Positions 1 through 64,000 of a stretch of DNA of 64,000 nt are shown piece after piece. Each line of letters starts with the position of its first letter. Within the stretch, counting starts at the first letter, position 1. The notes beneath the pieces were generated by a model. It was not told where the DNA came from, made no database searches, and worked only from the letters and a program-made list of their open reading frames with translations. A program made the position numbers and the translations under genes. This stretch comes from Vitrella brassicaformis CCMP3155. Its lineage: Eukaryota; Protista; Chromerida. The DNA lies in contig CDMY01000255.1 of assembly GCA_001179505.1 (NCBI GenBank), positions 1 to 64,000 on the forward strand. The letters run 5' to 3'.

Positions 1-838
1 CTAGCTGCACACAAGGAGCGGGCTCGCTGGCTTGCACTCAATCCATCTCTCCCACCCAGTCAGTTTGATGGTGAGTATGACTTCATATATGAGTTGCATG
101 AGATGGAGCAGTGGGTGCTTGACGCTGACTTGTCAGACTAGCACCCACTGCTCCATGGGAAGGGCAGATAGGCCTTGTGCATGCATTCTGCATGTGCCTG
201 TTGCCTGTTTGGTGTGTGCTGTGGACAGAGAAGATGCCTGGTTGCGCCGGAAGGTAGCGCCGGGCTTAGGGACAGGTGTCTCGTCAAACCCTTAACCAAC
301 CAACCCCTTATGAATTTGATTTTCGGGATTCTTATCTCGTGGAATTCCGATGCGTGTAGGCAGCGTATGCGAGAGCTGTTTTGGTTAAGCAAAACTAGAC
401 AGCATGCTCTCGCTTCTGATGCCATTCGCGTGTCGTTCGGCAGCCGAACAAAGGAGGGAAAAAAGAAAACGATATATGGCAAGCCCTTCCGGTTTCACGC
501 ATTGCCTAAACATTCGCCTCTACTGTTTTACGGACACGCCTGCCCGAAGGGCAGGCACTCCACTTGTCCGAAAGGAGGAAAACTGCTGCGGCGGCATGCT
601 CTATGCGACGCTCTCAGGTGAATGCACTCATGCCGCAGTATGATTCATCGATGCATTGACGTATTGTTTGCTGCAGATCTGAGCGAGGGAGATAGGGTGG
701 AGTACGTCGCTTAGGGTGAGAAGAGGTGACGCGGACAGGACAGGCAGCATCCATCCAGGCAGCCGTCCCGTCAGAGGCGGAGAGCAGATTACAAGGCTTG
801 CTGGGATCTCGAGAAGCTGCACAAGGCACGTTGCAACG

Positions 839-1322
839 ATGGTGTGGCGCTGGTGGCTTATCGGTTTGTACGGCGTCCTTCTGTGGCTTATTCCTTTTGC
901 GGCCTCTTGCTTCTGCTTCGATAAGACCGGCAAGTTGTGGATGGACAAGACCGCGTTCAAGTCGTTGATGATGGTGCTCAGCGCGTCCGTAGGCACTGCG
1001 GCCTTCTGGTCTCTTGTCCGGCAGCATCTGTACCTCGATGCAGACGTAGGCAGAGAGCACCGGCGCACCCACTGCCCACATGTCGTGTTTGTCGCTGGTT
1101 CGTGTCTGTCTGCAGTCGTTGTCGGCTCTGTGTGTGACGAGTGGCTTTGTGTGGCTGGGCATCAACTACGCCCTCGACCTCCTCGTGCTGTTGCCAATGG
1201 GGCAGTATTCCCTCCTTGTGTGGTTTGTTGAGATCGGTGTTCGGTATATGCCGATGCCCCTGACGGGCTGGCTCTTGGGAGAGGCAATCCGGATGGCAGC
1301 TGGCCTCAAGGAAGGGCCCTGA
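839..1322 (+). CDS. Small multi-pass membrane protein, 2 exons (839-1045, 1116-1322)
   Basis: ATG at 839; MVWRWWLIGLYGVLLWLIPFAASCFCFDKTGKLWMDKTAFKSLMMV...; GT at 1046 and CAG ending at 1115 give a phase-0 join to SLSALCVTSGFVWLGINYALDLLVLLPMG...IGVRYMPMP; about 4 hydrophobic segments. Confidence 0.8.
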
Positions 1323-1958
1323 ATAAATGGTGGGATGTCTGGCCACCATGCTAAGTAATGCTCACAGGAAGCTGCCGATGCGTTTTTCTCGCATCTGTTT
1401 GCCGGTGGAGGCAACGATCTGTCACAGCACTTTTCTGTGTGGCTTTCTTTATGCCTGACCACCGCGGTGATGGTCGCTGGTCGTTAGACGTTCTATATGG
1501 ATGTCTGAGACATTCGTTCTGTCGGTTGAAATCCAACTGGGTCAACCACACGTGAGTCCCGGCCATCCACTTCACGTACCCCATAACCCTCCCTCTCCCA
1601 TTGACACGCGTCATGCATTCATTCTGTTCGTCAATCACTGATAGCTATGGATGAAAAGCGACCAGCATGATCGGTTCTGCTCCGCCTGCCTCGGAGCTCT
1701 GGCTTGGACGGCTGCTGTGCCGGCTTCGTTGCCTCACCAACATGGGTGATGTACGAGGCCGGCGGCGTGCAGCGAATCCAACCAGAGCTCAGGTAGAACC
1801 AGAAGGAAGAATGACGGCATGCACCACCACACGGAGATGGGAATTGTGTTCAAACGGAGGCAGCAATCGAACATCACTCTCTCAGCCTTTTCTCGCAATA
1901 CAGGGGCCGACGAATCAGCCCAGCTCGTCTGTGTCCCCTCACGACCCCCATGCATCCC

Positions 1959-4900
1959 TTAAACAGCATCAGTCTTCCCTTCCTCCTTCCCCACTCCCTC
2001 TCCCCCTCCCCCATCATCTCCTTTGAGCACCATCTCCCTGGCCATCTGTGTGGCCCTCTGGTGGGCCGCCAGGACGGCCGCCCTCTTGGATCGTCCCGTG
2101 GCGTGCTCGAGGGCGGGGTCACGGTGGGAGGGGATGGGGTGCAGCAGCCAGGGGTCCAGCATGGAGGGCAGGGCCGTGGCATCCTCTCTCTTGGTCAGGC
2201 TGTGGATCAGAGAGGACGTGGTGTCCAGCTGCAGCTGCAGGGGCTGCGACATTGACTCGGTCAGCTCAGCCACTGCACACAAAGGCAAAGAAGATTGGAA
2301 GGAATCATAGATTGTTTCAGGAGCAGCGTACCTAGTTTTGGTCCCAGTATGTCTGCTGAGATGCCCTTGGTGATGCTGACGATCGCGGCCTGACACTCAT
2401 CCTCGCCCTTCTCCTGCACATGCATACACACACAGACGGCATAAGAGCTAAGTAAGACACTTGTCCATGCATCTTGCTCTTGTCCCTCTCACCTCTTCAA
2501 GCCATGCATCCAGCTTCTCCGCTGCCTCATCCGCACCCTCTTGGTCCTCTTCCACCTCCCTACCCCTCTCCTCCATCCTGCCCTCTGCCATCCTCTCATC
2601 AGTCACCATCGGCCCCTCACCCATGCCGCCCATCAGCTCGCCGAACGCCGGCCCCGGTGGCCCACCAAACCCACCTCCCCGCCAGCCTCCAGACATGTCA
2701 GGTGGTGGCGGTGGCTGGAAGCGCGGCCCGTAGTCCATGGGCCCCCTTGGCGGAGGATAGTCCATCGGGTGGTGTGGGGGATACATAATGTGCGGGGGCC
2801 TCTCGGGGCCACCGTAGAACGAGTCTGGCGGGCCCCCCCAGTGCCCGCCGCGATCCGACATGGGTGGCGGTGGTGGGGGAGGGGGCCCCTCGTCCTCTCT
2901 GTCCCATCTCCCAGGCCCAGGCCCAGGGCGCCACGGCCGGTCAATGGGCGTCGGGCCCGGCACACGAGGGGGTGGGAGTGGACGAGGCCAGCGGCCTTCC
3001 TGAGGGGGCGGCCTTCGCGGATAGTACGATATCGGCACGCCAGGCCCGGGTTGCTCCTCTTCCTCGCCTCGCATCATGAAGTCCTCCCCTTCACGGCCCT
3101 CCTCTTCTCTCTGCTGTGGTGGCGGGAACTGGCCGAAACCCTCAGACCCTCCAGGTCCACCAGGCCCTTCCCATGGCCCAGGAGGAGGTCGAAAGCCTTC
3201 GCCGAATGGCGGCGGCTGATAGGGTGGCCGAAAGCCGCCGTCCTCCCTGTCGTCCCTGTGCATTACGTGGGGGTAGGGAGGCTCCTCCCTCTCCGGCCGC
3301 ATCATCGGTCGCGGGCGCCATCCAAAGGGCGGCCCGCCCTCGGGATAGAACATCTGCCTGTCCGGTGGCGGGTGGCGGGGCGCACTCGAGCTGCGAGTCA
3401 TCTGTTGGTGATCGTCTGGCTGCTGCTGTGGCTGTTGTTGCTGCGGTGGATGATGGGGCGGGGGTGGTAGAGCGCCATCGGCCATGTGTGGTGGCAAGGG
3501 GCCTGGCTGTGGCGGGCCTGGCGGTGGTGTGAAAGGCGATCGATCCATCTGACCATTCTGCGGGGGCGGGGGCTGGCCGCCAGCCGGGCCAAAAGGAGCA
3601 GGAGGACCACCTGCACGTAACAAACAGAGATAGAAAGACGAATGAATGCGACCATCTCATGGTTCCGTGCATATTCTCACCTTCTCCCATGTCGCTTCTC
3701 GGCACCATCATCGCCCCGCTGCCGCGCGGCCCAGTGCCCATCCACTGCTGCCCATCCTGCCCGCCATCGCCAGCCGGCACTGGGGGCGATGAAGGGATAG
3801 ATGGCGGCTTGCTGCCCTGCTCGATCCACCGACCAGATGCTGTGCGGCGCGCGTGTGGGGCGGGGGTAAGGATGGGAGGGTAGCGACGCGACGGCGGAGG
3901 CGCCAGCCAGTCGGGGGGCGGTTGTTGCTGCTGCTGCTGCATGTCTGGTGGGCCGCTCTCTGGAGAGTGGATGGGCGGTGGCTCGATGGGGGCCTGAGGA
4001 ATCAGCCGAGAGAGAGAAATCAATCTCATGATCCAATTGTCATGGTCTTGTTTCGATCTTACCTGCTGCTGCGGTGGTGGTGGTGGTGGTGGAGGTGGCT
4101 GTCCTCCCTCCTCTCTCGGCTTCTCTCCCTCACCAACGTAGCCCCTCATCCCCTCATGCTGCTGCTGCTGCTGTTGATGTTGCTGCTGTGGGTATTGCCC
4201 CTCATAGGGCCCTGGTGGCGGTCGATACATGCCCTCGTCCATCATGGGCGGCGGGCCCCGCCAGCCAGCACCAGGATGGGACGGCTGACCCTGCCAGGGC
4301 GGCGGAGGGCGGCCGTAGCCGGGATGGTGATGCTGATGCATGTCGGGGGGCGGCCCTTCGTGCGGTGGCATGTCTGCGTCGGGTGGCGGGGGCTGCTGGT
4401 GGGGTGGATGCATTATCAACGGAGGCCGGTCTGACGGTGGCATAAAGGGACGGTGAGGTCCTCGGAAGGGGAAGCGACCGCCTCGAGGGCCGCCGTCCCA
4501 GGGAGGTCTGGGGCCGCCTTCAGGGAACCCGTGCTCACCGCCCTGACCACCAGGGGGCTGCTGCTGCTGCTGCTGCTGCATGGAAACAGGACAGGAGTGT
4601 CACGTACGGCGAGTGATGTGATGTGATGTGATGTGTGCTGTCGTATGGTGGTGTCTGACCTCGTGTTGTTGTGGCGGCCTCCATCCTCTTGGTCTGAGCA
4701 TGGGTCCTCCTCCACCCCCTTCCCTCTCCATCCTGCCCCTGAAGCCACCCCGCCCCCTGCCCCTGCCGCGCGCCTCGCGTGCCTCCCGCGCCTGCTTTCG
4801 CTCCATCTCCTTCTTCTCCCACCACGGGGGAGACCGCCGATTGCCGTCACCTGGGCGATCGCCCTGAGGAGGTCGTTCGCCTTCACGAGGTCGGTCGCCT

Positions 4901-6176
4901 TCCTCACGCGAGTCACGCCTCTCCCTCTCCCTATCCCTCTCCCTCTCTCTGCTCTCCCTGCTGTCTTCGCGTCGCCTGAATCCGCCACGACTGTCGTCCT
5001 TTCCACCGGCCTCCTCACCGCCCCTTGCCGGAGGGTCGCAGGGCTCGCCCACGTCTGGCGCCCTGTCGAAACGATGTGGCCGGTCCTGACCGCGGAACTT
5101 GACGGGCGACCCGACGTTATCCTGCTGCTGCTGCTGCTGGCCGTCACCGCCGCCAAAGCCGCTGCTGACCTTGCCGGCCTCGACATCCGGCCTGTCATCT
5201 TCGGGCTTGGGCTGGTCCAGCTTTGGTGATGATGTGTCCATGATGACGCGACGGGCGGGGACGGGGGGCGTGTCCCGCCTGGGTGACTCGTCCCGACGAG
5301 AAGGGGGGGTGGGAGTGCCGCCACCGGTGAAGCTGTTGGCCTGCATCCATAGATCAGAGCACAAAGACCAGCCGTGAAGTCCGTGATGGGTGGCGCGTTG
5401 TCTTGCTGCCTGCCTCACCCTCGGAGGTTCTCTGTCGCTCCTCCCACGCTCCCGTGACCGTCTGGGCGACCTCTCGCGGTGTCTGTCCCTCGCATCTCTA
5501 TCGTCCCTGAAGCCCCTGTCATCCCTGTCACGCGAGAAGGGCTGATGGCTGTTGTCCAGGTCCCTCTCCCTCTCCCTGTCTCGGTCTGCCCTCCTGGGTG
5601 TGGAGTGGTCGTTGTGGGCGTCGCGGTGCTCCCTGTGCCTGCTGCGGTCGTGGCGGCTCTCATCGTCAGACTCTCGCCTGCGGTCCTTTTCCTGACGATC
5701 CTTGTCCTGAGTAAGGAAAGCGCGTGTGCCTGCCTGTTGTCTGCCTGTCCGTCTGTGTGGGTACGAACCTTGTGTTTGTGCTTCTTCTTGTGCGACCTCT
5801 TGGTGTCGTCACTGTCAGGCGAGGAGCTGACAATCCTGTCCCGCTCATCCCGCTCGCCCGACCGGTGTTTCCTCTTCTTGGCCTTCTTCCGCTCCCTCCT
5901 CCGCTCATCATCCTCCCTAGTATCGCGCTCGCCACGCCTCAGACCCTCCATTGCCTCGTCCACATCACGACCCAGGTGACGCGCCTCAGGAGACTGCATC
6001 CATGAGCCATCCCAATGAAAACAGGTGGCCTTCTCTGCCTTTGTGTGCGTCTATGTGCTTACGTGTACCAGTCCCAGTTCTTCAGCAGGGTCCACCGGCG
6101 GCTCCGATGGCCTCCATCTGTCGTCGCGACTCGCAGCACCGAACCCATCCTCGAAACGAGAACGACACTGTGACAT
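1959..6176 (-). CDS. Long multi-exon low-complexity protein (Arg/Asp/Glu-rich N-part, Pro/Gly/Gln-rich middle, short helical C-terminal region); 3' end approximate
   Basis: Chain of long minus-strand ORFs (5415-5999, 4600-5418, 3142-4581, 2448-3623, 1959-2396) linked by GT-AG introns; probable start MSQCRSRF at 6176; composition typical of nuclear RNA-processing factors; no family recognised. Confidence 0.7.
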
Positions 6177-6521
6177 GCTGGCCCCTGATGCTCACTCAGC
6201 TCATGCAGCACGTATCCTCAGCTGGCAGAACGGCATTTCCATACGCGAAGGTGGGTGCCGAACGCGAAGAACATTGAATGATCCGCAAAGTTGTTTTTTC
6301 GCTCACAAAGCCCTCAACAGTCACAGCATAACGCACCGGATCCCGAGATCTTCCGCCCGACCATGCGAGCTGAGCTCGCAGACGACACTGGAGCTCGCAT
6401 TTTTTGCGTTCGTCACCCACCCAACCAACCATCGATTTCAGCGTCTGCACACCGTTCATCAATGGATCTGCCACTCACATACTCTGGAAGGGAAGTGCTT
6501 CTCGCATGGAGGTGAGAATGA

Positions 6522-8892
6522 ATGCACAAGAAACTCACTCAGTGGCTGGTGAAGATGCATCACTCGACTCAATGTGGGCGTGTTTGTCATGTGTGCAGAG
6601 TGGAACACAGCGGCCGGCTGACGCATTGGCTGACCATCGCTGCCAAGCTGGTGCTCCTGGCCTCCCATGGCCTCTGGCTGTACGCCCTGGCGCTCAGGCA
6701 GGATGGAGTCATCAGCTGGCGCTGGTCTTACGTCTTTCTGGTGGGCACCGACGACAAGCAGGACTAGAGGCGATAACAACGTCATGTTGGTGATTCATTC
6801 ACCGCTCTGTCCTTGTGTCTGTCTGTGTGTGCAGCCTGCGTGGATCGGTGACGTCCTCTGCTTGGCCATTCTTCTCATCAGCTGGTCAGTCAGTCAGTCA
6901 GTCAGTCAGTCAGTCAGTCAGAGAATGGCAGAACGCAGAGCAGCTTCTTGCATCTGGCTCCCTGCCTGCCGTTGGCCGACCTTCGTGCAGGTTCGCCTCG
7001 TGTCCGTACATTCGCCTCTGCCTAAATGAACACACCACACGAAGTGAGTGCAGCTCATCTGGCCATCCATACATGTCCTTGACCCTTCTTCGCCTGCCTA
7101 CCTGCCTGCCTGTGTTTGTCGTCTGCGCAGTTGGGAGCGACGACAATCCTTCCGTCTTGACAGAGATCCTTCCAGAGTACAGACACACGACTTACAAGGG
7201 TTCAGGTGCCGTCCCTTTCTCTCTCTACGTACGTGTATTGCAGGATTTTCCTTGCCATGCTGGGCTTCTTCTTTGTCTTGGTCAGCGCCAACAGATGAGC
7301 TACATGTTGGTGTGTGGGTGTAAGCAGCTGCTGTCCATGTTGGTTGGCACCTCAGCTCATTTTGGCGAGCGAGTCGCTCCTATGTCAATTTCTCGCTTCT
7401 GCGCAAAAGGTGGATGCACTGCAATGCACCGCGCGGAAGTGACAGTCATGCTGTGTTGGTGATTCCTCGTGGCTGCAGTCTGCGATGCTGGTGAGCATGT
7501 TCGTGTTTGGGGTGTCTTTGCTGTGCGGATGCCACGGGCTCTGTCTCAAGAGCGACAGTGCACACGTGTATGGGCTGCTGGGACTCGACGGACTCGTCAC
7601 GCTCGCGCTCCTGCTGGTGGGGAAATGTATGGGAGGGAGGGAAACAATGGCAAGCGGCGCATGTGTGTATGTGTGTGGGTGACAGGGCGTGAGGGAGTTC
7701 GATTGGCCAGTGAGCCTGATTGCGATGCCCTCTGTCGTGGCAGTAATGCTGACAAGCACACTACCCTGTGTGAACGCACCCACGAATGTCATTGTTTGCT
7801 TCAGGCCTTCTGCTTCCTTGTGTGTGCTGGTCGGGACTACAAGAGGAGCGCTGACGTGCTCGTCAGAGGTACGCATGGCGCCACACAACACACACGACAG
7901 ATTTAGTGAGGGAGGGATTTCACGCCTTGCTGGCTGCGTGTGGTCAGAGGAGAAGATCCTCCGCATTTTGGAGAGTGTGTTCCTGCTGTGCATCCTCTCG
8001 GCTGCCGCGTCCACCTATTTCACGCTGCTCAACAAGGACCCTGCCGACAGGAGATTCAGCAGAGACGGATTCGTCGTCGCTTTCTCCATGGTAAGAACAA
8101 GACAGAGAATCCCGAGATCGCCTCCTTCGTTCCTTACTCATTGATGTTGTTGCCTACAGGTGGTGATAAGTGTGGTTCGCGGCGTCCTGGCCTACAAGGA
8201 GATCCAGCTGGGAGAAGTCAGCGCCCGTAGGCTTCGCGTCATGCCACAACCAGGTGAACAACACGCTATGTCAATCTCCATCCATCCGCACACGTGCCTC
8301 CTTCGTTCCTTCCCTCCCTCCCTGATCAATCAGAGCCGACTCGCCGGTCCCTCTTCTTCGAGATCGGCGGCAGCCGCCGCACCGTCACACCCAGGTCGCC
8401 ATCGCGCCCCTCGTCAGAGCTGCAGCCCCAGGCCTCACTCAGGCGGCCGGCGCCACCGCAGCCCCCGAGGCCGACACCCTCCACAGCGACGTCCATTCAC
8501 TCGCAGCAGGCGTCAGGTGTGGCGGTGCCGCACGTGCCTGCTGCATCGCTCAACGCCATGAACCACGCCAGGACGCTGGCCGTCACTAACCAGAGCGACA
8601 GCAGCGCTGCCAGTAACAGCACCTCCACCAGGGACGAGCGGGAGAGGGACAGGAGGTCAGCACACACCATACCACACCAGACCTCACAGACTGACAGTGC
8701 AAGTTTGGGCGTGTGGTGTGCGTGTGTGTGCCGTGCAGGGTGCCTTCACATCCGTTGGAGGGGGGCAGTGGTCGGGCGCGTCAGCTGGAGGAGGCCAAGC
8801 AGCCGCTCACGGGCGAGAAGGGCGGCCGGGGCGGCCTGGGGCTCGCCTTCACCAGACAAGACAGGGGCAAACCGCCGGACGACAATGTGTGA
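6522..8892 (+). CDS. Multi-exon polytopic membrane protein, TMEM185/TMEM60-like
   Basis: Hydrophobic exons including LWLYALALRQDGVISWRWSYVF|PAWIGDVLCLAILLISW (W-x-x-VF-P-x-W-I-x-D pattern of the TMEM185 family), MLVSMFVFGVSLLCG, ILESVFLLCILSAAASTYF; low-complexity tail ending DRGKPPDDNV-TGA at 8892. Confidence 0.6.
6885..6920. repeat. (GTCA)n microsatellite, intronic
   Basis: Directly visible tetranucleotide run; many similar (CCAT)n, (GACA)n and (GT)n runs occur in introns throughout the window. Confidence 0.9.
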
Positions 8893-9564
8893 AGTGCCAA
8901 CTCTGATGGCATGGATGGATGGATAGCATTTGCCTTCTTGTGGTGAGTGACTTTTTCGGCATTTCGGCCGTCATGAAGAGCGTATACATGTGTCACTCCG
9001 TGCGTGTGGGTGGTTCTCGATTACCGTGGGCAATGGATGCTCGAAGAGATGCGAAGGTTGAGGAGACTTGTTTGTGGTGAAATGGGCATTCACTCATTCA
9101 CAGATGCATCCATACACACACGAGTCATGCTGTCGACACCCAGCGAATGGAACACACATGAGCGCTGCACTCATGTATTTTGCACACACACTAAGTGGGT
9201 GTAGGTGGACAGGCAGTCGACACACCATCGCCCCACACGCACGAAAAAGCAACAGCCAAGAGAGCAATCCGACAGCCGAGCGGACAAGAAGACGTGCAGA
9301 TGAATTGTCAGCCGGCCATCCATCCATCCATCAATCTGTTTTGTGCACCACATGCACTTATCCACTCCAGAAAAGAAGCCATAGCTAGGCTCGGCCCGAC
9401 CGACCCATCTCCCCCTTACTATCGGACCACCCCTCCCTCCTTCCATCAGAGCAGCTGTACACAAGCAGGAGGCCTCACTCAGTCCTCACAGCGAGGGGGC
9501 ATGATATCCGCTACAGCTAGGCCCTCCCTCTCTCCGTCACCCCTGTGTGTGTGGTCGTGTGTGA

Positions 9565-10166
9565 TCAGGGGAATGTTTTCTTGGTCATGATGGTGTAGAA
9601 GTCCTCGAAGGAGATCTCTCCGTCTCCGTTGCTGTCGGCGCGTTCGATCATCTCCCGCAGCTCCTCCTCGGTCATGGTCTCGCCCAGCTCCTTGGCCACC
9701 CTCTTGAGGTTCTTGATCGTGATGGTCCCCGTCTTGTCCTCGTCAAACAGCGCAAATATCTTCTGAATCCCATCACGAGACTCCTTATCACCCTGCATGC
9801 ACGCACCCACCCACACACCACAGGCATCCTTGTCTCATGTGCCGTCCCACACGTACGCGCCTCACTCGGTGTGTGCATGATTATTGTGTGCGGGCGTACG
9901 AGTTTTGCGCAGATGGCGTCCAGGAACTCATCGAAGTCGATGGCGCCGCTGCCGTCCCTGTCGAGGTCTGCTATCATCTGGAAGATGGTGGGGTTCTTGG
10001 TCTCGAAGCCCAGCGACTGCATCGCCGCCTTGAGCTCCTTCGGGTCTATCGTGCCGCTGCCGTCCGTGTCAAACAGGTTGAAGGCCTCACGAATCTCGTC
10101 TATCTCGTCCTCCGTCAGGCCGGGACGCTCGTACGCCAACCGCTTGTTGCGCGTCAGGCGGCTCAT
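9565..10166 (-). CDS. CEN2: Centrin (apicomplexan centrin-2 type), 2 exons (10166-9900, 9792-9565)
   Basis: [48 protein letters not shown]...[17 protein letters not shown]...[26 protein letters not shown]; four EF-hands; clean phase-0 intron. Confidence 0.93.
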
Positions 10167-10585
10167 CGCGACAAATCAACCAACCAACCAGCAAGGGGTC
10201 AAGGGCCAACCACTACACTTCTCGCGCCGCTCTGAAATGCGATGAGAGGCGCTGGAAAGTGGCGATCTCTTTTCTGCCAAGCTCGCAGGGAGGAGGGAAG
10301 GAAAAGAAAAGGGAAAGACGAGCCCGAGGCGTTGGCAGACGCCGCCAGGCCTCATGGCTTCCTTCCTTGTCGGAACTATCCATGAAGTCCACATCTGACC
10401 CTTCGGATGCCTCTCTCGCGACGATGCGGCGGCGAGTCTCGTCGAAGAGGGGCAGCCACTGACGATAGACAGGTAGGGCGAAGGCGAGATGGGAAGGAAA
10501 GGGCATCCCTCATAATGGTTGACAATTTATCCATCTTGTGTGTGCAGGGCGGTTCACGTCGACTGGAGACCAGTGGCTTAAGACG

Positions 10586-13146
10586 ATGTCGAGCACATAC
10601 GACGGAGCCGACCTGACGGCGCGTGTCGATTCGCGTATCAGAGAATACGCAGATTCTGTTCTGCGGGAGCGCGCGGCTTTTGTTCTGCAAGAGTGTCTGA
10701 GGAGCCCGAGAACGGACACAATTACGCAGGGAAAAGCGCAAACACTAGGTAAGGCAGCTAGCCGACAGGTCATTATGGATCTCTAATGGTGGTGGTGCTT
10801 TATGGGCGGGTGGCGCGGTGCAGAGGCATTTCTGGTGCTGGAGGAGATCCCGGATGCCGCTCGTGTTGCGAACGTCATTAGCACAGCTTTGCAGCAGGTC
10901 CCGTCATCTGCAACAGCTGATGCTGGTCCTACTGCGGTGGGTGTGGCTGGCCGAGAAAATCTGGCATGCACACAGATACGACCTGGCATGGTGCTCACTT
11001 GTGTTTGCTTGTTGGCTCGATCAGGGGCAGATGCCGCTATCAGAGAACAAGCTGCTTTGGTCCTGCAAGAGTGTCTGAGGCGCCCGGCAACGGACAGTGC
11101 AATCACGACAGTAGGTAAGCAGCCAGCCGACAGGCCATTATGGATCTCTAGTGGTGGTGGTTGTGTGGGCGGGTGGTGCGGGGCAGGGGCATTGCTGGTG
11201 TTGGAGGAGATCCCGGATGCCGCTCATGTTGCCAACGTCATTAGCACAGCTTTGCAGCAGGTCCCATCATCTGCTCAGGCTGCTGCTGCGGTGGGTGTGA
11301 CTGGCCGAGAAAGAGATACGCACGCAGACATGACATGGAATGATGCTCACTTGTGTGTTTGGGCCTTTTCCTTTCTTGTCAGGCCGCATCAGCATTGTCA
11401 AGTTCAGCAGCTGCCATGCCATCTCAGCCCTTCCCTCTCACGCCATCTCTCCCCACCACCACACCCCACCCATCCGCCCAGGCCCCCGCACTGACTCCCG
11501 TGTCAGTGGCCGACGGTGCAGCTGCAGCTGGGTCAGGGGAGAGGGCGGCAGACACACAGGAGGGGGGAGCAGGGCAGAAGGGAGACGACGGGGCGGAGGA
11601 GGGGGTGCGTGAGGGGCGGTACCGTGACGACCTGTTGGTAGAGTTGTTTGAGGAGCTCAAGATAGCCGACCCGATTCACTACGCGTGGTGTGAGGGGGCT
11701 GATACCTTCACGCGGGTCTACAGTAAGCACCCAGGGGAGGGGCCTGGCTATCACTCTTATGCCCATTTATCGCTTTGTGCCTGTATGTGACTGATTGGCG
11801 TGTCAGGAGCCCTGCATGACGCGAATGTCGCCAATCCGATGAAGGTTCTTCGCATTGTCGGGAGAGCGCTGGCGCAGCAGGTGGGTGGATCAACATGACG
11901 CTTTCATTGCATCGACGACAGGACTGTTGTTTGTGTGACTCGGACAGACGCAGCCCCCGCACTCCCACCGTCCCACCGACCCGTCTGTGTGTGTGTCATC
12001 CGGGCAGCCGGCAGACGGCGCGGGAGCTGTCGGTGACTCTGATGACCACGAGGCCATGCAGTTGGCGAACGATGAGGCCGCTGATCCTGCACCGTCGAGT
12101 CATCCTCCCGCCCCTCCCCTGCCACGGCAGCCGCCTGCGTCTCAGGGAGAGCCGGCAGGTGCGATCAGCCTGGAGGACATGGAGCGCTTCTGGAGGGAAC
12201 AATACACCGCTTTGACGGTATGTCACATGTCATTTGCAACAAGCACCATGTCATCTCCTCGGTTGCCTTTTCTTTGTGGCTGGCTGGTTCGATCAGGGGC
12301 AGATGCGGCCCATCGCACCGCCCAATCCTCAGGTACAGACAGGCAGACAGATAGACAGACAGACAGACGCGCGAATGATGAGGAGAGCACCACATGTTCA
12401 ATGACGTGACGACTGTGTCGCTCGTCAGCATGGTGGTGGCGGTGCTGCTGATGACGACGACGAGGACATGGAGCGCTTTTGCTGGGAACGATACACCGAA
12501 TTGACGGTATGTCACACATGTCCTTTGAATCACCATGTCACTCCTCGGTTGCCTTTTCTTGGTGGCTGGATCAGGGACAGGTGCCGCCCATCGCACCGCT
12601 CAATCCTCAGGTACAGACAGGCAGACAGACAGACAGACAACGTGTATCATGAGAAAGGCACCACATGTTCCATGACACGATGACTGTATTGCTCGTCAGG
12701 CTGGTGGCTGGGCTTCTGCTGCTGTTGCTGCATCGAGCGGGCCTCTGCCAGCAGCATCCACTACAGCTACTCCTGTGGTGGGGACACCTACGCCAGCACA
12801 CAAAGACACCTGGTCTTCGTGGACGGATCGTTCATGCTGTCAGGTCGGGGACTCCTCCGTTCCACCCATGACACTGTTTCCGCCCGGCCGCGTGTTTTTG
12901 GGCCCTCTCCGGCCGCCCCCCTGCCCCTGGCCCTTCGCCCCACCCATGGCCGTCAACCACAACACTCCAGCTCGACCACCGCACATCCCCATGGCGTCGA
13001 TCATGGCGCCTCCTCCTGGCCAGATGATGATGCACCCCTCCGCGGCTGGAGGTGCCCGGATGATGCTCCCGAGTGCCACCCGCACAGGCCAGCAGGCACC
13101 ATCCGTGCAGACGACCGGCGGGGCACCGACGACTGGGAACGGCTAG
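10586..13146 (+). CDS. Multi-exon hypothetical protein built from duplicated exon-intron blocks, Pro-rich tail
   Basis: Repeated exons IRE(x)...AA(F/L)VLQECLR and LVLEEIPDAA(R/H)VANVISTALQQVPSSA (2x each), EDMERF(W/C)..(Q/R)YT.LT (2x); terminal exon ends TTGNG-TAG at 13146. Confidence 0.6.
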
Positions 13147-14273
13147 GCACGACGCACATCGCAGCACAGTAGCGGTGGAGGGAGTAGTAAGGGAGCAGTA
13201 GAGGCAGGTGGGAGAGGGACGGAGGGAGGAGGGAAGGATGGAGACTTCGTTGCCTATGTGTGTGTGTTTTGAGTGTTCATGTCTGTGGGCTGTGTAATCG
13301 ATTGCGGTGTATCCACGCGTACGACAAACGCACTCATCCATCCATCCATGCCCTTCCATGAGCAAGAGCAAGAGAGATAGACAGATGACCGACCCGACGT
13401 GCCGTTCCATTGCCATGCTGTGAGCCAGTCGAGTCATCAGACGTGGTCAAGCAGCCAGCACCCCTGGTGGTCGACCGGCTGCGACTGGTGGCGAGACTGG
13501 ACCACGGATGGCTGGGTGGCGGTATGGTGTGTAGGTGAATTCGCATGGACTAACTCGTGGACCGTGTATGCGGACAGACCAATGTTCGGGCAGTTTTGTC
13601 AATGTCGATACAAACAATATCATATATATAACGAACAGTCCTCTCCCATACGCTGCCCTTGCCCCTGGTGTACAAGACACGCAGTCAGTCCGGCATTCAT
13701 CGACCAGCTATGTGCATCACCGATATGAACAGGCAGAACGAAAAACCAGTCGGTCGGCCGGTCTGTCTCCCGATACTTGCTGCGGCGAGACCATCCGTCC
13801 ATCCATCCGCCTCAAGCGATTACAAACACGGCCTCATCGCCGGGCAGCTGCTAACCTGACGGACAGACGATATCAAGCAAGATGGAGCCACATACGATCA
13901 CACAACGGAGGGAGGGAGGATGGGTGCCGCCGCCGCTTGGTGCATGTATTGTAATGAACTGATGTCAACTGATGTATGGACAGACATGAGTTCACAATTA
14001 AAGCGTGTCCATCCTCATCCATGAGTTGATACGTCATTCGAGCATCCAGTCATGTCACGTATGTCTGTGTGTCTGCGCTGGCTGGCTGTCGTCGTGTCGT
14101 TCACTCTTCTTCTTCCATTGCCATTTCCCTCTCACTCTCCTCTTCTTCTTTCCTGCGTGCCAGCTCATCCTCCGCCTCGTGCTGTGCCAACTTGCCAGCC
14201 TCCAAACCCTGCATGCACACACAGATACACGCAGCCATCCATCCCATCCATCCATCCATCCCAACGAACGATC

Positions 14274-15298
14274 TTAGATAGTTCGTTCACTGACCTCAGT
14301 GTGTGGTCTCTGGCACATCTCTCTCTTGTGTCTCAGCTCAGCCACCTTTGCTTTGGTCTCTGCAGTCTTGGCGGCAATGGACTCCACAGACTCACCAACC
14401 TGCATCCACCCATCCACCCATCGCACACAAACATCCGAGTGTGTGTCGGTATGTGTCGCGTGTCTTGCCTTCTTGGGACATGGTGCAGGCATGGCTGCTG
14501 TCGTGGCAGCTCCCTCCTCGGCCGCCTTGGCAAGCTGAGTGGACACAAGAGACAGGGAGAGACATGTGGATGAGTGCCATGTCTCAGTGTGTTGTCGTCT
14601 GTGTGTGTGTCGTGTTGGCTGACTGCTTCCTCCTCGGCTTTGACGTCCTCTGTCATCGACTTCTTGTCGGCGATGGCGGCTCTGACCTGCTGCACGTCCC
14701 TTGCGGCTGCCGACTGTAGCGAGGCCTCCGTGCCAGACAACTTCGCCGCCATCTCGGATGTCTGCACACAATCGTGACAGAGAGTGATGAGTGTGGTGTG
14801 TGTCTCCGTCCGTCCGTCTGTCCGTCCGTCCGTGTGTGTCACAGTACCTGTGCGTCGAGTTTGGCTGTGTCGCTTGGCGGTGCCTTTGCGGCTCTTACGG
14901 CCTGGCCCGCCTGCTCCTTGGCCGTGTCGAGAGCATGCTGACATCCACACAGAGTCATTCAGTCGTCACACTCATTCAGTGTGTGTGTGTGCGTGTGTGT
15001 GTGTGTGTGTGTGTCATGCATCTACCTTCTGTCGCTCGAGTCTCCTCCCACGGATCTCCTCTACGCTTTTGAGTGTATCGGCCTTCCTCTCTGCCTTGAC
15101 CACCTCTTTCTCGCTCTCGGTCTTGCCCGCCTGGCTGCGGCCCTCTGCGACTCCCTCGCGATAGACGTCGACTGCGTCACGCACGACGCTCGGAGGCGCA
15201 CGGCGGCTGTACATGTGGCGGATGGCGTGACGGTTGCTCAGCGAGTCCACACTGACGGCGAAGAGGAGAGACACCAGCAGGACAGCCTTGAGCATCAT
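14274..15298 (-). CDS. Secreted or surface Ala/Lys/Glu-rich coiled-coil protein, multi-exon
   Basis: Signal-peptide-like MMLKAVLLVSLLFAVSVDS at 15298; further exons TSEMAAKLSGTEASLQSAAARDVQQVRAAIADKK, VGESVESIAAKTAETKAKVAELR; ends VSERTI-TAA. Confidence 0.65.
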
Positions 15299-15961
15299 CT
15301 TGCAGTGAACGAATTGCAGAGAGTGAGTCAACAGACAATCAAACGGACGAGTGACGAATCGAAGAGCGAATCAATCGCGATGTGATGCTCGATCGTTCAT
15401 CAGTACGAGTACGAGTACGGTGAGTTTATACGTGTTGAAGAAGACCCATGTACGCACCAATCAATCAGGAGAGTCTGTCACGCAGGTATGCAAGGAGGGG
15501 ATGACATGAAAAGCTCATGAGAGTGACCAGCTACTTCCGTCTGCCCGTTGTGCATGTGCTGGGTGGGTGTTCGTGTGCCCCGTTTTGTCCTCTCAACCGA
15601 AGCTCAATCACACCCTCGTCAAGAAGGCGGTGTGATTGAAGCTCAAGCAAGAGAACACAACGGAACACGCGGACCACACCCCCCCACACTGATAACCAAA
15701 ACGCACTCCACCAGCGATTAAAACTCATTCATGTAAGCCAGTATTTACATAAGCCAGTATTTACACGAGTCAGCTCACGGAGGTGTGCCCGCACAGCCGT
15801 TGAAAAGTCAGCCAAAAGAAAATGCAGCCCACAGCTCACTCTCACACACACGGGATGCTAGCTGGAAGGAGAGATGGGAGCGAGGCAGACAGACAGGTAG
15901 ATAAAAGCAAAGAGGTGTGTGTACGCGAGCTGTGTGTGGTGGTGGCTGCTCGGCTGGTGGC

Positions 15962-17508
15962 TCAGATGAGGTCGGCCACGTTCATAGGCATCTCGTCTAT
16001 CTGCGTCGAGTAATACTGCTCGATATCACGGAGAATGCGAATGTCGTCATTCTGACCACCACACAAAGCACACACACACACACACACACACATTCGTCAT
16101 GCTGTAAGCATTCTCTCACTCTCTCTCTCTCTTTTTTTTTGTGTGTGTGTGTGTGAATGTGACTGTTACCTTGACGAAGTTGATGGCGACACCCTTCCTG
16201 CCGTATCGGCCGGACCGCCCGATGCGATGGATGTACAGCTCACGATTGTTGGGCAGGTCGTAGTTGATCACCAGCGACACCTGCACACACCCATACGCCC
16301 ATGCGATGAGCAGCGAGGTGGATGACATTCGTGTTGCCGACTGACCTGCTGCACGTCCAGCCCTCTCCCCCAGACGTCCGTAGCTATCAGTACCCTGCAC
16401 TCACACACATGCCGAAGACACAGAGTGGCATTGTGGTCTGCCTGCGTGTGTTGATGGATGATTTATGTACCTGTTAGACCCACTCCTGAACTGGCTCATA
16501 ATTTGCTCCCGCTCCTTCTGCGGCATGTCACCGTGCATCGAACTCACCTGCATCCAGCACACAACAACAGATACAGGCCGATCCTTGTGCTCCCCACCAC
16601 GCACCACGCCTCTCTCCCTCTCTCCCTCCCTCCCTTCGGTAACGAACCGTGAAGTTGGCCTCGCGCATCTTCTGTGCGAGCCAGTCGACCTTGGCCTTGG
16701 TGTTGCAGAAGATGACGGCCTGTGTGATGGTGAGTGTGTCATACAGGTCGGTGAGGGTGTCGAACTTCCACTCCTCGCGCTCGACGGCGACGAAGAACTG
16801 CTTGATGCCCTCGAGGGTGAGCTCATCACGCTTGACCAGCACGCGGAAGGGGTTGTTCATGAACTTGCGGGTCATCTCGAGCACCTCGTGCGGCATGGTG
16901 GCCGACACGAGGATCACCTGAGTGGATGGCGGCAGGTACCGGTAGATGTCGTACACCTGCTCCTTGAACCCGCGGTTGAGCATCTCGTCCGCCTCATCCA
17001 GAATCAGCATCTTGATCCGACGCGTCGTGAAGTGCCGCTCGTTGATCATGTGGAACACGCGGCCAGGTGTGCCCGACACGATGTGCACACCCGCCTCGAG
17101 GGCACGGATGTCGTTGCCGACCGCCTTGCCGCCGACGCAGCAGTGCACCTGGACGTTCATGTAGTCGCCGAGTGCGAGGGCCACCTTCTGGCTCTGCTCC
17201 GCCAACTCGCGCGTGGGTGAGAGGATGAGCACCTGGGGATCCCGCTCGGTCATGGCGATGGTCTGCAGCGCTCCCAGGCAGAAGACGCACGTCTTGCCCG
17301 TCCCCGACTGGCTCTGGACTATGACGTCACGTCCCTTCATGATGGGCACGATGGCGCGCGCCTGCACCGCCGACGGACGCTCGAAGCCGTAGGCGTAGAC
17401 GCCGCGCAGCAGGTCCTCCTTGAGCTCCATGCTGTCGAAGGTGGGGAACACCTGACAGTCCTCGCTCGTCTCAAACACCATCTGCTCATCCGAATCTAGC
17501 GCCGACAT
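15962..17508 (-). CDS. EIF4A3: DEAD-box RNA helicase eIF4AIII (exon junction complex core)
   Basis: Q motif (GFERPSAVQ), [50 protein letters not shown]; ends [19 protein letters not shown]; eIF4A3-specific QSQSGTGKT and [10 protein letters not shown] signatures. Confidence 0.95.
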
Positions 17509-17582
17509 GGTGACTACAGGGACCAACGATGGGCGGGAAGGTAGAGGGGGATAATCAGCGAAAAACACCACCCGGCAGAGCG

Positions 17583-17600
17583 TAGGGTTTGGGGTTAGGG
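17583..17600. promoter_or_regulatory. Telo-box / telomere-like motif in the divergent promoter of eIF4A3 and the smORF array
   Basis: TAGGGTTT (reverse complement AAACCCTA) at 17583-17590 followed by GGGGTTAGGG; about 75 bp upstream of the eIF4A3 ATG. Confidence 0.4.
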
Positions 17601-17633
17601 TCAGGATCGCCAGCTAAGCTCGCAACTGAAAAA

Positions 17634-17780
17634 ATGCTCGACGCTTTGCTCGTGTCCTGGATCAACGTTGGTGTCGTCGTCTACACCGTCTTCGGCATCA
17701 TCGGTTTCATTCAAGATTTCTGCTATCGTGTCCTGCACCGCATTGCTACCGGAGAGTGGGAGTGGGGCCGCTCTCGTTGA
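17634..17780 (+). CDS. smORF A1, 48 aa single-TM peptide
   Basis: MLDALLVSWINVGVVVYTVFGIIGFIQDFCYRVLHRIATGEWEWGRSR; at least 11 synonymous codon differences versus paralogue A2. Confidence 0.75.
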   Translation: MLDALLVSWINVGVVVYTVFGIIGFIQDFCYRVLHRIATGEWEWGRSR

Positions 17781-17884
17781 GCACACAACAGCAGGTACGC
17801 TATGCGTGAGGCCACAAGAGCATCAGTGACCCATTCCGCCTTCGCCCCACGTCAGACTTTGCATCCGACTGAGTGTGAGCGGCA

Positions 17885-18028
17885 ATGTTCTTCTCGCCTT
17901 TCGAGCTCTTCATTGGCTTTGTGATGGTCTTCGATATCACCCTTGGGGTCGGGCTGTTCGCCCACTACTTCCGACTGTTCGCCGGAGGGTGCGGTGGGCC
18001 GCGAAGTGTTATGAACCCCTACAGCTGA
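17885..18028 (+). CDS. smORF B1, 47 aa hydrophobic peptide
   Basis: MFFSPFELFIGFVMVFDITLGVGLFAHYFRLFAGGCGGPRSVMNPYS; CGGP...NPY conserved in B2 and the diverged B3. Confidence 0.7.
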   Translation: MFFSPFELFIGFVMVFDITLGVGLFAHYFRLFAGGCGGPRSVMNPYS

Positions 18029-18100
18029 ACCACACTGTTTCTTCCCAAATCGTGTCTCCGCTTTGCTACCAGCTGTTTGCTACCTCTTCGTCAACCGGGC

Positions 18101-18196
18101 ATGATCCCTCTCCCCCCCCTTGACCCCATCTGGTGGATCAACGCTGGCGTGGTTGTCTACTATATCATCGGCATGATCTCCTTCGTCGAAAAGTGA
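18101..18196 (+). CDS. smORF C1, 31 aa single-TM peptide
   Basis: MIPLPPLDPIWWINAGVVVYYIIGMISFVEK; shares DP(I/L)xWINxG(V/L)V with family A. Confidence 0.65.
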   Translation: MIPLPPLDPIWWINAGVVVYYIIGMISFVEK

Positions 18197-18342
18197 TCCT
18201 GGCGTTCGATCCCCTTTCGTGGATCAACGTTGGTCTCGTGGCCTACCTTCTACTCGGTCTCGTTGCTTTTGTCCAAGATTTCTGCTATCGCGTTGCTCGT
18301 CGGGTTCGAAGAGGCGAATGGCATTGGGGGCGAACTCCCTGA
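18193..18342 (+). CDS. smORF A2, 49 aa; GTG start overlapping the C1 stop (AAGTGA)
   Basis: VILAFDPLSWINVGLVAYLLLGLVAFVQDFCYRVARRVRRGEWHWGRTP; protein-level conservation with A1. Confidence 0.7.
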   Translation: MILAFDPLSWINVGLVAYLLLGLVAFVQDFCYRVARRVRRGEWHWGRTP

Positions 18343-18458
18343 CATGACGCTGAGCACACAACAGCAGGTATGCCTATGCGTGAGGCCACAAGAGCATCAG
18401 TGACGCATTCCGTCTTTGCCCCACTTCAGACTTTGCATCCGACTGAGTGTGAGCGGCA

Positions 18459-18602
18459 ATGTTCTTCTCGCCCTTCGAGCTCATCATTGGCTTTGTGATG
18501 GTCTTCGATATCACCCTTGGGGTCGGTCTGTTCGCCATCTTCTTCCAGGAGTTCGCCAGAGGGTGCGGTGGGCCGCGACGTGCTATCAACCCCTACACTT
18601 GA
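18459..18602 (+). CDS. smORF B2, 47 aa
   Basis: MFFSPFELIIGFVMVFDITLGVGLFAIFFQEFARGCGGPRRAINPYT. Confidence 0.7.
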   Translation: MFFSPFELIIGFVMVFDITLGVGLFAIFFQEFARGCGGPRRAINPYT

Positions 18603-18660
18603 ACCACATGGTTTCTTCCCAAATCGTGTCTCCGCTCTGCTACCTTATCGCCAAACGGGC

Positions 18661-18777
18661 ATGATCCCTCTCCCCCCCTTTGACCCCATCTGGTGGATCA
18701 ACGCTGGCGTGGTCGTCTACTGTATCATCGGCATGATCTCTTTCTTGTCATACCACTGGTGCCGTGAATCTCACTGA
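18661..18777 (+). CDS. smORF C2, 38 aa
   Basis: MIPLPPFDPIWWINAGVVVYCIIGMISFLSYHWCRESH. Confidence 0.65.
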   Translation: MIPLPPFDPIWWINAGVVVYCIIGMISFLSYHWCRESH

Positions 18778-18882
18778 AAAACGGTAAGTCAGACGGGGAG
18801 TGGGGCTGTACACAGAGCACTTACGCCTGTCATTCATGTCCTGTCCCTTGCCACCACAGGTTCTGCGTCATCAGGAGCGACA

Positions 18883-19026
18883 ATGGTGTTCCCGCCGGTG
18901 GACTTCATCACTTTCTGTGTCCAGGCCCTTGTCTGCACCTTCTGGATCTCGTTGTCCATCTGGATGATCCTCAATATCCTCAATATCGGGCAGGAAGACA
19001 CCTCCCGTCTGAGGCTGGCGCTTTAG
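18883..19026 (+). CDS. smORF D, 47 aa single-TM peptide
   Basis: MVFPPVDFITFCVQALVCTFWISLSIWMILNILNIGQEDTSRLRLAL; same size and N-terminal P-x-D pattern as its neighbours; preceded by intron 18784-18859. Confidence 0.55.
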   Translation: MVFPPVDFITFCVQALVCTFWISLSIWMILNILNIGQEDTSRLRLAL

Positions 19027-19095
19027 GAGCCAGTCGCTCAGCCCAACGGCCCCGTTTGCTCTGCTCCTTCTTCCCTTCCCCCATCAAGAGCTCCA

Positions 19096-19242
19096 ATGTT
19101 CTTCCCTTTCGCTGACCTCTATTTCGGATTGGTGCTCGCCTTGAACATCATCCTGTGGGTCGGGTTCGGTGCCTATTACGGCACCATGCTCCACTCATAC
19201 TGTGGTGGCCCGCAAGACATCTCCCTCAACCCCTATGCTTGA
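19096..19242 (+). CDS. smORF B3, 48 aa, diverged B paralogue
   Basis: MFFPFADLYFGLVLALNIILWVGFGAYYGTMLHSYCGGPQDISLNPYA; CGGP and NPY retained through synonymous third-position changes (tgt ggt ggc ccg vs tgc ggt ggg ccg; tat vs tac). Confidence 0.7.
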   Translation: MFFPFADLYFGLVLALNIILWVGFGAYYGTMLHSYCGGPQDISLNPYA

Positions 19243-19313
19243 GCCTGTCCTTCTCAAGCCGTGTCTCTAGTCTGCTACCTTCTCGCCAAGCCGGACTGGT
19301 TCCCCCCCCCCCG

Positions 19314-19613
19314 NNNNNNNNNNNNNNNNNNNNNNNNNNNNNNNNNNNNNNNNNNNNNNNNNNNNNNNNNNNNNNNNNNNNNNNNNNNNNNNNNNNNNNN
19401 NNNNNNNNNNNNNNNNNNNNNNNNNNNNNNNNNNNNNNNNNNNNNNNNNNNNNNNNNNNNNNNNNNNNNNNNNNNNNNNNNNNNNNNNNNNNNNNNNNNN
19501 NNNNNNNNNNNNNNNNNNNNNNNNNNNNNNNNNNNNNNNNNNNNNNNNNNNNNNNNNNNNNNNNNNNNNNNNNNNNNNNNNNNNNNNNNNNNNNNNNNNN
19601 NNNNNNNNNNNNN
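19314..19613. other. Assembly gap (300 N) inside the smORF repeat array
   Basis: Run of N flanked by poly-C tracts that match the start of family C ORFs. Confidence 0.98.
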
Positions 19614-19699
19614 CCCCCCCGACCCCATCTGGTCATCTGGTTGATCAACGCTGGCGTGGTTGTCTACTGTATCATCAGCATCATCTCCTTCGTCGAAAA

Positions 19700-19849
19700 G
19701 TGATCCTGGCGTTCGATCCCCTTTCGTGGATCAACGTTGGTCTCGTGGCCTACCTTGTACTCGGTCTCGTTGCTTTTGTCCAAGATTTCTGCTATCGCGT
19801 TGCTCGTCGGGTTCGAAGAGGCGAATGGCATTGGGGGCGAACTCCCTGA
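19700..19849 (+). CDS. smORF A3, 49 aa; GTG start overlapping the stop of a partial C3 (ends 19703)
   Basis: Near-identical to A2, with the same TTCGTCGAAAAGTGATCCTGGCG junction. Confidence 0.65.
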   Translation: MILAFDPLSWINVGLVAYLVLGLVAFVQDFCYRVARRVRRGEWHWGRTP

Positions 19850-19971
19850 CGTGACGCTGAGCACACAACAGCAGGTATGCCTATGCGTGAGGCCACAAGA
19901 GCATCAGTGACGCATTCCATCTTTGCCCCACTTCAGACTTTGCATCCGACTGAGTGTGAGGTGCAAGTTGA

Positions 19972-20091
19972 ATGTTCTTCTCGCCCTTCGAGCTCATCAT
20001 TGGATTACTGGCGGCGGCCAACGTCTGCCTGTCTATGTGTGGTTGCACCAAGATGCGGTCATTGAGACACGCTGAAGCAGAAGTTGATTAA
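19972..20091 (+). CDS. smORF B4, 39 aa, B-type N-terminus with a different C-terminus
   Basis: MFFSPFELIIGLLAAANVCLSMCGCTKMRSLRHAEAEVD. Confidence 0.5.
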   Translation: MFFSPFELIIGLLAAANVCLSMCGCTKMRSLRHAEAEVD

Positions 20092-20156
20092 GCAGCTGCC
20101 TGGCGTCTCCTGTCGTCCCTTCGGCTCTGGCCCCCCTGACCCCAACCAAAGCCGAG

Positions 20157-20330
20157 ATGATTCTTTTTGCCCCTTGATCCCATCTGGCTGATCAACACTG
20201 GAGTCGTTCTGTTTCTCGTCTCCGCCTTCCTACCCCTCGGAACTTCAGCTGCTTGTCTGCGCCCCGATCAACGCTGATGTCGTGGTCTTTCTCCTCGTCG
20301 GCATGATTCGGTTTTGATACCTTGTTGAGC
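20157..20330 (+). pseudogene. Degenerate C/A-type smORF remnants
   Basis: ATG at 20157, a frameshift in the T-run, then LDPIWLINTGVVLFLVS; a second remnant INADVVVFLLVGMIRF follows. Confidence 0.5.
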
Positions 20331-22619
20331 TTATCTGCCATAACATCGAGGGCGGGGGGTTGGTGCTCGCATCTAGCCGTCCGTGGGCTCCAGGCTGATC
20401 AGCCTGACTCTCATGGTCATGCCGCCGCCCGTCTCATAGCAGTCGGCTCCGCATCCTTCGTGTTGACCCCCATGCTCAACCCAGAGTTCCGGGGAATGAA
20501 ATCGCCTTCACTAAGACATCTCTCGGCAATCGGGCCTTTAGTGAATTCTCTCTGCTCGGTGGAGAAACGACGCCTCTCTCGGCGGAGACTCTCGACAATT
20601 TGCCCGTCTCGCCAACGCCAGCATTGCTGACGGCCACCTGTTCGCTCGAGGCACACCGCAGCAGGAGAGCTGTCTCGGCAAGCCAGCGGGCTGCAGGAGG
20701 CCAGAATTTAGAAGGCCCACACACAGCTGACCATAGAAGCTCAGAGGCACAGCCGGCCAACGATCAAGACGAGCACAGATGCCACTGTCAGTGTGTCTCC
20801 TGGTGATGGCACTTAGGCTGAGGCCAATGGCCAAGACGACTGGGCAGACGTCAACACTGCGCACAATTACCCGGGAGAAACATCACATCGACACCCGTTC
20901 TGAGAGGCTGGCAGAATGCAGGAGCCTGCTCCGACCTGAAGGTCTTCTTTCCTGTCTCGGTGAATGCAGTTCCTCGGTGGCTGATGCCGGCCTCTGATGC
21001 CCCTGACCACTTTTGGGCCTCAGCCGGCCAGTAACTAAGCTGCCCTGCGTTCCGGGCAGCACACTTCAGCGCGAGGGAACTTGTAGGGGAAGTCATGTCT
21101 CGGTGGGTTGCAGGTGAACGAGACACAGTGATCGACAAGCACTCCAGCAGCTGAGTGGGGCACAGCTGCACGCTGCGGCGGCCGGGGCGTACAAGCGGCG
21201 CAGAGGCAGTCGATGAATGGAAAGGGGGCCGGGCAGGGGGGTGGGGGCGGATGGATAGGGAAAGGAAGGGAAAGGCGGATGGATAGGAGGTATTTGTCTC
21301 TTCGCTATATATAGCTGTCCAGCGGGCGGCCGGTGGCTTGATGTGTCTTCACCACACAGCCGCCATGGCGTCTTTGACGTGGGGCCGCCATGTGACAGGC
21401 AGGTATGACGGTAGGGCTTTAGACCGTCACTCAAAGACCTACCGTCATTTCCTTTGACAACAGCGGAGAAGAGGGAAGGGGGTCGATTCCATGTCGTTTG
21501 TGACGTAATCCAAGTATTGGCGCCGCCCTTTTTTACGTTGTCAGTGCGGCACCGCCATATCTTTTTCTGTGTTTGTCGAAGGGTTACCTGAAGCTGGCTG
21601 CGGTTCTGTATGTCGTGACCAACACTTGTTCACTCCTTCTTTTTGGTGGTCATCGGCTGGTTTCTCCTTTTCTTGTCGGCTGAGGTGGGCGGGAGAGGTT
21701 GTGTGGACCTTCTCATGGATGTAGGATGTGCCTGCCTTGCTCCTTAAGCCTTGTCTACGAACTCTTTTTAGGCGCATTGATCTTAGAGAAGAGGGTACAA
21801 AGACGTGCACAATTTGCTCTCTGTGCCGGCTGACAGATGGATACGCGCGTGAATGTACAGTATCGGCATGCGCTCTTTTTCTCTTTTCTCGGTGGCAGCT
21901 GGTTCTCTACGATGCAGTTGTTCTTTTCGCCTTGTCACTTTTGACTCACACATCAATTCAGGGATATGTGTGTGTGATTTAAGCGATGTGTCTGTGGCGT
22001 TAAAGCAGTCGTGTGTGACCGGCAGAACTCGGTTGAGACATGGAATGAAAAAGACGACATGACGTTTTAAGGCACTCAAAGGGGCTTCGCATTCGTCTCT
22101 CATTAGTGCTGAATGTCTGGGTCTCTCATCCCTGCAATCCGTCGCCACCAGCGTGGACATGTACACAAATGCATATGGGTCACATCAAGGCGACCGACGC
22201 CCCAAGGCCCAAAACCGCATACGTCCTCTCTACGTCCTAATGCAATGAAGGCTATGCTACACTCGCGCACACACCCTGAACATCTATCTCTCTATCGATG
22301 ATGCATGCACAGCATCAAGACACGTCGACGAACACCATCCGCAAAGAACGGCCGTACATGTGGACAACTCGCACGTACTAGGAAGTCACATACATCAGGA
22401 ACACACACGTGTATGCATTCATGCAATCTCTCGACAAAAACGGCCATAAGACATACGTGGGTGCGTGAGCGAAAGAGTGTGAGACAGCGCGCATGTATCA
22501 ATATGCCGCCATATGTATATTCCAAGACTCAGCAGGAGGTAAACAGATACACACATGTGTCAGACGTATATATACACACACAGTATGGTGCTTACTCATA
22601 TGGACGGACAAATACACAT

Positions 22620-24160
22620 GTCAAGTACGTACGTACATATACGTGAGCAGGACACACACAGTGGCCCACTTGTCTGTGTGTCACCCACCCACACATCCAC
22701 CCACTGTCCCACCCACGCAAAACACCGCAATGTCTCAGGCGCTGACGTCCATCTCGTGCCTGTTGCTCTGCTCCTACTCCTCGCAGCATGGTGACGGGTC
22801 AAGGCCGCACAACGCCTGGAACACACACAGGAATACACAATGAACATGAGTGCTAATTGTTTGCTGTTTAATTTCTCACCCTGGAATGTACGCAGAGGGT
22901 CAGCACAGCACACATGCACACATGCGCAGGCATACACAGCGAATGCATGCGCACGTGTTTGCGTTTGCGCCTTGTCTCCACTGACCCTGGGGAGCCCATG
23001 ATCCCGCACACCCATACCACTAACATGAACCCTGTATACATTACATGAATGACACGACATGAAAGCATCGCCTCCACCCGATGAGCTGTATGCGTACCCA
23101 TGGCGAAATACACACCGCCGTAGCTGCCGAATTCCACGTTCTCATGGAACGCCGCGAATCCTGTAGCACCGACAAACCCCACGATGTGTGCGTTGGGTGA
23201 ATCGGCATCCTGCACGTACCGCCCAGAGTTGAGTAGAAGCACTGAGCAGCGTAGAACGACGGAACGGCCACATTGGCCTTTCCGGAGTTCATGGCCATAG
23301 AAAGGAACATCGCCTGACCAACCAGGTCCAGATAAACGGCCATAACAATGTGTGTGTGGTGTGTGCCAGGCAGGTGCCGACTTGAAAGAGCCCGCAAACG
23401 GGAAGTGAAAGACATGTGGCGACCGCAGGGCCCCACAGCAGGACCTCTTGCTGGACACACAGACAAACAGACAGACAGGCACTCACAAAGGACACGCATG
23501 TGATATGGGGTTGTGAGCGATACATACCTTGCCGTACAGAATGAGCTGCTTCATCAGCAGCGGTGCCTGTGAGCCGATAATGCCACCCAGGACGCCGTAC
23601 AGGAGTGCTGACACACACACAGCACGCACAGATTTGTCGCCCTACTTGTGATGGACGCTCCACCTACTGATCCAGTCTCCTGCATCGTCCTCTGGGCTGT
23701 CAGGCTGCTGCTCGACGTCGTCTTTTTCGGCATCCAGGATGGGTTCCAATTCCCGCGGCGAACTCTCCTCCCTGTTGACAGGACAATCAGTCTCTGGAGA
23801 GGTCGCGCTGATGGCTATGTCATGCACCCACCCCTGTGTGTCCTGGCCCTCATTGTGGTTCTCTCTGTCCTGGCCAAAGCAAGACCTACAGCACTGGCCA
23901 AACCACGACCTACAGCACACAACAGAGAAGGATGAATGTGTGGATCGTTTGATGCCGTGTACGCACCAGAAGGCTGCGAATCGTTCAAGCATCTGGCCAT
24001 CGATGTACCAGAGGGACACTATGCACACCCCGGCGGAGGCGACCCAAAGGAGCATGTACATCAGGTACCACCAGCTTGGAGCGGGCAGAAAGATGCTCTC
24101 TCCCAGTTCCTGACAGAACGAAGACACGCACGACGACACGCACGGAGCAGGGGCAGTGTG

Positions 24161-24197
<37 letters not shown>

Positions 24198-24199
24198 TG

Positions 24200-24230
<31 letters not shown>

Positions 24231-24775
24231 TGTGTTTTGTGTGCGCGTGTGTGAGCGGCTGCTTGCCTTCTTCTTGTGGCTGACGCTTGATCGCATCACG
24301 CCTGTGCACACGAATATCCCGAAAGCGATGATGCAGGTAGAACACCATTCCCGCCCGGTACACCGCTCCTTGTTGCAACACTGGAGAGACAAGCACCACT
24401 TCACGTGGCCGGTATGGGCGCTCACCCACCCACCCACTCACTCACCCAGGAAACGATTGCATTGATGAGGAGCGCCAGGACGGCCCAGGGGGCCAAGAGG
24501 GAGGCCGCCGCAAAGTCAAGCGCATACCAGTGGATGAAGGCTCCGCCGACTTGGACAACAAGTCCACACCACCAAATCGCATGCTCGGGCGTGCGGCCTT
24601 TCTGCATTTGCATGCCAATGCAGCCGACTGCATTGGCAGTGACGGTTAAGCCAATTCCGAGGGCGAGGTCCGTCCGGTGGGCCCAGTGGGAGAGGCACAA
24701 AGGGCCGCCTGCGCCAGCTGTGAGCCACACGAAGGCCAGAAGGACGGCGGCCTGGTGTATCTTCTGCATCTGCAT
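22620..24775 (-). CDS. NIPA/DUF803-like magnesium transporter (drug/metabolite transporter fold), multi-exon; both ends approximate
   Basis: LALGIGLTVTANAVGCIGMQMQKG...WWCGLVVQVGGAFIHWYALDFAAASLLAPWAVLALLINAI (NIPA N-terminal pattern); later AMNSGKANVAVPSFYAAQCFYSTLGG. Confidence 0.65.
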
Positions 24776-25258
24776 GGCCAAGCAGCAAGGAGAAGCGCGT
24801 CTGTGTGTGTACATGTGTGATGTGGCTGCCCTACTTGTCGCCGTAGGTCGTGGGCAGTGCTCAGCAACAGGCAGGGGCCTCGCAGGTCGTGGACTCTCCT
24901 CTGAGGCTCTCAGATCTAACCTCAGATCTCCCGTCGATGAGAGGGATATGCCGGAGGCGTGCGTGTGCAGCAGAGTGTGGCACTCAGTGTGCAGACGATG
25001 CTGCAGGGAACCACAGCGCTGCCACTCTCACTCAATACGCGGAGAGTGGAAAAAGTGGGAAAGCACGCTGCACGGCGGCACTGGCAACTCAGACGAGAGA
25101 CTCTGAATCCCCGGCTAACGTTTTGTATTTTGTCATTTTGCGTCTAATTTGTCGTGAGGGCCCGTTCATGACAAGCACGGACATGCATGCGTGAATGTGT
25201 CGTTCACGAAGTACACACGGAGACGGCGGGGCTGTGCTTCAGTTGCCAGTGCGTTCTC

Positions 25259-29686
<4,428 letters not shown>

Positions 29687-29838
29687 TGCGATGAATCAAC
29701 TTGCCGCGCGATCCAGAAGGTTTGCGAGCTTAGATGACCCAATCTTTCTGCGTAGCTTTCCGCTTCTCGGGAGGGTGATTGATGCGCACGACGTGACGCA
29801 CAGCACTTCACACATCTCGAGCAAACACGTTGCCACAC

Positions 29839-33399
<3,561 letters not shown>

Positions 33400-34916
33400 G
33401 GGATGGCACAGGGGGCCGGCCAGACACTGCGCTGATCGATCGGATCGGTTCACGTCTTTTTCATACGGTTTGCTGTTGACGAAGGAAGCAAGCCGACATC
33501 TGTGCCATACACACATACATACATACATAAACACATGAACTGGACGGTCGATTTTTCCCCATTTGTTGTCGTTCGTGCATGGCGGCCCAAATCCTATGTC
33601 TCTCGTCAACACACGCGACACGAATACACACATACACGGTTGCATCGCATCCATCCATACGTATGGCTTTTTGTATCCGCCTTTCTGGACATGAACCAAC
33701 GAGTGTGCTTCTTCTTTTTCGGGTGCCATGGCCGTGTTTATTAAGTGCATGGTAGTGGTGGGTAGCTGGTGGGCGAGATCTTTATCTGTGTGGATGTGAA
33801 CGTGGGCTTACTCTATCCGTCACCATGTCATGTGGTCTGTGTAAGGGGTGGTCAACGGATGTGGTTAATGGTGGGAACGCGCCACTTTCTCAACAGCAAA
33901 GTGGGGCGCTCGGTTCACATAGAGAGGAAGATAGCAAGGCCGCAACAGCATTGGAAAGACCCGCTCGCAAAACAAGTAGCATCGCGTGCTGTGCTGTGCA
34001 GGTGCAGCCCCAATGCTACTTAGCGAGCGCGTATTTGCGATGCTGTTGCGGCCTTGCAAGACGCGACCTTGACGGATGACTGCATTCGAGGGAGGCACAG
34101 CGGGGCGGGATGGTGCGTGGCTGAATGATCATACCACGAATGCATTTATCTGTTAGCCAGCCGTGTGCGAACTCCTCCGTACGTATTTTTCTCGGTGTGC
34201 GAACTCGCGATCGCGTGTGGTGGTGGTGGTGGTGGTGGTGGGGCTTCTCATTTTTCCTGGCCGCCGTTGGTCTCTCGTGAGAGTCACCGACATCCACCCG
34301 CAGCTGCTATTGTCATGGGATCTGCGGGGAGGTGTTGGCGGCACCCGTAAGAGCCGAAGGGCGGAAGCAAGGGAAAGAACGATGAATGGATGGATGGATG
34401 GATGACGAGCCAAGAGACCGAAGCGATTTTTTCCTTCACTGTTGGCCAGGCTGGCTGGCCTGTGTGCTGTGTGCTGTATTGTGCGGTGGAGAGCCAGCAA
34501 GCGGATCGATGACATGGATGAATGGATGTAAGATGGCAGTTTTTTGTTGTCGTGTATGGCCAATCGGCAGGCTGGTCCGCAGGGGTCTCATAGTGGAGCC
34601 CCCCCCCTTGCGACTACTAAACTGCTGGTTGTTTGTACACGTTGGTTTGGGTTGCAATTGTTTTCTGGGCTCACCTGCACATGAGCGTGCCTTGGTTTCT
34701 TGTAAGTCGGATCTGTGCGCACCGGCCGGGGACAAAGAAGTGACTTTCATCCTTACATCCCTACAGTGCGTAGCGTCAGGCAGGACACTCATACCATGGC
34801 ATGCACGAGGACCCACTCACGGTACGATCGTATACAACAATAACATGGTTGCAGTGTGCACTGCACTCAGCAAGAAAGCAAACTGCACACCAGAGCCTTC
34901 AGCCCAGCCCGCCCAG

Positions 34917-37499
34917 TCAGCTGTTCACCGCCACTATCCCGTTGTCGATGGCACGGAAATACCCGAAGAACGCCTGCATCCATCCATCCATCCACACCGC
35001 AGTGTATCATCCGTCAGCCGTCCACTCGGTCGGTCGGTTACTTTGAAGAGGTTGAGGTAGTGTGTGATGTCGTCGGCGCCGCACGTCTCGCGACACGAAT
35101 GCATCGCCCACTGCGGGATACCCACGTCGATCGCACGGATGCCTGAATCAAAACAGACAGACAGACAGGGAGAGAATGCATATGCATGGCTCAGCCGCCC
35201 CACCCACCCACTGACCCAGTTTGGCAGAGAGCATGGGCCCGACAGTGCTGCCGCAGGGCGAGTCGTTCTTGACCACAAAGTCCTGCACGCACGCAACATA
35301 CCCACAGCAAAAAGCAACAGCTGTTTCGCACTAGAAGACAGAGCGTCATCTGGTTGGTACGTACCTGCATGGGGACGTTGCCGCATCGGCAGATTTCTCT
35401 GAATATGGCCGAGGTGAGTGCGTGGGTGGTGTAGCGCTGGTTGATGTTCTCCTTCAACACAACACCCTGAACACACAGAGACAGGTTTGGCCAACACGCA
35501 TGCGCACGCAAAACCAGGCTGTGCGGGTACCTTTTGCAGCAGTGGTTTGTGCTGCGGCTGGTGTTTGTCGGCGTAGTTGGGATGCACACCATGAGCCATG
35601 TCCTGCCGTACACACCCATGCACGTATGCGCGTGTGCGTATGTGTGTATGTGTCTTGGGTGTCTTACGGCGCTCATGAGGAATGATCTGGCAATGACTTC
35701 CGCCAGTCTGTCCTCCATCTTGAGCCCACGCAGAATGCGAACAATCCACGTCTGCCATCCATCCATCCATCCAACCAACCAAGGCCCGTCATACACACAC
35801 ACGGACAAGAGGTGCCTCCATTGCTCACCTCCATGGCGGCTGAGTCGGCTCCAGCCCACGTCGTCGAACCGATCTGACCAACCACACAGAGGCGAGTCGG
35901 CATGAGTCCACACATGGATGTGCTGCAGCAGTGCCCGCCCTTCTACCTCTTCGTGGTCGAATGCGACGGCCACCCAGATGTCCTGGTGGCACGCGGGATC
36001 CGCATGGCTGTGGCACCCCTCACACAAATCCATCAACGCCTGAATGGAACACAACAAGCTAATCAAATCGCGGCAGCAGTTCCCGGCTGCAGCAGACGTA
36101 CGTACCTTGATTGCTGCCCATGACGACACGAGGTTGTCGAGGCGGGGCGACTCCAGAAACTCGTCGTACACTCCACACAAACGACTCGGCTGATCCGAGT
36201 ATACCCGTCAGTCACCCGCACACGGATGGAGAGATACACATCGACCAACCACTCGATCCCAACTTACCGTCGCGTCCATGAGGCAGAGGTCCAGGTCCAC
36301 AATCTCCTCAGGCTGGCAGCCGAGCTCCCCCGCCAGCAGGGACAGCAGGGGTGCATGGTGCCGACCGTTCTTGCCGGTCTTGTCATTGTTCTTCTTGTCG
36401 TTCTTGTCTGGTGGCGGCTCGACCAGCTGCTCGCGGACCTTGCTGCACAGAATGGGCATCAAGTGGTTCTCCTGCAAAGCCACACAGAGGGGGAAAGAGA
36501 TATGTGTGTTGCTTTAGAGGTGTGAGGGCATGTCTGTGACCTACTCGGTGGACTTTGAATGCGTCTCTCTCCTCTGCTGTGCGGAGGTGAATCGCCAGGT
36601 TGGGCAAGATGCACACCGAACTGCAAGCACCAACATCAGAAAATGAGCAAGAGCGTCCGCATCGACGAATCAAGGTCGATCCATCATACCGGTCGATGCG
36701 GACGAAATGGATCTCCAGCCGCTCCTGGGTGCTTTGAGGAGCTGCAATGGAAATACGTAGAATGATCTAGCGCTGCGAACATGATCTGAATACCTGCCTG
36801 CCTACCTTTGCGTCTGACCATGACCTTGCCCGCGAGTCCCAGCCCCCGGTCGAACCACGTGTGCCACAAACCGCCACCGTAACACTCAACGCCTATCTGT
36901 ATTGTATGACACGACACACACGGGCACAAACACACAGGTCCCATCTTGCACAGAACGACCGTCTCGCCTCCCAATCTGTCTGCCCGCCCCACTAGGTCAC
37001 CCGACCTGCAGGTATCCCTCCTTCTCGACTGTCGTGTTGGGCCTCAGCCGCAGGCAGGGCGAGTCGGTGTGGCCAGCGATGATGTCGATGCCGCCATGAC
37101 CCGTGACGAACTCACTACCTGGAATACACATGAACACCTACATTGATTGCTGAGTCCGTGTGCTCGTCTGTCTGTCTGTCTGTCTGTCTGTCTGTGCGTG
37201 TGCAGTGCACCGATATGGAAGGCAGCGATGGCCGAGTGGTTTCTGATCACGAAGTAGTTGCCGCCTGGCGCCACATCCCAACCAGATCTGCTTACCATGC
37301 CATGACAACAGCGTCGTGATCTGGCTGCAGAGCCACACCTTTGTCTGTCATCTGCGTACCGTTCGTCGAGTTCCCTGAATCCCTTGGCCAGCAGGAGGGC
37401 CTTGAGCGACGACACGCTGTGGTAGGGGCTGCCCGTCGTGTTGACGTACTTCAGGAACTCATGCGCTGGTGCATTGTCGACCGCCTCAGCCTTCGCCAT
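34917..37499 (-). CDS. DNPEP: M18 aspartyl aminopeptidase
   Basis: [60 protein letters not shown]|[37 protein letters not shown]. Confidence 0.93.
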
Positions 37500-37784
37500 T
37501 CTGGTCTGCTCTCCTCCTTGCCCCCGTCGACTGCGAGCTAACAGAGGGAGGGAAGGGGAAATGAGTCGACGGTGGAGAACGAAGGTATGTAATGACTCCA
37601 CAGATGTACCTGCTCTTTGCCTGGGCAGCGACGTCTGCCAGATCTTTCCATCAGCATCGTCAGCTGTGCTTCATCAATCTGTCCTGTTCCTCCTGGCTTT
37701 GCGCAGGAGGCTTCTGAGGCAGCTGCCGCCGTGACAGGACAAGAAGAGCCGCCGGCAGCACACGAGAGTGCAAGACGGGCGGAC

Positions 37785-38740
37785 ATGCGGCATATATTCA
37801 TCACTGGCCAGCCTGGCACTGGTGAGTCAGGGGCAGACAGCAGCATTCACGGTGCATTGAAGTACGTCATTTGTGTGGCTGTACGTGTTGTTCGATGCAG
37901 GCAAGACGACCATGGTGCAGCGCTGCTGGCAGCGCCTGATCGACGAGCAAGTCGTCTCGCCTTCCTTTGTGCGAGGGTTCTTCACTGAGGAGTGCAGGCA
38001 GGGCGGCACGCGAATCGGCTTCGATGTCGTCACGGCTGACGCAAGACGAGCGCCCCTCGCAAGACTGGGCAATACCAAACCGACCGTCGGCAAATACTGT
38101 AAGTGAACACGGGCAGAATGATGCTGACTCAACAAGACATGTGTGCCTGTGTGCCTGTGTGTCTGCTGCAGCTGTTGATGTGGGCAGCTTCGAGGCGCTG
38201 GCGCTGCCCGAGTTGGAGTCCGTCACCTCTCTGACGGGTGTGTCAGCAGAAGCACCCACGCTGCTGGTAGGCCAGGCCACGTCAGCGAACACCCCATATA
38301 CGGTTTGCATCCCTCCCATGCACACCAGTGTTTTTGTGTGGGTCAGCTGTTGGATGAGATAGGCAAAATGGAGCTGCACTCGTCGCTGTTTTGGCCGGCT
38401 GTGAAGACAGCGCTCGACTCGTCGGTACCTACACTTGGCACCGTGCCCATGCCACGATACGGACACACCATCGCAGAGGTGGGCGGCAAGAGCACGACAC
38501 ACCAGTGTTAGGAGAATCACACGCCAATGGCTCTTCCCTCTGTCAGGTTGAGTCTGTCAAGAGCCGTGACGACGTCGTGCTATACAAACTGACCAAAGAG
38601 AACCGGTAGGCCGGCGGCTGATGTGTGAGTTGTTGCCTGACAGCATTCTCTTTGCTGTTTGGTTGCTGGCTGTATGTAGGGATGCAATGTTTGACGAGAT
38701 CTACGAGATGGTCAAGAGTCAGATTGTGGCGACCAAGTAA
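37785..38740 (+). CDS. NTPCR: NTPCR/THEP1-type nucleoside triphosphatase (possible N-terminal extension upstream)
   Basis: HIFITGQPGT|GKTT Walker A, GFFTEECRQGGTRIGFDVV, VGKY|VDVGSFEALALP, DEIGKMEL. Confidence 0.85.
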
Positions 38741-38944
38741 TACTGATGCGCGGTGCAAATGGAAGGTGTGTGTAGAAGCCTTCCCTGCGTGGCTCTGTAC
38801 ATAGTGAGGGAGGGAGTGCATCCGACGCTTGGAAGGACGTATGTATTTGTCGCACAGATGGATTGAAGGAATAGTGTGGCACAATACCATCAGTAATGAG
38901 ATGCTGGCTACTCACAGTCGACTGCCACACACTCATTCCAATCA

Positions 38945-40227
38945 TCAGTCGTCATCGTCAAAGAACACATGCGACCGCTGTGGCTGACTCGTGGCCTCGT
39001 CTTTCATTGCCGCCTGCCCTTGCCCACCTCCCCCATGCCCATCTTTTCTCTCAACACCTCTGCCCCTCCCTCTCCCCCTCTCGCCCCTCTGCCTCCCGCC
39101 GCCCCTCACATTCACACCGCTGTCATGGCGTCCCTTCCCCGGCACTGACTCTCGGGCAATCCCCCTCCCCCGTGCTGCGCCCCGGCCCCTCACATGGCCC
39201 CGGTAACCTCGCATTGTGTCGCCTCTGTCGGGCCGGCCATCGTCAGCCGCTTTCTCGGCACCAGGGACAGCAAAAAAGTCGTCATCATCCAGATCTGAAG
39301 CGATATGCAGCGACTGGTGCAAATGTGCAGACATTTGCATAATCTCACCGTCCTGTTGATCTGGCTGGTCGAGCTTGGCGCGACGTTTCACCAACTGGAA
39401 GGAACACATGGCTTCCACATTCGGGTTTGCCCCCATGGTCAAGTGCCTACCCGGCTGCGTATCTGCTGCCTTATCTCTGCCCGCTTCTTGACGATCTCCT
39501 CAGTGGGACCCTCCATTGGGGCAAAGAGGGCTATGTAGGGCTTGTCTAGGGGATAGTGCTGCACACAAGGACGTCAGCAGAGTACATGACTGGAGGAAAC
39601 ACAGACAAACTGGCAGGGGTGGAGGGCCCTCACCTTTATGTATTGGAGGTCGTCTTCGTGCTTGGCCAGCTGCTGCCGCAAGGCATCGATTTGCGCCGGG
39701 AGGTCTTCACCGTCGTGATCCTCTGCCTGGTCCCCTCGTTGCAGTAGCTCAGCCAGCTGCTTGCGGCACTTCTTCAGCTGACGCTGCACCTTCACCTCCT
39801 CTACGAACCCCCCCACACACACATACACATACATGGATCAACATGGAGGTTTGTTGCTCGCGTGTTCTGTCTGACCGACGAATCTGATGCGCTTGTAGAA
39901 CTTTTGTCTGCTCTCGAAGAACTTGCTGCGCTTGGCCTGCTTCTTCAGGGACTGAATGCGGCCCTCCAACCTCTCTCGCTGCTCGGCTGGCAGATCCTGC
40001 AAACGAAGATGACCGAAACGCAACGAATGGACGCACAAGGGCATCTGTTTGCTCACCTTTGTCCTCTCCAGCACTCTTTGGATGTCCTGTATCCTCTCCT
40101 CAGGGGACTTGCGAGATCTGTCGATGTGCGATGAGTCAGCATCATCCCGAGGGCCGCTTTTCATGATGGAAAGTCCTCTGTGGGCCACTGTCGATGGCTT
40201 GCGAGTATCAGCGTGGCTTTTCTTCAT
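38945..40227 (-). CDS. EFG1: rRNA-processing protein Efg1-like (DUF2361)
   Basis: ERIQDIQRVLER|DLPAEQRERLEG..SLKKQ...KFYKRIRF|EEVKVQRQLKK...HEDDLQYI|PLDKPYIALF; DDDDFF acidic tail; matches the recalled Efg1 motif order. Confidence 0.7.
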
Positions 40228-40294
40228 CCTTCAGATGTTTGAGCTCGCCGGCGCGATCGTCGGCCGTTGACCGTTGGATTCTACTGGCCGCAAG

Positions 40295-41335
40295 ATGGGC
40301 CAAGGAAGCAGCGCCGCTGTTGTGCCGTTCGTCAACACGAACGTACCGCCACCTGAACTTGTAAGCGGGAGAAATATGCGTTTGTGTGCATTGAGTTTTT
40401 GTCTTGGTGTGTTGGTGCAGGTGGAGCGTGCCTGTATTCTGTCGGCCTTCGACACCCCCGAGGTGCTGTGGCTATGGCAGCAGTACTGCAGGCTGGACAC
40501 GGTACGCATCTCTCTCGCACGTTGTGTGTGTTGTACATGCGTGTTCGTTTGTGTGATTGGCTGCAGGACGAGGATGGTGTCTTGAGCTGCGAGGAGCTGC
40601 TGGAGCTGCCTGCTCTCAAACACCAGCCATTGAGGGAGCGTCTTCCGTATGCGCTCGGGCTCAACACAACAAAGGTATGAATTGCGCAGGTGTGTCTATC
40701 GGTCGCTTGGTGCATGTCTGTTCCACCCGGTCCGTAGCAATATGACTTTCCGGCCTTTGTGGCCGCTCTTTCGCCCTTCAATCCACGAGTAAGAGACACG
40801 TGCGTACTTGCAGGAGGGATGCATCTTCTCTACAAGTATCGGGTGTTTGTGTGCAGTCGAGCCTTGACGACAAGACACGGCTCCTCTTTCGGCTGTACGA
40901 CTCCGACCAGGACGGCCGCATCACGAAGAAGGACCTCAGGTCTACCATGAAGCTGGTCCTCAAGAGCGGGGGCGAAGACACACTCAGCGAAGAACAGTTT
41001 GAGGAATGCCTCGACCTCACCCTGACGTAAGCATGCAGCCAGCAACGACCAGTGTCTCTTACACGATACCAGCTGCGTTCCCTCGTTCTGTCCCGTGTTG
41101 CAGAGAGCTTGGCCTTCCGACCGATGAGCCGGCCGACGAGAAACAGGCAGAAAAGGACAAGGTCGCACTCGGCGACATTGGTGCGCCGAGCGAGGCTGAG
41201 CAGGAGACAGCTGTCGGGGAGATAGAAGTGAGTAGGAGGGGTAGCAGTTTGCAGGCGGGCATCACCTATGAGATGTTTGCTGGGTGTGTCGGAACCACCA
41301 ACCTCGGACCCAAGCTCTCTTTCTTCATCACGTAG
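40295..41335 (+). CDS. N-myristoylated calcineurin-B-like EF-hand protein, multi-exon
   Basis: MGQGSS N-terminus; LDT|DEDGVLSCEELL; FPAFVAALSPF; DDKTRLLFRLYDSDQDGRITKKDL. Confidence 0.75.
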
Positions 41336-41619
41336 AGACGCGCTATGAGAAGAACATGTGTCGCTATGAGTCTCCGCGGTTGTGTCTGCGACACAGTCTT
41401 GATCGCTCGATTCACTGAATCGGTGTGTATTGAACGGTTTGCACGATGCATGAAGACACCACTACAGAGATTGAAACGTTTAGTCGGTCGGTCACAGTGT
41501 GTCTCTCGCTCCCTTACAACCAAAATAGAATGCAGGCAACGAGTGGAGGACAGCTAGTCAGCCAGTTTGACGAGGTGACTTCCTTCCAGCCAACCCCCAC
41601 AACCCGAACCAGAAGCCGC

Positions 41620-42450
41620 TCACGCAACGCATCCAGCAGGCGCCTTCACCCTCCACACCTCGTCCTTCCCGTCATGGTACCACCCCTCCTCGTGGAGGGA
41701 GACGGGAGGCCACCTCGCTGAGTAGGTTGCACGTGGCCTCAAGCACCGGCAGCAGCTGGCAGAACGGGTCAACCGCCGCCTGCAGGGCCATCTCACACAC
41801 ACTCCCCTGATGGAAAACGACCCACAGACAGACACACAACATCATTCATGTCGAGGAGATGGCATCAGTAGCTACTACCCACTTCCGCTCACTCACCTTG
41901 TTTGCTACCGCTTTCAGTTGGTCCACCTCTTTGTCCATCTTATTCGCTATCAAACGCCACAGGTCAGCCGGGTTGACCTCCTTGAGCACTGCAAGCGACT
42001 TGTCAACACTCTGCACACACCACACAACACCAGACGCCATATACACAACGATTCGATGGATGGATGGATGGATGGATGGGTACAAGACACAGTCAGCACC
42101 TACCGTGAGTTCTTTGAGTTGTATGATTTTGTGGAGGGGCGGCTGCTCGTAGCCACCGAGAGGATCGAGCTTCAACACCGAGGAGCCCATGCTGTTGTGG
42201 CGCCCCTCGACGCGCTCTTTCGTCTTGCGGCAAATCTCGGGCAGAGCACCACTGGCAGACATACAGACAGACAGATGGATGGATGGATGGATGGACGCCG
42301 GTGCCACTCCTCACGAGCCGGATCGGCGGCACCATGACATGGGGCGGCAGGGGGAAGTGGCGTGGTGCTGGTGCTGGGAGGGGCACGAACGGGGGCGGGA
42401 CGTGGGGCGGGGGATGAACGCGATGGGGAGGGCCCCCACGCCCCGCACCA
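41620..42450 (-). CDS. Hypothetical spliced ORF fragments; the 5' Pro-rich part is paralogous to 58720-59000
   Basis: Exons MVPPIRL, SASGALPEICRKTKERVEG...KIIQLKELT, SVDKSLAVLKEVNPADLWRLIANKMDKEVDQLKAVANK separated by GT-AG CCAT-rich introns. Confidence 0.4.
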
Positions 42451-42908
42451 CATGCTGCAGGTAGGGCATACCTGGCTGATGTGCGGATCAGAGCATCGCC
42501 ATCATGCCAAGCCTGCAGTCACACACACAGCAAAGATACCCGCTCGGAACCCACTCGACGTGTGCGTCCTACCTTCTCGATGGTGTGTGCGGAGACACGA
42601 GGGAAATATGCCGGCAGATATAAAATGTAGGCAACGATCCTGAGACCTGACACCGACACACGGCACCCGTGTGTCCAATTCATCTGCCTTGTCTGCTCGC
42701 AAGATTGCGTTGCAGGTACCTGTGTCTCACTCCGGCTGCTTGAAGTGCTGGAAATGCGACTTCAGGGCCTCACGCACACTGCCAATAAGCCTTTCTCCCG
42801 GGGCGCGCTATCATCACTTGGTGGGGGCGGGAATGACGGGACGGCCAGCAGGTGGCTGCCGACAGCCGGCTCAGCAGCAGGTGACGCTTATGCAGCACAC
42901 GAGGAAAT

Positions 42909-43930
42909 TTAGCAGCATGTCGACACGGATGCGATGATGTCCCCCAGCGCCGCCCTCGCCCCCTCCTCCGGACTCATTCCCTCCTCTATCAGCAGCTTGG
43001 CCATCGTGAGATCCTTCACGGCCTCCATGCTTCCTGCCTCGCCAAGCGCTTGCTCCCATTGCAGGCGCCTCTGAACAGCACCCAGCAGCCACTTGTGGCG
43101 GTCGGCCGGGCCGCTCCCAGAGAGCGCCTGCAGGGAAGCGAGGGCGTTGTCCCCTCCGAGCGTCGCCGTCCTCATGGCCTTTGTCTCCCTCACCACCTCA
43201 TCGGCGAAGTGTCTGTCGTAGAGTGCCTGGCCGTCTCTGCTCTCGACAAAAAACGCCCCCGCCTCCCCGTAGATCTCTGTGTTGGCGCTGCTGCCGTCGG
43301 GGTGGTCCATATGAGGGGCGATCAGCAGGGCAGCCGACAGTGAGCAGACGGGGCCCTCGCTGAATGGCAGGCGGAGGGCGGGGGTTGTCGCCACGGTCGT
43401 GCTGCTGGTGGTGGCGGTGCGGCTGATGACGGCCTCGATGGTGGCTGCGACCTTTCTGAGGGCAGTAGGGTCGGCGTGCGGGCCCGGCACTGGGGCGAGG
43501 TCGACGTCACGTGGCGTCGACGGCAGGGAGAAAAGCGGCTGCTGTGTCTCCGACCGGCGCCTTGCCATCTCAAAGTCAATCCACTGGTCCCGGAGCCGTA
43601 CTCGATAATGGGTGCGGAGACACGATGGAAACAGCCGGCAGATATAAAATGGAGGCGACGATCTTGAGACCTGACACCGACACACGGCACCCGTGTGTCC
43701 AATTCATCTGCCCTGCTGGAAAGATGCGTTGCAGGTACCTGTGTCTTACTGCGGGGTGATGTCGCAGGCCGTTGACCATGATCTCTTGGCCGTTGGCGTC
43801 GCCGTGCACCCACCCCGCCCCGTGAATGGCAGCCAGCGATGACAGCACAGAGACGACGAGCCGCCGGTACGCGTCGGGAGGCAGCTGCAGACGCTCGAGG
43901 GTCTGGCTGATCCGCTGCAGCCGACGTCTG
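42909..43930 (-). pseudogene. Atypical protein kinase C-lobe duplicate (copy K2), interrupted by an ILY cassette
   Basis: LSSLAAIHGAGWVHGDANGQEIMV, then an inserted intron plus IVASILYL exon, then QWIDFEMARRR...CSLSAALLIAPHMDHPDG; frames are discontinuous. Confidence 0.7.
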
Positions 43931-45860
43931 CAGGCGACTCTGGACAGCACCCAGCAGCCACTTGTGGCGGTCGGCCGGGCCGCTACCAGAGAGCGCCTGC
44001 AGGGAAGCGAGGGCGGACATGTCCGCTCCCCGGATCGCCGCATTGGCGGCAGCTGTGACGGCGTCTGTCTCCCCCTCCACCTTCGCCTTGAAGTGTCTGT
44101 CGTAGAGGTCGACAAAAAACGCCCCCGCCTCCTCGTAGATCGCTGCGTTGGCGTCGCTGCCGTCGGGGTGGTCCATATGAGGGGCAATCAGCAGGGCAGC
44201 CGACAGTGAGCAGACTGAGTAGGTGTCTGCGGCCGTGCTGAATGGCAGGCGGAGCGTGCTGCTGCTGCGGGTGGCGGTGCGGCTGATGACGGCCTTGATG
44301 GTGTCTGCGACCTTTCTGAGGGCATCAGGATCGGCGTGCGGGGCCGGCACTGGGGCGATGTCGACTTCACCTGGCGTCGGCGGCAGGGAGGGAAGCGGCT
44401 GCTCTGTCTCCGGCCGACGCCTCGCCATCTCAAAGTCAATCCACTGGCTGCCAAGGCGAGCGGCGTGCCACACGACCATGATGTTCTGGGGGTTGGCGTC
44501 GCCGTGTATCCACCCCGCCCCGTGGATGGCAGCCAGCGATGACAGCACAGAGACGACGAGCCCCGGTAGGCGTCGGGAGGCAGCTGCAGACGCTCGAGGG
44601 TCTGGCTGATCCGCTGCAGCCGATGTCTGGTGGCGGTGGGCTCGTACTGGTTGTGCTGCTTGCCGGCCCGGATGTGGAACAGGTCTTGGAGGGTGACGGC
44701 CCCGTCCCACACCTCCGCCGGCGTTGGCTTCCTCTCTATCTCCTGCCTCTCCTGCCCCTCATCGCCGCTCTCGGGGTCCACCGGCTCCTCTTCCAGCAAG
44801 TCGGGGCCCAGGACGTCGGCGTTCTCGGCCATGTACTCCCGCATGATCCTCTCTTGCTCCTCGACCTCCTGTCGGTACCGCTTGCACCACTCATCGACCT
44901 CGCCGTCGTCGGCCGCTGGTGCAGAGGCAGGCGTCTCGTGAGCCGCTGACGAAGCCGTTGGTGCCTCGGGTGGCGGCGACGGCGGTAGGCGGGGTGGCTG
45001 CTGCTCCTCCAATGCCACGCGATCGGCCTCACTCAGAAAAGCTGAACAGGTGGGGTGGGGGCACAACCAAGGCAGACAGATACACACAGGCACACGTGCG
45101 TTGCGTCCCTTCCTTGATGCCTTCCCTCCTTCTCCGTCATATGCAATGCAATGCATACCTGTATATTGCGATATGATCACGTAGCCCTCGATCTCCGCCT
45201 GTACGCGTCGGTTGGGCGTCCAGGGCCTCATCACACTGTCGTACCCGCCGTCGCGGTAGGCCTGCCAGTCCCCGTCCATGATGGCGACTGACCGCTGCGC
45301 ATCGCCGTGGACGAGGCCATGGGCAATCAACTCAGGGGTGACTGGGAGACCGCCCTCTCCCGTCACTCCCTTGATGGCCTCGTTGGCCTCCGCCTCCGCC
45401 CTCAGTCGCCCGCTGATCCGCGGCCTGATCGCCTCGTCCACGTGCCTGATGGCGTTGGGTAGCACTCCCTTCAGCATCACCCGACGGCCGTCACAGTGGC
45501 CCTCGATGAGGCAGTACTGGGCCTCTCTGTTGTTGTCTGGGAGCCGGACCATGTAGCGGCCAGCCGGGCGGAAAGCCGCCAGGCTGGCGCGCGACGCCTG
45601 TGACATGGCCGCGGGTGACGCTGTCTGGGCTGCTGCTACTGCCTGTGAGGGGAGGAGCGCCAGGGGCATCTGCGGCGAGCTGGCGGCAGACGGGGCAGCC
45701 AGGGGCATCAGCGGGGACGAGCCGTCCGACGCCTCACCTTGACCGGCAGCCGTTGATGATGGCGAGGGGCTGCCTGGCTCCTCCTGACGCACCCCTTGGC
45801 ATCGCTCAAACTCAAACAACCGACCTGACGATCGGAACCACCACACACAGCAAACAGGGC
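43930..45860 (-). pseudogene. Atypical protein kinase (copy K1), all motifs present but with a 1-nt frameshift near 44563
   Basis: RRVMLKGV (beta3 Lys), RLRAEAEAN (alphaC Glu), PELIAHG, EIEGYVIISQY (hinge), acidic/Pro insertion, IHGDANPQNIMV (catalytic loop), WIDFEMA (DFG-like); TACCGGGGCTCGTC here versus TACCGGCGGCTCGTC in K2. Confidence 0.75.
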
Positions 45861-45874
45861 AATGATCGGTCAGG

Positions 45875-46935
45875 TCAGACATCACCCACACGTCCCTCTG
45901 TCTGCCGTGTCCTTTGTGTGTGCCACGTCACCCACTCACCTTCTTCAACAGGTCCTACGCACTCCACCTCACGCACACCCTCATGCACTATGCCGTCCTG
46001 CCCGTCGACGGGTCTCCCCTCCTGACCCTCCCCCGCCTCCCTGTCACCCTCCTCCTCACCACCACCACTCTCCTCCTCGTCATCGGCCTCCTCTCCCTCC
46101 TCTCTCTCGTCCTCCTCGGTGGCCGGGTCGGGCCCCTGGTCGCCAGCTGCTGGCCGCAGCTGAGGCAGAATGGAAGGCGCGCCTGGTGTGGGCGGCTGGC
46201 GTCCGCCATACATAGGGAGCACGGCGCGCTGCATGCCGGCCCGGATGCGGAACACGTCGTCGAGGGTGACGGCCCCGTCCCACACCTCCGCCGGCGTTGG
46301 CTGCCTCTCTATCTGCTGCCTCTCCTGCCCCTCGTCGCCGCTCTCGGGGTCCACCGGCTCCTCTCACGCCGGGAAGGCAGGGACTTAAGCCAGTCGGGGC
46401 CCAGGAAGTCGGCGTACTCGGCCATTACCTCCTGCATGACCCTCTCGTACTCCTCGGCCTCCTGCTGGTGCCGCTTGCACCACTCATCGACCTCGCCATC
46501 GTCGGCCGCTGGTGCAGAGGCAGGCGTCTCGTGAGCCGCTGACGAAGCCGATGGGCCCTCGGGTGGCGGCAACGGCAGTAGGGGGGGTGGCTGCTGCTCC
46601 TCCAAGGCCACGCGATCGGCCTCACTCAGAAAAGCTGAACAGGTGGGGTGGGGGCACAACCAAGGCAGACAGATACACACAGGCACACGTGCGTTGCGTC
46701 CCTTCCTTGATGCCTTCCCTCCTTCTCCGTCATATGCAATGCAATGCAATGCAATGCATACCTATATATTGCGATATGATCACGTAGCCCTCTATCTCCG
46801 CCTCTATCCGTCGGTTGGGCATCCAGGGCCTCACACCTTGGTGTGTACAGCTTCCACGTACCGCATTGTCGTCCACGGAGGTAGCGCGCAGACAGTCGAT
46901 GTACGAGATATCGAAATATAAAATGTAGGCGGCGA
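45875..46935 (-). pseudogene. Partial kinase duplicate (copy K0): ILY cassette plus hinge exon plus acidic insertion, frameshifted
   Basis: Near-identical to 44690-45230 including the intron; AFLSEADRVALEEQQPP...DEWCKR; frame change near 46370. Confidence 0.7.
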
Positions 46936-47146
46936 TCATCAAACAATCTACCCTCACACACAGACTGATGAGATCTTCTTATGGGTTGTTTCGCGTGTCT
47001 CACTCCTTTCGCTGCGGTGTTCTTCTATGAACCTGGGCAACCATGGGGCAAAGCCGGGCTGGTCTTGCAGGTCCTGCAGCAGCATCCCCACCCTCTCCCT
47101 CGTTCACTGTCATCTCCCGCAGCTGGGGGCCCTTCTCGGTGAAATA

Positions 47147-48920
47147 CTAGCCGTGGTACGTCCCCCACTTGAGGCTGCGGTGCAGGTCGGCGGACACCCG
47201 GGACCCCAAGAACTCGTCCTTGGCCTCCTGGTGGTCGGCAGGCGTCAGGGGGGGCCTCGGATATCTCCACTGGTCGAGGATCCACAGCATGCCTTCCTCC
47301 TCCATGAGGACATCGACCAGCTTCTCGACCCGCATGACGTTGGCCATGGCCTGGCCCATGCCATACAGGGCGCTCGTCTCGTCCAGCCACACGCCCTTCT
47401 CTGTCTCGCTGCTGTCAGCAGCGTCCTCGCCCCCGAAACGATACCCTTCTGACGCAGGTCCTCCTCCACGCTGTTGGCGGCGTTGCGGATGTTGACATAC
47501 TTCCGCCGCCGCCAGCGGCCGTCTTCGTCGAGCAGCTGCATCTCCTCCGGGCACTCGTCGTCGTATAGGTCGTATAGGTCGTTGTGCTCGTCCTCTTCTG
47601 GCTTTCTGCCTTAGCCCAGCGCCTCCTCAAGCTTCTTCTCGTATTGGAAGTCGTTGAGGCATCTGGCGGTGTCGAACCACTTCTCGCCGGTGTGGTCCTC
47701 CTCGAGGGAGTGGAAGAAGGCGAGGTACAGCTCGGGGGACGAGTGGCAGATGCTGCTGGTGATGGGCTGGTTCTGGGCCCTCCGTGCGGCCGTAGAGAAA
47801 GGGACGAAGGCGCTTGGGAGGGGGTGGGTGGGGTGATGGGAGAGGGCGGCCGAGCTGGTGAGGTCTATCAGCTTGGCACCTTCGGGCGCCAGTGGCTCAC
47901 TGGAGGGCAGCTGCAGGCTGCCTGGCACCTCGAGCCTCTCCAGGAAGCACTTCTTTAAGAAGACATCCTTGGAGAAATTGTCCAAGGTCAGCACGCCAAG
48001 CTGCACCGCCACGCGATTGCACCTCCTGTACAGCCGCAAGCCGAGGACGAGGCTCTGCAGCTTCTTGCGGATGTCCTCGGGGTCCTTCTCGGCCTCGTTC
48101 TCCTTCAGCTGAGCCAGCTTGCTGAAGCTGTGCTCCTTCAAGAAGTCGTCGACCGGCTGCCACTCCTTGCATGACACAGAAAAGAGAGACACGGAGAGGT
48201 CCATGTGTGCATGAATCGTGTATTGGTCTGCATGCATCGCTCCCTCACCTGGCAACAGCTGTAGAGCAATGATCAGACACTCCTCCTCACTCACGTGGCC
48301 GTCCTGGTGCTCGATGACGAGCGTGGCGGGGCTGCTGGGGTCGGTATGGCAGTGGGGCTCGTATATGCCGACGAGGGGCGACTTGCCCAGCACCGACCTC
48401 AGCCGGTCCCTCTTGATCTCGGCCTCCTTGATCAGCCGCTCCCTCCTGTCCGCGTGGTTGTAAGGCAGGACAAACAGCTTCAGCGCTGACGATCTGGCGC
48501 CGCCGGGTGCAGATTTGGATGGAGTAAGTGCATCGCAGCCGTATAAGTCCACACATATAAGACGAGAGACGGCGATCTATCTGCACACACAGACACGAGA
48601 CACAACGCACACGGGAGTTGATCACTATAGTGTATTTCGACAGCTCACATTCGATGTGCGAATGGCCAGACAGCGGTGCGATGCGGTGAAAAGGCGTCAT
48701 CGGTCGATCAAAATATAAAATGTAGCCAGCGATCTGCACACCACCCGAAAGCACAGACACGAACAGGAAATGCACCTGACTGATTTCTGTTCGTTCTGTG
48801 TATAGGATCTTTCATACCGCCGTGGACAATGATACCCTCCGATGGGCCATGAAGGGCCTCGCTGAGCTGTAGGATTGAGCACAAGATTGCCAAGACAAAG
48901 AGTATGATGGACGGATGCAC
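47147..48920 (-). pseudogene. Pseudokinase-like gene with an upstream signal-peptide exon; in-frame stop at 47611 and a later frameshift
   Basis: MHPSIILFVLAILCSILQLSEA at 48920; N-lobe ALKLF...KEAEI...LVGIYE...TLVIEHQDG; catalytic-loop position AVQLGVLTLDNF (no HxD); AKLIDLTSS (IDFG-like); the frame continues past the TAA as GRKPEEDEHNDLY. Confidence 0.55.
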
Positions 48921-49329
48921 TCTTTACAAGCGCTCCTGCATCTGCTGCTGCCCGGGCACATAGGGCAGGTGGACCTGCTGGTGGGGGAACGGGTTGCGAA
49001 TACGAGTGGGCAGCAGACCGTCGCAGCCGGCCATCTGGGGTCCGATAGTGTAGCTGGTGGCTGTCGGCTTGTGCTGCTGCCTTCGGGGACGTTGTGCTCC
49101 TCTGCTGAGGCCATGATGCTGTTATACACGTGACTGAATGCGTCGTCCACGCCGCCCTTCCTCAAGCGCATGCAGGCCGGCGTGCTTTCCATGATGGGCA
49201 TGCCGCTGCAGATGCGGCGTCGTCTCAGTGGACTGCTCGGTGCTGGTGTGCATGGTGCGGCCGTGGTGGGGCGGCGGAGAGTGCGATCGGCTGACGGGGT
49301 CGGTGGACTGGAAGGATGCGGTGAAGTTA

Positions 49330-50860
49330 CTGGGCCGGCGAGGCCGGGAGAGAGGGAGAGAGGGCAAGAGGGCGGGAGGGCGAGAGGGAGGGGTGGCGAG
49401 GCTGCTGCGGGTAGGGAGCAGACTTCTCATGCTGGGTCGCGGCAGCTGACGCAGGGGGTTCGCCTTTCCCTGGTCCCTCTTGAGACTCCTTGACACGTCC
49501 GTTCTGGCCTGACGGTGGAGAGGCGGCGCCCTCTGCCATTGCCTAGAGAACACAGCACAGCGCAGCACAGCACAGCACAGCAGAGAGCCTCAAGTGTTGT
49601 GTAACTGGATTGATGTGCGCATGATGTAGACACGTACCTTCTCCAAATCGTCTTCGTACTTGTTGATCATTATCTTCATATCCCTCCCCTCCACCATCCC
49701 CTGGACCGACTCCAGGAAGGCCTTGTACTCCTGCAGTGAGTGAGCAGGCAAAAATACTGTTAATGGTCTGCCTGCCAGTGTGCCGGTGTGCCTCCCGTCC
49801 CTTGCTCACCGCAGGGTGCTCGCGCGACATGCGCAGGAACTTCAGCACTTGGGCCTCCCTGGAGTCGGCGTTGACGTCGGGGACGTCAATCCCTCTAGAC
49901 ATGAGGGTCTGCCTCATGGCACTGCATACATGCATACAGGCAGGCAGGCAGGTTGGTGTTGTGTTGTGTTGTATTGTGTTGTGTTGTGTTGTATTGTGTT
50001 GTGTGTGTGTGCGTGGTATGCATGCCATTGTGGCGTTGAGGAACGGTTTGGCCGCACCCTTGGGCGGCTTCTTGCCCTTGTTGTCTGCACACATGGATCC
50101 ATCGATAGAATCCATGTCATGTATGCATCCACGCATGCGAGTCTATCCACGCATACCTACCGTTGATGGCGTCGATGTTGATACGGCTGAAGCGAAAACG
50201 ACGGCTGCCGTGCGCCTGGGACTGCGATGCGCTCGAAGAGACACCAACGCTAACCTGACCAGAACAGACCAAGCCGCGGCAGTTGTATGGAGGAATGTGG
50301 CACTCACAACTGGACGTGTGAATCTGCGTGCCTCTTGCTGACCTCAGGCACTGCACACTCGGGCGAAGCACCATCGGAATCGCAATCGTTGATGTCTGGC
50401 GTGTGTGATGGGCGTGGCGGTGTGTGTACTTACCGTTAGGTACGGTGGACTGAGCGGCAGCTGCTGGTGCATCAATCCACCCAGTGCAACCACACACACA
50501 CAACACACATGCATAGACCAGGATGTCTGCCCGTGTCTATTCGCTCGTCGATGAGTAGCCACTTACGCGTGGCCTGGTCCACGTCCACACTGCCCGACGT
50601 CTGGGGTACCTGCAAAAAAAACAAAACATACACACACACAACACGTGTTTCCTCGTGTGTGTGTGCATCTTCCCCCGTTCACCTCTTCAGTATTCTCCTG
50701 CTGGTTGCTGTGAGGCTCCTGTTCGTACTCCGGGTTGGCCTGGTGAGCATCTGAGGCGTCCTGCGTGTACTGGTCAGTGGCGGCCGGAACGTTCCTGCCC
50801 ATGTTGCCCGCATCGACGTTGGTGAGGAAACTCATCTGCAAGAGCATGAAGCCATCCATG
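49330..50860 (-). CDS. Hypothetical multi-exon gene or pseudogene containing the MRQTLMSR module
   Basis: Exons AMRQTLMSRGIDVPDVNADSREAQVLKFLRMSREHPA and EYKAFLESVQGMVEGRDMKIMINKYEDDLEK with clean introns; duplicated at 57220-57500. Confidence 0.45.
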
Positions 50861-52143
50861 CAGCATGCTCTTCCCGACGTGCGTTGTTGCTGGCTTATGG
50901 CTTACGTTGGGGAGCGAGCGGGACTTGGCCAGCATGGTTGTGGTGGACGCCATCTCTATCGTCACGAACGGCCCGCGCTGAGCAGCAACGAAGACATGCA
51001 GCCAGAGAGACATGACGTCCCGCTTTCTCTCCTCCACCCTCCACCCTCCTCCCTCCCCCACCCGCCCTTCCTACCATCTCCTGAGCAGACTTGATGAGGA
51101 ACTCGCTAGCCTCGTCCTCAGCTCGCTACCCTCGCGGGTCCGCCGAGCCGCTCGACAAGTGGCCTTTGGGGCCTCCCTGCTACTGAAAGTCGACCCTTTC
51201 AGCATCCGCGCGGAGACATAGAAGGAATCGACGCCAAAATATAAAATGAAGGCAGCAATTGGTCGCCTAAGACAGAGACACAGATACCCGCACACAGAAA
51301 CAACATAAGTCACGGACATCACATACAGGGGGGTCGTGTGTCGATTGCGATGAATGTGTGATGGCCGGCCGACTGACCGAGGACTGACCGAGATTGGATT
51401 GGGGGTGGTGGCGAGGAGGGGTTCGTATGCGCTGTGGACGACGACGCCAACACGCTGCTCCTGGAGGTTACGTGAGGAGACGTTGCTTGCTTCTCACACG
51501 TGACCAGAAACCGCCTGCACACACAGAGACAAACCATTCATCAAAGGACGCATGTACACATGTGACGCGTGTGTGTGTCTCTCACCTGTCTGTAAGGTAG
51601 GCATGTGCAGGGGATCGATGGATGACAAGTATGTGGGTGGGGGGTGGGTCGGTGATGGAACGAAAAAAAAAAACTCAGTCAGTTGGTGTGCAGTGCACGC
51701 ATGGCATGGACCCCCCAACTCAGACAGCCAGCCAGCCAGCCACATAGACAGACAGAAAATAGACGGACGTGCAGACGGACGATCGATAACATAACTGACG
51801 CGAACAGACGGGCATCCAATCCACACAAACAGACAGACGTGACACCAGCACCACACTCATGACATGACATGACATGACATGACATGACATACACGAGCAC
51901 GTCCATCCACGCACACGGCCGCTCGCCCTCCCGACCCTGTTTTGCTTTTTGTTTTTTCTTTTGTTTTGGCTTTTCTGTTTTTTCTTTTGTTTTGGCCTTT
52001 CTGCTTTTTTTGTTTGGCTTTTGTCCCCCTCGATGGCTGCTCTCTCCCTCTCCTCCTCTCTCCTCTCTGCTGGCCCTCTCTCGCCATCGCCCCACCTCGA
52101 CAACAGTGGTGCTAACTTAGGCAAACACGCACATGCACTACGT

Positions 52144-53630
52144 CTCTGCTACGCCTCTTCCTCTTCTCCCATCCCGCACGTCAGTGGCATGGGTGGGCGT
52201 CAGGTGCGGCCAGCCCGGGCGGCGCCGCGAAGTGAGTAGCGCCCCTCTTGTATCCCCTCCGTGTCCTTGATCTCACTCCGCAGCCGCGACCTCTTGTCGC
52301 TGGGGCCCTCCTGCTGGTGTGGGTGGTCGCCGTGGGGGTCAGCGTCGCCCCTCTTGCCTTCCTGGCTGCCGCCGGCGCCCATGCCCGCCTTGCCCGCTCC
52401 CGCCGCTGCCTTGGCCTTGGCTTTGGCCCTCGCGCGCTTCTGGCACCGCTCGTCGCTGTCCGTGTGGGCGAGGTTTGGGGACGATGGCGTGAGGGGAGGG
52501 GGTGGTCGTCATCGTCCACAGCCATGGCGTTGTCGAAGCGGTTCAGCTGGTGCGCCGGACGCTTGGCGACCTCCATCGCCTGGTTGGCCTCCCGCGACGC
52601 CGTCTCGAAGATGACGATGGCACCCTGAACGAATCAGTCACGGACATCACCAACAAAGATGGTGGGGAAAACATGAACACATGGATGTGTGCGCGCGTTG
52701 AGTGTCTCTGTTGTCCTTACCGAGAGGTAGTGGTCGAGTCCGTGGACGTAGGCCTCTCCCGCTGCTGTGATGCGGGCAGCCAACTCGTGGCTGTTGATGA
52801 GGCGGTGGCGGCTGCGGCTGCGAATCGAGTTGACATCGGCCCAGTAGCCCCGCTCCAACGGCACTGCGGGCACCCAGTGGGGGAAGGAGTGGTCGTCGCA
52901 GCTCCACTCATCGTGTACACACTCGCATGCGGACCTTGTGTGTCAATCGGGGGCTCAGAGGGCCACTACCGTACAGGATCGACAGAGAGGGGAGTAAGAC
53001 ATATAGATCAGGGTTCCTGAGAGACACAACAGACACACAAAGGCCACATAAACAAGGCTCTTCCTTCTGTCTGTTTGCTGGTTGCTCACCAGGTGTGTCG
53101 GTCGGGCGGTCAGATGAACGCATTATGTATTTGGACGACTCGGCGAGGGCAACTGAATGGATGGCAGACGGCAGACACATGATGCACTCTCGTCTCTCTG
53201 TGTATCGTGCGTGTCATCAAGTGCGATGCCCACCTGATGCGTCGACAGCACGAGACGGTGACACACTCATCGGTGTCGGACGGTGGGTGGCATGTATGGC
53301 GTAGTTGGCGGGCCCCCTCGCAATGGATTTCAGACGCACTCGGTGAGTGCGCTCTGGCGATCAAGCGGCTGTACGAGTCGTCGCGCGATGCTGCCTTCCT
53401 GGTGAGCTGCTCAGAGCATGTCGGTGTGCCGTGGAGACCCACGTCAACACCGCGTTTCCATCATGCCGGGCATCGACACCCTGACACACACCACACAGAG
53501 AGAGAGGGTTGGTGGGTGTGCGGCAGAGAGAGGGGGCTGAGGGTGTGCGAGAGATGGTACCTTACCTTGCGCCGGATCGCACTGAGAGGAGTAGCATGCA
53601 GGCGGCTGACAGACAGCAGACCTGCATGAG
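52144..53630 (-). CDS. Hypothetical multi-exon protein; bounds approximate
   Basis: Spliceable exons ...HSFPHWVPAVPLERGYWADVNSIRSRSRHRLINSHELAARITAAGEAYVHGLDHYLS|GAIVIFETASREANQAMEVAKRPAHQLNRFDNAMAVDDDD... Confidence 0.4.
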
Positions 53631-54487
53631 ATGAGCATAAACAACACACATGGAGGGATTCAGCATGCTAAATGCTGTTCATTGGTGAGTGCCGTGTGTC
53701 TGACCTGCTGGCTGCCTGCAGTGGATGAGTGGTGGTCCTCTCTCTCTCCCTCTGTCGACTTCTGTTCTCTCCCCTTCATGTCCCCTCTTCCCCCCGGCAC
53801 ACGCAGTCTCTCTTCCTCAGGTTGGCTGCCAGCCCAAAAGCACCCGGGCACCCAGGCACCCTTGATGGAAATGACGACAGAAATGACAATGACAATAACT
53901 AAAGGACGCACGAACGAACTCAAAGGGGCAGACAGGCGGCAGGAAGGCGGACAGGCGAACGCAAAATGCACCAATCATGTCATGGAGCAGCACAGCCAGG
54001 CCATGGATGGGGAAAAGGGGACATTCATGCAGCCATCACAAAGCTTTTCGGAGAGCACCATACCATGGCCAGAAAGCCGGCCATGGCCTCTCCCTTTTCT
54101 TGTCTTTTTTTGCGGCAGCCATGCCATGACCTCTATGCATCCAAGGGAGTGACCCTCCGCCTTCTCGCTCCACCCACAAAACTCACCATTGCATTGCAGC
54201 CACCCAGCCAGGCACCCCGGTCGTCAGCCAGGCACAAGATACCCCAGATACCCCCCCACTGCACAAGAACAAAACCTCAGCCCCACACATACCAGCCGCT
54301 GCTGCCGGTGGCGGACTGTGTGTGTGGGAGGTCTGCTGGGGGCGAGGTGGGGCGAAGGACTATCTCGTCAACACGACTGATGGAACACAAGAGGCAGAAA
54401 GCATCTGGTTTGTATGTGCTGGACGCCTCACTTGTCTTTGTGTGTATCTGTGTGCGTTTGGCTGACCTCTAGGCACGACTGAAATGA

Positions 54488-54935
54488 CTATGCGAACCTC
54501 TTCGGCCACGACCACGCAGCGTCACCCGATGGTTGGAGCCGATGGTTGCAGCAGACGGAGAAGGGGTTGAGGAAGGATCCCCAGAGCCCCTTCTTGCCCG
54601 CCTGCTTGGCCTTGCTCCCCCGCTTCTGCTTGCCCTCGGTGCTGGTGTGGGTGGTCTTCGTCTTGGTGGTGGCACCGTCCCTGGGCAGCTCGTACTTGGC
54701 CGCGATGAAGGCCGCGACTGCGGCATCGATGCCCAGGTCATGCTCGTCCACCGCCCGCTCCTTCGGCTGCTCGCCACGCCGCCTGCTGATGGCCTCCTCC
54801 CTCTTCTTGTGCCACGCCTCGTTGGCCGCCTTGAGGGTCATCCAGGCCTCGTACGAGTCCTCGCTCGTCCGATCGTCGATGCCCTCCTGGAGTTTCTGGA
54901 TTCTGCGGCGGTAGGCCTCGATGATCTCATGCAAG
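54488..54935 (-). CDS. Hypothetical terminal exon (helical, charged)
   Basis: HEIIEAYRRRIQKLQEGIDDRTSEDSYEAWMTLKAANEAWHKKREEAISRRRGEQPKERAVDEHDLGIDAAVAAFIAAKYELP; protein-like composition and codon usage. Confidence 0.45.
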
Positions 54936-55969
54936 TGCGAATTGTGATGCACACACACATTGGAAGAGAGGCGGCATGAGAGGAATGCAAAGCGGGTGGT
55001 GCCTTCCTTCCTCCCCGACCTGCCTCGGCCAAAAGGTCCTCCGCCTTCCTCTGACGCACCATACATACACAATGCCCTTCTCAGTCTCACCAAAACAAGG
55101 GCGTGGTGTGTATACAAATGAACGTGTGCATCAGACACACCTGGTCTGGTCGTGGGGGCCTTCCCTTGCTCCATGAGCCAACAGTCGTCCTGCAGCTAGG
55201 CCAAAATATGCTCTCAGTGGCCGCCGGAGCGGCCAAGTATGCGAAGAAAAAAGAGAAGAGAAGAGGGGAGACATGAGCAAATCTGTCTGAGAGCCTCTTT
55301 CACCTACGTACCTGCGGCGCCGCCGGGGATATCAAAGCGAATTATAACAGCCAATCTTGAATGAAGTACGTAGGAGAGGCCCACCGATGTAAGGTGTAAG
55401 CGGCGATCGCTCTGCACACACAGACACGAGACGCGTGCAGGTCGATCAGTCTGCTTTGACAGCTCACATTCAATGCGCACACGGCTGGGAAGGCAGTGCG
55501 GTAGAGGGTCGTCATCAGTCGATCAGATATAAAATGTAGCCAGCGATCTGCGCACCAGCAACAAATACATACACACCGTACCGGGTCCTGGTCCTTCTCA
55601 CGCTGCCCACACACAAGACGGGCAAGGTGTGCTTGTCTCTCCTTCTTCTCTCGCCTCGCGCACCTCTTCGGTCGAGCGCTGCGCCAACTGCAGACTCTCG
55701 GGTCTCGGTGAAGTTGCTTTCGGCCTGAATCAGCCACACAGAGAGCACAACACACTATCTTCCTCCAAGTCATATTGTGCACGCAGGTCAATGAGTTCGA
55801 TCACTTGGCTCACCGTCACGGTGCAATTGAGGTGCTTATGGGGCTTGTCCCACTTCAACGCGCCACTGACGTATTGACCCGGCCTCTTCACACACACACA
55901 CACACTGTGCTTCTCTGCGTACTTGCGTGTGTGTGTGTGTGTGTATGTGCATCTGTGAGCGCGTCCATC

Positions 55970-56385
55970 TCCCCCTCCACCTTGGCAGCGACGTGTCTGT
56001 CGTAGAGCGCCCGGCCGTCACTGCTCTCGATAAAGAAGGCCCCCGCCTCCCCGTAGATCTCTGTGTTGGCGCTGCTGCCGTCGGGGTGGTCCATATGAGG
56101 GGCGATCAGCAGGGCAGCCGACAGTGAGCAGACGGGGCACGTGTCTGCGGCCTCGCTGAATGGCAGGCGGAGGGCGGGGGTTGGCGCCACGGTCGTGCTG
56201 CTGGTGGTGGCGTGCGGCTGATGACGGCCTCGATGGTGGCTGCGACCTTTCTGAGGGCAGCAGGGTCGGCGTGCGGGCCCGGCACTGGGGCGGGGTCGAC
56301 GTCACGTAGCGTCGACGGCAGGGAGGGAAGCGGCTGCTGTGTCTCCGACCGGCGCCTCGCCATCTCAAAGTCAATCCAGTGGTCT
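55970..56385 (-). pseudogene. Kinase C-lobe fragment (copy K3), paralogous to 43210-43590
   Basis: HWIDFEMARRRSETQQPLPSLP...LRLPFSEAADTCPVCSLSAALLIAPHMDHPDGSSANTEIYGEAGAFF; frameshifted. Confidence 0.75.
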
Positions 56386-56569
56386 CTACTCGATATGCGC
56401 GCGACCACACCATCATTGCTTGGCCAACATGCGTCTCTCGGTGGCGGCCGAAGCCGCCAAAGATGCGTCAACAGACAAGAAGGGACACGATCATGAAGTG
56501 CCTTCATCGTCTTCCTTTCTCCCTCACTTACGTACCTGGCGGGCCGCCGGGCGCAGATTTGGATGGAGT

Positions 56570-56850
56570 AGGTGCATCGCAGCCGTATAAGTCCACAAAT
56601 ATAAGACGAGAGACGGCGATCTATCTGCACACACAGACACGAGACACGCACACGGGAGTTGATCACTATGGTGTATGTCGACAACTTACATCCGATGTGC
56701 GAATGGCCAGACAGCGGTGCGGTCCAAAGGCGTCATCGGTCGATCAAAATATAAAATGTAGCCAGCGATCTGCACACCACCCGAAAGCACCGACACGTGT
56801 TAACAGAAATCCACCTGACTGATTTCTGTTCCTTCTATGTATAGGATCTT
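56570..56850. repeat. Near-identical duplicate of 48530-48840 (MKDPIHR exon, ILY cassette, intron)
   Basis: Long shared strings, e.g. GCCGTATAAGTCCACA..ATAAGACGAGAGACGGCGATCTATCTGCACACACAGACACGAGACAC. Confidence 0.85.
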
Positions 56851-57219
56851 TCATACCTGATACCCTCCGGCCCTCCCCGCCTCCACGCAGCAGCACCCCT
56901 CCTCCGGTGGCGTCCAGGTCACCACCCACACACCGGCCCTCCGCTGCCAGTGGGCCAGGTCCCACTGGGTGAGGGCGCTGGCATAGTAGCCATCGGCGCC
57001 CTCACCCCACTCCCCAGCCCTCACGAGCACCTTCTTGGTGGTGCCGGCAGGCTGCTGCTGGTGCTGGTTCTGGTCGTCGGTGGAGGTCTTGGCAGCTTGC
57101 TTCCTTCTGCAGAACGGCGGATTGACCAAAGAGCACAGCACAGCAGAGCAGAGAGCATCAGTTAATTAATTGCGTCTTGTGTGCAGATGGATGTGTGTGC
57201 GATGTACGTACGTACCTGC

Positions 57220-57500
57220 TCGGCGTCGTCAGCGTACTTGAGCATCATCATCTTCATATCCCTCCCCTCCACCGTCCCCCGGACCGACTCCAGGAAGGCC
57301 TTGCACTCCTGCAGCAAGTGAGCAGGCAAAAATACTGTTAATGGTCTGCCTGCCAGTGTGCCGGTGTGCCTCCCGTCCCTTGCTCACTGCAGGGTGCTCG
57401 CACTTCATGCGCAGGAACTTCAGCACGTGGGCCTCCCTGGAGTCGGCGTTGACGTCGGGGACGTCAATCCTTCTAGACATGAGGGTCTGCCTCATGGCAG
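57220..57500 (-). repeat. Duplicate of the MRQTLMSR two-exon module (49625-49925) including its intron
   Basis: AMRQTLMSRRIDVPDVNADSREAHVLKFLRMKCEHPA / ECKAFLESVRGTVEGRDMKMMMLKYADDAEQ. Confidence 0.8.
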
Positions 57501-57759
57501 CGGCGGCTGGCGTACGGGCGGGCATCTTCTCCTCTCTCTCTCTCTCTCTGAGAGCTTGGGATCTATCTGGTGCACAGACAGACACGAGACACGCACACGG
57601 GTGCCTTCCTTACTCCCCGACCTACCTCGGCGAAAAGGTCCTCCGCCTCCCTCTGACGCACCAAACATACGCACACACGAAGGAGGAATCCATTCACTCA
57701 TTGCGGCGGCCAGCCACGTGTATGCCCTCTGCGCTGCCCACCTTGGCGGCTTCGTCTGT

Positions 57760-58010
57760 CTAGTTGGAGTTGTCAAACTCAGCCTTGAGGAACTCGTATG
57801 CCTCGGACAGCTCCTGGAACTGCTCCTTGAACCCGGCAGGCTTGTCTTGGTGAACCTTCTGCACACACACACACACAAAGCCCCGCATGCCGCGCGATAC
57901 GCTGCACCCCTTCTCTCTTTCTAGCGGCGCTGGTTGTGCTGTGAGTACCGAGTTCAGGCCTAGCACATCCCAATAGCGGCGGCGCGTATCGTCTGACGCC
58001 ACTGACATTG
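57760..58010 (-). pseudogene. Degenerate DnaJ (J-domain)-like fragment
   Basis: RRYWDVLGL...KVHQDKPAGFKEQFQELSEAYEFL; HPD replaced by HQD and helix II not recognisable. Confidence 0.55.
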
Positions 58011-58299
58011 TGGCTACTCTGCTTTGTCCACAACCGCGGCGACTAACAGCCACTGCACACAGACGTGCAGAGACAGAGAGATGCTGCTCTCTTTCTCCTT
58101 CCCCCTCCGTCTCTATCTTTACCTTTTCTTCAGGCCGTCATGATTGATTGATGTCCATTCTGGTGCGGGGGCAGAGGGCAATCGATCCCAACCGATATAA
58201 AATGAAGGCAGCGATTCTCGAGGCCTGACACACACACGCAGAGATGAAGGGATGCCTGTCAGTCAGTGTCGTGCGTGCGGTAGCTAGGCACCTCTCGTT

Positions 58300-59115
58300 T
58301 GAACGCAGCGCTCCGGGCCTGTAGCTTCTTCTTGGCGGCCTGCCAGGCCTGGATGGCAGCATACACACAAATGAATGTGGATGGATGCATGGATGGATGG
58401 ATGGATGGATGGACGTACGGGCCGGCGTCTGGTGTGACGGTCTGCCTGTCTGCTTTGCTTTATGTTTACCTTTTCTTCTGGCCGTGACGTCGGGCTGGCC
58501 CATGACTGTCCAAGCTGCCCACATCTCGCCGTCCCTACCTGCTGCTTCACCAACTGCTGCCTTCACCATGAAAGGGCTGCCGCCCACTCTACCCCGGGGC
58601 ACGGATCGTTCCCGTAAACCTCATCAACTTGATGAGGCGGGGACCCCCAAGGCCCTAATCAGTCCTCACCGCCACCAGCAGCAGCGTCTCGGCTCGGGTG
58701 ACTCCTCCCTCCTCAGGAGCCGCATCGGCGGCACCATGGTGGGGGGCGGCAGGGGGAAGTGCGGTGGTGGTGGTGCTGCTCGTGAGGGAAGAGGGAAGTG
58801 GCGGGTTGGTGCGGCTGCGGGTGAGGGCAGGGCGTGGCGGGGTGGTGCTGCTGGGAGGGGAGGGGGAGGGAAGGGGTGCTGGTATGGGAGGGGCAGGTGC
58901 AGTGCTGGTGGTGGGAGGGGCACGAACGGGGGCGGGACGTGTGAGCGCTGCCTGAAGTCCATGGGCCCCCTTGGCGGAGGATAGTCCATCGGGTGGTGTG
59001 GGGGGTACATGATGTGCGGGGGCCGAGTGATGTCCATTCTGGTGCGGTGGCAGGGGCCAATCGATCCCAACCAATATAAAATGAAGGCAGCGATTCACAC
59101 TGATGAATGAAGCAC

Positions 59116-59150
<35 letters not shown>

Positions 59151-61530
59151 GGAGAGACGGATGGCTGCAGTCGGGCATCGTGTGCGTGCAGCTCTCGTCG
59201 CCCACCTCGTCAATCAGTCTACACAATCGACAGATGCAGTCGTTTAGACGCTGACACAGGCGTTGATCATCAGGCGGTGTGGAGAGTGGGAGTCGCCGCG
59301 TGGCTGTTCTGGTCGCCCTGTGTTGGCCCTGTGTTCAGCTTCTCGTGGTGGCCGCACGGGAAGGGGGCGTCGCCTCGGCGGTGTCGGTGGCGGCCGGAGT
59401 GTGTGCAGACGCCAACTGCAAATACATATGAGACCACAACAGGACAGGAGGGAAAATGAACCATGAAGGCGATGGAAGGGAATCTCTGTCAGTCAGTGTT
59501 ATGCGTGCGGTAGCTAGGCACCTCTCTTCGTAGATGGCCCAGCAGCTCATGGAGACGTCCTTTGTCGGTTGGCCGACCTGACTTGCCAGACGCCTTTGTC
59601 GCCTTTCACCCGTGTCCACCACTCCCACTCGTCGGGTGTGGGGTTGTACTTCCAGCCATCCTTGGCCGCATCCTGGGCAACGACCATCACGCGAGAAGGA
59701 CCGATGGTTGTTGCCCATCTCCCTCTCCCTCTCTCTGTCTCGATCTGCCCACCTGGGTGTGGAGTGGTCGTGTGCGTCGCAGTAGGCAAGCAGCTCTTGT
59801 TCGAGGGCAGCGATGCGGGCCTGTAGGTCCTTCTTGGCGTCCTGGATGGCAGCATACACACGAATGAATGTGTCCAGATCGATTGATAAGCGTACGAGGG
59901 GCCAGCGTTAAGCTTGTGTGTGAAGGTCTGCTTTGCTTACGTCTCGCTGCACCACCATCCCCGCCAGTCTCGTCTGCACACATCAATGCACAATGCGCAG
60001 ATGGACATATCGCATCGCGTGCAGAGAGAGAGCATCGAACGACTGTGCATGGTCGCACCTGTCGGCTCGCGAGTGTGTCGATGCTGTCCCTCGCCAAGGC
60101 GGCGGAGGGCGGCCGTAGCCAAGATGGTGATGCTGAGGCATGTCAGGGGGTGGCCCTTCGTGCGGTGGCATGTCTGCGTCGGGGGGCGGGGGCGCGTCGC
60201 GATAGGCACGCAGCTCGTTTTCGAGGGTACGGATGCGTTTCTGGATGGCAGCATACACACAAATGAATGTGTCCAGATGGATTGATAAGCGTACAGGGTG
60301 CCAGCGTCAAGCTTGTGTGTGAAGGTCTGTCTGTCTGCTTTGCTTACCCCTCGCTCCCTCGCCAGCTGCACCAGCTTGTCCTGCACACATCAATCAATGC
60401 ACAAGAAATGCCCAGATGGACACATCGCATCGCGTGCAGAGGGAGAGCATCGAACGACATAGGTCTGTGCATGGTCGCACCTGTCTCTCCTGGAACTTCT
60501 CGATGCTGCCCATGGCACGGAAGAGCGCCTTTTTGAATACAGACACCATTCTTTGTGGATCTCGTTCTTTGTCCCCACGGTTGCTGCCTGAAGACTCACT
60601 CTCGTAGTAGTAGTGCTCTTTGATGAACATCTCCAGCCGCCATCTCGGCCCCTTTAGCAACTCTGCATCGTAAACCGACACGGACATGGAAAGAGCCGTG
60701 CACACGCACCTAGCACTCGTGCGTCCTGACTAGCGGGCATTCCCTTGTGACTCACGGCGCGCCTCCTCTGCGATTATAAATTGGTGCTCATCGAACGCGG
60801 CGGTTTTCTCAGCGGTGGACGCCGTCATGAAGTCGACTGGCGCCGCCGCTGCTGCTGCTGGTCGTCATCGCCGCCAAAGCCGCTGCTGTAGGCACGCAGC
60901 TCTAGTTCGAGGGCAGCGATGCGGCTCTGGATGGCAGCATACACACAAATGAACGTGTCCAGATGGATTGATAAGCGTACGGGGGGCCAGCGTTAAGCTT
61001 GTGTGTGAAGGTCTGCTTTGCTTACGTTTCGCTCCTTCGCCAGCTCCACCAGCCTCTCCTGCACACATCAATCAATGCACAACAAATGCGCAGATGGACA
61101 TCACATGCAGAGAGTGAGCATCGAACGACATAGGTGTACTTATTGTGCATGGTCGCACCTGTCTCTCCTCGAGCTTCTCGATGCTGGCTTTGGCGCGGCG
61201 GAGCGCCTCTTTCAACCCCCTCGACTCCCTTGCACGCACAGGCACACAGACACCATTGTGGATCTCGTTCATTGTCCCCACTATTGCTGCCTGAAGACTC
61301 ACGCTTCCAGTGGTGGTGCTCTTCGAGGAAACTCTCCAGCCGCCATCTCGGCCCCTCTATCAACTCTGCATCTAAACCGAAACGGACATGGAGAGATGAC
61401 GTTCAACACTCGTGCGTCCTGGCTAACGGGCTTTCTCTTGTGACTTACGGCGCGCCTCCTCTGCGATTGCAACTTTGTGCTCCTTCAACGCGGCGTTCTT
61501 CTTAGCGGCGGACGCCGTGAGGAGGTCGAC
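58300..61530 (-). repeat. Tandem degenerate multi-exon units sharing the GGATGGCAGCATACACAC(A/G)AATGAA acceptor/exon cassette
   Basis: Cassette at about 58350, 59845, 60243 and 60930; encodes AAIQxRIxxLExELxAY; paired upstream exons GPRWRLE(S/M)F at about 60640 and 61340. Confidence 0.75.
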
Positions 61531-62162
61531 TGGCGCCGCCGCTGCTGCTGCAAGTAGTGCTGCTGGTAGCGGCGACGGCATTCTCATCTCAGGGGGCGGC
61601 ATGGCGGCGACTCTAATCTGCTTTTCTCCTTCTCTCAAACGCGAGCTTTTGAAAGAATCGCCGCCGTGGCCTGCGGGCACAGGACAGGACAAGCACAGGA
61701 CAAGCATCAACAAAGAGAAAGAACAGGTGCATACGTACTTCCTGTGTCTTCATGGGTACATCTTAGTATGTCCGTGCGTTGACGTCTGTTGTCCAGGTCT
61801 AGCTTCTCATCCAACAGCTGAGGAATAGATACATGATACATCCACGCAGATGTCAGGCAGAACGTGGGAGAAGTGCGAGTGTGTAGGCTCATACTTTAGA
61901 GATATGCGCAACCTCCTAGTAGCGCAGTATTGTTGAGAAGGTCTCCATACGGAGACGTTGCCAAACACTGTCAAAGCCACACATGTCCCAGATACGCACA
62001 GCCGAGGGGCATACCTCTTATGTACTTGTACGCCTCACCACGGTTGCCGGTCAGGAAATCCTACATTCAACGCGCAACGTCACAGCTTTCGCTGTACACC
62101 TGAAGCAACAGAGAGAAACAAATTGATGAAAGGCATTCACACATGCGTGGCGTTCCCCTTGA

Positions 62163-63222
62163 CTAGAAGGTCATAAGCTGAGACACACAGCAGAATACAG
62201 TATGTTCTCTTATTTCTCTCCACATCTGGGACTCAGACTGGGAGATTGTATTTGTAAACTGTTTGAGGGAGTCATTCTGCTTCTCAGAGGAGCGGACAAG
62301 GAATGGCAGAGCAGAAGTCTGAATCTTGACAATCACATTCGTTTTGCTGAACCTGGTGGGAGTCGTCGAGATAGAGAGACGGCCTCTTCGAAAATACCTC
62401 CACCTGCGGACAGAGGGAGGCACATCAAAATGGGTCACACATTCATCTGTGACATCCCAAAGAGACTTAACGCACGAGGCCGCGCACCTCACCAAATGAC
62501 TACCAAATGTGCTACAACCTTCTTCGTCGCTGCTGAACAGCATGTCCTCATCCTCGTCTTTGCCGCTGGGCATAGGAAAGCCATCCTACAACACCGGCAC
62601 ATGCAGCAGGCACACACATCGTCACACCGCACCACCGCACCACCACACACTTGTACTGACCTGCTGGAGCCTCAGGTTTTCTCGAAAAAAGAAGGAAGAT
62701 GCCGTCGCGCTTCGCCGACACCAGGCAGTCGTCAGGCGCTCCGCTGAAGCCAGGGCGCGGCCTCCTTGTTGGGAAGGGAGGTGGACGAAAGAAGTGGCGC
62801 CGACATTCGCGCAAGAGGGCAGGCGCGGGACGGGATGATGCGGGCCACATGGGATAAAGACCAGCAAAAAAGACGAGGATACGGAGGAGAAGTGGCGGGC
62901 GGAAGGCAGAAGAGCAGTGGAATGCCCGAAATGCCTGGAAATTGTGTTCAGAACGGTCTTTTCTCGTCCCGTCTCCTGCGACGAGATTTTCACGTGCGAG
63001 CTTTTTCGCTTTCTGCGAGCTTAGAAATTGCGTTCTCTTTCTCTCCCGTGTCCCCTGCGGGTATTGGCGGCGAAGAGGACGGTCAGGTGCCTGATCTTTA
63101 AATTCATTCATGAATCCGGATGGCTCGCCGGGATTGGCACTGACTTCTTCCTGATTGCTCGGCAGTGTCAAGCTCGTGTTGATGAACATGAACATTCTTT
63201 CACGTGCACTTAGTTTCATCAA
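62163..63222 (-). CDS. Possible hypothetical two-exon ORF
   Basis: Long open frames 62548-63222 and 62163-62573 joinable through CAG|GTCAGT...GTTGTAG; no recognisable domain. Confidence 0.3.
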
Positions 63223-64000
63223 TCAATCAATGGGCATGCAGGCAGGCAACACAAAAATGAGTGGCTATTCATACAAACATCCGGACAAGCCATCCGGCTT
63301 CATACATGGACGAGCAAAGAGTGCACGCACTCCACTTCCACACATGGCCGGCCCCCCACCCAGACAGCGAAATGACGGCCGTCCCTACTACCCTGCCCAA
63401 TTGACCCTGCCCCTCCTTCCGTCAACCAACAAACAAACAACCATGCTCAAAACTATCCAGCCCATGCAGTCAATTCGTTCACGAATCATGAATTCACTCA
63501 TCCCCCACTCAATCCCCCTCTCCTTCATGGACACAGGAAAAAAGACGAGCAACAGAGAGGGGGAAAAAGGAGAGACGACACGCACACGCTGGTTGCGGCA
63601 CGCCCTTACAGCTGTTGTCTGCACAAGGGAACTAGAAAGCAGCATTCAATCACTGCCTGTACACGGACCGGCCGTTGAAAGCATCATCCCTCTGCATACA
63701 AGGACATACAGACAGCTACCCCCGCGTCACGCACCCACCCTGCTATCCACCCCCACATGCCCTCCTGGTGCTTCCGCCAAAGCGGAGCCAAAATGCACAC
63801 AAGCCCCACCCCAAACAAAAGAAGAAGAAGACTAGAAAAAACAACCAAACACAATCATCCACCCCCAATTGGCGTCGTGTGCGCCTGTGTCATGTCGAAG
63901 TCGCTGCAACACCGTCCTACGCCTAGTGCCTCTCTGATAGCGATGCTGAGGGGGTGTGTGGTGACGAAGTCCTTGTCGAGCATGATCAGTCTTCGTCCAT

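What the first reader, a model, noticed from the sequence alone, without database searches (positions are those of the whole stretch)
17634..20330. Head-to-tail array of about 10 coding single-TM micropeptide genes (31-49 aa), invisible to standard ORF calling
Seen in sequence: the ORFs run A1-B1-C1-A2-B2-C2-D-B3-[gap]-C3-A3-B4-remnants on one strand, directly behind the divergent eIF4A3 promoter. Paralogues keep the peptide while the DNA drifts. A1 versus A2 has at least 11 synonymous third-position changes (e.g. tcc/tcg, ggc/ggt, ttc/ttt, cgt/cgc, gga/ggc, gag/gaa, cgc/cga). B3 keeps CGGP and NPY through synonymous changes, while the overlapping alternative frame is stopped. Families A and C share DP(I/L)xWINxG(V/L)V, and most ORFs start M-x(2-5)-P-x-(D/E) followed by about 20 hydrophobic residues. 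Established knowledge: polycistronic smORF loci exist in eukaryotes (Drosophila tarsal-less/pri, sarcolamban), and single-TM micropeptides often regulate pumps or complexes. Inference: an undescribed, diversifying membrane micropeptide family.
Basis: partly seen in the sequence, partly recalled or inferred. Interest (0 to 1): 0.9.

Follow-up and report, generated by a model that had tools for sequence, protein, structure and literature searches.

The report
Array of tiny membrane-peptide genes
A 2.7-kb stretch of the alga Vitrella brassicaformis carries a head-to-tail array of about a dozen 31-50-codon reading frames from two related families of single-helix membrane peptides, which show signs of protein-level selection, recur at a second locus and lie on a spliced multi-ORF RNA, though their translation and function remain unproven.

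Summary
Window 17634-20320 (Vitrella brassicaformis CCMP3155, contig CDMY01000255.1) carries same-strand short ORFs in the order A1-B1-C1-A2-B2-C2-D-B3-[gap]-C3-A3-B4-remnants, built from mosaic ~574-bp duplications.

- **Coding evidence.** Older paralogue pairs give dN/dS of 0.22-0.40. The ORF frame always has the lowest pN/pS and no stops. Third codon positions are GC-rich and A-poor. Indels inside ORFs are multiples of three.
- **Second locus.** A second array (contig CDMY01000316.1) alternates A-like and B/D-like ORFs, and the two loci are similar only inside the ORFs.
- **RNA evidence.** One RNA contig runs from the end of B1 through C1 and A2, across a removed GT..AG intron, into a B ORF. 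The transcript therefore carries several ORFs, and the intron lies between them.
- **Gap.** The 300-N gap is a poly-C scaffolding artefact. Three DNA runs bridge it.

- Only 7-8 ORFs are intact and start with ATG.
- A2 and A3 have no ATG. C3, B4 and C4 are decaying.
- The locus is not wholly unannotated. CEL97210.1 is a chimeric B2+D model, and CEM02014.1 covers one A' ORF.

No homologue was found outside Vitrella. Translation, stoichiometry and function are untested. This looks like a new variant of the eukaryotic polycistronic smORF locus.

The parts
16646..17508 (-). First large exon of the divergent neighbour eIF4A3 (context; start codon at 17508)
   Evidence: E 1.9e-138 to human eIF4A-III; the RNA contig of X1 shows its introns removed.
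17634..17780 (+). A1 smORF, 48 aa, ATG start; family A (N-terminal TM helix plus QDFCYRV..GEWxWGR tail)
   Evidence: dN/dS is 0.22-0.30 against A2, A'1 and A'2. KD 2.16.
17795..17855 (+). 61-nt GT..AG intron in the A1-B1 spacer (inferred by homology to intron 2/4)
   Evidence: About 94% identical to the intron whose removal is seen in RNA.
17885..18028 (+). B1 smORF, 47 aa; family B (MFFSPFE, TM with mid-helix Asp, CGGP, NPY-stop)
   Evidence: An in-frame TGA lies two codons before the ATG.
18101..18196 (+). C1 smORF, 31 aa; family C, a 5' half-copy of A (DPIWWINAGVVVY TM) without the A tail
   Evidence: Covered by RNA contig record 2.
18193..18342 (+). A2, 49 codons, no ATG (GTG overlapping the C1 stop as GTGA; frame -1 relative to C1)
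   Evidence: DNA and RNA contigs confirm the GAAAAG run without indel.
18368..18429 (+). 62-nt GT..AG intron in the A2-B2 spacer; its donor is used in RNA
   Evidence: the X1 joint 18364->19934 (cut +3, GT..AG) starts at this donor.
18459..18602 (+). B2 smORF, 47 aa
   Evidence: 89% DNA identity to B1, omega about 0.9. Residues 14-37 are used in annotated model CEL97210.1.
18661..18777 (+). C2 smORF, 38 aa
18784..18859 (+). 76-nt candidate intron (GTAAGT..CAG) in the C2-D spacer. The same acceptor is used by the annotated model, with a weaker donor at 18568.
   Evidence: No RNA contig covers it.
18883..19026 (+). D smORF, 47 aa; its N-terminus MVFPPVDF links it to the B'/D' ORFs of the second locus
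   Evidence: HHalign 80% over residues 1-12. Second exon of CEL97210.1.
19096..19242 (+). B3 smORF, 48 aa, an old B paralogue
   Evidence: dN/dS 0.40 against B1, one in-frame 3-nt indel. RNA contig record 3 covers 18993-19312.
19302..19620 (.). Poly-C run and 300-N scaffolding gap (artefact)
   Evidence: DNA contigs of X2, X3 and X4 join 19305 to 19614 with 8 ambiguous C.
19621..19703 (+). C3, degenerate C copy. It has no ATG (CTG in its place), an 8-nt duplication, and 4 non-synonymous changes against C1.
19700..19849 (+). A3, 49 codons, no ATG; one residue different from A2
19875..19936 (+). 62-nt GT..AG intron in the A3-B4 spacer; its acceptor is used in RNA
   Evidence: the joint ends at 19934 (+3).
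19972..20091 (+). B4, 39 aa. The first ~11 residues are B-like and the rest is diverged (likely decaying copy). TGA lies immediately before the ATG.
20158..20317 (+). Two broken C-like remnants (frameshift after MILFAP*, then INADVVVFLLVGMIRF*)

Best explanation
The locus is a lineage-specific cluster of real protein-coding small ORFs in the nuclear genome of Vitrella brassicaformis.

**The two peptide families**
- A: about 48-51 aa. C is a truncated 5' copy of A.
- B/D: about 47-50 aa.
- Each has a short acidic N-terminus, one ~20-residue transmembrane helix with a conserved polar residue in or near it, one conserved juxtamembrane Cys, and a short conserved tail.
- The polar residue is Asn/Asp in A (WINVG / LIDIG) and Asp/Glu/Asn in mid-helix in B/D.
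- The Cys sits in DFC (A) and in CGGP / CSEP (B/D).
- The tails are GE(W/Y)xW in A and (N/S/D)P(Y/W/R) in B/D.

**Organisation and expression**
- The two families alternate along the array.
- The array grew by segmental duplications of different ages, and its distal end is decaying.
- It lies next to the promoter region it shares with eIF4A3 and is transcribed into a spliced RNA that carries several ORFs. The short introns sit in the inter-ORF spacers.

**Inferred, not shown**
- Ribosomes translate the ORFs one after another by termination-reinitiation. The ORFs are short, the spliced spacers are ATG-poor and pyrimidine-rich, and most starts have a purine at -3.
- The A-type and B-type peptides are made together and pair in a membrane through their intramembrane polar residues and/or the conserved Cys. 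They would then act as a small hetero-oligomeric membrane complex or as regulators of a larger membrane protein.

**What is shown**
- ORFs, paralogy, purifying selection, the second locus, transcription and splicing.
For: 1. **Purifying selection.** By NG86, dN/dS is 0.26 for A1-A2, 0.22-0.30 for A1/A2 versus A'1/A'2 (Fisher p 1e-4 to 5e-3), 0.40 for B1-B3 (p 0.014), and 0.34-0.37 for B'2 versus D'1/D'3 (p 0.004-0.008).
2. **Frame control.** In all seven pairs tested, the ORF frame has the lowest pN/pS of six frames and is the only one without stops in every pair.
3. **ORF retention.** Keeping ATG and an open frame under the observed divergence has simulated probability 0.02-0.09 per pair. Indels inside ORFs are 3 nt or multiples of 3, while spacer indels are 1, 6, 11 and 14 nt.
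4. **Codon-position composition.** T is 0.43 at position 2. Position 3 has GC 0.74 and A 0.07. The neighbouring eIF4A3 exon has GC3 0.90 and A3 0.04. Spacers have GC 0.58 and A 0.20.
5. **Second array.** The array in contig CDMY01000316.1 was found with an HMM of family A against 1.84 billion proteins (P0002 = CEM02014.1, E 5e-9). Similarity between the loci is confined to the ORFs. B versus B'/D' gives HHalign probability 93%, E 2.7e-7.
6. **RNA.** X1 is an RNA run, because the eIF4A3 introns are removed. Its record 2 runs 18015-18364 (end of B1, C1, A2) and joins by GT..AG to 19934-20013 (start of B4).
7. **Membrane character.** Each peptide has a best 19-residue Kyte-Doolittle mean of 1.7-2.5. 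AlphaFold2 predicts one helix for A'2, residues 4-37, pLDDT 82.
8. **Start sites and spacers.** Spliced spacers hold 2 ATG against 6.2 expected (P 0.045). A purine sits at -3 in 11 of 13 starts (P 0.003).
9. **Internal control.** Distal copies (C3, B4, C4) have lost their ATG or frame. This shows how fast unconstrained copies decay.
Against: - There are no ribosome-footprint or peptide data, so translation is inferred.
- Recent pairs are uninformative or look neutral: B1-B2 omega 0.90, A2-A3 0 synonymous and 1 non-synonymous, C1-C2 2 and 2.
- dS is near saturation (pS 0.6-0.7) in the informative pairs.
- RNA support is one low-depth run kept as contigs, with depth 5-9 against 48 for eIF4A3. 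No RNA contig covers A1, most of B1, B2, C2 or the start of D.
- The spliced joint skips 1569 nt. It may reflect exon skipping or a shorter haplotype.
- A2 and A3 have no ATG.
- The + strand is pyrimidine-rich, which by itself favours open, hydrophobic frames.
- The A-B spacer is more conserved between units 1, 2 and 4 (about 94%) than the A ORF is between A1 and A2 (65%). This is explained here by mosaic duplication ages, not proven.
- No homologue was found outside Vitrella.
- The transcript as a whole is not ATG-depleted.
- Pairing of A with B is pure inference.
Confidence: 0.65

Rival explanations
1. The short ORFs are exons (or exon parts) of one or a few larger spliced coding sequences, as in the annotated model CEL97210.1. 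That model joins B2 residues 14-37 to the D ORF across a 292-nt GT..AG intron (18568-18859). The conserved CGGP/CSEP motif would then reflect a splice donor (G|GTGGGC, A|GTGAGC) rather than a peptide.
For: The annotated 78-aa protein P0005/CEL97210.1 maps exactly this way. The D frame is open back to the acceptor at 18860. GT dinucleotides sit in the Cys-Gly/Ser codons of B1, B2, B3, D'1 and D'3.
Against: - The RNA contig 18015-18364 is colinear with the genome through the B1 stop, the C1 stop and the A2 stop. It is spliced only at the spacer intron.
- B1, B2 and B4 have an in-frame TGA zero to two codons upstream of their ATG.
- B'2 has GC, not GT, at the corresponding site.
- The peptide tail after the putative donor (NPY-stop; xPWExTPF-stop) and the stop position are conserved across old paralogues, while the spacers are not alignable.
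- A far better donor (GTAAGT, 18784) serves the same acceptor and leaves B2, C2 and D separate.
- The spacers of the second locus show no convincing introns.
Confidence: 0.12
2. The array is a tandem-repeat-containing long non-coding RNA or a long UTR-like transcript. The ORFs would be by-products of a pyrimidine-rich, duplicated sequence and would not be translated into functional peptides.
For: - The strand is C+T-rich (GC skew -0.14, AT skew -0.24), which lowers stop-codon frequency and yields hydrophobic codons.
- Many overlapping ORFs of similar length exist in other frames.
- B1-B2 looks neutral.
- Non-coding spacer and intron are as conserved as, or more conserved than, the ORFs among recent units.
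- RNA coverage continues about 900 nt past the last ORF without an obvious CDS.
- The peptides have no match in any protein family library.
Against: - Older comparisons show significant excess of synonymous change only in the ORF frame.
- ATG, stop and in-frame indels are conserved.
- Codon-position composition resembles a bona fide gene.
- Between the two loci only the ORFs are alignable.
- No Rfam match and no folding signal were found.
Confidence: 0.15
3. The ORFs are coding but are expressed as separate short monocistronic mRNAs. Each would have its own start site, or would be released by processing or trans-splicing at the spacer acceptors. They would not be translated serially from one polycistronic mRNA.
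For: - RNA contigs of X1 are fragmentary, and none spans more than about two and a half ORFs.
- Each A-B and C-D spacer offers a 3' splice site just upstream of the next ATG.
- The whole transcript is not depleted of ATG, as leaky scanning would need.
Against: - One processed (spliced) contig links the B1 end, C1, A2 and a B start.
- The spacer acceptors are paired with good cis donors 61-76 nt upstream.
- No literature on spliced-leader trans-splicing in Vitrella nuclear genes was found.
- The B-C and D-B spacers have no acceptor-like site.
Confidence: 0.08

Closest known systems
Drosophila polycistronic smORF genes tarsal-less/polished rice (pri) and sarcolamban
   Same: Several paralogous ORFs of fewer than 100 codons lie on one transcript formerly taken as non-coding. 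Sarcolamban peptides are single-pass membrane helices. The ORFs are conserved while the spacers drift.
   Different: - No sequence similarity.
- The ORFs here are longer than tal (11 aa) and more numerous (about 12).
- Two distinct families alternate.
- Introns lie in the spacers.
- The TM helix is N-terminal with a C-terminal tail, whereas sarcolamban/phospholamban-type peptides have a C-terminal helix.
- The organism is a chromerid alga.
- Translation is unproven.
Nuclear polycistronic mRNAs of green algae (PMC7896298; mechanism by leaky scanning, PMC11291117) and of the apicomplexan Cryptosporidium parvum (PMC11761812)
   Same: These are eukaryotic nuclear transcripts that carry more than one conserved ORF, often with a small first ORF. 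An apicomplexan relative shows that polycistrons exist in this wider lineage.
   Different: - Those loci mostly hold two or three unrelated, full-size ORFs.
- Here about a dozen paralogous micro-ORFs sit in a tandem array.
- ATG depletion of upstream ORFs, the leaky-scanning signature, is not seen.
Dinoflagellate tandem gene arrays resolved by spliced-leader trans-splicing (my own knowledge; context in PMC7789003)
   Same: An alveolate setting with head-to-tail arrays of paralogous genes on one strand, co-transcribed.
   Different: The units here are heterogeneous (A/B/C/D) and tiny. The spacer acceptors have cis donors, and a cis-spliced product is seen. No spliced leader is known or was seen for Vitrella.
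Annotated Vitrella proteins CEL97210.1 (this locus) and CEM02014.1 (second locus)
   Same: They are the only database proteins related to the peptides, and they derive from the same two arrays.
   Different: - Both appear mis-modelled.
- CEL97210.1 fuses part of B2 to D through a weak donor.
- CEM02014.1 starts at an ATG inside the preceding D'1 ORF, 21 codons upstream of the conserved MLD start.

Membership tests
Eukaryotic polycistronic smORF locus (tal/pri, sarcolamban kind) | Two or more ORFs under 100 codons on one mature transcript | tested here: met
   Spliced RNA contig record 2 of X1 spans the B1 end, C1, A2 and the start of a B ORF. This is a single run at low depth.
Eukaryotic polycistronic smORF locus (tal/pri, sarcolamban kind) | ORFs conserved at the peptide level (purifying selection) | tested here: met
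   dN/dS is 0.22-0.40 in older pairs. The ORF frame is the best of six. Only the ORFs are conserved between the two loci.
Eukaryotic polycistronic smORF locus (tal/pri, sarcolamban kind) | Each ORF is translated | not testable with these tools
   No Ribo-seq or proteomics is available. Only indirect signs: -3 purine in 11 of 13 starts and ATG-poor spacers.
Eukaryotic polycistronic smORF locus (tal/pri, sarcolamban kind) | Sequence homology to Tal/Pri or sarcolamban peptides | tested here: not met
   No Pfam, Atlas or HMM hit outside Vitrella.
Phospholamban/sarcolipin-type pump-regulating micropeptides | Single TM helix at the C-terminus with a cytosolic N-terminal part, and family sequence motifs | tested here: not met
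   The TM helix starts at residues 4-15 and is followed by a 15-25 residue tail. No family match.
Small photosystem II subunits (PsbT, PsbL) | Match above the Pfam gathering score | tested here: not met
   PsbT E 0.14 (12.4 bits against 22.4) and PsbL E 0.12 (12.8 against 33), both chance-level hydrophobic matches.
Single spliced CDS (annotated gene model CEL97210.1) | ORFs joined in frame by introns in the mature RNA | tested here: not met
   The RNA contig is colinear through three stop codons. In-frame stops lie just upstream of the B ATGs. A stronger alternative donor exists at 18784. The B2-D junction itself is not covered by RNA, so that one intron stays untested.
Spliced-leader trans-spliced tandem array (dinoflagellate kind) | A leader sequence added at an acceptor in front of each unit | tested here: inconclusive
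   A cis-spliced product is seen at the A-B spacer. No loose ends suggestive of a leader were reported, but the data are contigs of one run.

The most novel reading that the evidence does not exclude
This would be a nuclear 'micro-operon' in a photosynthetic relative of apicomplexans. A spliced mRNA would be translated serially by termination-reinitiation, including a GUGA stop-start overlap or -1 slip on A-AAG-UGA that makes A2 or a two-helix C-A fusion. This would deliver two co-evolving single-pass peptide families (A and B/D) in fixed proportion. The peptides would pair through conserved intramembrane Asp/Asn/Glu and a juxtamembrane Cys to form a lineage-specific hetero-oligomeric membrane complex.
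Probability: 0.25. Interest if true: 0.8.

Novelty: new variant of a known kind. Interest (0 to 1): 0.62.

Why it matters
- **A new setting for small-ORF genes.** Small-ORF genes are systematically missed in protist genomes. Here two orphan families of membrane micropeptides are organised as alternating arrays at two or more loci, with introns placed between rather than within the coding units.
- **What confirmation would add.** It would be, to my knowledge, the first polycistronic smORF array in a chromerid. My literature searches found none for Vitrella. It would extend the phylogenetic range of eukaryotic polycistronic translation next to the Cryptosporidium and green-algal cases.
- **A test system.** The locus offers a compact natural system of about 10 ORFs, with stop-start overlaps and decaying copies as internal controls, for studying reinitiation and the birth and death of micropeptide genes.
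- **Annotation errors.** It flags two mis-modelled genes in the reference annotation.

Tried and rejected
- TRF found nothing because the period exceeds 500.
- Pfam gave only chance-level hits: Otopetrin, PsbL, PsbT, holin, Lysis_col, at E 0.06-0.3. All were rejected.
- The ESM Atlas gave no meaningful neighbours.
- The exact peptides are not in the 15-billion-protein collection.
- B1 alone found no homologue.
- In the HMM search, P0001, P0003 and P0004 are repeat or low-complexity coincidences and were rejected on inspection.
- The JGI metagenome scan found 259 pattern matches, none confirmed by tblastn.
- tblastn found no further copies in the other 61 kb of the window.
- Rfam gave no match. 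I considered an intronic snoRNA or structured spacer and dropped the idea.
- The RNA fold downstream of the GUGA overlap has z -0.48, so there is no support for a frameshift stimulator.
- Leaky scanning was rejected as the general mechanism because the transcript is not ATG-depleted.
- A homopolymer error at GAAAAG that would fuse C and A was rejected, because DNA and RNA contigs agree with the assembly.
- Searching earlier findings by sequence and by words gave nothing beyond the two sibling notes.
- My first cross-locus dN/dS run used three wrong start coordinates. One search replaces it.

Full report
**Identity of the DNA**

A protein search led to annotated protein P0005. Its locus, L002, is letter-for-letter identical to window 12498-25026. 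The window is therefore positions 1-64000 of contig CDMY01000255.1 of Vitrella brassicaformis CCMP3155 (GCA_001179505.1), a photosynthetic chromerid related to apicomplexans. The minus-strand neighbour is eIF4A3 (E 1.9e-138 to human eIF4A-III against 3e-109 to eIF4A-I). Its ATG is at 17508, 125 nt from the first ORF of the array.

**The observation**

The DNA is a mosaic of duplications of a unit of about 574 bp:
- 17800-18070 matches 18374-18644 at 92%.
- 18127-18426 matches 19634-19933 at 98%.
- A1 and A2 are only 65% identical.

No further copy lies in the rest of the window.

**The gap**

Contigs from three DNA-type runs pass from 19305 straight to 19614, with eight C that fit either side. 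The left flank ends in C11-G and the right flank begins with C7-G. The 300 N therefore mark an unmerged poly-C overlap rather than missing units. The second locus has the same kind of 300-N gap beside a C-run. The C-run length is not reliable, so the frame from the B3 spacer into C3 cannot be fixed. C3 in any case lacks the ATG (CTG in its place) and carries an 8-nt duplication.

**Are the ORFs coding?**

Recent duplicates say little:
- B1-B2: 4 synonymous and 12 non-synonymous differences, omega 0.90.
- A2-A3: 0 synonymous and 1 non-synonymous.
- C1-C2: 2 synonymous and 2 non-synonymous.

Older pairs show constraint:

| Pair | dN/dS | Fisher p |
|---|---|---|
| A1-A2 | 0.26 | 5e-4 |
| A1-A'2 | 0.22 | 1e-4 |
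| A1-A'1 | 0.30 | 0.002 |
| A2-A'1 | 0.22 | 0.002 |
| A2-A'2 | 0.30 | 0.005 |
| B1-B3 | 0.40 | 0.014 |
| B'2-D'1 | 0.34 | 0.004 |
| B'2-D'3 | 0.37 | 0.008 |

These pairs are not independent, and pS of 0.6-0.7 is near saturation.

Further lines of evidence:
- **Frame control.** The same alignments read in the other five frames give pN/pS of about 0.5-1.9, with stops. The ORF frame is lowest and stop-free in all seven pairs.
- **ORF retention.** Placing the observed number of substitutions at random keeps ATG and an open frame in only 2-9% of trials per pair.
- **Indels.** Those inside ORFs are multiples of three. Those in spacers are 1, 6, 11 and 14 nt.
- **Codon composition.** Position 2 is 43% T. 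Position 3 is 74% GC with 7% A. The eIF4A3 exon has 90% GC and 4% A at position 3, and the spacers have 58% GC and 20% A.
- **Decaying copies.** C3, B4 and C4 have lost their start, frame or C-terminal half. They show what relaxed copies look like.

**A second array**

A profile of family A searched against 1.84 billion proteins gave one credible hit. P0002 is CEM02014.1, a 71-aa 'unnamed protein product' of Vitrella (E 5e-9). The other three hits are repeat coincidences.

Its locus lies at the end of contig CDMY01000316.1 (L001) and holds another same-strand array:

| ORF | L001 coordinates |
|---|---|
| A'1 | 9296-9451 |
| gap | after A'1 |
| D'1 | 9870-10022 |
| A'2 | 10064-10216 |
| B'2 | 10342-10494 |
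| D'3 | 10603-10755 |
| remnant | from 10862 |

- Similarity between the loci is restricted to the ORFs.
- B'2 carries both MVFPPVGF, as in D, and CGGP, as in B.
- B (window) and B'/D' (L001) align with HHalign probability 93%, E 2.7e-7, so B and D belong to one superfamily.
- D of the window shares only its first 12 residues with that superfamily.
- The ancestral design is therefore an alternation of A-type and B/D-type ORFs.
- C is a 5' half-copy of A that occurs only in the window.
- This array too begins downstream of a divergently oriented gene.

**The peptides**

- All have one strongly hydrophobic 19-residue stretch, with a Kyte-Doolittle mean of 1.7-2.5, starting at residues 4-15.
- AlphaFold2 models A'2 as a single helix, residues 4-37, mean pLDDT 82.
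- Conserved features of A are D3, (N/D) in WINVG/LIDIG, G, Y, QDFC.RV and GE(W/Y).W.
- Conserved features of B/D are M.F(P/S)P, an Asp/Glu/Asn in mid-helix, C(G/S)(G/E)P and (N/S/D)P(Y/W/R) near the stop.
- From general knowledge of membrane-helix association, polar intramembrane residues and a single juxtamembrane Cys in both families are what one expects of partners that pair. This is inference.

**RNA**

Run X1 is RNA, because its eIF4A3 contig lacks the introns.
- Its record 2 (430 nt) is colinear with 18015-18364, covering the last codons of B1, the spacer, C1 and A2 with all their stops. It then joins by GT..AG to 19934-20013, the start of B4. The cut can be shifted by 3, which puts the donor at 18368 and the acceptor end at 19936.
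- At five of the six positions that distinguish the 98% copies within the contig's span, the contig matches the C1-A2 copy. The sixth, 18344, is polymorphic in DNA.
- The joint is therefore either a 1569-nt exon-skipping splice or a 62-nt intron on a haplotype lacking 1507 bp.
- Either way, the spacer intron is removed and one processed RNA carries several ORFs.
- Other X1 contigs cover 18993-19312 (end of D, B3) and 20042-20900+ at similar low depth.
- Nothing covers A1, most of B1, B2, C2 or the start of D. Transcription of the whole array as one unit is therefore likely but not shown.

**The annotated model**

CEL97210.1 (78 aa) joins B2 codons 14-37 (18498-18567) to 18860-19026 (D) through a GTGGGC donor. 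No RNA contig tests it. The arguments against it being the main product are:
- A consensus donor, GTAAGT, lies at 18784 and serves the same acceptor.
- The B tail and stop are conserved beyond the putative donor.
- B'2 has GC at that site.
- In-frame stops lie directly upstream of the B ATGs.

**How it may work**

- The spliced spacers hold 2 ATG against 6.2 expected (P 0.045).
- Eleven of 13 starts have a purine at -3 (P 0.003, not fully independent).
- The intron-free spacers are 64-70% pyrimidine at both loci.
- The transcript as a whole is not ATG-depleted.

Serial termination-reinitiation after short ORFs therefore fits better than leaky scanning.

A2 and A3 have no ATG. Their GTG overlaps the C stop (GTGA), and the A frame is -1 to C. 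A slip of tRNA-Lys on A-AAG before UGA would yield a two-helix C-A fusion, and stop-start reinitiation at GUG would yield A alone. No fold signal supports a stimulator (z -0.48). The two occurrences are 98% copies and so are not independent. A2 and A3 may simply be dead.

**Comparison and novelty**

No family library, structure-feature search or metagenome scan gave a relative outside Vitrella. The literature searches found only organellar polycistrons for Vitrella. They did find nuclear polycistrons in green algae (PMC7896298, PMC11291117) and in Cryptosporidium (PMC11761812).

The closest analogues are the Drosophila polycistronic smORF genes (PMC11475943), which show no sequence similarity to this locus. 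I file the locus as a new variant of that kind:
- Two alternating families.
- About a dozen units.
- Introns in the spacers.
- A chromerid host.

**Verdict**

| Claim | Confidence |
|---|---|
| Coding status of the intact ORFs | about 0.8 |
| Multi-ORF transcript | about 0.7 |
| Serial reinitiation and A-B pairing | about 0.3 |

Earlier notes s1-233322 (introns between the ORFs) and s1-233423 (GTGA overlap) describe the same stretch. The first is confirmed for one intron by RNA. The second is confirmed as sequence but unresolved as mechanism.

Noticed in passing
window 17583-17607: A run of telomere-like repeats (TAGGGTTTGGGGTTAGGGTCAGG) sits in the ~125-nt interval between the eIF4A3 ATG and the A1 ATG. 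It may be a telo-box-like promoter element. The other haplotype has a variant of it (loose end of the X1 contig).
   Followed up: no
window 16482-17546: A second haplotype or near-identical copy, about 2% divergent (some 20 substitutions plus small indels), covers the eIF4A3 exon. It appears in the RNA run X1 and in DNA runs X3 and X4. X2, from the same sample as X3, shows the reference form.
   Followed up: partly
window 19302-19620 and L001 9461-9777: Both 300-N scaffold gaps abut C-homopolymers. Short-read contigs close the window's gap with no extra sequence. Gaps of this assembly next to poly-C may generally be zero-length.
   Followed up: partly
L001 10001-10216: Annotated protein CEM02014.1 (71 aa) starts at an ATG that lies inside the preceding D'1 ORF in another frame. 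The conserved start (MLD..) is 21 codons downstream at 10064.
   Followed up: yes
window 18364-19937: The RNA joint skips 1569 nt between the A2-spacer donor and the B4-spacer acceptor. It is either exon skipping over five ORFs or an array haplotype shortened by unequal crossing-over between the 98% repeats.
   Followed up: partly
window 20042-20900: Continuous unspliced RNA-contig coverage, at the same low depth as the array, extends at least 600 nt beyond the last ORF remnant. No convincing ORF and no annotated gene lie there until 22774. This may be a long 3' UTR or a separate transcript.
   Followed up: no
window 19240-19703: With an 11-C run, the C3 reading frame would be the same frame as B3. 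It would be separated only by the B3 TGA, with no ATG in between. This depends on the uncertain poly-C length.
   Followed up: no
window 22000-24500 and 25500-29400: There are CA/TG-type microsatellite-rich stretches (translated as HTHTHT runs). A minus-strand MCM-like gene is also present, recognised from the motif [18 protein letters not shown] in the ORF at 26741-27448.
   Followed up: no

What the first reader, a model, noticed from the sequence alone, without database searches (positions are those of the whole stretch)
17781..19940. Spliceosomal introns sit between, not inside, the smORFs, suggesting a spliced polycistronic transcript
Canonical GT..AG intron-like blocks lie in the spacers after stop codons: 17795-17855, 18368-18429 and 19875-19936 (all CAG|GTA(C/T)GC...CAG) and 18784-18859 (GTAAGT...CCACAG). 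Splicing does not put A in frame with B, so it does not fuse the peptides. One long mRNA with several stops upstream of exon junctions would normally be an NMD substrate; curiously, the locus shares its promoter region with eIF4A3, the EJC core helicase. The alternative is that each ORF has its own tiny transcript with a UTR intron.
Basis: partly seen in the sequence, partly recalled or inferred. Interest (0 to 1): 0.75.

Follow-up and report, generated by a model that had tools for sequence, protein, structure and literature searches.

The report
Intron-like blocks between tiny membrane-peptide genes
In the alga Vitrella brassicaformis, a row of tiny membrane-peptide genes has four intron-like blocks in the gaps between the genes; this hints that several peptides share one spliced messenger RNA, but the blocks' ends look unlike proven Vitrella introns and no RNA data could be checked.

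Summary
The four GT..AG blocks are at the stated coordinates (61, 62, 76 and 62 nt), each 6-25 nt after a stop codon and 23-35 nt before the next ATG. Three are copies of one duplicated unit, so there are two independent cases.

For real introns:
- Their donors score like those of 30 curated Vitrella introns.
- Their lengths fit.
- Such blocks are modestly enriched in the family's spacers (P about 0.01-0.05).
- A sister array on contig C708 has one typical intron in a spacer and one inside an A-type ORF.
- The annotated protein P0001 uses exactly the acceptor at 18859|18860.

Against:
- All four 3' tails are C-rich and G-poor. This falls outside all 40 curated introns, which have G/T-rich tails.
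- C/T-rich spacers are general in these arrays.
- The C316 array has no such block.
- No transcript data were reachable.

I found nothing linking the array to its eIF4A3 neighbour.

The assembly gap sits in a poly-C run and touches no block.

The scan had already noted this array (s1-233254) and a sister array on other DNA (s1-226998).

Verdict: a spliced multi-ORF transcript is plausible at about 40%, but unproven.

The parts
16052..17510 (-). eIF4A3 gene, read divergently from the array. First coding exon is about 16645-17510. Four short introns lie at about 16548-16647, 16395-16470, 16281-16345 and 16052-16169.
   Evidence: Exon 1 scores 465 bits to human eIF4A-III against 369 bits to eIF4A-I.
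17511..17633 (.). 123-nt stretch between the eIF4A3 ATG and the A1 ATG, presumably a two-way promoter. It contains a telomere-repeat-like G/T-rich motif.
   Evidence: The promoter role is inferred.
17634..17780 (+). smORF A1 (48 aa, A/C type, one predicted membrane helix).
17795..17855 (+). Intron-like block I1 (61 nt). Donor score 11.1, acceptor score -11.4.
17885..18028 (+). smORF B1 (47 aa, B/D type).
18101..18196 (+). smORF C1 (31 aa, short A/C type). Its stop overlaps the GTG at the start of A2 (GTGA).
18193..18342 (+). smORF A2 (49 aa). It has no ATG; a GTG sits where the paralogs have their ATG.
18368..18429 (+). Intron-like block I2 (62 nt). Donor score 6.7, acceptor score -4.5. It is a copy of I1, differing by 5 substitutions and 1 indel.
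18459..18602 (+). smORF B2 (47 aa).
18568..18859 (+). The 292-nt intron of the annotated Vitrella protein P0001, which reads join(18498..18567, 18860..19026). It has a weak donor inside B2 (score 3.2) and the same acceptor as I3. The whole of C2 lies inside it.
   Evidence: The exon mapping is my own reading of the sequence.
18661..18777 (+). smORF C2 (38 aa).
18784..18859 (+). Intron-like block I3 (76 nt, GTAAGT...CACAG). Donor score 10.0, acceptor score -5.7.
18883..19026 (+). smORF D (47 aa, B/D type).
19096..19242 (+). smORF B3 (48 aa).
19314..19613 (.). Assembly gap inside the poly-C run at the start of a C-type ORF. The flanks align to adjacent positions of intact B-to-C junctions. True length and reading frame are unknown.
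19614..19703 (+). C3, the C-terminal part of a C-type ORF. Its start is lost in the gap, and the expected ATG to the left of the gap reads CTG.
19700..19849 (+). smORF A3 (GTG start), 98% identical to the A2 unit.
19875..19936 (+). Intron-like block I4 (62 nt), a young copy of I2.
19972..20091 (+). smORF B4 (39 aa). It diverges from B1 and B2 after about codon 11, so the 3' end of the array is decaying.

Best explanation
The array from 17634 to about 20300 is a real cluster of two alternating families of roughly 30-50-codon single-helix membrane peptides: the A/C type and the B/D type.

Most likely it is transcribed rightwards from the short region it shares with eIF4A3, as one RNA or a few RNAs that each carry several ORFs. 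The GT..AG blocks after A1, A2, A3 and C2 would then be removed as short introns.

Splicing shortens those spacers to 43, 54, 66 and 29 nt (after A1, A2, A3 and C2) and removes out-of-frame ATGs that would otherwise divert ribosomes from the next ORF. Each ORF would then be translated from its own start codon by termination and re-initiation, which works best after very short ORFs.

What is shown: the anatomy, that the ORFs are coding, donor quality, the modest enrichment, and the typical introns in the sister array. What is inferred: transcription as a unit, actual splicing, and re-initiation.
For: - Coordinates and signals are confirmed.
- Donor scores are 6.7-11.1, against a median of 8.4 and a 75th percentile of 9.6 for 30 curated introns.
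- Block lengths of 61-76 nt fall inside the real range of 59-133 nt.
- Donor-plus-YAG blocks are enriched in the family's spacers: 5 of 14 spacers against 0.73 expected (P about 3e-4). On the conservative set it is 4 of 12 against 0.94 (P = 0.008), and the sum statistic gives P = 0.023.
- The same layout, a donor 6-18 nt after an A-type stop, recurs in the divergent arrays on C781 and C708.
- The C708 array has a spacer block with typical signals (L012:2430-2489, total score 20.0). Such scores occur at about 0.011 per kb in shuffles.
- The C708 array also has a typical intron inside an A-type ORF (L012:1437-1506). Removing it restores a match, residue for residue, with the C781 paralog.
- ATGs are depleted in the would-be exonic spacers (3 observed, 7.1 expected) but not in the blocks (7 observed, 4.55 expected). 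The split has P = 0.048.
- The 43 exonic spacer bases flanking I1 and I2 show 0 substitutions between units 1 and 2. The block shows 5 in 61, the B ORF 16 in 144 and the B-to-C spacer 7 in 58.
- The annotated protein P0001 uses the acceptor 18859|18860. That annotation came from Augustus with RNA-seq intron hints (PMC4501334).
- Multi-ORF nuclear transcripts are established in green algae, where loci with three or more UTR introns were among those flagged as candidates (PMC7896298).
Against: - The 3' tails of all four blocks, and of the C781 and C708 A-to-B blocks, are C-rich and G-poor. They fall outside all 40 homology-located Vitrella introns, which end in G/T-rich tracts such as TGTGTGCAG|G.
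- C/T-rich tracts followed by AG are common in these spacers whether or not a donor is present, so only the donor is a specific signal.
- Three of the four blocks are one duplicated unit.
- The C316 array has four spacers of 41-125 nt with no such block.
- Only two independent cases exist in the window. With the weaker copy counted, chance is not firmly excluded: such donor-plus-YAG blocks occur at about 1.25 per kb in the window.
- No transcript evidence of any kind was reachable. The exact smORF sequences are absent from the 15-billion-protein set, and no encoding contig was returned for P0001.
- P0001 pairs the I3 acceptor with a different donor, one inside B2.
Confidence: 0.4

Rival explanations
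1. The array is one multi-ORF transcript, but the blocks are not spliced. They would be ordinary C/T-rich spacer sequence that happens to carry a donor-like GTAYGY, or that motif serves some other purpose.
For: - The acceptor tails lie outside all 40 verified introns.
- C/T-rich tracts occur in spacers that have no donor.
- The central 30 nt of the I1 and I2 blocks is fully conserved, which a neutral intron interior would not require.
- The C316 array works without any such block.
- No typical intron is predicted inside the array on either strand.
Against: - Donor-plus-YAG blocks are enriched over shuffles.
- If kept, the blocks contain ATGs that open 40-42-codon out-of-frame ORFs overlapping the B and D start codons.
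- The C708 sister array has a typical spacer intron.
Confidence: 0.25
2. There are separate small transcription units, each with one or two ORFs. Each B or D ORF has its own start site inside or just after the upstream ORF, and the block is its 5'-UTR intron.
For: - Vitrella genes are tightly packed, with a median of 92 bp between genes (PMC4501334).
- A-then-B pairing recurs at all four loci.
- Another scan report proposed pairwise reading for a sister array (s1-226998).
Against: - The donors lie only 6-25 nt past the upstream stop, so the first exon would have to start inside the upstream ORF.
- Spacers without blocks are only 58-75 nt from stop to ATG.
- C1-to-A2 and C3-to-A3 overlap as GTGA, leaving no room for a promoter.
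Confidence: 0.12
3. The acceptors serve splicing that fuses ORFs, as in the annotated model. A weak donor just after the helix of a B-type ORF joins to the spacer acceptor, which makes a two-helix protein (the N-terminal part of B2 plus D) and skips C2.
For: - P0001 reads join(18498..18567, 18860..19026).
- An analogous weak donor about 36 codons into the C708 B' ORF could pair with the typical acceptor at L012:2489.
Against: - The donor score is 3.2, below the 5th percentile of real donors.
- The 292-nt intron is far longer than the usual 59-133 nt.
- The model starts at an internal Met of B2.
- For the A-to-B junctions, fusion is impossible because two in-frame TGA codons precede the B ATG.
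- Stops follow the conserved C-terminal motifs in every paralog.
Confidence: 0.08
4. The array is silent or decaying duplicated DNA, and the blocks mean nothing.
For: - Several copies lack an ATG (A2, A3, C3).
- B4 and the C4-like copy are truncated or diverged.
- The young pair B1/B2 has pN/pS of 0.91.
- Only 2 of about 25 family ORFs are annotated.
Against: - Older pairs show pN/pS of 0.36-0.65, with second codon positions changing least.
- Starts, stops and motifs are conserved across four loci that cannot be aligned as DNA.
Confidence: 0.1

Closest known systems
Polycistronic nuclear transcripts of green algae (Chlamydomonas, Chromochloris; Gallaher et al. 2021, PMC7896298)
   Same: Several small, closely spaced ORFs lie on one strand, each with its own start and stop. 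In that study, loci with three or more introns in a UTR were among those flagged as polycistronic candidates.
   Different: Those loci were proven with Iso-Seq, proteomics and in-vitro translation, and mostly hold 2-3 unrelated ORFs of hundreds of codons. Leaky scanning was the favoured mechanism. Here there are ten or more ORFs of 31-49 codons from two alternating families, internal ATGs that argue against leaky scanning, a different lineage (a chromerid alveolate), and no RNA evidence.
tarsal-less / polished-rice polycistronic smORF genes of insects (PMC1852585)
   Same: One RNA carries several tandem paralogous smORFs that are translated separately.
   Different: Those peptides are 11-32 aa, soluble and of one family. 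I know of no inter-ORF introns being part of that description (from memory). There is no homology to the peptides here.
Tandem gene arrays resolved by spliced-leader trans-splicing (dinoflagellates, perkinsids, kinetoplastids)
   Same: This is an alveolate relative with a head-to-tail array and pyrimidine-rich spacers followed by AG.
   Different: The B2-to-C2 spacer has no AG at all. The papers found do not describe trans-splicing in Vitrella (titles and abstracts only).
Ordinary Vitrella GT-AG introns
   Same: They share a GT donor in a [C/A][A/C]G|GT[G/A][A/C]G context, a length of 59-133 nt and a YAG acceptor. GTACGC is itself a donor used in two HSP70 introns.
   Different: Real introns end in G/T-rich tracts, whereas the four blocks end in C-rich, G-poor tracts.

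Membership tests
Vitrella U2-type GT-AG intron | The donor matches the species consensus. | tested here: met
   Donor scores are 11.1, 6.7, 10.0 and 6.7. The training introns have a median of 8.4 and a 5th percentile of 3.7.
Vitrella U2-type GT-AG intron | The length falls within the species range. | tested here: met
   The blocks are 61-76 nt. In 39 of 40 curated introns the length is 59-133 nt.
Vitrella U2-type GT-AG intron | A G/T-rich 3' tail precedes the YAG. | tested here: not met
   The block tails have 8-10 C and 1-3 G in 20 nt. The 40 real introns have 0-7 C and 3-11 G. Acceptor scores are -4.5 to -11.4, against +3.8 at the 5th percentile.
Vitrella U2-type GT-AG intron | The intron is removed from the RNA, shown by junction reads. 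| not testable with these tools
   No transcript data were reachable. The RNA-seq exists as ENA ERP006229.
Eukaryotic polycistronic smORF transcript | Two or more conserved coding ORFs lie on one strand with short spacers. | tested here: met
   There are ten or more ORFs. Spacers are 58-122 nt, or overlap by 4 nt. Older pairs have pN/pS of 0.36-0.65.
Eukaryotic polycistronic smORF transcript | One capped, polyadenylated RNA spans the ORFs. | not testable with these tools
   The evidence is only indirect: donors lie 6-25 nt after stops, and the GTGA overlaps leave no room for a promoter.
Eukaryotic polycistronic smORF transcript | Each ORF is translated. | not testable with these tools
   No ribosome-profiling or proteome data were available.
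Spliced-leader trans-spliced polycistron | A spliced-leader gene is present, and an AG acceptor lies upstream of every ORF. | tested here: not met
   The dinoflagellate leader pattern gives 1 hit at 3 mismatches, equal to the control. The B2-to-C2 spacer lacks any AG. A divergent leader cannot be excluded.
EJC-dependent NMD substrate (50-55 nt rule) | The stop codon lies more than 50-55 nt upstream of an exon junction. | tested here: not met
   The stops next to the junctions are 14, 25, 6 and 25 nt upstream. Stops further upstream would meet the rule unless re-initiating ribosomes clear the complexes. The rule comes from other organisms and is untested in Vitrella.

The most novel reading that the evidence does not exclude
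A single spliced messenger RNA in an alveolate alga carries ten or more micropeptide ORFs that are read by serial termination and re-initiation. Its introns belong to an unusual class with C-rich tails and are placed within 25 nt after stop codons. At that distance the terminating ribosome would strip the exon-junction complex, which would be a built-in way to keep a many-stop mRNA safe from NMD.
Probability: 0.12. Interest if true: 0.7.

Novelty: new member of a known kind. Interest (0 to 1): 0.42.

Why it matters
If junction and long reads confirm it, this would be, as far as my two literature searches showed, the first nuclear polycistronic mRNA described in the chromerid/apicomplexan lineage, and an unusually long one. 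It would also offer a natural case for asking how a message with many stop codons upstream of exon junctions avoids decay.

Two results stand regardless of the outcome:
- Vitrella introns carry a strong G/T-rich 3' signature, which is useful for gene prediction.
- Only 2 of about 25 ORFs of this peptide family appear in the published annotation, one of them as a doubtful fusion model.

Tried and rejected
- Rfam scan of 15000-23000: no match.
- Folding of five spacers as RNA: z-scores from -1.2 to +1.0, so there is no structured element.
- Pfam on eight smORFs: only sub-threshold noise.
- Exact look-up of ten smORFs among 15 billion proteins: none found.
- Encoding contig for P0001: none returned. 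This closed the route to cDNA contigs.
- Word searches with B2 and with the A-type profile: only Vitrella's own P0001 and P0002.
- Full HMMER search of 1.84 billion representatives with the A-type profile: P0002 plus one unrelated repeat protein, P0003.
- Dinoflagellate spliced-leader pattern: absent.
- TGTAA as a possible poly(A) signal: it occurs twice after eIF4A3, but nowhere on either strand between 16107 and 23041, so it says nothing about transcript ends here.
- A long alternative-frame ORF created by removing the blocks: none. The only frame open up to the I1 donor stops five codons after the junction.
- A fungal origin, my first guess from composition, was dropped once the database named P0001 as Vitrella brassicaformis.
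Exons were examined by reference only. In scripts, exon ends were joined solely to test frame and stop compatibility when locating introns.
Full report
**What is there**

The window comes from the 72.7-Mb, 1064-contig assembly of the chromerid alga Vitrella brassicaformis. The database names the one annotated protein of this region as "Vitrella brassicaformis CCMP3155".

On the minus strand, 16052-17510 is a four-intron gene. Its first exon scores 465 bits to human eIF4A-III and 369 bits to eIF4A-I.

On the plus strand, 123 nt away, a head-to-tail row of short ORFs begins:
- A1 17634-17780
- B1 17885-18028
- C1 18101-18196
- A2 18193-18342
- B2 18459-18602
- C2 18661-18777
- D 18883-19026
- B3 19096-19242
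- an assembly gap
- the end of C3, running to 19703
- A3 19700-19849
- B4 19972-20091
- degenerate copies after that

The ORFs fall into two families, A/C and B/D. Profile searches of the whole genome find them at only four loci: this one, C316, C781 and C708.

The loci cannot be detected from one another as DNA. At the protein level, however, start positions, motifs and stop positions are kept. For older pairs pN/pS is 0.36-0.65, with second codon positions changing least. The premise that these are coding smORFs therefore holds.

No Pfam family matches. A full HMMER scan of 1.84 billion representative proteins finds only Vitrella's own annotated copy, plus one unrelated repeat protein.

**The gap, tested first**

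The N run at 19314-19613 is flanked on both sides by poly-C. The left flank aligns to the end of the B-to-C spacer. The right flank aligns to the codons that directly follow the poly-C run in C1 and C2.

The two sides are therefore homologous to adjacent sequence. The break is probably a homopolymer failure, and the C316 array has a gap at the same kind of place. Its true length, which could hide extra units, and the reading frame across it cannot be known. It lies between B3 and C3 and touches none of the four blocks.

**The observation**

They begin 14, 25, 6 and 25 nt after a stop codon. They end 29, 29, 23 and 35 nt before the next ATG.

In the B frame, two TGA codons lie between the acceptor and the ATG. 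Removing the blocks creates no long ORF in any frame. So "between, not inside" and "does not fuse" are both correct.

I1, I2 and I4 are copies of one unit. I2 and I4 belong to a 98%-identical duplication, and I1 differs from I2 by five substitutions and one indel. The window therefore holds only two independent cases.

**A yardstick from real Vitrella introns**

I located introns by homology. Exon-by-exon matches of the HSP70 profile in seven paralogous genes, plus the four eIF4A3 introns, gave 30 junctions. For these the residue count across the junction fitted the profile.

Ten further junctions from Cpn60/TCP1 genes served as a test set.

Real introns are 59-133 nt long, with one of 380 nt. 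Their donors read [C/A][A/C]G|GT[G/A][A/C]G[C/T], and GTACGC itself occurs twice. Their last 20 nt are strikingly G/T-rich, typically TGTGTGCAG|G. C counts there are 0-7, with a median of 2 in the 30 training introns, and G counts are 3-11.

**How the blocks compare**

| Block | Donor score | Acceptor score |
|---|---|---|
| I1 | 11.1 | -11.4 |
| I2 | 6.7 | -4.5 |
| I3 | 10.0 | -5.7 |
| I4 | 6.7 | -7.5 |

The donors sit at or above the real median of 8.4, and the lengths fit. The acceptors are far below every real intron, whose 5th percentile is +3.8. The tails have 8-10 C and 1-3 G.

Nearly all spacers in these arrays contain C/T-rich tracts, whether or not a donor is present. So the "pyrimidine tract plus CAG" half of the blocks is not specific. 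Only the donor is.

**Is it more than chance?**

- Donors scoring 10 or more occur at 0.17 per kb in the window, real introns included.
- Donors scoring 6.7 or more with a YAG 55-85 nt downstream occur at about 1.25 per kb.
- Over all four arrays, 5 of 14 spacers carry a donor of 5.3 or more with a YAG 50-100 nt further on, against 0.73 expected in shuffles. That threshold was chosen after seeing the data.
- I repeated the test conservatively: 12 non-redundant spacers, the weaker copy of the duplicated block, and dinucleotide-preserving shuffles. This gives 4 against 0.94 expected (P = 0.008). A threshold-free sum statistic gives P = 0.023.

The enrichment is real but modest.

**Independent hints in favour of splicing**

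(a) Divergent sister arrays show the same layout. A GTACGC or GTATAT donor lies 6-18 nt after an A-type stop, followed by a 71-76-nt block ending in CAG (L011:1633-1703 and L012:1648-1723).

(b) The C708 array contains two blocks with fully typical signals.
- One lies inside an A-type ORF (L012:1437-1506). Removing it restores a residue-for-residue match with the C781 paralog.
- The other lies in a spacer 29 nt after a B-type stop (L012:2430-2489, total score 20.0). Scores of 20 or more occur at 0.011 per kb in locally shuffled sequence and 0.4 per kb in the real window.

So the family is spliced, and at least one good intron candidate does sit between smORFs.

(c) ATG triplets are depleted in the would-be exonic spacers (3 observed, 7.1 expected) and not in the blocks (7 observed, 4.55 expected). 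The split has P = 0.048. If the blocks were retained, their ATGs would open 40-42-codon out-of-frame ORFs across the B and D start codons.

(d) Between units 1 and 2, the 43 exonic spacer bases flanking the block have no substitution. The block has 5 in 61, the B ORF 16 in 144 and the B-to-C spacer 7 in 58. However, the central 30 nt of the block is also fully conserved.

(e) The annotated 78-aa protein P0001 reads join(18498..18567, 18860..19026). It uses exactly the I3 acceptor, though with a weak donor inside B2 (score 3.2) and an unusually long 292-nt intron. The annotation was made by Augustus with TopHat2 RNA-seq junctions as intron hints (PMC4501334). An RNA-supported junction ending at 18859 is therefore possible but not shown.

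**Against splicing**

- The acceptor tails are atypical.
- The C316 array has four spacers of 41-125 nt with no such block.
- No typical intron is predicted anywhere inside the window's array on either strand.
- No RNA data were available.

**Mechanism**

A donor only 6-25 nt past a stop cannot belong to a self-contained downstream gene, unless that gene's start site lies inside the upstream ORF. The other spacers are 58-75 nt from stop to ATG, and C-to-A is a 4-nt GTGA overlap. A multi-ORF RNA is therefore the most economical reading.

Internal ATGs within the ORFs argue against leaky scanning. ORFs of 31-49 codons are in the size range where re-initiation after termination is efficient (general knowledge, not tested here).

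I put a spliced multi-ORF transcript at about 0.40. An unspliced multi-ORF transcript is at 0.25, separate small units with UTR introns at 0.12, ORF-fusing splicing like P0001 at 0.08, and silent decaying DNA at 0.10.

Under the usual 50-55-nt rule, the stops next to the junctions would not be flagged, because they lie 6-25 nt upstream. An exon-junction complex about 24 nt upstream of the junction would sit inside or at the end of the ORF, where the ribosome would remove it.

Only the stops of ORFs further upstream pose the problem, and only if downstream ORFs are left untranslated. All of this is inference from other organisms.

The eIF4A3 neighbour is real. Genes in this genome sit a median of 92 bp apart, and nothing I found links the two functionally.

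**Comparison with known systems**

The closest systems are listed below.
- The polycistronic nuclear loci of green algae. These were proven by Iso-Seq, and loci with multiple UTR introns were among those flagged as candidates (PMC7896298).
- The insect tal/pri smORF genes (PMC1852585).

Spliced-leader processing, as in dinoflagellates, is unlikely. The leader pattern is absent, and one spacer has no AG at all.

My literature searches returned no paper whose title or abstract concerns nuclear polycistrons or trans-splicing in Vitrella.

**Earlier scan notes**

The scan had already noted this array (s1-233254), the GTGA overlap (s1-233423) and a sister array on another contig (s1-226998).

Noticed in passing
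window 18193-18196 and 19700-19703: The stop of C1 (and of C3) overlaps a GTG at the start of A2 (and A3), reading GTGA. A2 and A3 have no ATG. The C708 paralog has an ATG at the homologous codon (MILGFADP against VILAFDP). This points to a non-AUG start, coupled termination and re-initiation, or a -1 shift on GAAAAG. The scan already noted it as s1-233423.
   Followed up: partly
HSP70, Cpn60/TCP1 and eIF4A3 loci (L013-L022, L035-L064; window 16052-16647, minus strand): All 40 homology-located Vitrella introns end in a G/T-rich tract, often (TG)n followed by CAG|G, with very few C. This looks like a species-wide 3' splice-site signature and is worth a genome-wide check.
   Followed up: partly
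window 17510-17604, plus strand: A block with typical intron signals (atg|GTGACT...GGGTCAG, 95 nt, total score 19.5) lies just upstream of the A1 ATG. Its G/T-rich tail is a telomere-repeat-like motif (TAGGGTTTGGGGTTAGGGT) in the shared promoter region. If it were a real 5'-UTR intron, the array's first exon would overlap eIF4A3 exon 1 in antisense.
   Followed up: no
L012 (C708) 1386-2700 and L011 (C781) 1486-2747: These are sister arrays of the same two peptide families. They hold one typical intron inside an A-type ORF, one typical intron in a spacer, several copies without an ATG, and frameshifted copies. Contig C781 ends inside its array.
   Followed up: partly
L009 (C316) about 1476-1777, and window 19314-19613: The assembly gaps in both arrays sit in poly-C/poly-G runs. 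The arrays may therefore hold more units than were assembled.
   Followed up: partly
window 18498-19026: The annotated protein P0001 (78 aa) is a fusion of an internal-Met fragment of B2 with D across a 292-nt intron that swallows C2. It is probably a gene-prediction compromise. P0002 (71 aa, C316) is an A-type ORF with a 21-residue upstream extension that overlaps the preceding B ORF. These two are the only family members I found in the annotation.
   Followed up: partly
window 15745-15765, minus strand: TGTAAATACTGGCTTA occurs twice in tandem about 200 nt after the eIF4A3 stop. Another minus-strand TGTAA at 23041 lies just downstream of the minus-strand gene at 23.4-26.6 kb. TGTAA may be a poly(A) signal in this species. 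There is none on either strand between 16107 and 23041.
   Followed up: partly
window 19972-20330: The 3' end of the array is degenerate. B4 diverges after about codon 11, and the C4-like copies are short and broken.
   Followed up: no
P0003 (448 aa, from the representative library): This tandem-repeat protein matched the A-type profile in seven weak stretches. It is a repeat-summed match and not a relative.
   Followed up: no

What the first reader, a model, noticed from the sequence alone, without database searches (positions are those of the whole stretch)
58950..60900. Four non-collinear fragments of the Pro-rich gene 55 kb away are captured behind repeated cassettes
Direct matches, all in the same orientation: 58957-59023 matches 2732-2800 (PPHIMYPPHHPMDYPPPRGPMD); 59690-59780 matches 5531-5622 (DHSTPR.ADRDRERER); 60095-60192 matches 4295-4392 (PPPPDADMPPHEGPPPDM.QHHH.GYGRPPPPW); 60851-60888 matches 5131-5167 (SSGFGG.D.QQQQ). 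Three are joined in frame within a few bases of the same junction (ELRAY/ELLAY) of a repeated coiled-coil-like exon; the fourth follows an ILY cassette. Their order (5150, 4350, 5600, 2770) differs from the donor order. Inference: repeated templated capture of local gene pieces (Helitron/Pack-element-like transduplication, template switching or microhomology repair) building new chimeric exons.
Basis: seen in the sequence. Interest (0 to 1): 0.8.

Follow-up and report, generated by a model that had tools for sequence, protein, structure and literature searches.

The report
Gene snippets pasted into duplication joints
In the alga Vitrella brassicaformis, four short DNA copies (44-111 letters) of one proline-rich gene sit exactly at the joints of a young, rearranged gene array 55 kb away; they are most likely scars of error-prone DNA copying, not of a jumping element, and two of them now form part of annotated proteins.

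Summary
Four same-strand matches (44-111 bp, 86-94% identity, E 1e-11 to 1e-38) link 58.9-60.9 kb to one gene at 2.0-6.2 kb. Nothing else in the first 41 kb matches.

The organism is Vitrella brassicaformis CCMP3155, contig CDMY01000255.1.

The recipient is a young tandem array of an orphan four-exon unit: A and B complete, C and D partial. Three fragments lie at the unit joints, 12-30 nt beyond the ELRAY exon. That stretch is homologous to a 5' splice site in two other copies. The fourth fragment lies between an "ILY" cassette and a Pro-rich module.

- **Junctions:** overlaps are 0-1 nt at some ends and 4, 11 or about 12-20 nt at others.
- **Mobile elements:** I found no terminal inverted repeats, target duplications, poly-A tails or transposon proteins.
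- **Annotation:** fragments 4 and 1 are coding, in the donor's frame. Fragments 2 and 3 lie in introns of CEL97339.1.
- **Divergence:** exons of the units differ more than their introns (pN/pS about 2.4).

Best reading: templated patches laid down by replication template switching or break repair, in one burst. The Helitron or Pack-element reading is not supported. This scan has already described similar same-direction patchwork loci elsewhere in this genome. No expression evidence was obtained.

The parts
1962..6175 (-). Donor gene. About 9 exons and about 1,200 codons by my own reading. Arg/Asp/Glu-rich N-terminal half and Pro-rich C-terminal half. No Pfam family.
   Evidence: Long stop-free exon stretches with GT-AG introns. 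Pfam gave nothing. Word search and Atlas gave nothing.
5528..5627 (-). Donor segment of fragment 3 (RDAHNDHSTPRRADRDRERER...), inside one exon.
5124..5167 (-). Donor segment of fragment 4 (SSGFGGGDGQQQQQ), inside one exon.
4284..4393 (-). Donor segment of fragment 2 (PPPPDADMPPHEGPPPDM...GYGRPPPPW), inside one exon.
2720..2800 (-). Donor segment of fragment 1 (PPHIMYPPHHPMDYPPPRGPMD), inside one exon.
60825..61602 (-). Annotated 141-aa gene, which is unit A (homology with unit B spans 60889-61551). Its last exon reads ...ELELRAY followed by fragment 4 and stops at 60825.
   Evidence: Gene table of L001 (window coordinate = 70688 minus L001 coordinate, checked). Frame logic.
60845..60888 (-). 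Fragment 4: filler at the joint of unit A to unit B. Left overlap about 1 nt. Right overlap 11 nt (GCAGCAGCAGC) with the start of the unit.
   Evidence: Unitigs cover 60681-61012 with 0 mismatches.
60203..60858 (-). Unit B: exon 1, intron, exon 2, intron, exon 3, intron, exon 4 (ELRAY). 79.6% identical to unit A.
60083..60193 (-). Fragment 2: filler at the joint of unit B to unit C. It stands where exon 1, intron 1 and most of exon 2 would be. Left end is blunt. Right overlap is CAGC (7 of 8 with GGGnCAGC).
59784..60082 (-). Unit C, partial: tail of exon 2, intron 2, exon 3, intron 3, exon 4 (ELLAY).
59687..59783 (-). Fragment 3: follows exon 4 of unit C. Its first 12-20 nt are imperfectly homologous both to the donor and to the recipient's own intron-start sequence.
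   Evidence: Unitigs cover 59619-59927 with 0 mismatches.
59335..60687 (-). Annotated gene CEL97339.1 (P0001, 147 aa). It comprises unit B exons 2-3, unit C exon 3, the 'DAAKDGWKY...' exon and the 'LASAH...' exon. Fragments 2 and 3 fall in its introns.
59025..59096 (-). ILY cassette copy, 93% identical to 58146-58217. It abuts fragment 1.
58944..59024 (-). Fragment 1: filler between the ILY cassette and a Pro-rich module. Both ends have 0-2 nt overlap, plus 3 unassigned bases on the left.
58666..59037 (-). Annotated single-exon 123-aa gene: MDITR, then fragment 1 in the donor's frame, then the Pro-rich module. The module (58666-58941) is a copy of 42307-42404 enlarged by a 39-bp tandem repeat.
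58246..58460 (-). Unit D, partial: intron 3 tail and an exon-4-like exon ending ...KRE, followed by the intron start GTGCCTAGCTACCGCACGCA. This shows the likely ancestral state of the junction site.
59475..59526 (-). Second copy of the same intron start, downstream of fragment 3.

Best explanation
The four pieces are templated patches (filler DNA). They were copied from one gene on the same chromosome into the breakpoints of a young set of tandem and segmental duplications, by error-prone DNA synthesis that switches templates (FoSTeS/MMBIR-type replication switching or synthesis-dependent break repair).

Proposed sequence of events: synthesis through the orphan four-exon unit repeatedly broke off within about 20-30 nt just past exon 4, at what was ancestrally an intron start. 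The free end then copied 44-111 nt from the Pro-rich gene 55 kb away. It landed back upstream in the unit (at exon 1, then at the tail of exon 2), creating units A, B and C with a different donor piece at each joint. A fourth patch joined an ILY cassette to a Pro-rich module 650 bp further on.

The events belong to one burst, possibly one multi-switch episode. Some patches were afterwards read as coding sequence.

Shown: the copies, their positions at unit joints, the junction overlaps, the absence of mobile-element marks, and the annotated reading frames. Inferred: the copying mechanism, the single burst, and the direction from donor to recipient.
For: 1. Reality and specificity. There are four matches at E 1e-11 to 1e-38, and all fall in one 4.2-kb gene. 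No other match exists between 41-62 kb and the first 41 kb. If donors were drawn at random from those 41 kb, all four falling in one gene has probability about (4.2/41)^3, roughly 1e-3.

2. Position. Each fragment lies exactly where homology between paralogous units ends. A|frag4|B and B|frag2|C are seen. ILY|frag1|Pro-module is seen. Paralogous flanks lack the fragments, which gives the direction donor to recipient.

3. Junction overlaps. Values are 1 and 11 nt (frag4), 0 and 4-7 nt (frag2), about 12-20 nt imperfect (frag3 left end), and 0-2 nt (frag1). This mixture is typical of microhomology-driven switching or end joining.

4. Clustered breakpoints. Three breakpoints fall within about 20-30 nt in a unit of about 690 nt.

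5. Similar ages.
- Fragments versus donor differ by 6-14%.
- Introns 2 and 3 of the units differ by 4-9%, and intron 1 by 18%.
- The two ILY copies differ by 7%.
- Neighbouring collage pieces differ by 8-14%.

6. No mobile-element signature. There are no inverted repeats beyond microsatellites, and no Pfam transposon domain in the large ORFs or called genes. The published census gives only 18 kb of Helitron and 1.5 Mb of transposable elements in this 72.7-Mb genome (PMC4501334).

7. The fragments differ from the donor, so they are not assembly joins. Unitigs from two studies bridge two of the four.

8. Templated insertions at duplication junctions are a known outcome of such mechanisms (PMC5120786, PMC3638133, PMC7025897; listed, titles and abstracts only).
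Against: - Four of the seven assessable junction ends have 0-2 nt overlap, which fits plain end joining as well.
- No secondary structure that could stall a fork was found at the common breakpoint.
- A single episode predicts that the exon-4 ends of A, B and C and the intron-start copy at 59502-59522 were identical at birth. That copy is instead identical to the one in unit D and only about 70% like A, B and C. At least two rounds are therefore needed.
- Intron 1 is more diverged (18%) than introns 2 and 3 (4-9%), so the units may not all be the same age, or part of them was homogenised.
- All three ELRAY joints keep the donor's reading frame (chance about 1/27) and all four pieces are sense-oriented (1/16). 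This hints at selection or at a strand-aware process that the model does not need.
- The rest of the genome could not be searched for further copies.
Confidence: 0.5

Rival explanations
1. Serial, independent double-strand-break repairs at a fragile site. The stretch just 3' of exon 4 breaks recurrently. Each break was mended by end joining or synthesis-dependent repair that pasted in filler copied from the same gene. The first captured piece (fragment 3) may have supplied homology that drew the donor gene into later repairs.
For: - Several junction ends are blunt or have 0-2 nt overlap.
- Unit B's joint keeps about 9 nt (CGCGACGC) that also begin the fragment-3/donor homology, suggesting nested events.
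- At least two rounds are needed in any case.
- Earlier follow-ups on other loci of this genome favoured repeated faulty break repair (unverified here).
Against: Independent events would need to use one 4.2-kb gene four times (about 1e-3 even if donors are limited to the window), and three breakpoints within about 20-30 nt would have to recur. Divergences are too similar to order the events.
Confidence: 0.25
2. RNA-templated patches. Pieces of the donor's mRNA, or cDNA made by a LINE reverse transcriptase, were used to patch breaks, as in class 2 templated sequence insertions of humans.
For: - All four pieces are exonic and in sense orientation.
- There is no target duplication and no poly-A, as in class 2 insertions (PMC5110952).
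- LINEs make up 0.63 Mb of this genome.
Against: No piece spans a donor intron, so nothing specifically points to RNA. About 86% of the donor gene is exon, so four exonic pieces are expected by chance. The duplicated units themselves carry introns and are DNA-level copies. An earlier follow-up reported intron-containing pieces at another patchwork locus (not checked here).
Confidence: 0.1
3. A selected, possibly targeted, tail-diversifying process. The site after the ELRAY exon is a preferred acceptor where foreign coding pieces are added in frame to give new C-terminal tails to a fast-evolving orphan protein family.
For: - Three of three ELRAY joints are in the donor's frame, and all pieces are sense-oriented.
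- Two fragments lie in annotated coding sequence.
- Unit exons change faster than their introns, with pN/pS about 2.4.
- Conserved cassette motifs punctuate the array.
Against: - The numbers are small (p about 0.04 for frame).
- All three frames of these GC-rich pieces are open, so the frame assignment is soft.
- Fragments 2 and 3 are intronic in the annotated model.
- The A-to-B joint runs into a stop after 7 codons.
- No expression evidence was found.
- No relatives of the family exist anywhere else.
Confidence: 0.08
4. Transduplication by a mobile element (Helitron or Pack-type).
For: Non-collinear, same-orientation gene pieces next to repeated cassettes look superficially like captured fragments. 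Helitrons do exist in the genome (18 kb).
Against: - No terminal inverted repeats.
- No target-site duplications at the fragment ends.
- No transposase or Rep/Hel within about 10 kb.
- The 'cassettes' are intron-containing gene units in tandem.
- The composite is single-copy in the 70 kb examined.
Confidence: 0.03
5. Chance low-complexity similarity or an assembly artefact.
For: The donor is Pro/Arg/Gln-rich. Fragment 3 contains a GA-rich stretch that attracts many unrelated unitigs.
Against: E-values reach 1e-38 in a 64-kb search space. There are no comparable hits to other low-complexity parts. The 6-14% divergence excludes collapsed or chimeric assembly. Unitigs from two studies bridge two junctions.
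Confidence: 0.02

Closest known systems
Complex tandem duplications with templated insertions (FoSTeS / microhomology-mediated break-induced replication; 'chromoanasynthesis'-type events)
   Same: Duplication junctions carry short stretches copied from nearby sequence on the same chromosome. Microhomology is present at some joints. There are several switches in one small region, and the copies are in direct orientation.
   Different: - The scale is far smaller: units of 0.3-0.7 kb and patches of 44-111 bp.
- The event is fixed in a free-living alga rather than seen in patients or tumours.
- All patches come from one gene.
- Some joints are blunt.
- A single event is not demonstrated.
Filler DNA / class 2 templated sequence insertions at repaired double-strand breaks (PMC5110952)
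   Same: Patches of tens to hundreds of bp copied from a distant transcribed region, without target-site duplication or poly-A.
   Different: Here the patches lie at duplication joints rather than at simple insertions. They cluster within 2 kb and share one donor. An RNA origin can be neither shown nor excluded.
Pack-MULE / Helitron gene-fragment capture in plants
   Same: Non-collinear fragments of host genes brought together and sometimes expressed as chimeric transcripts.
   Different: No element termini, no target duplications, no element-encoded protein, and no multiple copies. The carrier is a tandemly duplicated ordinary gene.
Patchwork loci reported by this scan elsewhere in the Vitrella genome (s1-205508, s1-221653)
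   Same: Same-direction collages of DNA-level copies of pieces of other genes in arrays of fast-changing orphan genes. A conserved 21-nt cassette motif is present.
   Different: Here all pieces come from a single neighbouring gene, and three lie at successive joints of one tandem array. Those reports were not re-checked here.

Membership tests
Helitron / Pack-element transduplication | Defined element termini: terminal inverted repeats with target-site duplication for Pack-type elements, or 5' TC and 3' hairpin plus CTRR for Helitrons. | tested here: not met
   Only microsatellite-type inverted repeats occur in 56.5-63 kb. No duplicated target bases flank any fragment. The degenerate Helitron end motif was not scanned, because it would not be informative on its own.
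Helitron / Pack-element transduplication | An autonomous partner or element-encoded protein nearby, and several copies of the composite element. | tested here: not met
   No transposase or Rep/Hel Pfam hit in ORFs or called genes. The composite is single-copy in the window plus a 6.7-kb extension. Genome-wide copy number is not testable here.
FoSTeS/MMBIR-type complex duplication | Copy-number gain whose novel junctions contain sequence templated from nearby loci. | tested here: met
   The A|frag4|B and B|frag2|C joints of the tandem array carry donor sequence from 55 kb away on the same contig.
FoSTeS/MMBIR-type complex duplication | Microhomology at the switch points. | tested here: inconclusive
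   Three ends have 4-7, 11 and about 12-20 (imperfect) nt. Four ends have 0-2 nt. One end could not be assessed.
FoSTeS/MMBIR-type complex duplication | All switches arise in one replication episode. | not testable with these tools
   Similar divergences are compatible with this. The intron-start copy at 59502-59522 argues for at least two rounds.
Class 2 templated sequence insertion (RNA-derived patch) | Patch derived from a transcript, shown by a removed intron. | not testable with these tools
   No fragment spans a donor intron.
LINE-mediated (class 1) insertion / retrocopy | Target-site duplication, poly-A tail, T-rich insertion site. | tested here: not met
   None of these is present at any of the four fragments.
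Gene conversion between paralogues | Homology flanking the converted tract, with collinear donor and acceptor. | tested here: not met
   Homology stops sharply at the fragment ends, and the order is non-collinear.

The most novel reading that the evidence does not exclude
Vitrella has a genome-wide, strand-consistent process that pastes short pieces of expressed genes into preferred sites at exon ends or intron starts of fast-evolving orphan gene arrays. This locus would then be a caught-in-the-act example in which the pasted pieces are kept in frame and selected as new protein tails, that is, a natural exon-tail shuffling system rather than random repair scars. It might also account for part of the 13 Mb of 'unclassified repeats' reported for this transposon-poor genome.
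Probability: 0.12. Interest if true: 0.8.

Novelty: new member of a known kind. Interest (0 to 1): 0.45.

Why it matters
This is a clean, fixed, base-pair-resolved natural example of how template-switching repair can duplicate exons and stitch pieces of an unrelated gene onto them in one stroke. Two of the pieces are already inside annotated proteins. The organism is a free-living relative of apicomplexan parasites whose genome is poor in mobile elements.

Together with other patchwork loci seen by this scan, it suggests that such repair scars, rather than transposons, are a main source of new gene structures and of 'unclassified repeats' in Vitrella. As a single locus it illustrates a known mechanism rather than revealing a new one.

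Tried and rejected
- **Pfam** on donor exons, recipient exons and neighbouring ORFs gave nothing, apart from a weak DnaJ hint at 57760-58053.
- **Rfam** on 57-62.5 kb gave nothing meaningful, so the conserved introns are not a known RNA.
- **DNA folding** of the common breakpoint showed no hairpin better than shuffles.
- **HMMER** of unit B exon 2 against 1.84 billion representatives found only the locus's own protein. The word search with P0001 also found only itself.
- **Donor searches:** the word search with a 485-aa stop-free donor stretch found nothing, because it was flooded by low-complexity words and the length window excludes a protein of about 1,200 aa. The Atlas search of the donor's last exon gave no usable hit.
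- **Metagenome scan** for the back-translated HHPMDYPPPRGPMD motif gave no hit.
- **Exact look-up** of the 123-aa product found it absent from the collection, although the gene table lists it.
- **Reads:** run X15, which I only guess to be RNA, shows only 21-25-nt low-complexity hits. This is no evidence of expression and no proof of silence. Only contigs were available, so starts, strands and levels cannot be read.
- **Splice enumeration:** a brute-force enumeration for the 141-aa model timed out. A restricted one gave 16 candidates, the most plausible having an extra 70-76-nt intron in exon 2.
- **Rejected readings:** a collinear paralogue of the donor, gene conversion, a LINE retrocopy, and a mis-assembly.
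- **Selection signal:** I treat the pN/pS above 1 cautiously. It rests on 6 synonymous against 47 nonsynonymous changes. Intron 1 (18%) is as diverged as the nonsynonymous sites, so relaxed constraint with slow synonymous sites remains possible.
Full report
**What and where.** The window is eukaryotic, about 58% GC, with short GT-AG introns. An exact protein match places it in Vitrella brassicaformis CCMP3155, assembly GCA_001179505.1, contig CDMY01000255.1. Locus L001 is the reverse complement of the window, with window coordinate = 70688 minus L001 coordinate (checked).

blastn of 58-62.5 kb against the window gives four plus/plus matches to 2.7-5.6 kb:
- 58944-59024 with 2720-2800: 93.8% over 81 bp.
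- 60083-60193 with 4284-4393: 91.9% over 111 bp.
- 59687-59783 with 5528-5627: 86% over about 100 bp.
- 60845-60888 with 5124-5167: 93.2% over 44 bp.

A more sensitive search of 57-62 kb against the first 41 kb finds only these four above noise. The rest of the array (41-57 kb) has no such match. The matches are therefore specific, and all fall in one gene.

Unitigs from runs of two studies bridge 59619-59927 and 60681-61012 without a mismatch. The 6-14% divergence from the donor also excludes a chimeric assembly.

**The donor.** Positions 1962-6175 on the minus strand hold a gene of about nine exons and roughly 1,200 codons by my reading. The N-terminal half is Arg/Asp/Glu-rich and the C-terminal half Pro-rich. 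It has no Pfam family, and I could not retrieve its annotated product. Each of the four donor segments lies inside a single exon, so none can tell a DNA template from an RNA template.

**The recipient.** On the minus strand, 61.6 to 59.8 kb is a tandem array of one four-exon unit.
- Unit A is 61551 to 60889.
- Unit B is 60858 to 60203 and is 79.6% identical to A.
- Unit C is a partial unit (60110 to 59784) that starts in the tail of exon 2.
- Unit D is a fourth partial copy at 58460 to 58246.

Fragment 4 lies exactly between A and B. Fragment 2 lies between B and C, where exon 1, intron 1 and most of exon 2 would be. Fragment 3 follows exon 4 of C.

Fragment 1 sits 650 bp further on. It lies between an ILY cassette (59096 to 59025, 93% identical to 58217 to 58146) and a Pro-rich module that is a copy of 42404 to 42307 enlarged by a 39-bp tandem repeat. 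The paralogous flanks lack the fragments. This, together with the donor's long uninterrupted reading frame, gives the direction donor to recipient.

**The shared junction is an old intron start.** In unit D and in a further copy at 59502-59522, the exon-4-like exon ends ...KRE and is followed by GTGCCTAGCTACCGCACGCA, a plausible 5' splice site. In A, B and C the homologous bases read CTGC(G/T)TGCCTA..., which encodes 'LRAY'. The GT has become CT and the exon reads on into whatever follows.

The three breakpoints lie about 12, 20 and 22-34 nt into this stretch. 'Capture within a few bases of ELRAY' is therefore correct, but the site is the end of the duplicated unit in formerly intronic DNA.

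**Junction anatomy**.

| Fragment | Left end | Right end |
|---|---|---|
| 4 | about 1 nt overlap | 11 nt (GCAGCAGCAGC), shared by the donor and the start of the unit |
| 2 | blunt | CAGC (7 of 8 counting GGGnCAGC), shared with exon 2 |
| 3 | 12-20 nt imperfect homology between the donor and the recipient's own intron-start sequence | not assessable |
| 1 | three unassigned bases | 0-2 nt |

There are no target-site duplications and no poly-A.

**No mobile element.**
- Inverted repeats in 56.5-63 kb are only microsatellite matches.
- No transposon domain appears in the large ORFs or in the genes called on L001.
- Rfam gives nothing.
- The genome paper reports only 1.5 Mb of transposable elements. 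Its supplement lists 18 kb of Helitron, 0.63 Mb of LINEs and 13 Mb of unclassified repeats (PMC4501334).

**Annotation.** The gene table for L001 lists three relevant models.
- A 141-aa gene at 61602 to 60825. This is unit A. Its stop lies in the frame that reads ...ELELRAY-SSGFGGDDDQQQQRRRQSTS, so fragment 4 is a coding C-terminal tail in the donor's frame.
- CEL97339.1 (147 aa, 60687 to 59335). It joins exons 2-3 of B, exon 3 of C and two downstream exons, and leaves fragments 2 and 3 in introns.
- A single-exon 123-aa gene at 59037 to 58666. It starts MDITR and continues with fragment 1 in the donor's frame.

The models come from Augustus with RNA-seq intron hints. I could not see the hints. 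The one run that might be RNA (X15) shows nothing here. The unit has no relatives: HMMER against 1.84 billion representatives and the word search return only CEL97339.1 itself.

**Tempo and selection.**
- Between units, introns 2 and 3 differ by 4-9% and intron 1 by 18%.
- Exons differ by 14-45%.
- For A against B, pS is 0.076 and pN is 0.18, a ratio of 2.4. Fisher p is 0.03, or 0.0015 against synonymous plus intron sites.
- For the 3' half, exons against flanking introns give p of 0.007 (A-C) and 9e-7 (B-C).

There is thus no purifying selection on the proteins. This means either diversifying selection or relaxed constraint with unusually conserved introns.

Fragment-to-donor divergence (6-14%; 9 synonymous and 16 nonsynonymous changes) is in the same range as the intron, ILY-copy and neighbouring collage divergences. 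It all looks like one period of rearrangement. The neighbouring 55.97-57.67 kb is itself a condensed, collinear collage of pieces from 43.2, 48.5, 49.6 and 55.0 kb.

**Interpretation.** Four features fit templated patches laid down during replication-based template switching or break repair:
- one donor gene used four times;
- patches exactly at duplication joints;
- clustered breakpoints;
- mixed microhomology, direct orientation and similar ages.

This is a known class of event (PMC5120786, PMC3638133, PMC7025897, PMC5110952).

A single multi-switch episode would neatly explain the repeated breakpoint and the single donor. However, the intron-start copy at 59502-59522 groups with unit D rather than with A, B and C. 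At least two rounds are therefore needed, and serial repairs at a fragile site remain a serious rival. An RNA template cannot be excluded. The in-frame, sense arrangement (3 of 3 and 4 of 4) and the fast exons keep open a selected 'new tail' reading.

**Relation to earlier notes.** The scan has already followed up similar same-direction patchwork loci and a conserved 21-nt cassette motif in this genome. I confirmed nine minus-strand copies of that motif in this window but did not re-test the other loci.

**Limits.**
- There was no whole-genome search and no raw RNA reads.
- The donor product was not retrieved.

Noticed in passing
window 59784-61551 (units A, B, C): Exons are far more diverged than the introns between them. 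The 33-nt exon 3 is 55-79% identical while the flanking introns 2 and 3 are 91-96% identical. pN/pS is about 2.4 for A against B. This is a hypervariable-exon, conserved-intron pattern in an orphan gene.
   Followed up: partly
window 42618-59094, minus strand (nine sites): The 21-mer ATCGCTGCCTTCATTTTATAT (0-3 mismatches) occurs nine times, always just after a splice-acceptor-like AG, with divergent flanks. The DNA motif is better conserved than any reading frame through it. From memory it faintly resembles the dinoflagellate and Perkinsus spliced leader. That resemblance was not tested.
   Followed up: partly
window 55968-57673: A condensed, collinear collage of four pieces copied from 43184-43589, 48494-48818, 49564-49921 and 54998-55071, at 86-92% identity and all in direct orientation. 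It looks like a skipping re-copy of the preceding 12 kb.
   Followed up: no
window 57760-58030, minus strand: Two small exons encode a J-domain-like peptide (…YWDVLGL… / …KVHQDKP…FQELSEAYEFLK). The Pfam DnaJ match is only weak (E 0.01).
   Followed up: no
window 42909-46750, minus strand: Repeated long ORFs carry a kinase-like or phosphotransferase-like motif (…HGAGW(I/V)HGDANPQNIMV…) but have no Pfam hit. They are duplicated at 79-92% identity within the array.
   Followed up: no
window 61215-61290 (unit A exon 2): Relative to unit B, unit A has a net 25-nt insertion that begins GT and ends AG and breaks the frame. The annotated 141-aa model seems to need an extra intron of about 70-76 nt here.
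   Followed up: partly
window 58754-58853: A 39-bp tandem repeat (2.7 copies) enlarges the Pro-rich module relative to its paralogue at 42307-42404.
   Followed up: no
window 57600-62400 (runs X9-X12): Marine sediment metagenome runs from 2025 hold 7-18% of the sampled 31-mers of this stretch. Close wild relatives of this strain may be present there.
   Followed up: no
window 19314-19613: A 300-N assembly gap lies inside the micropeptide gene array noted by others.
   Followed up: no
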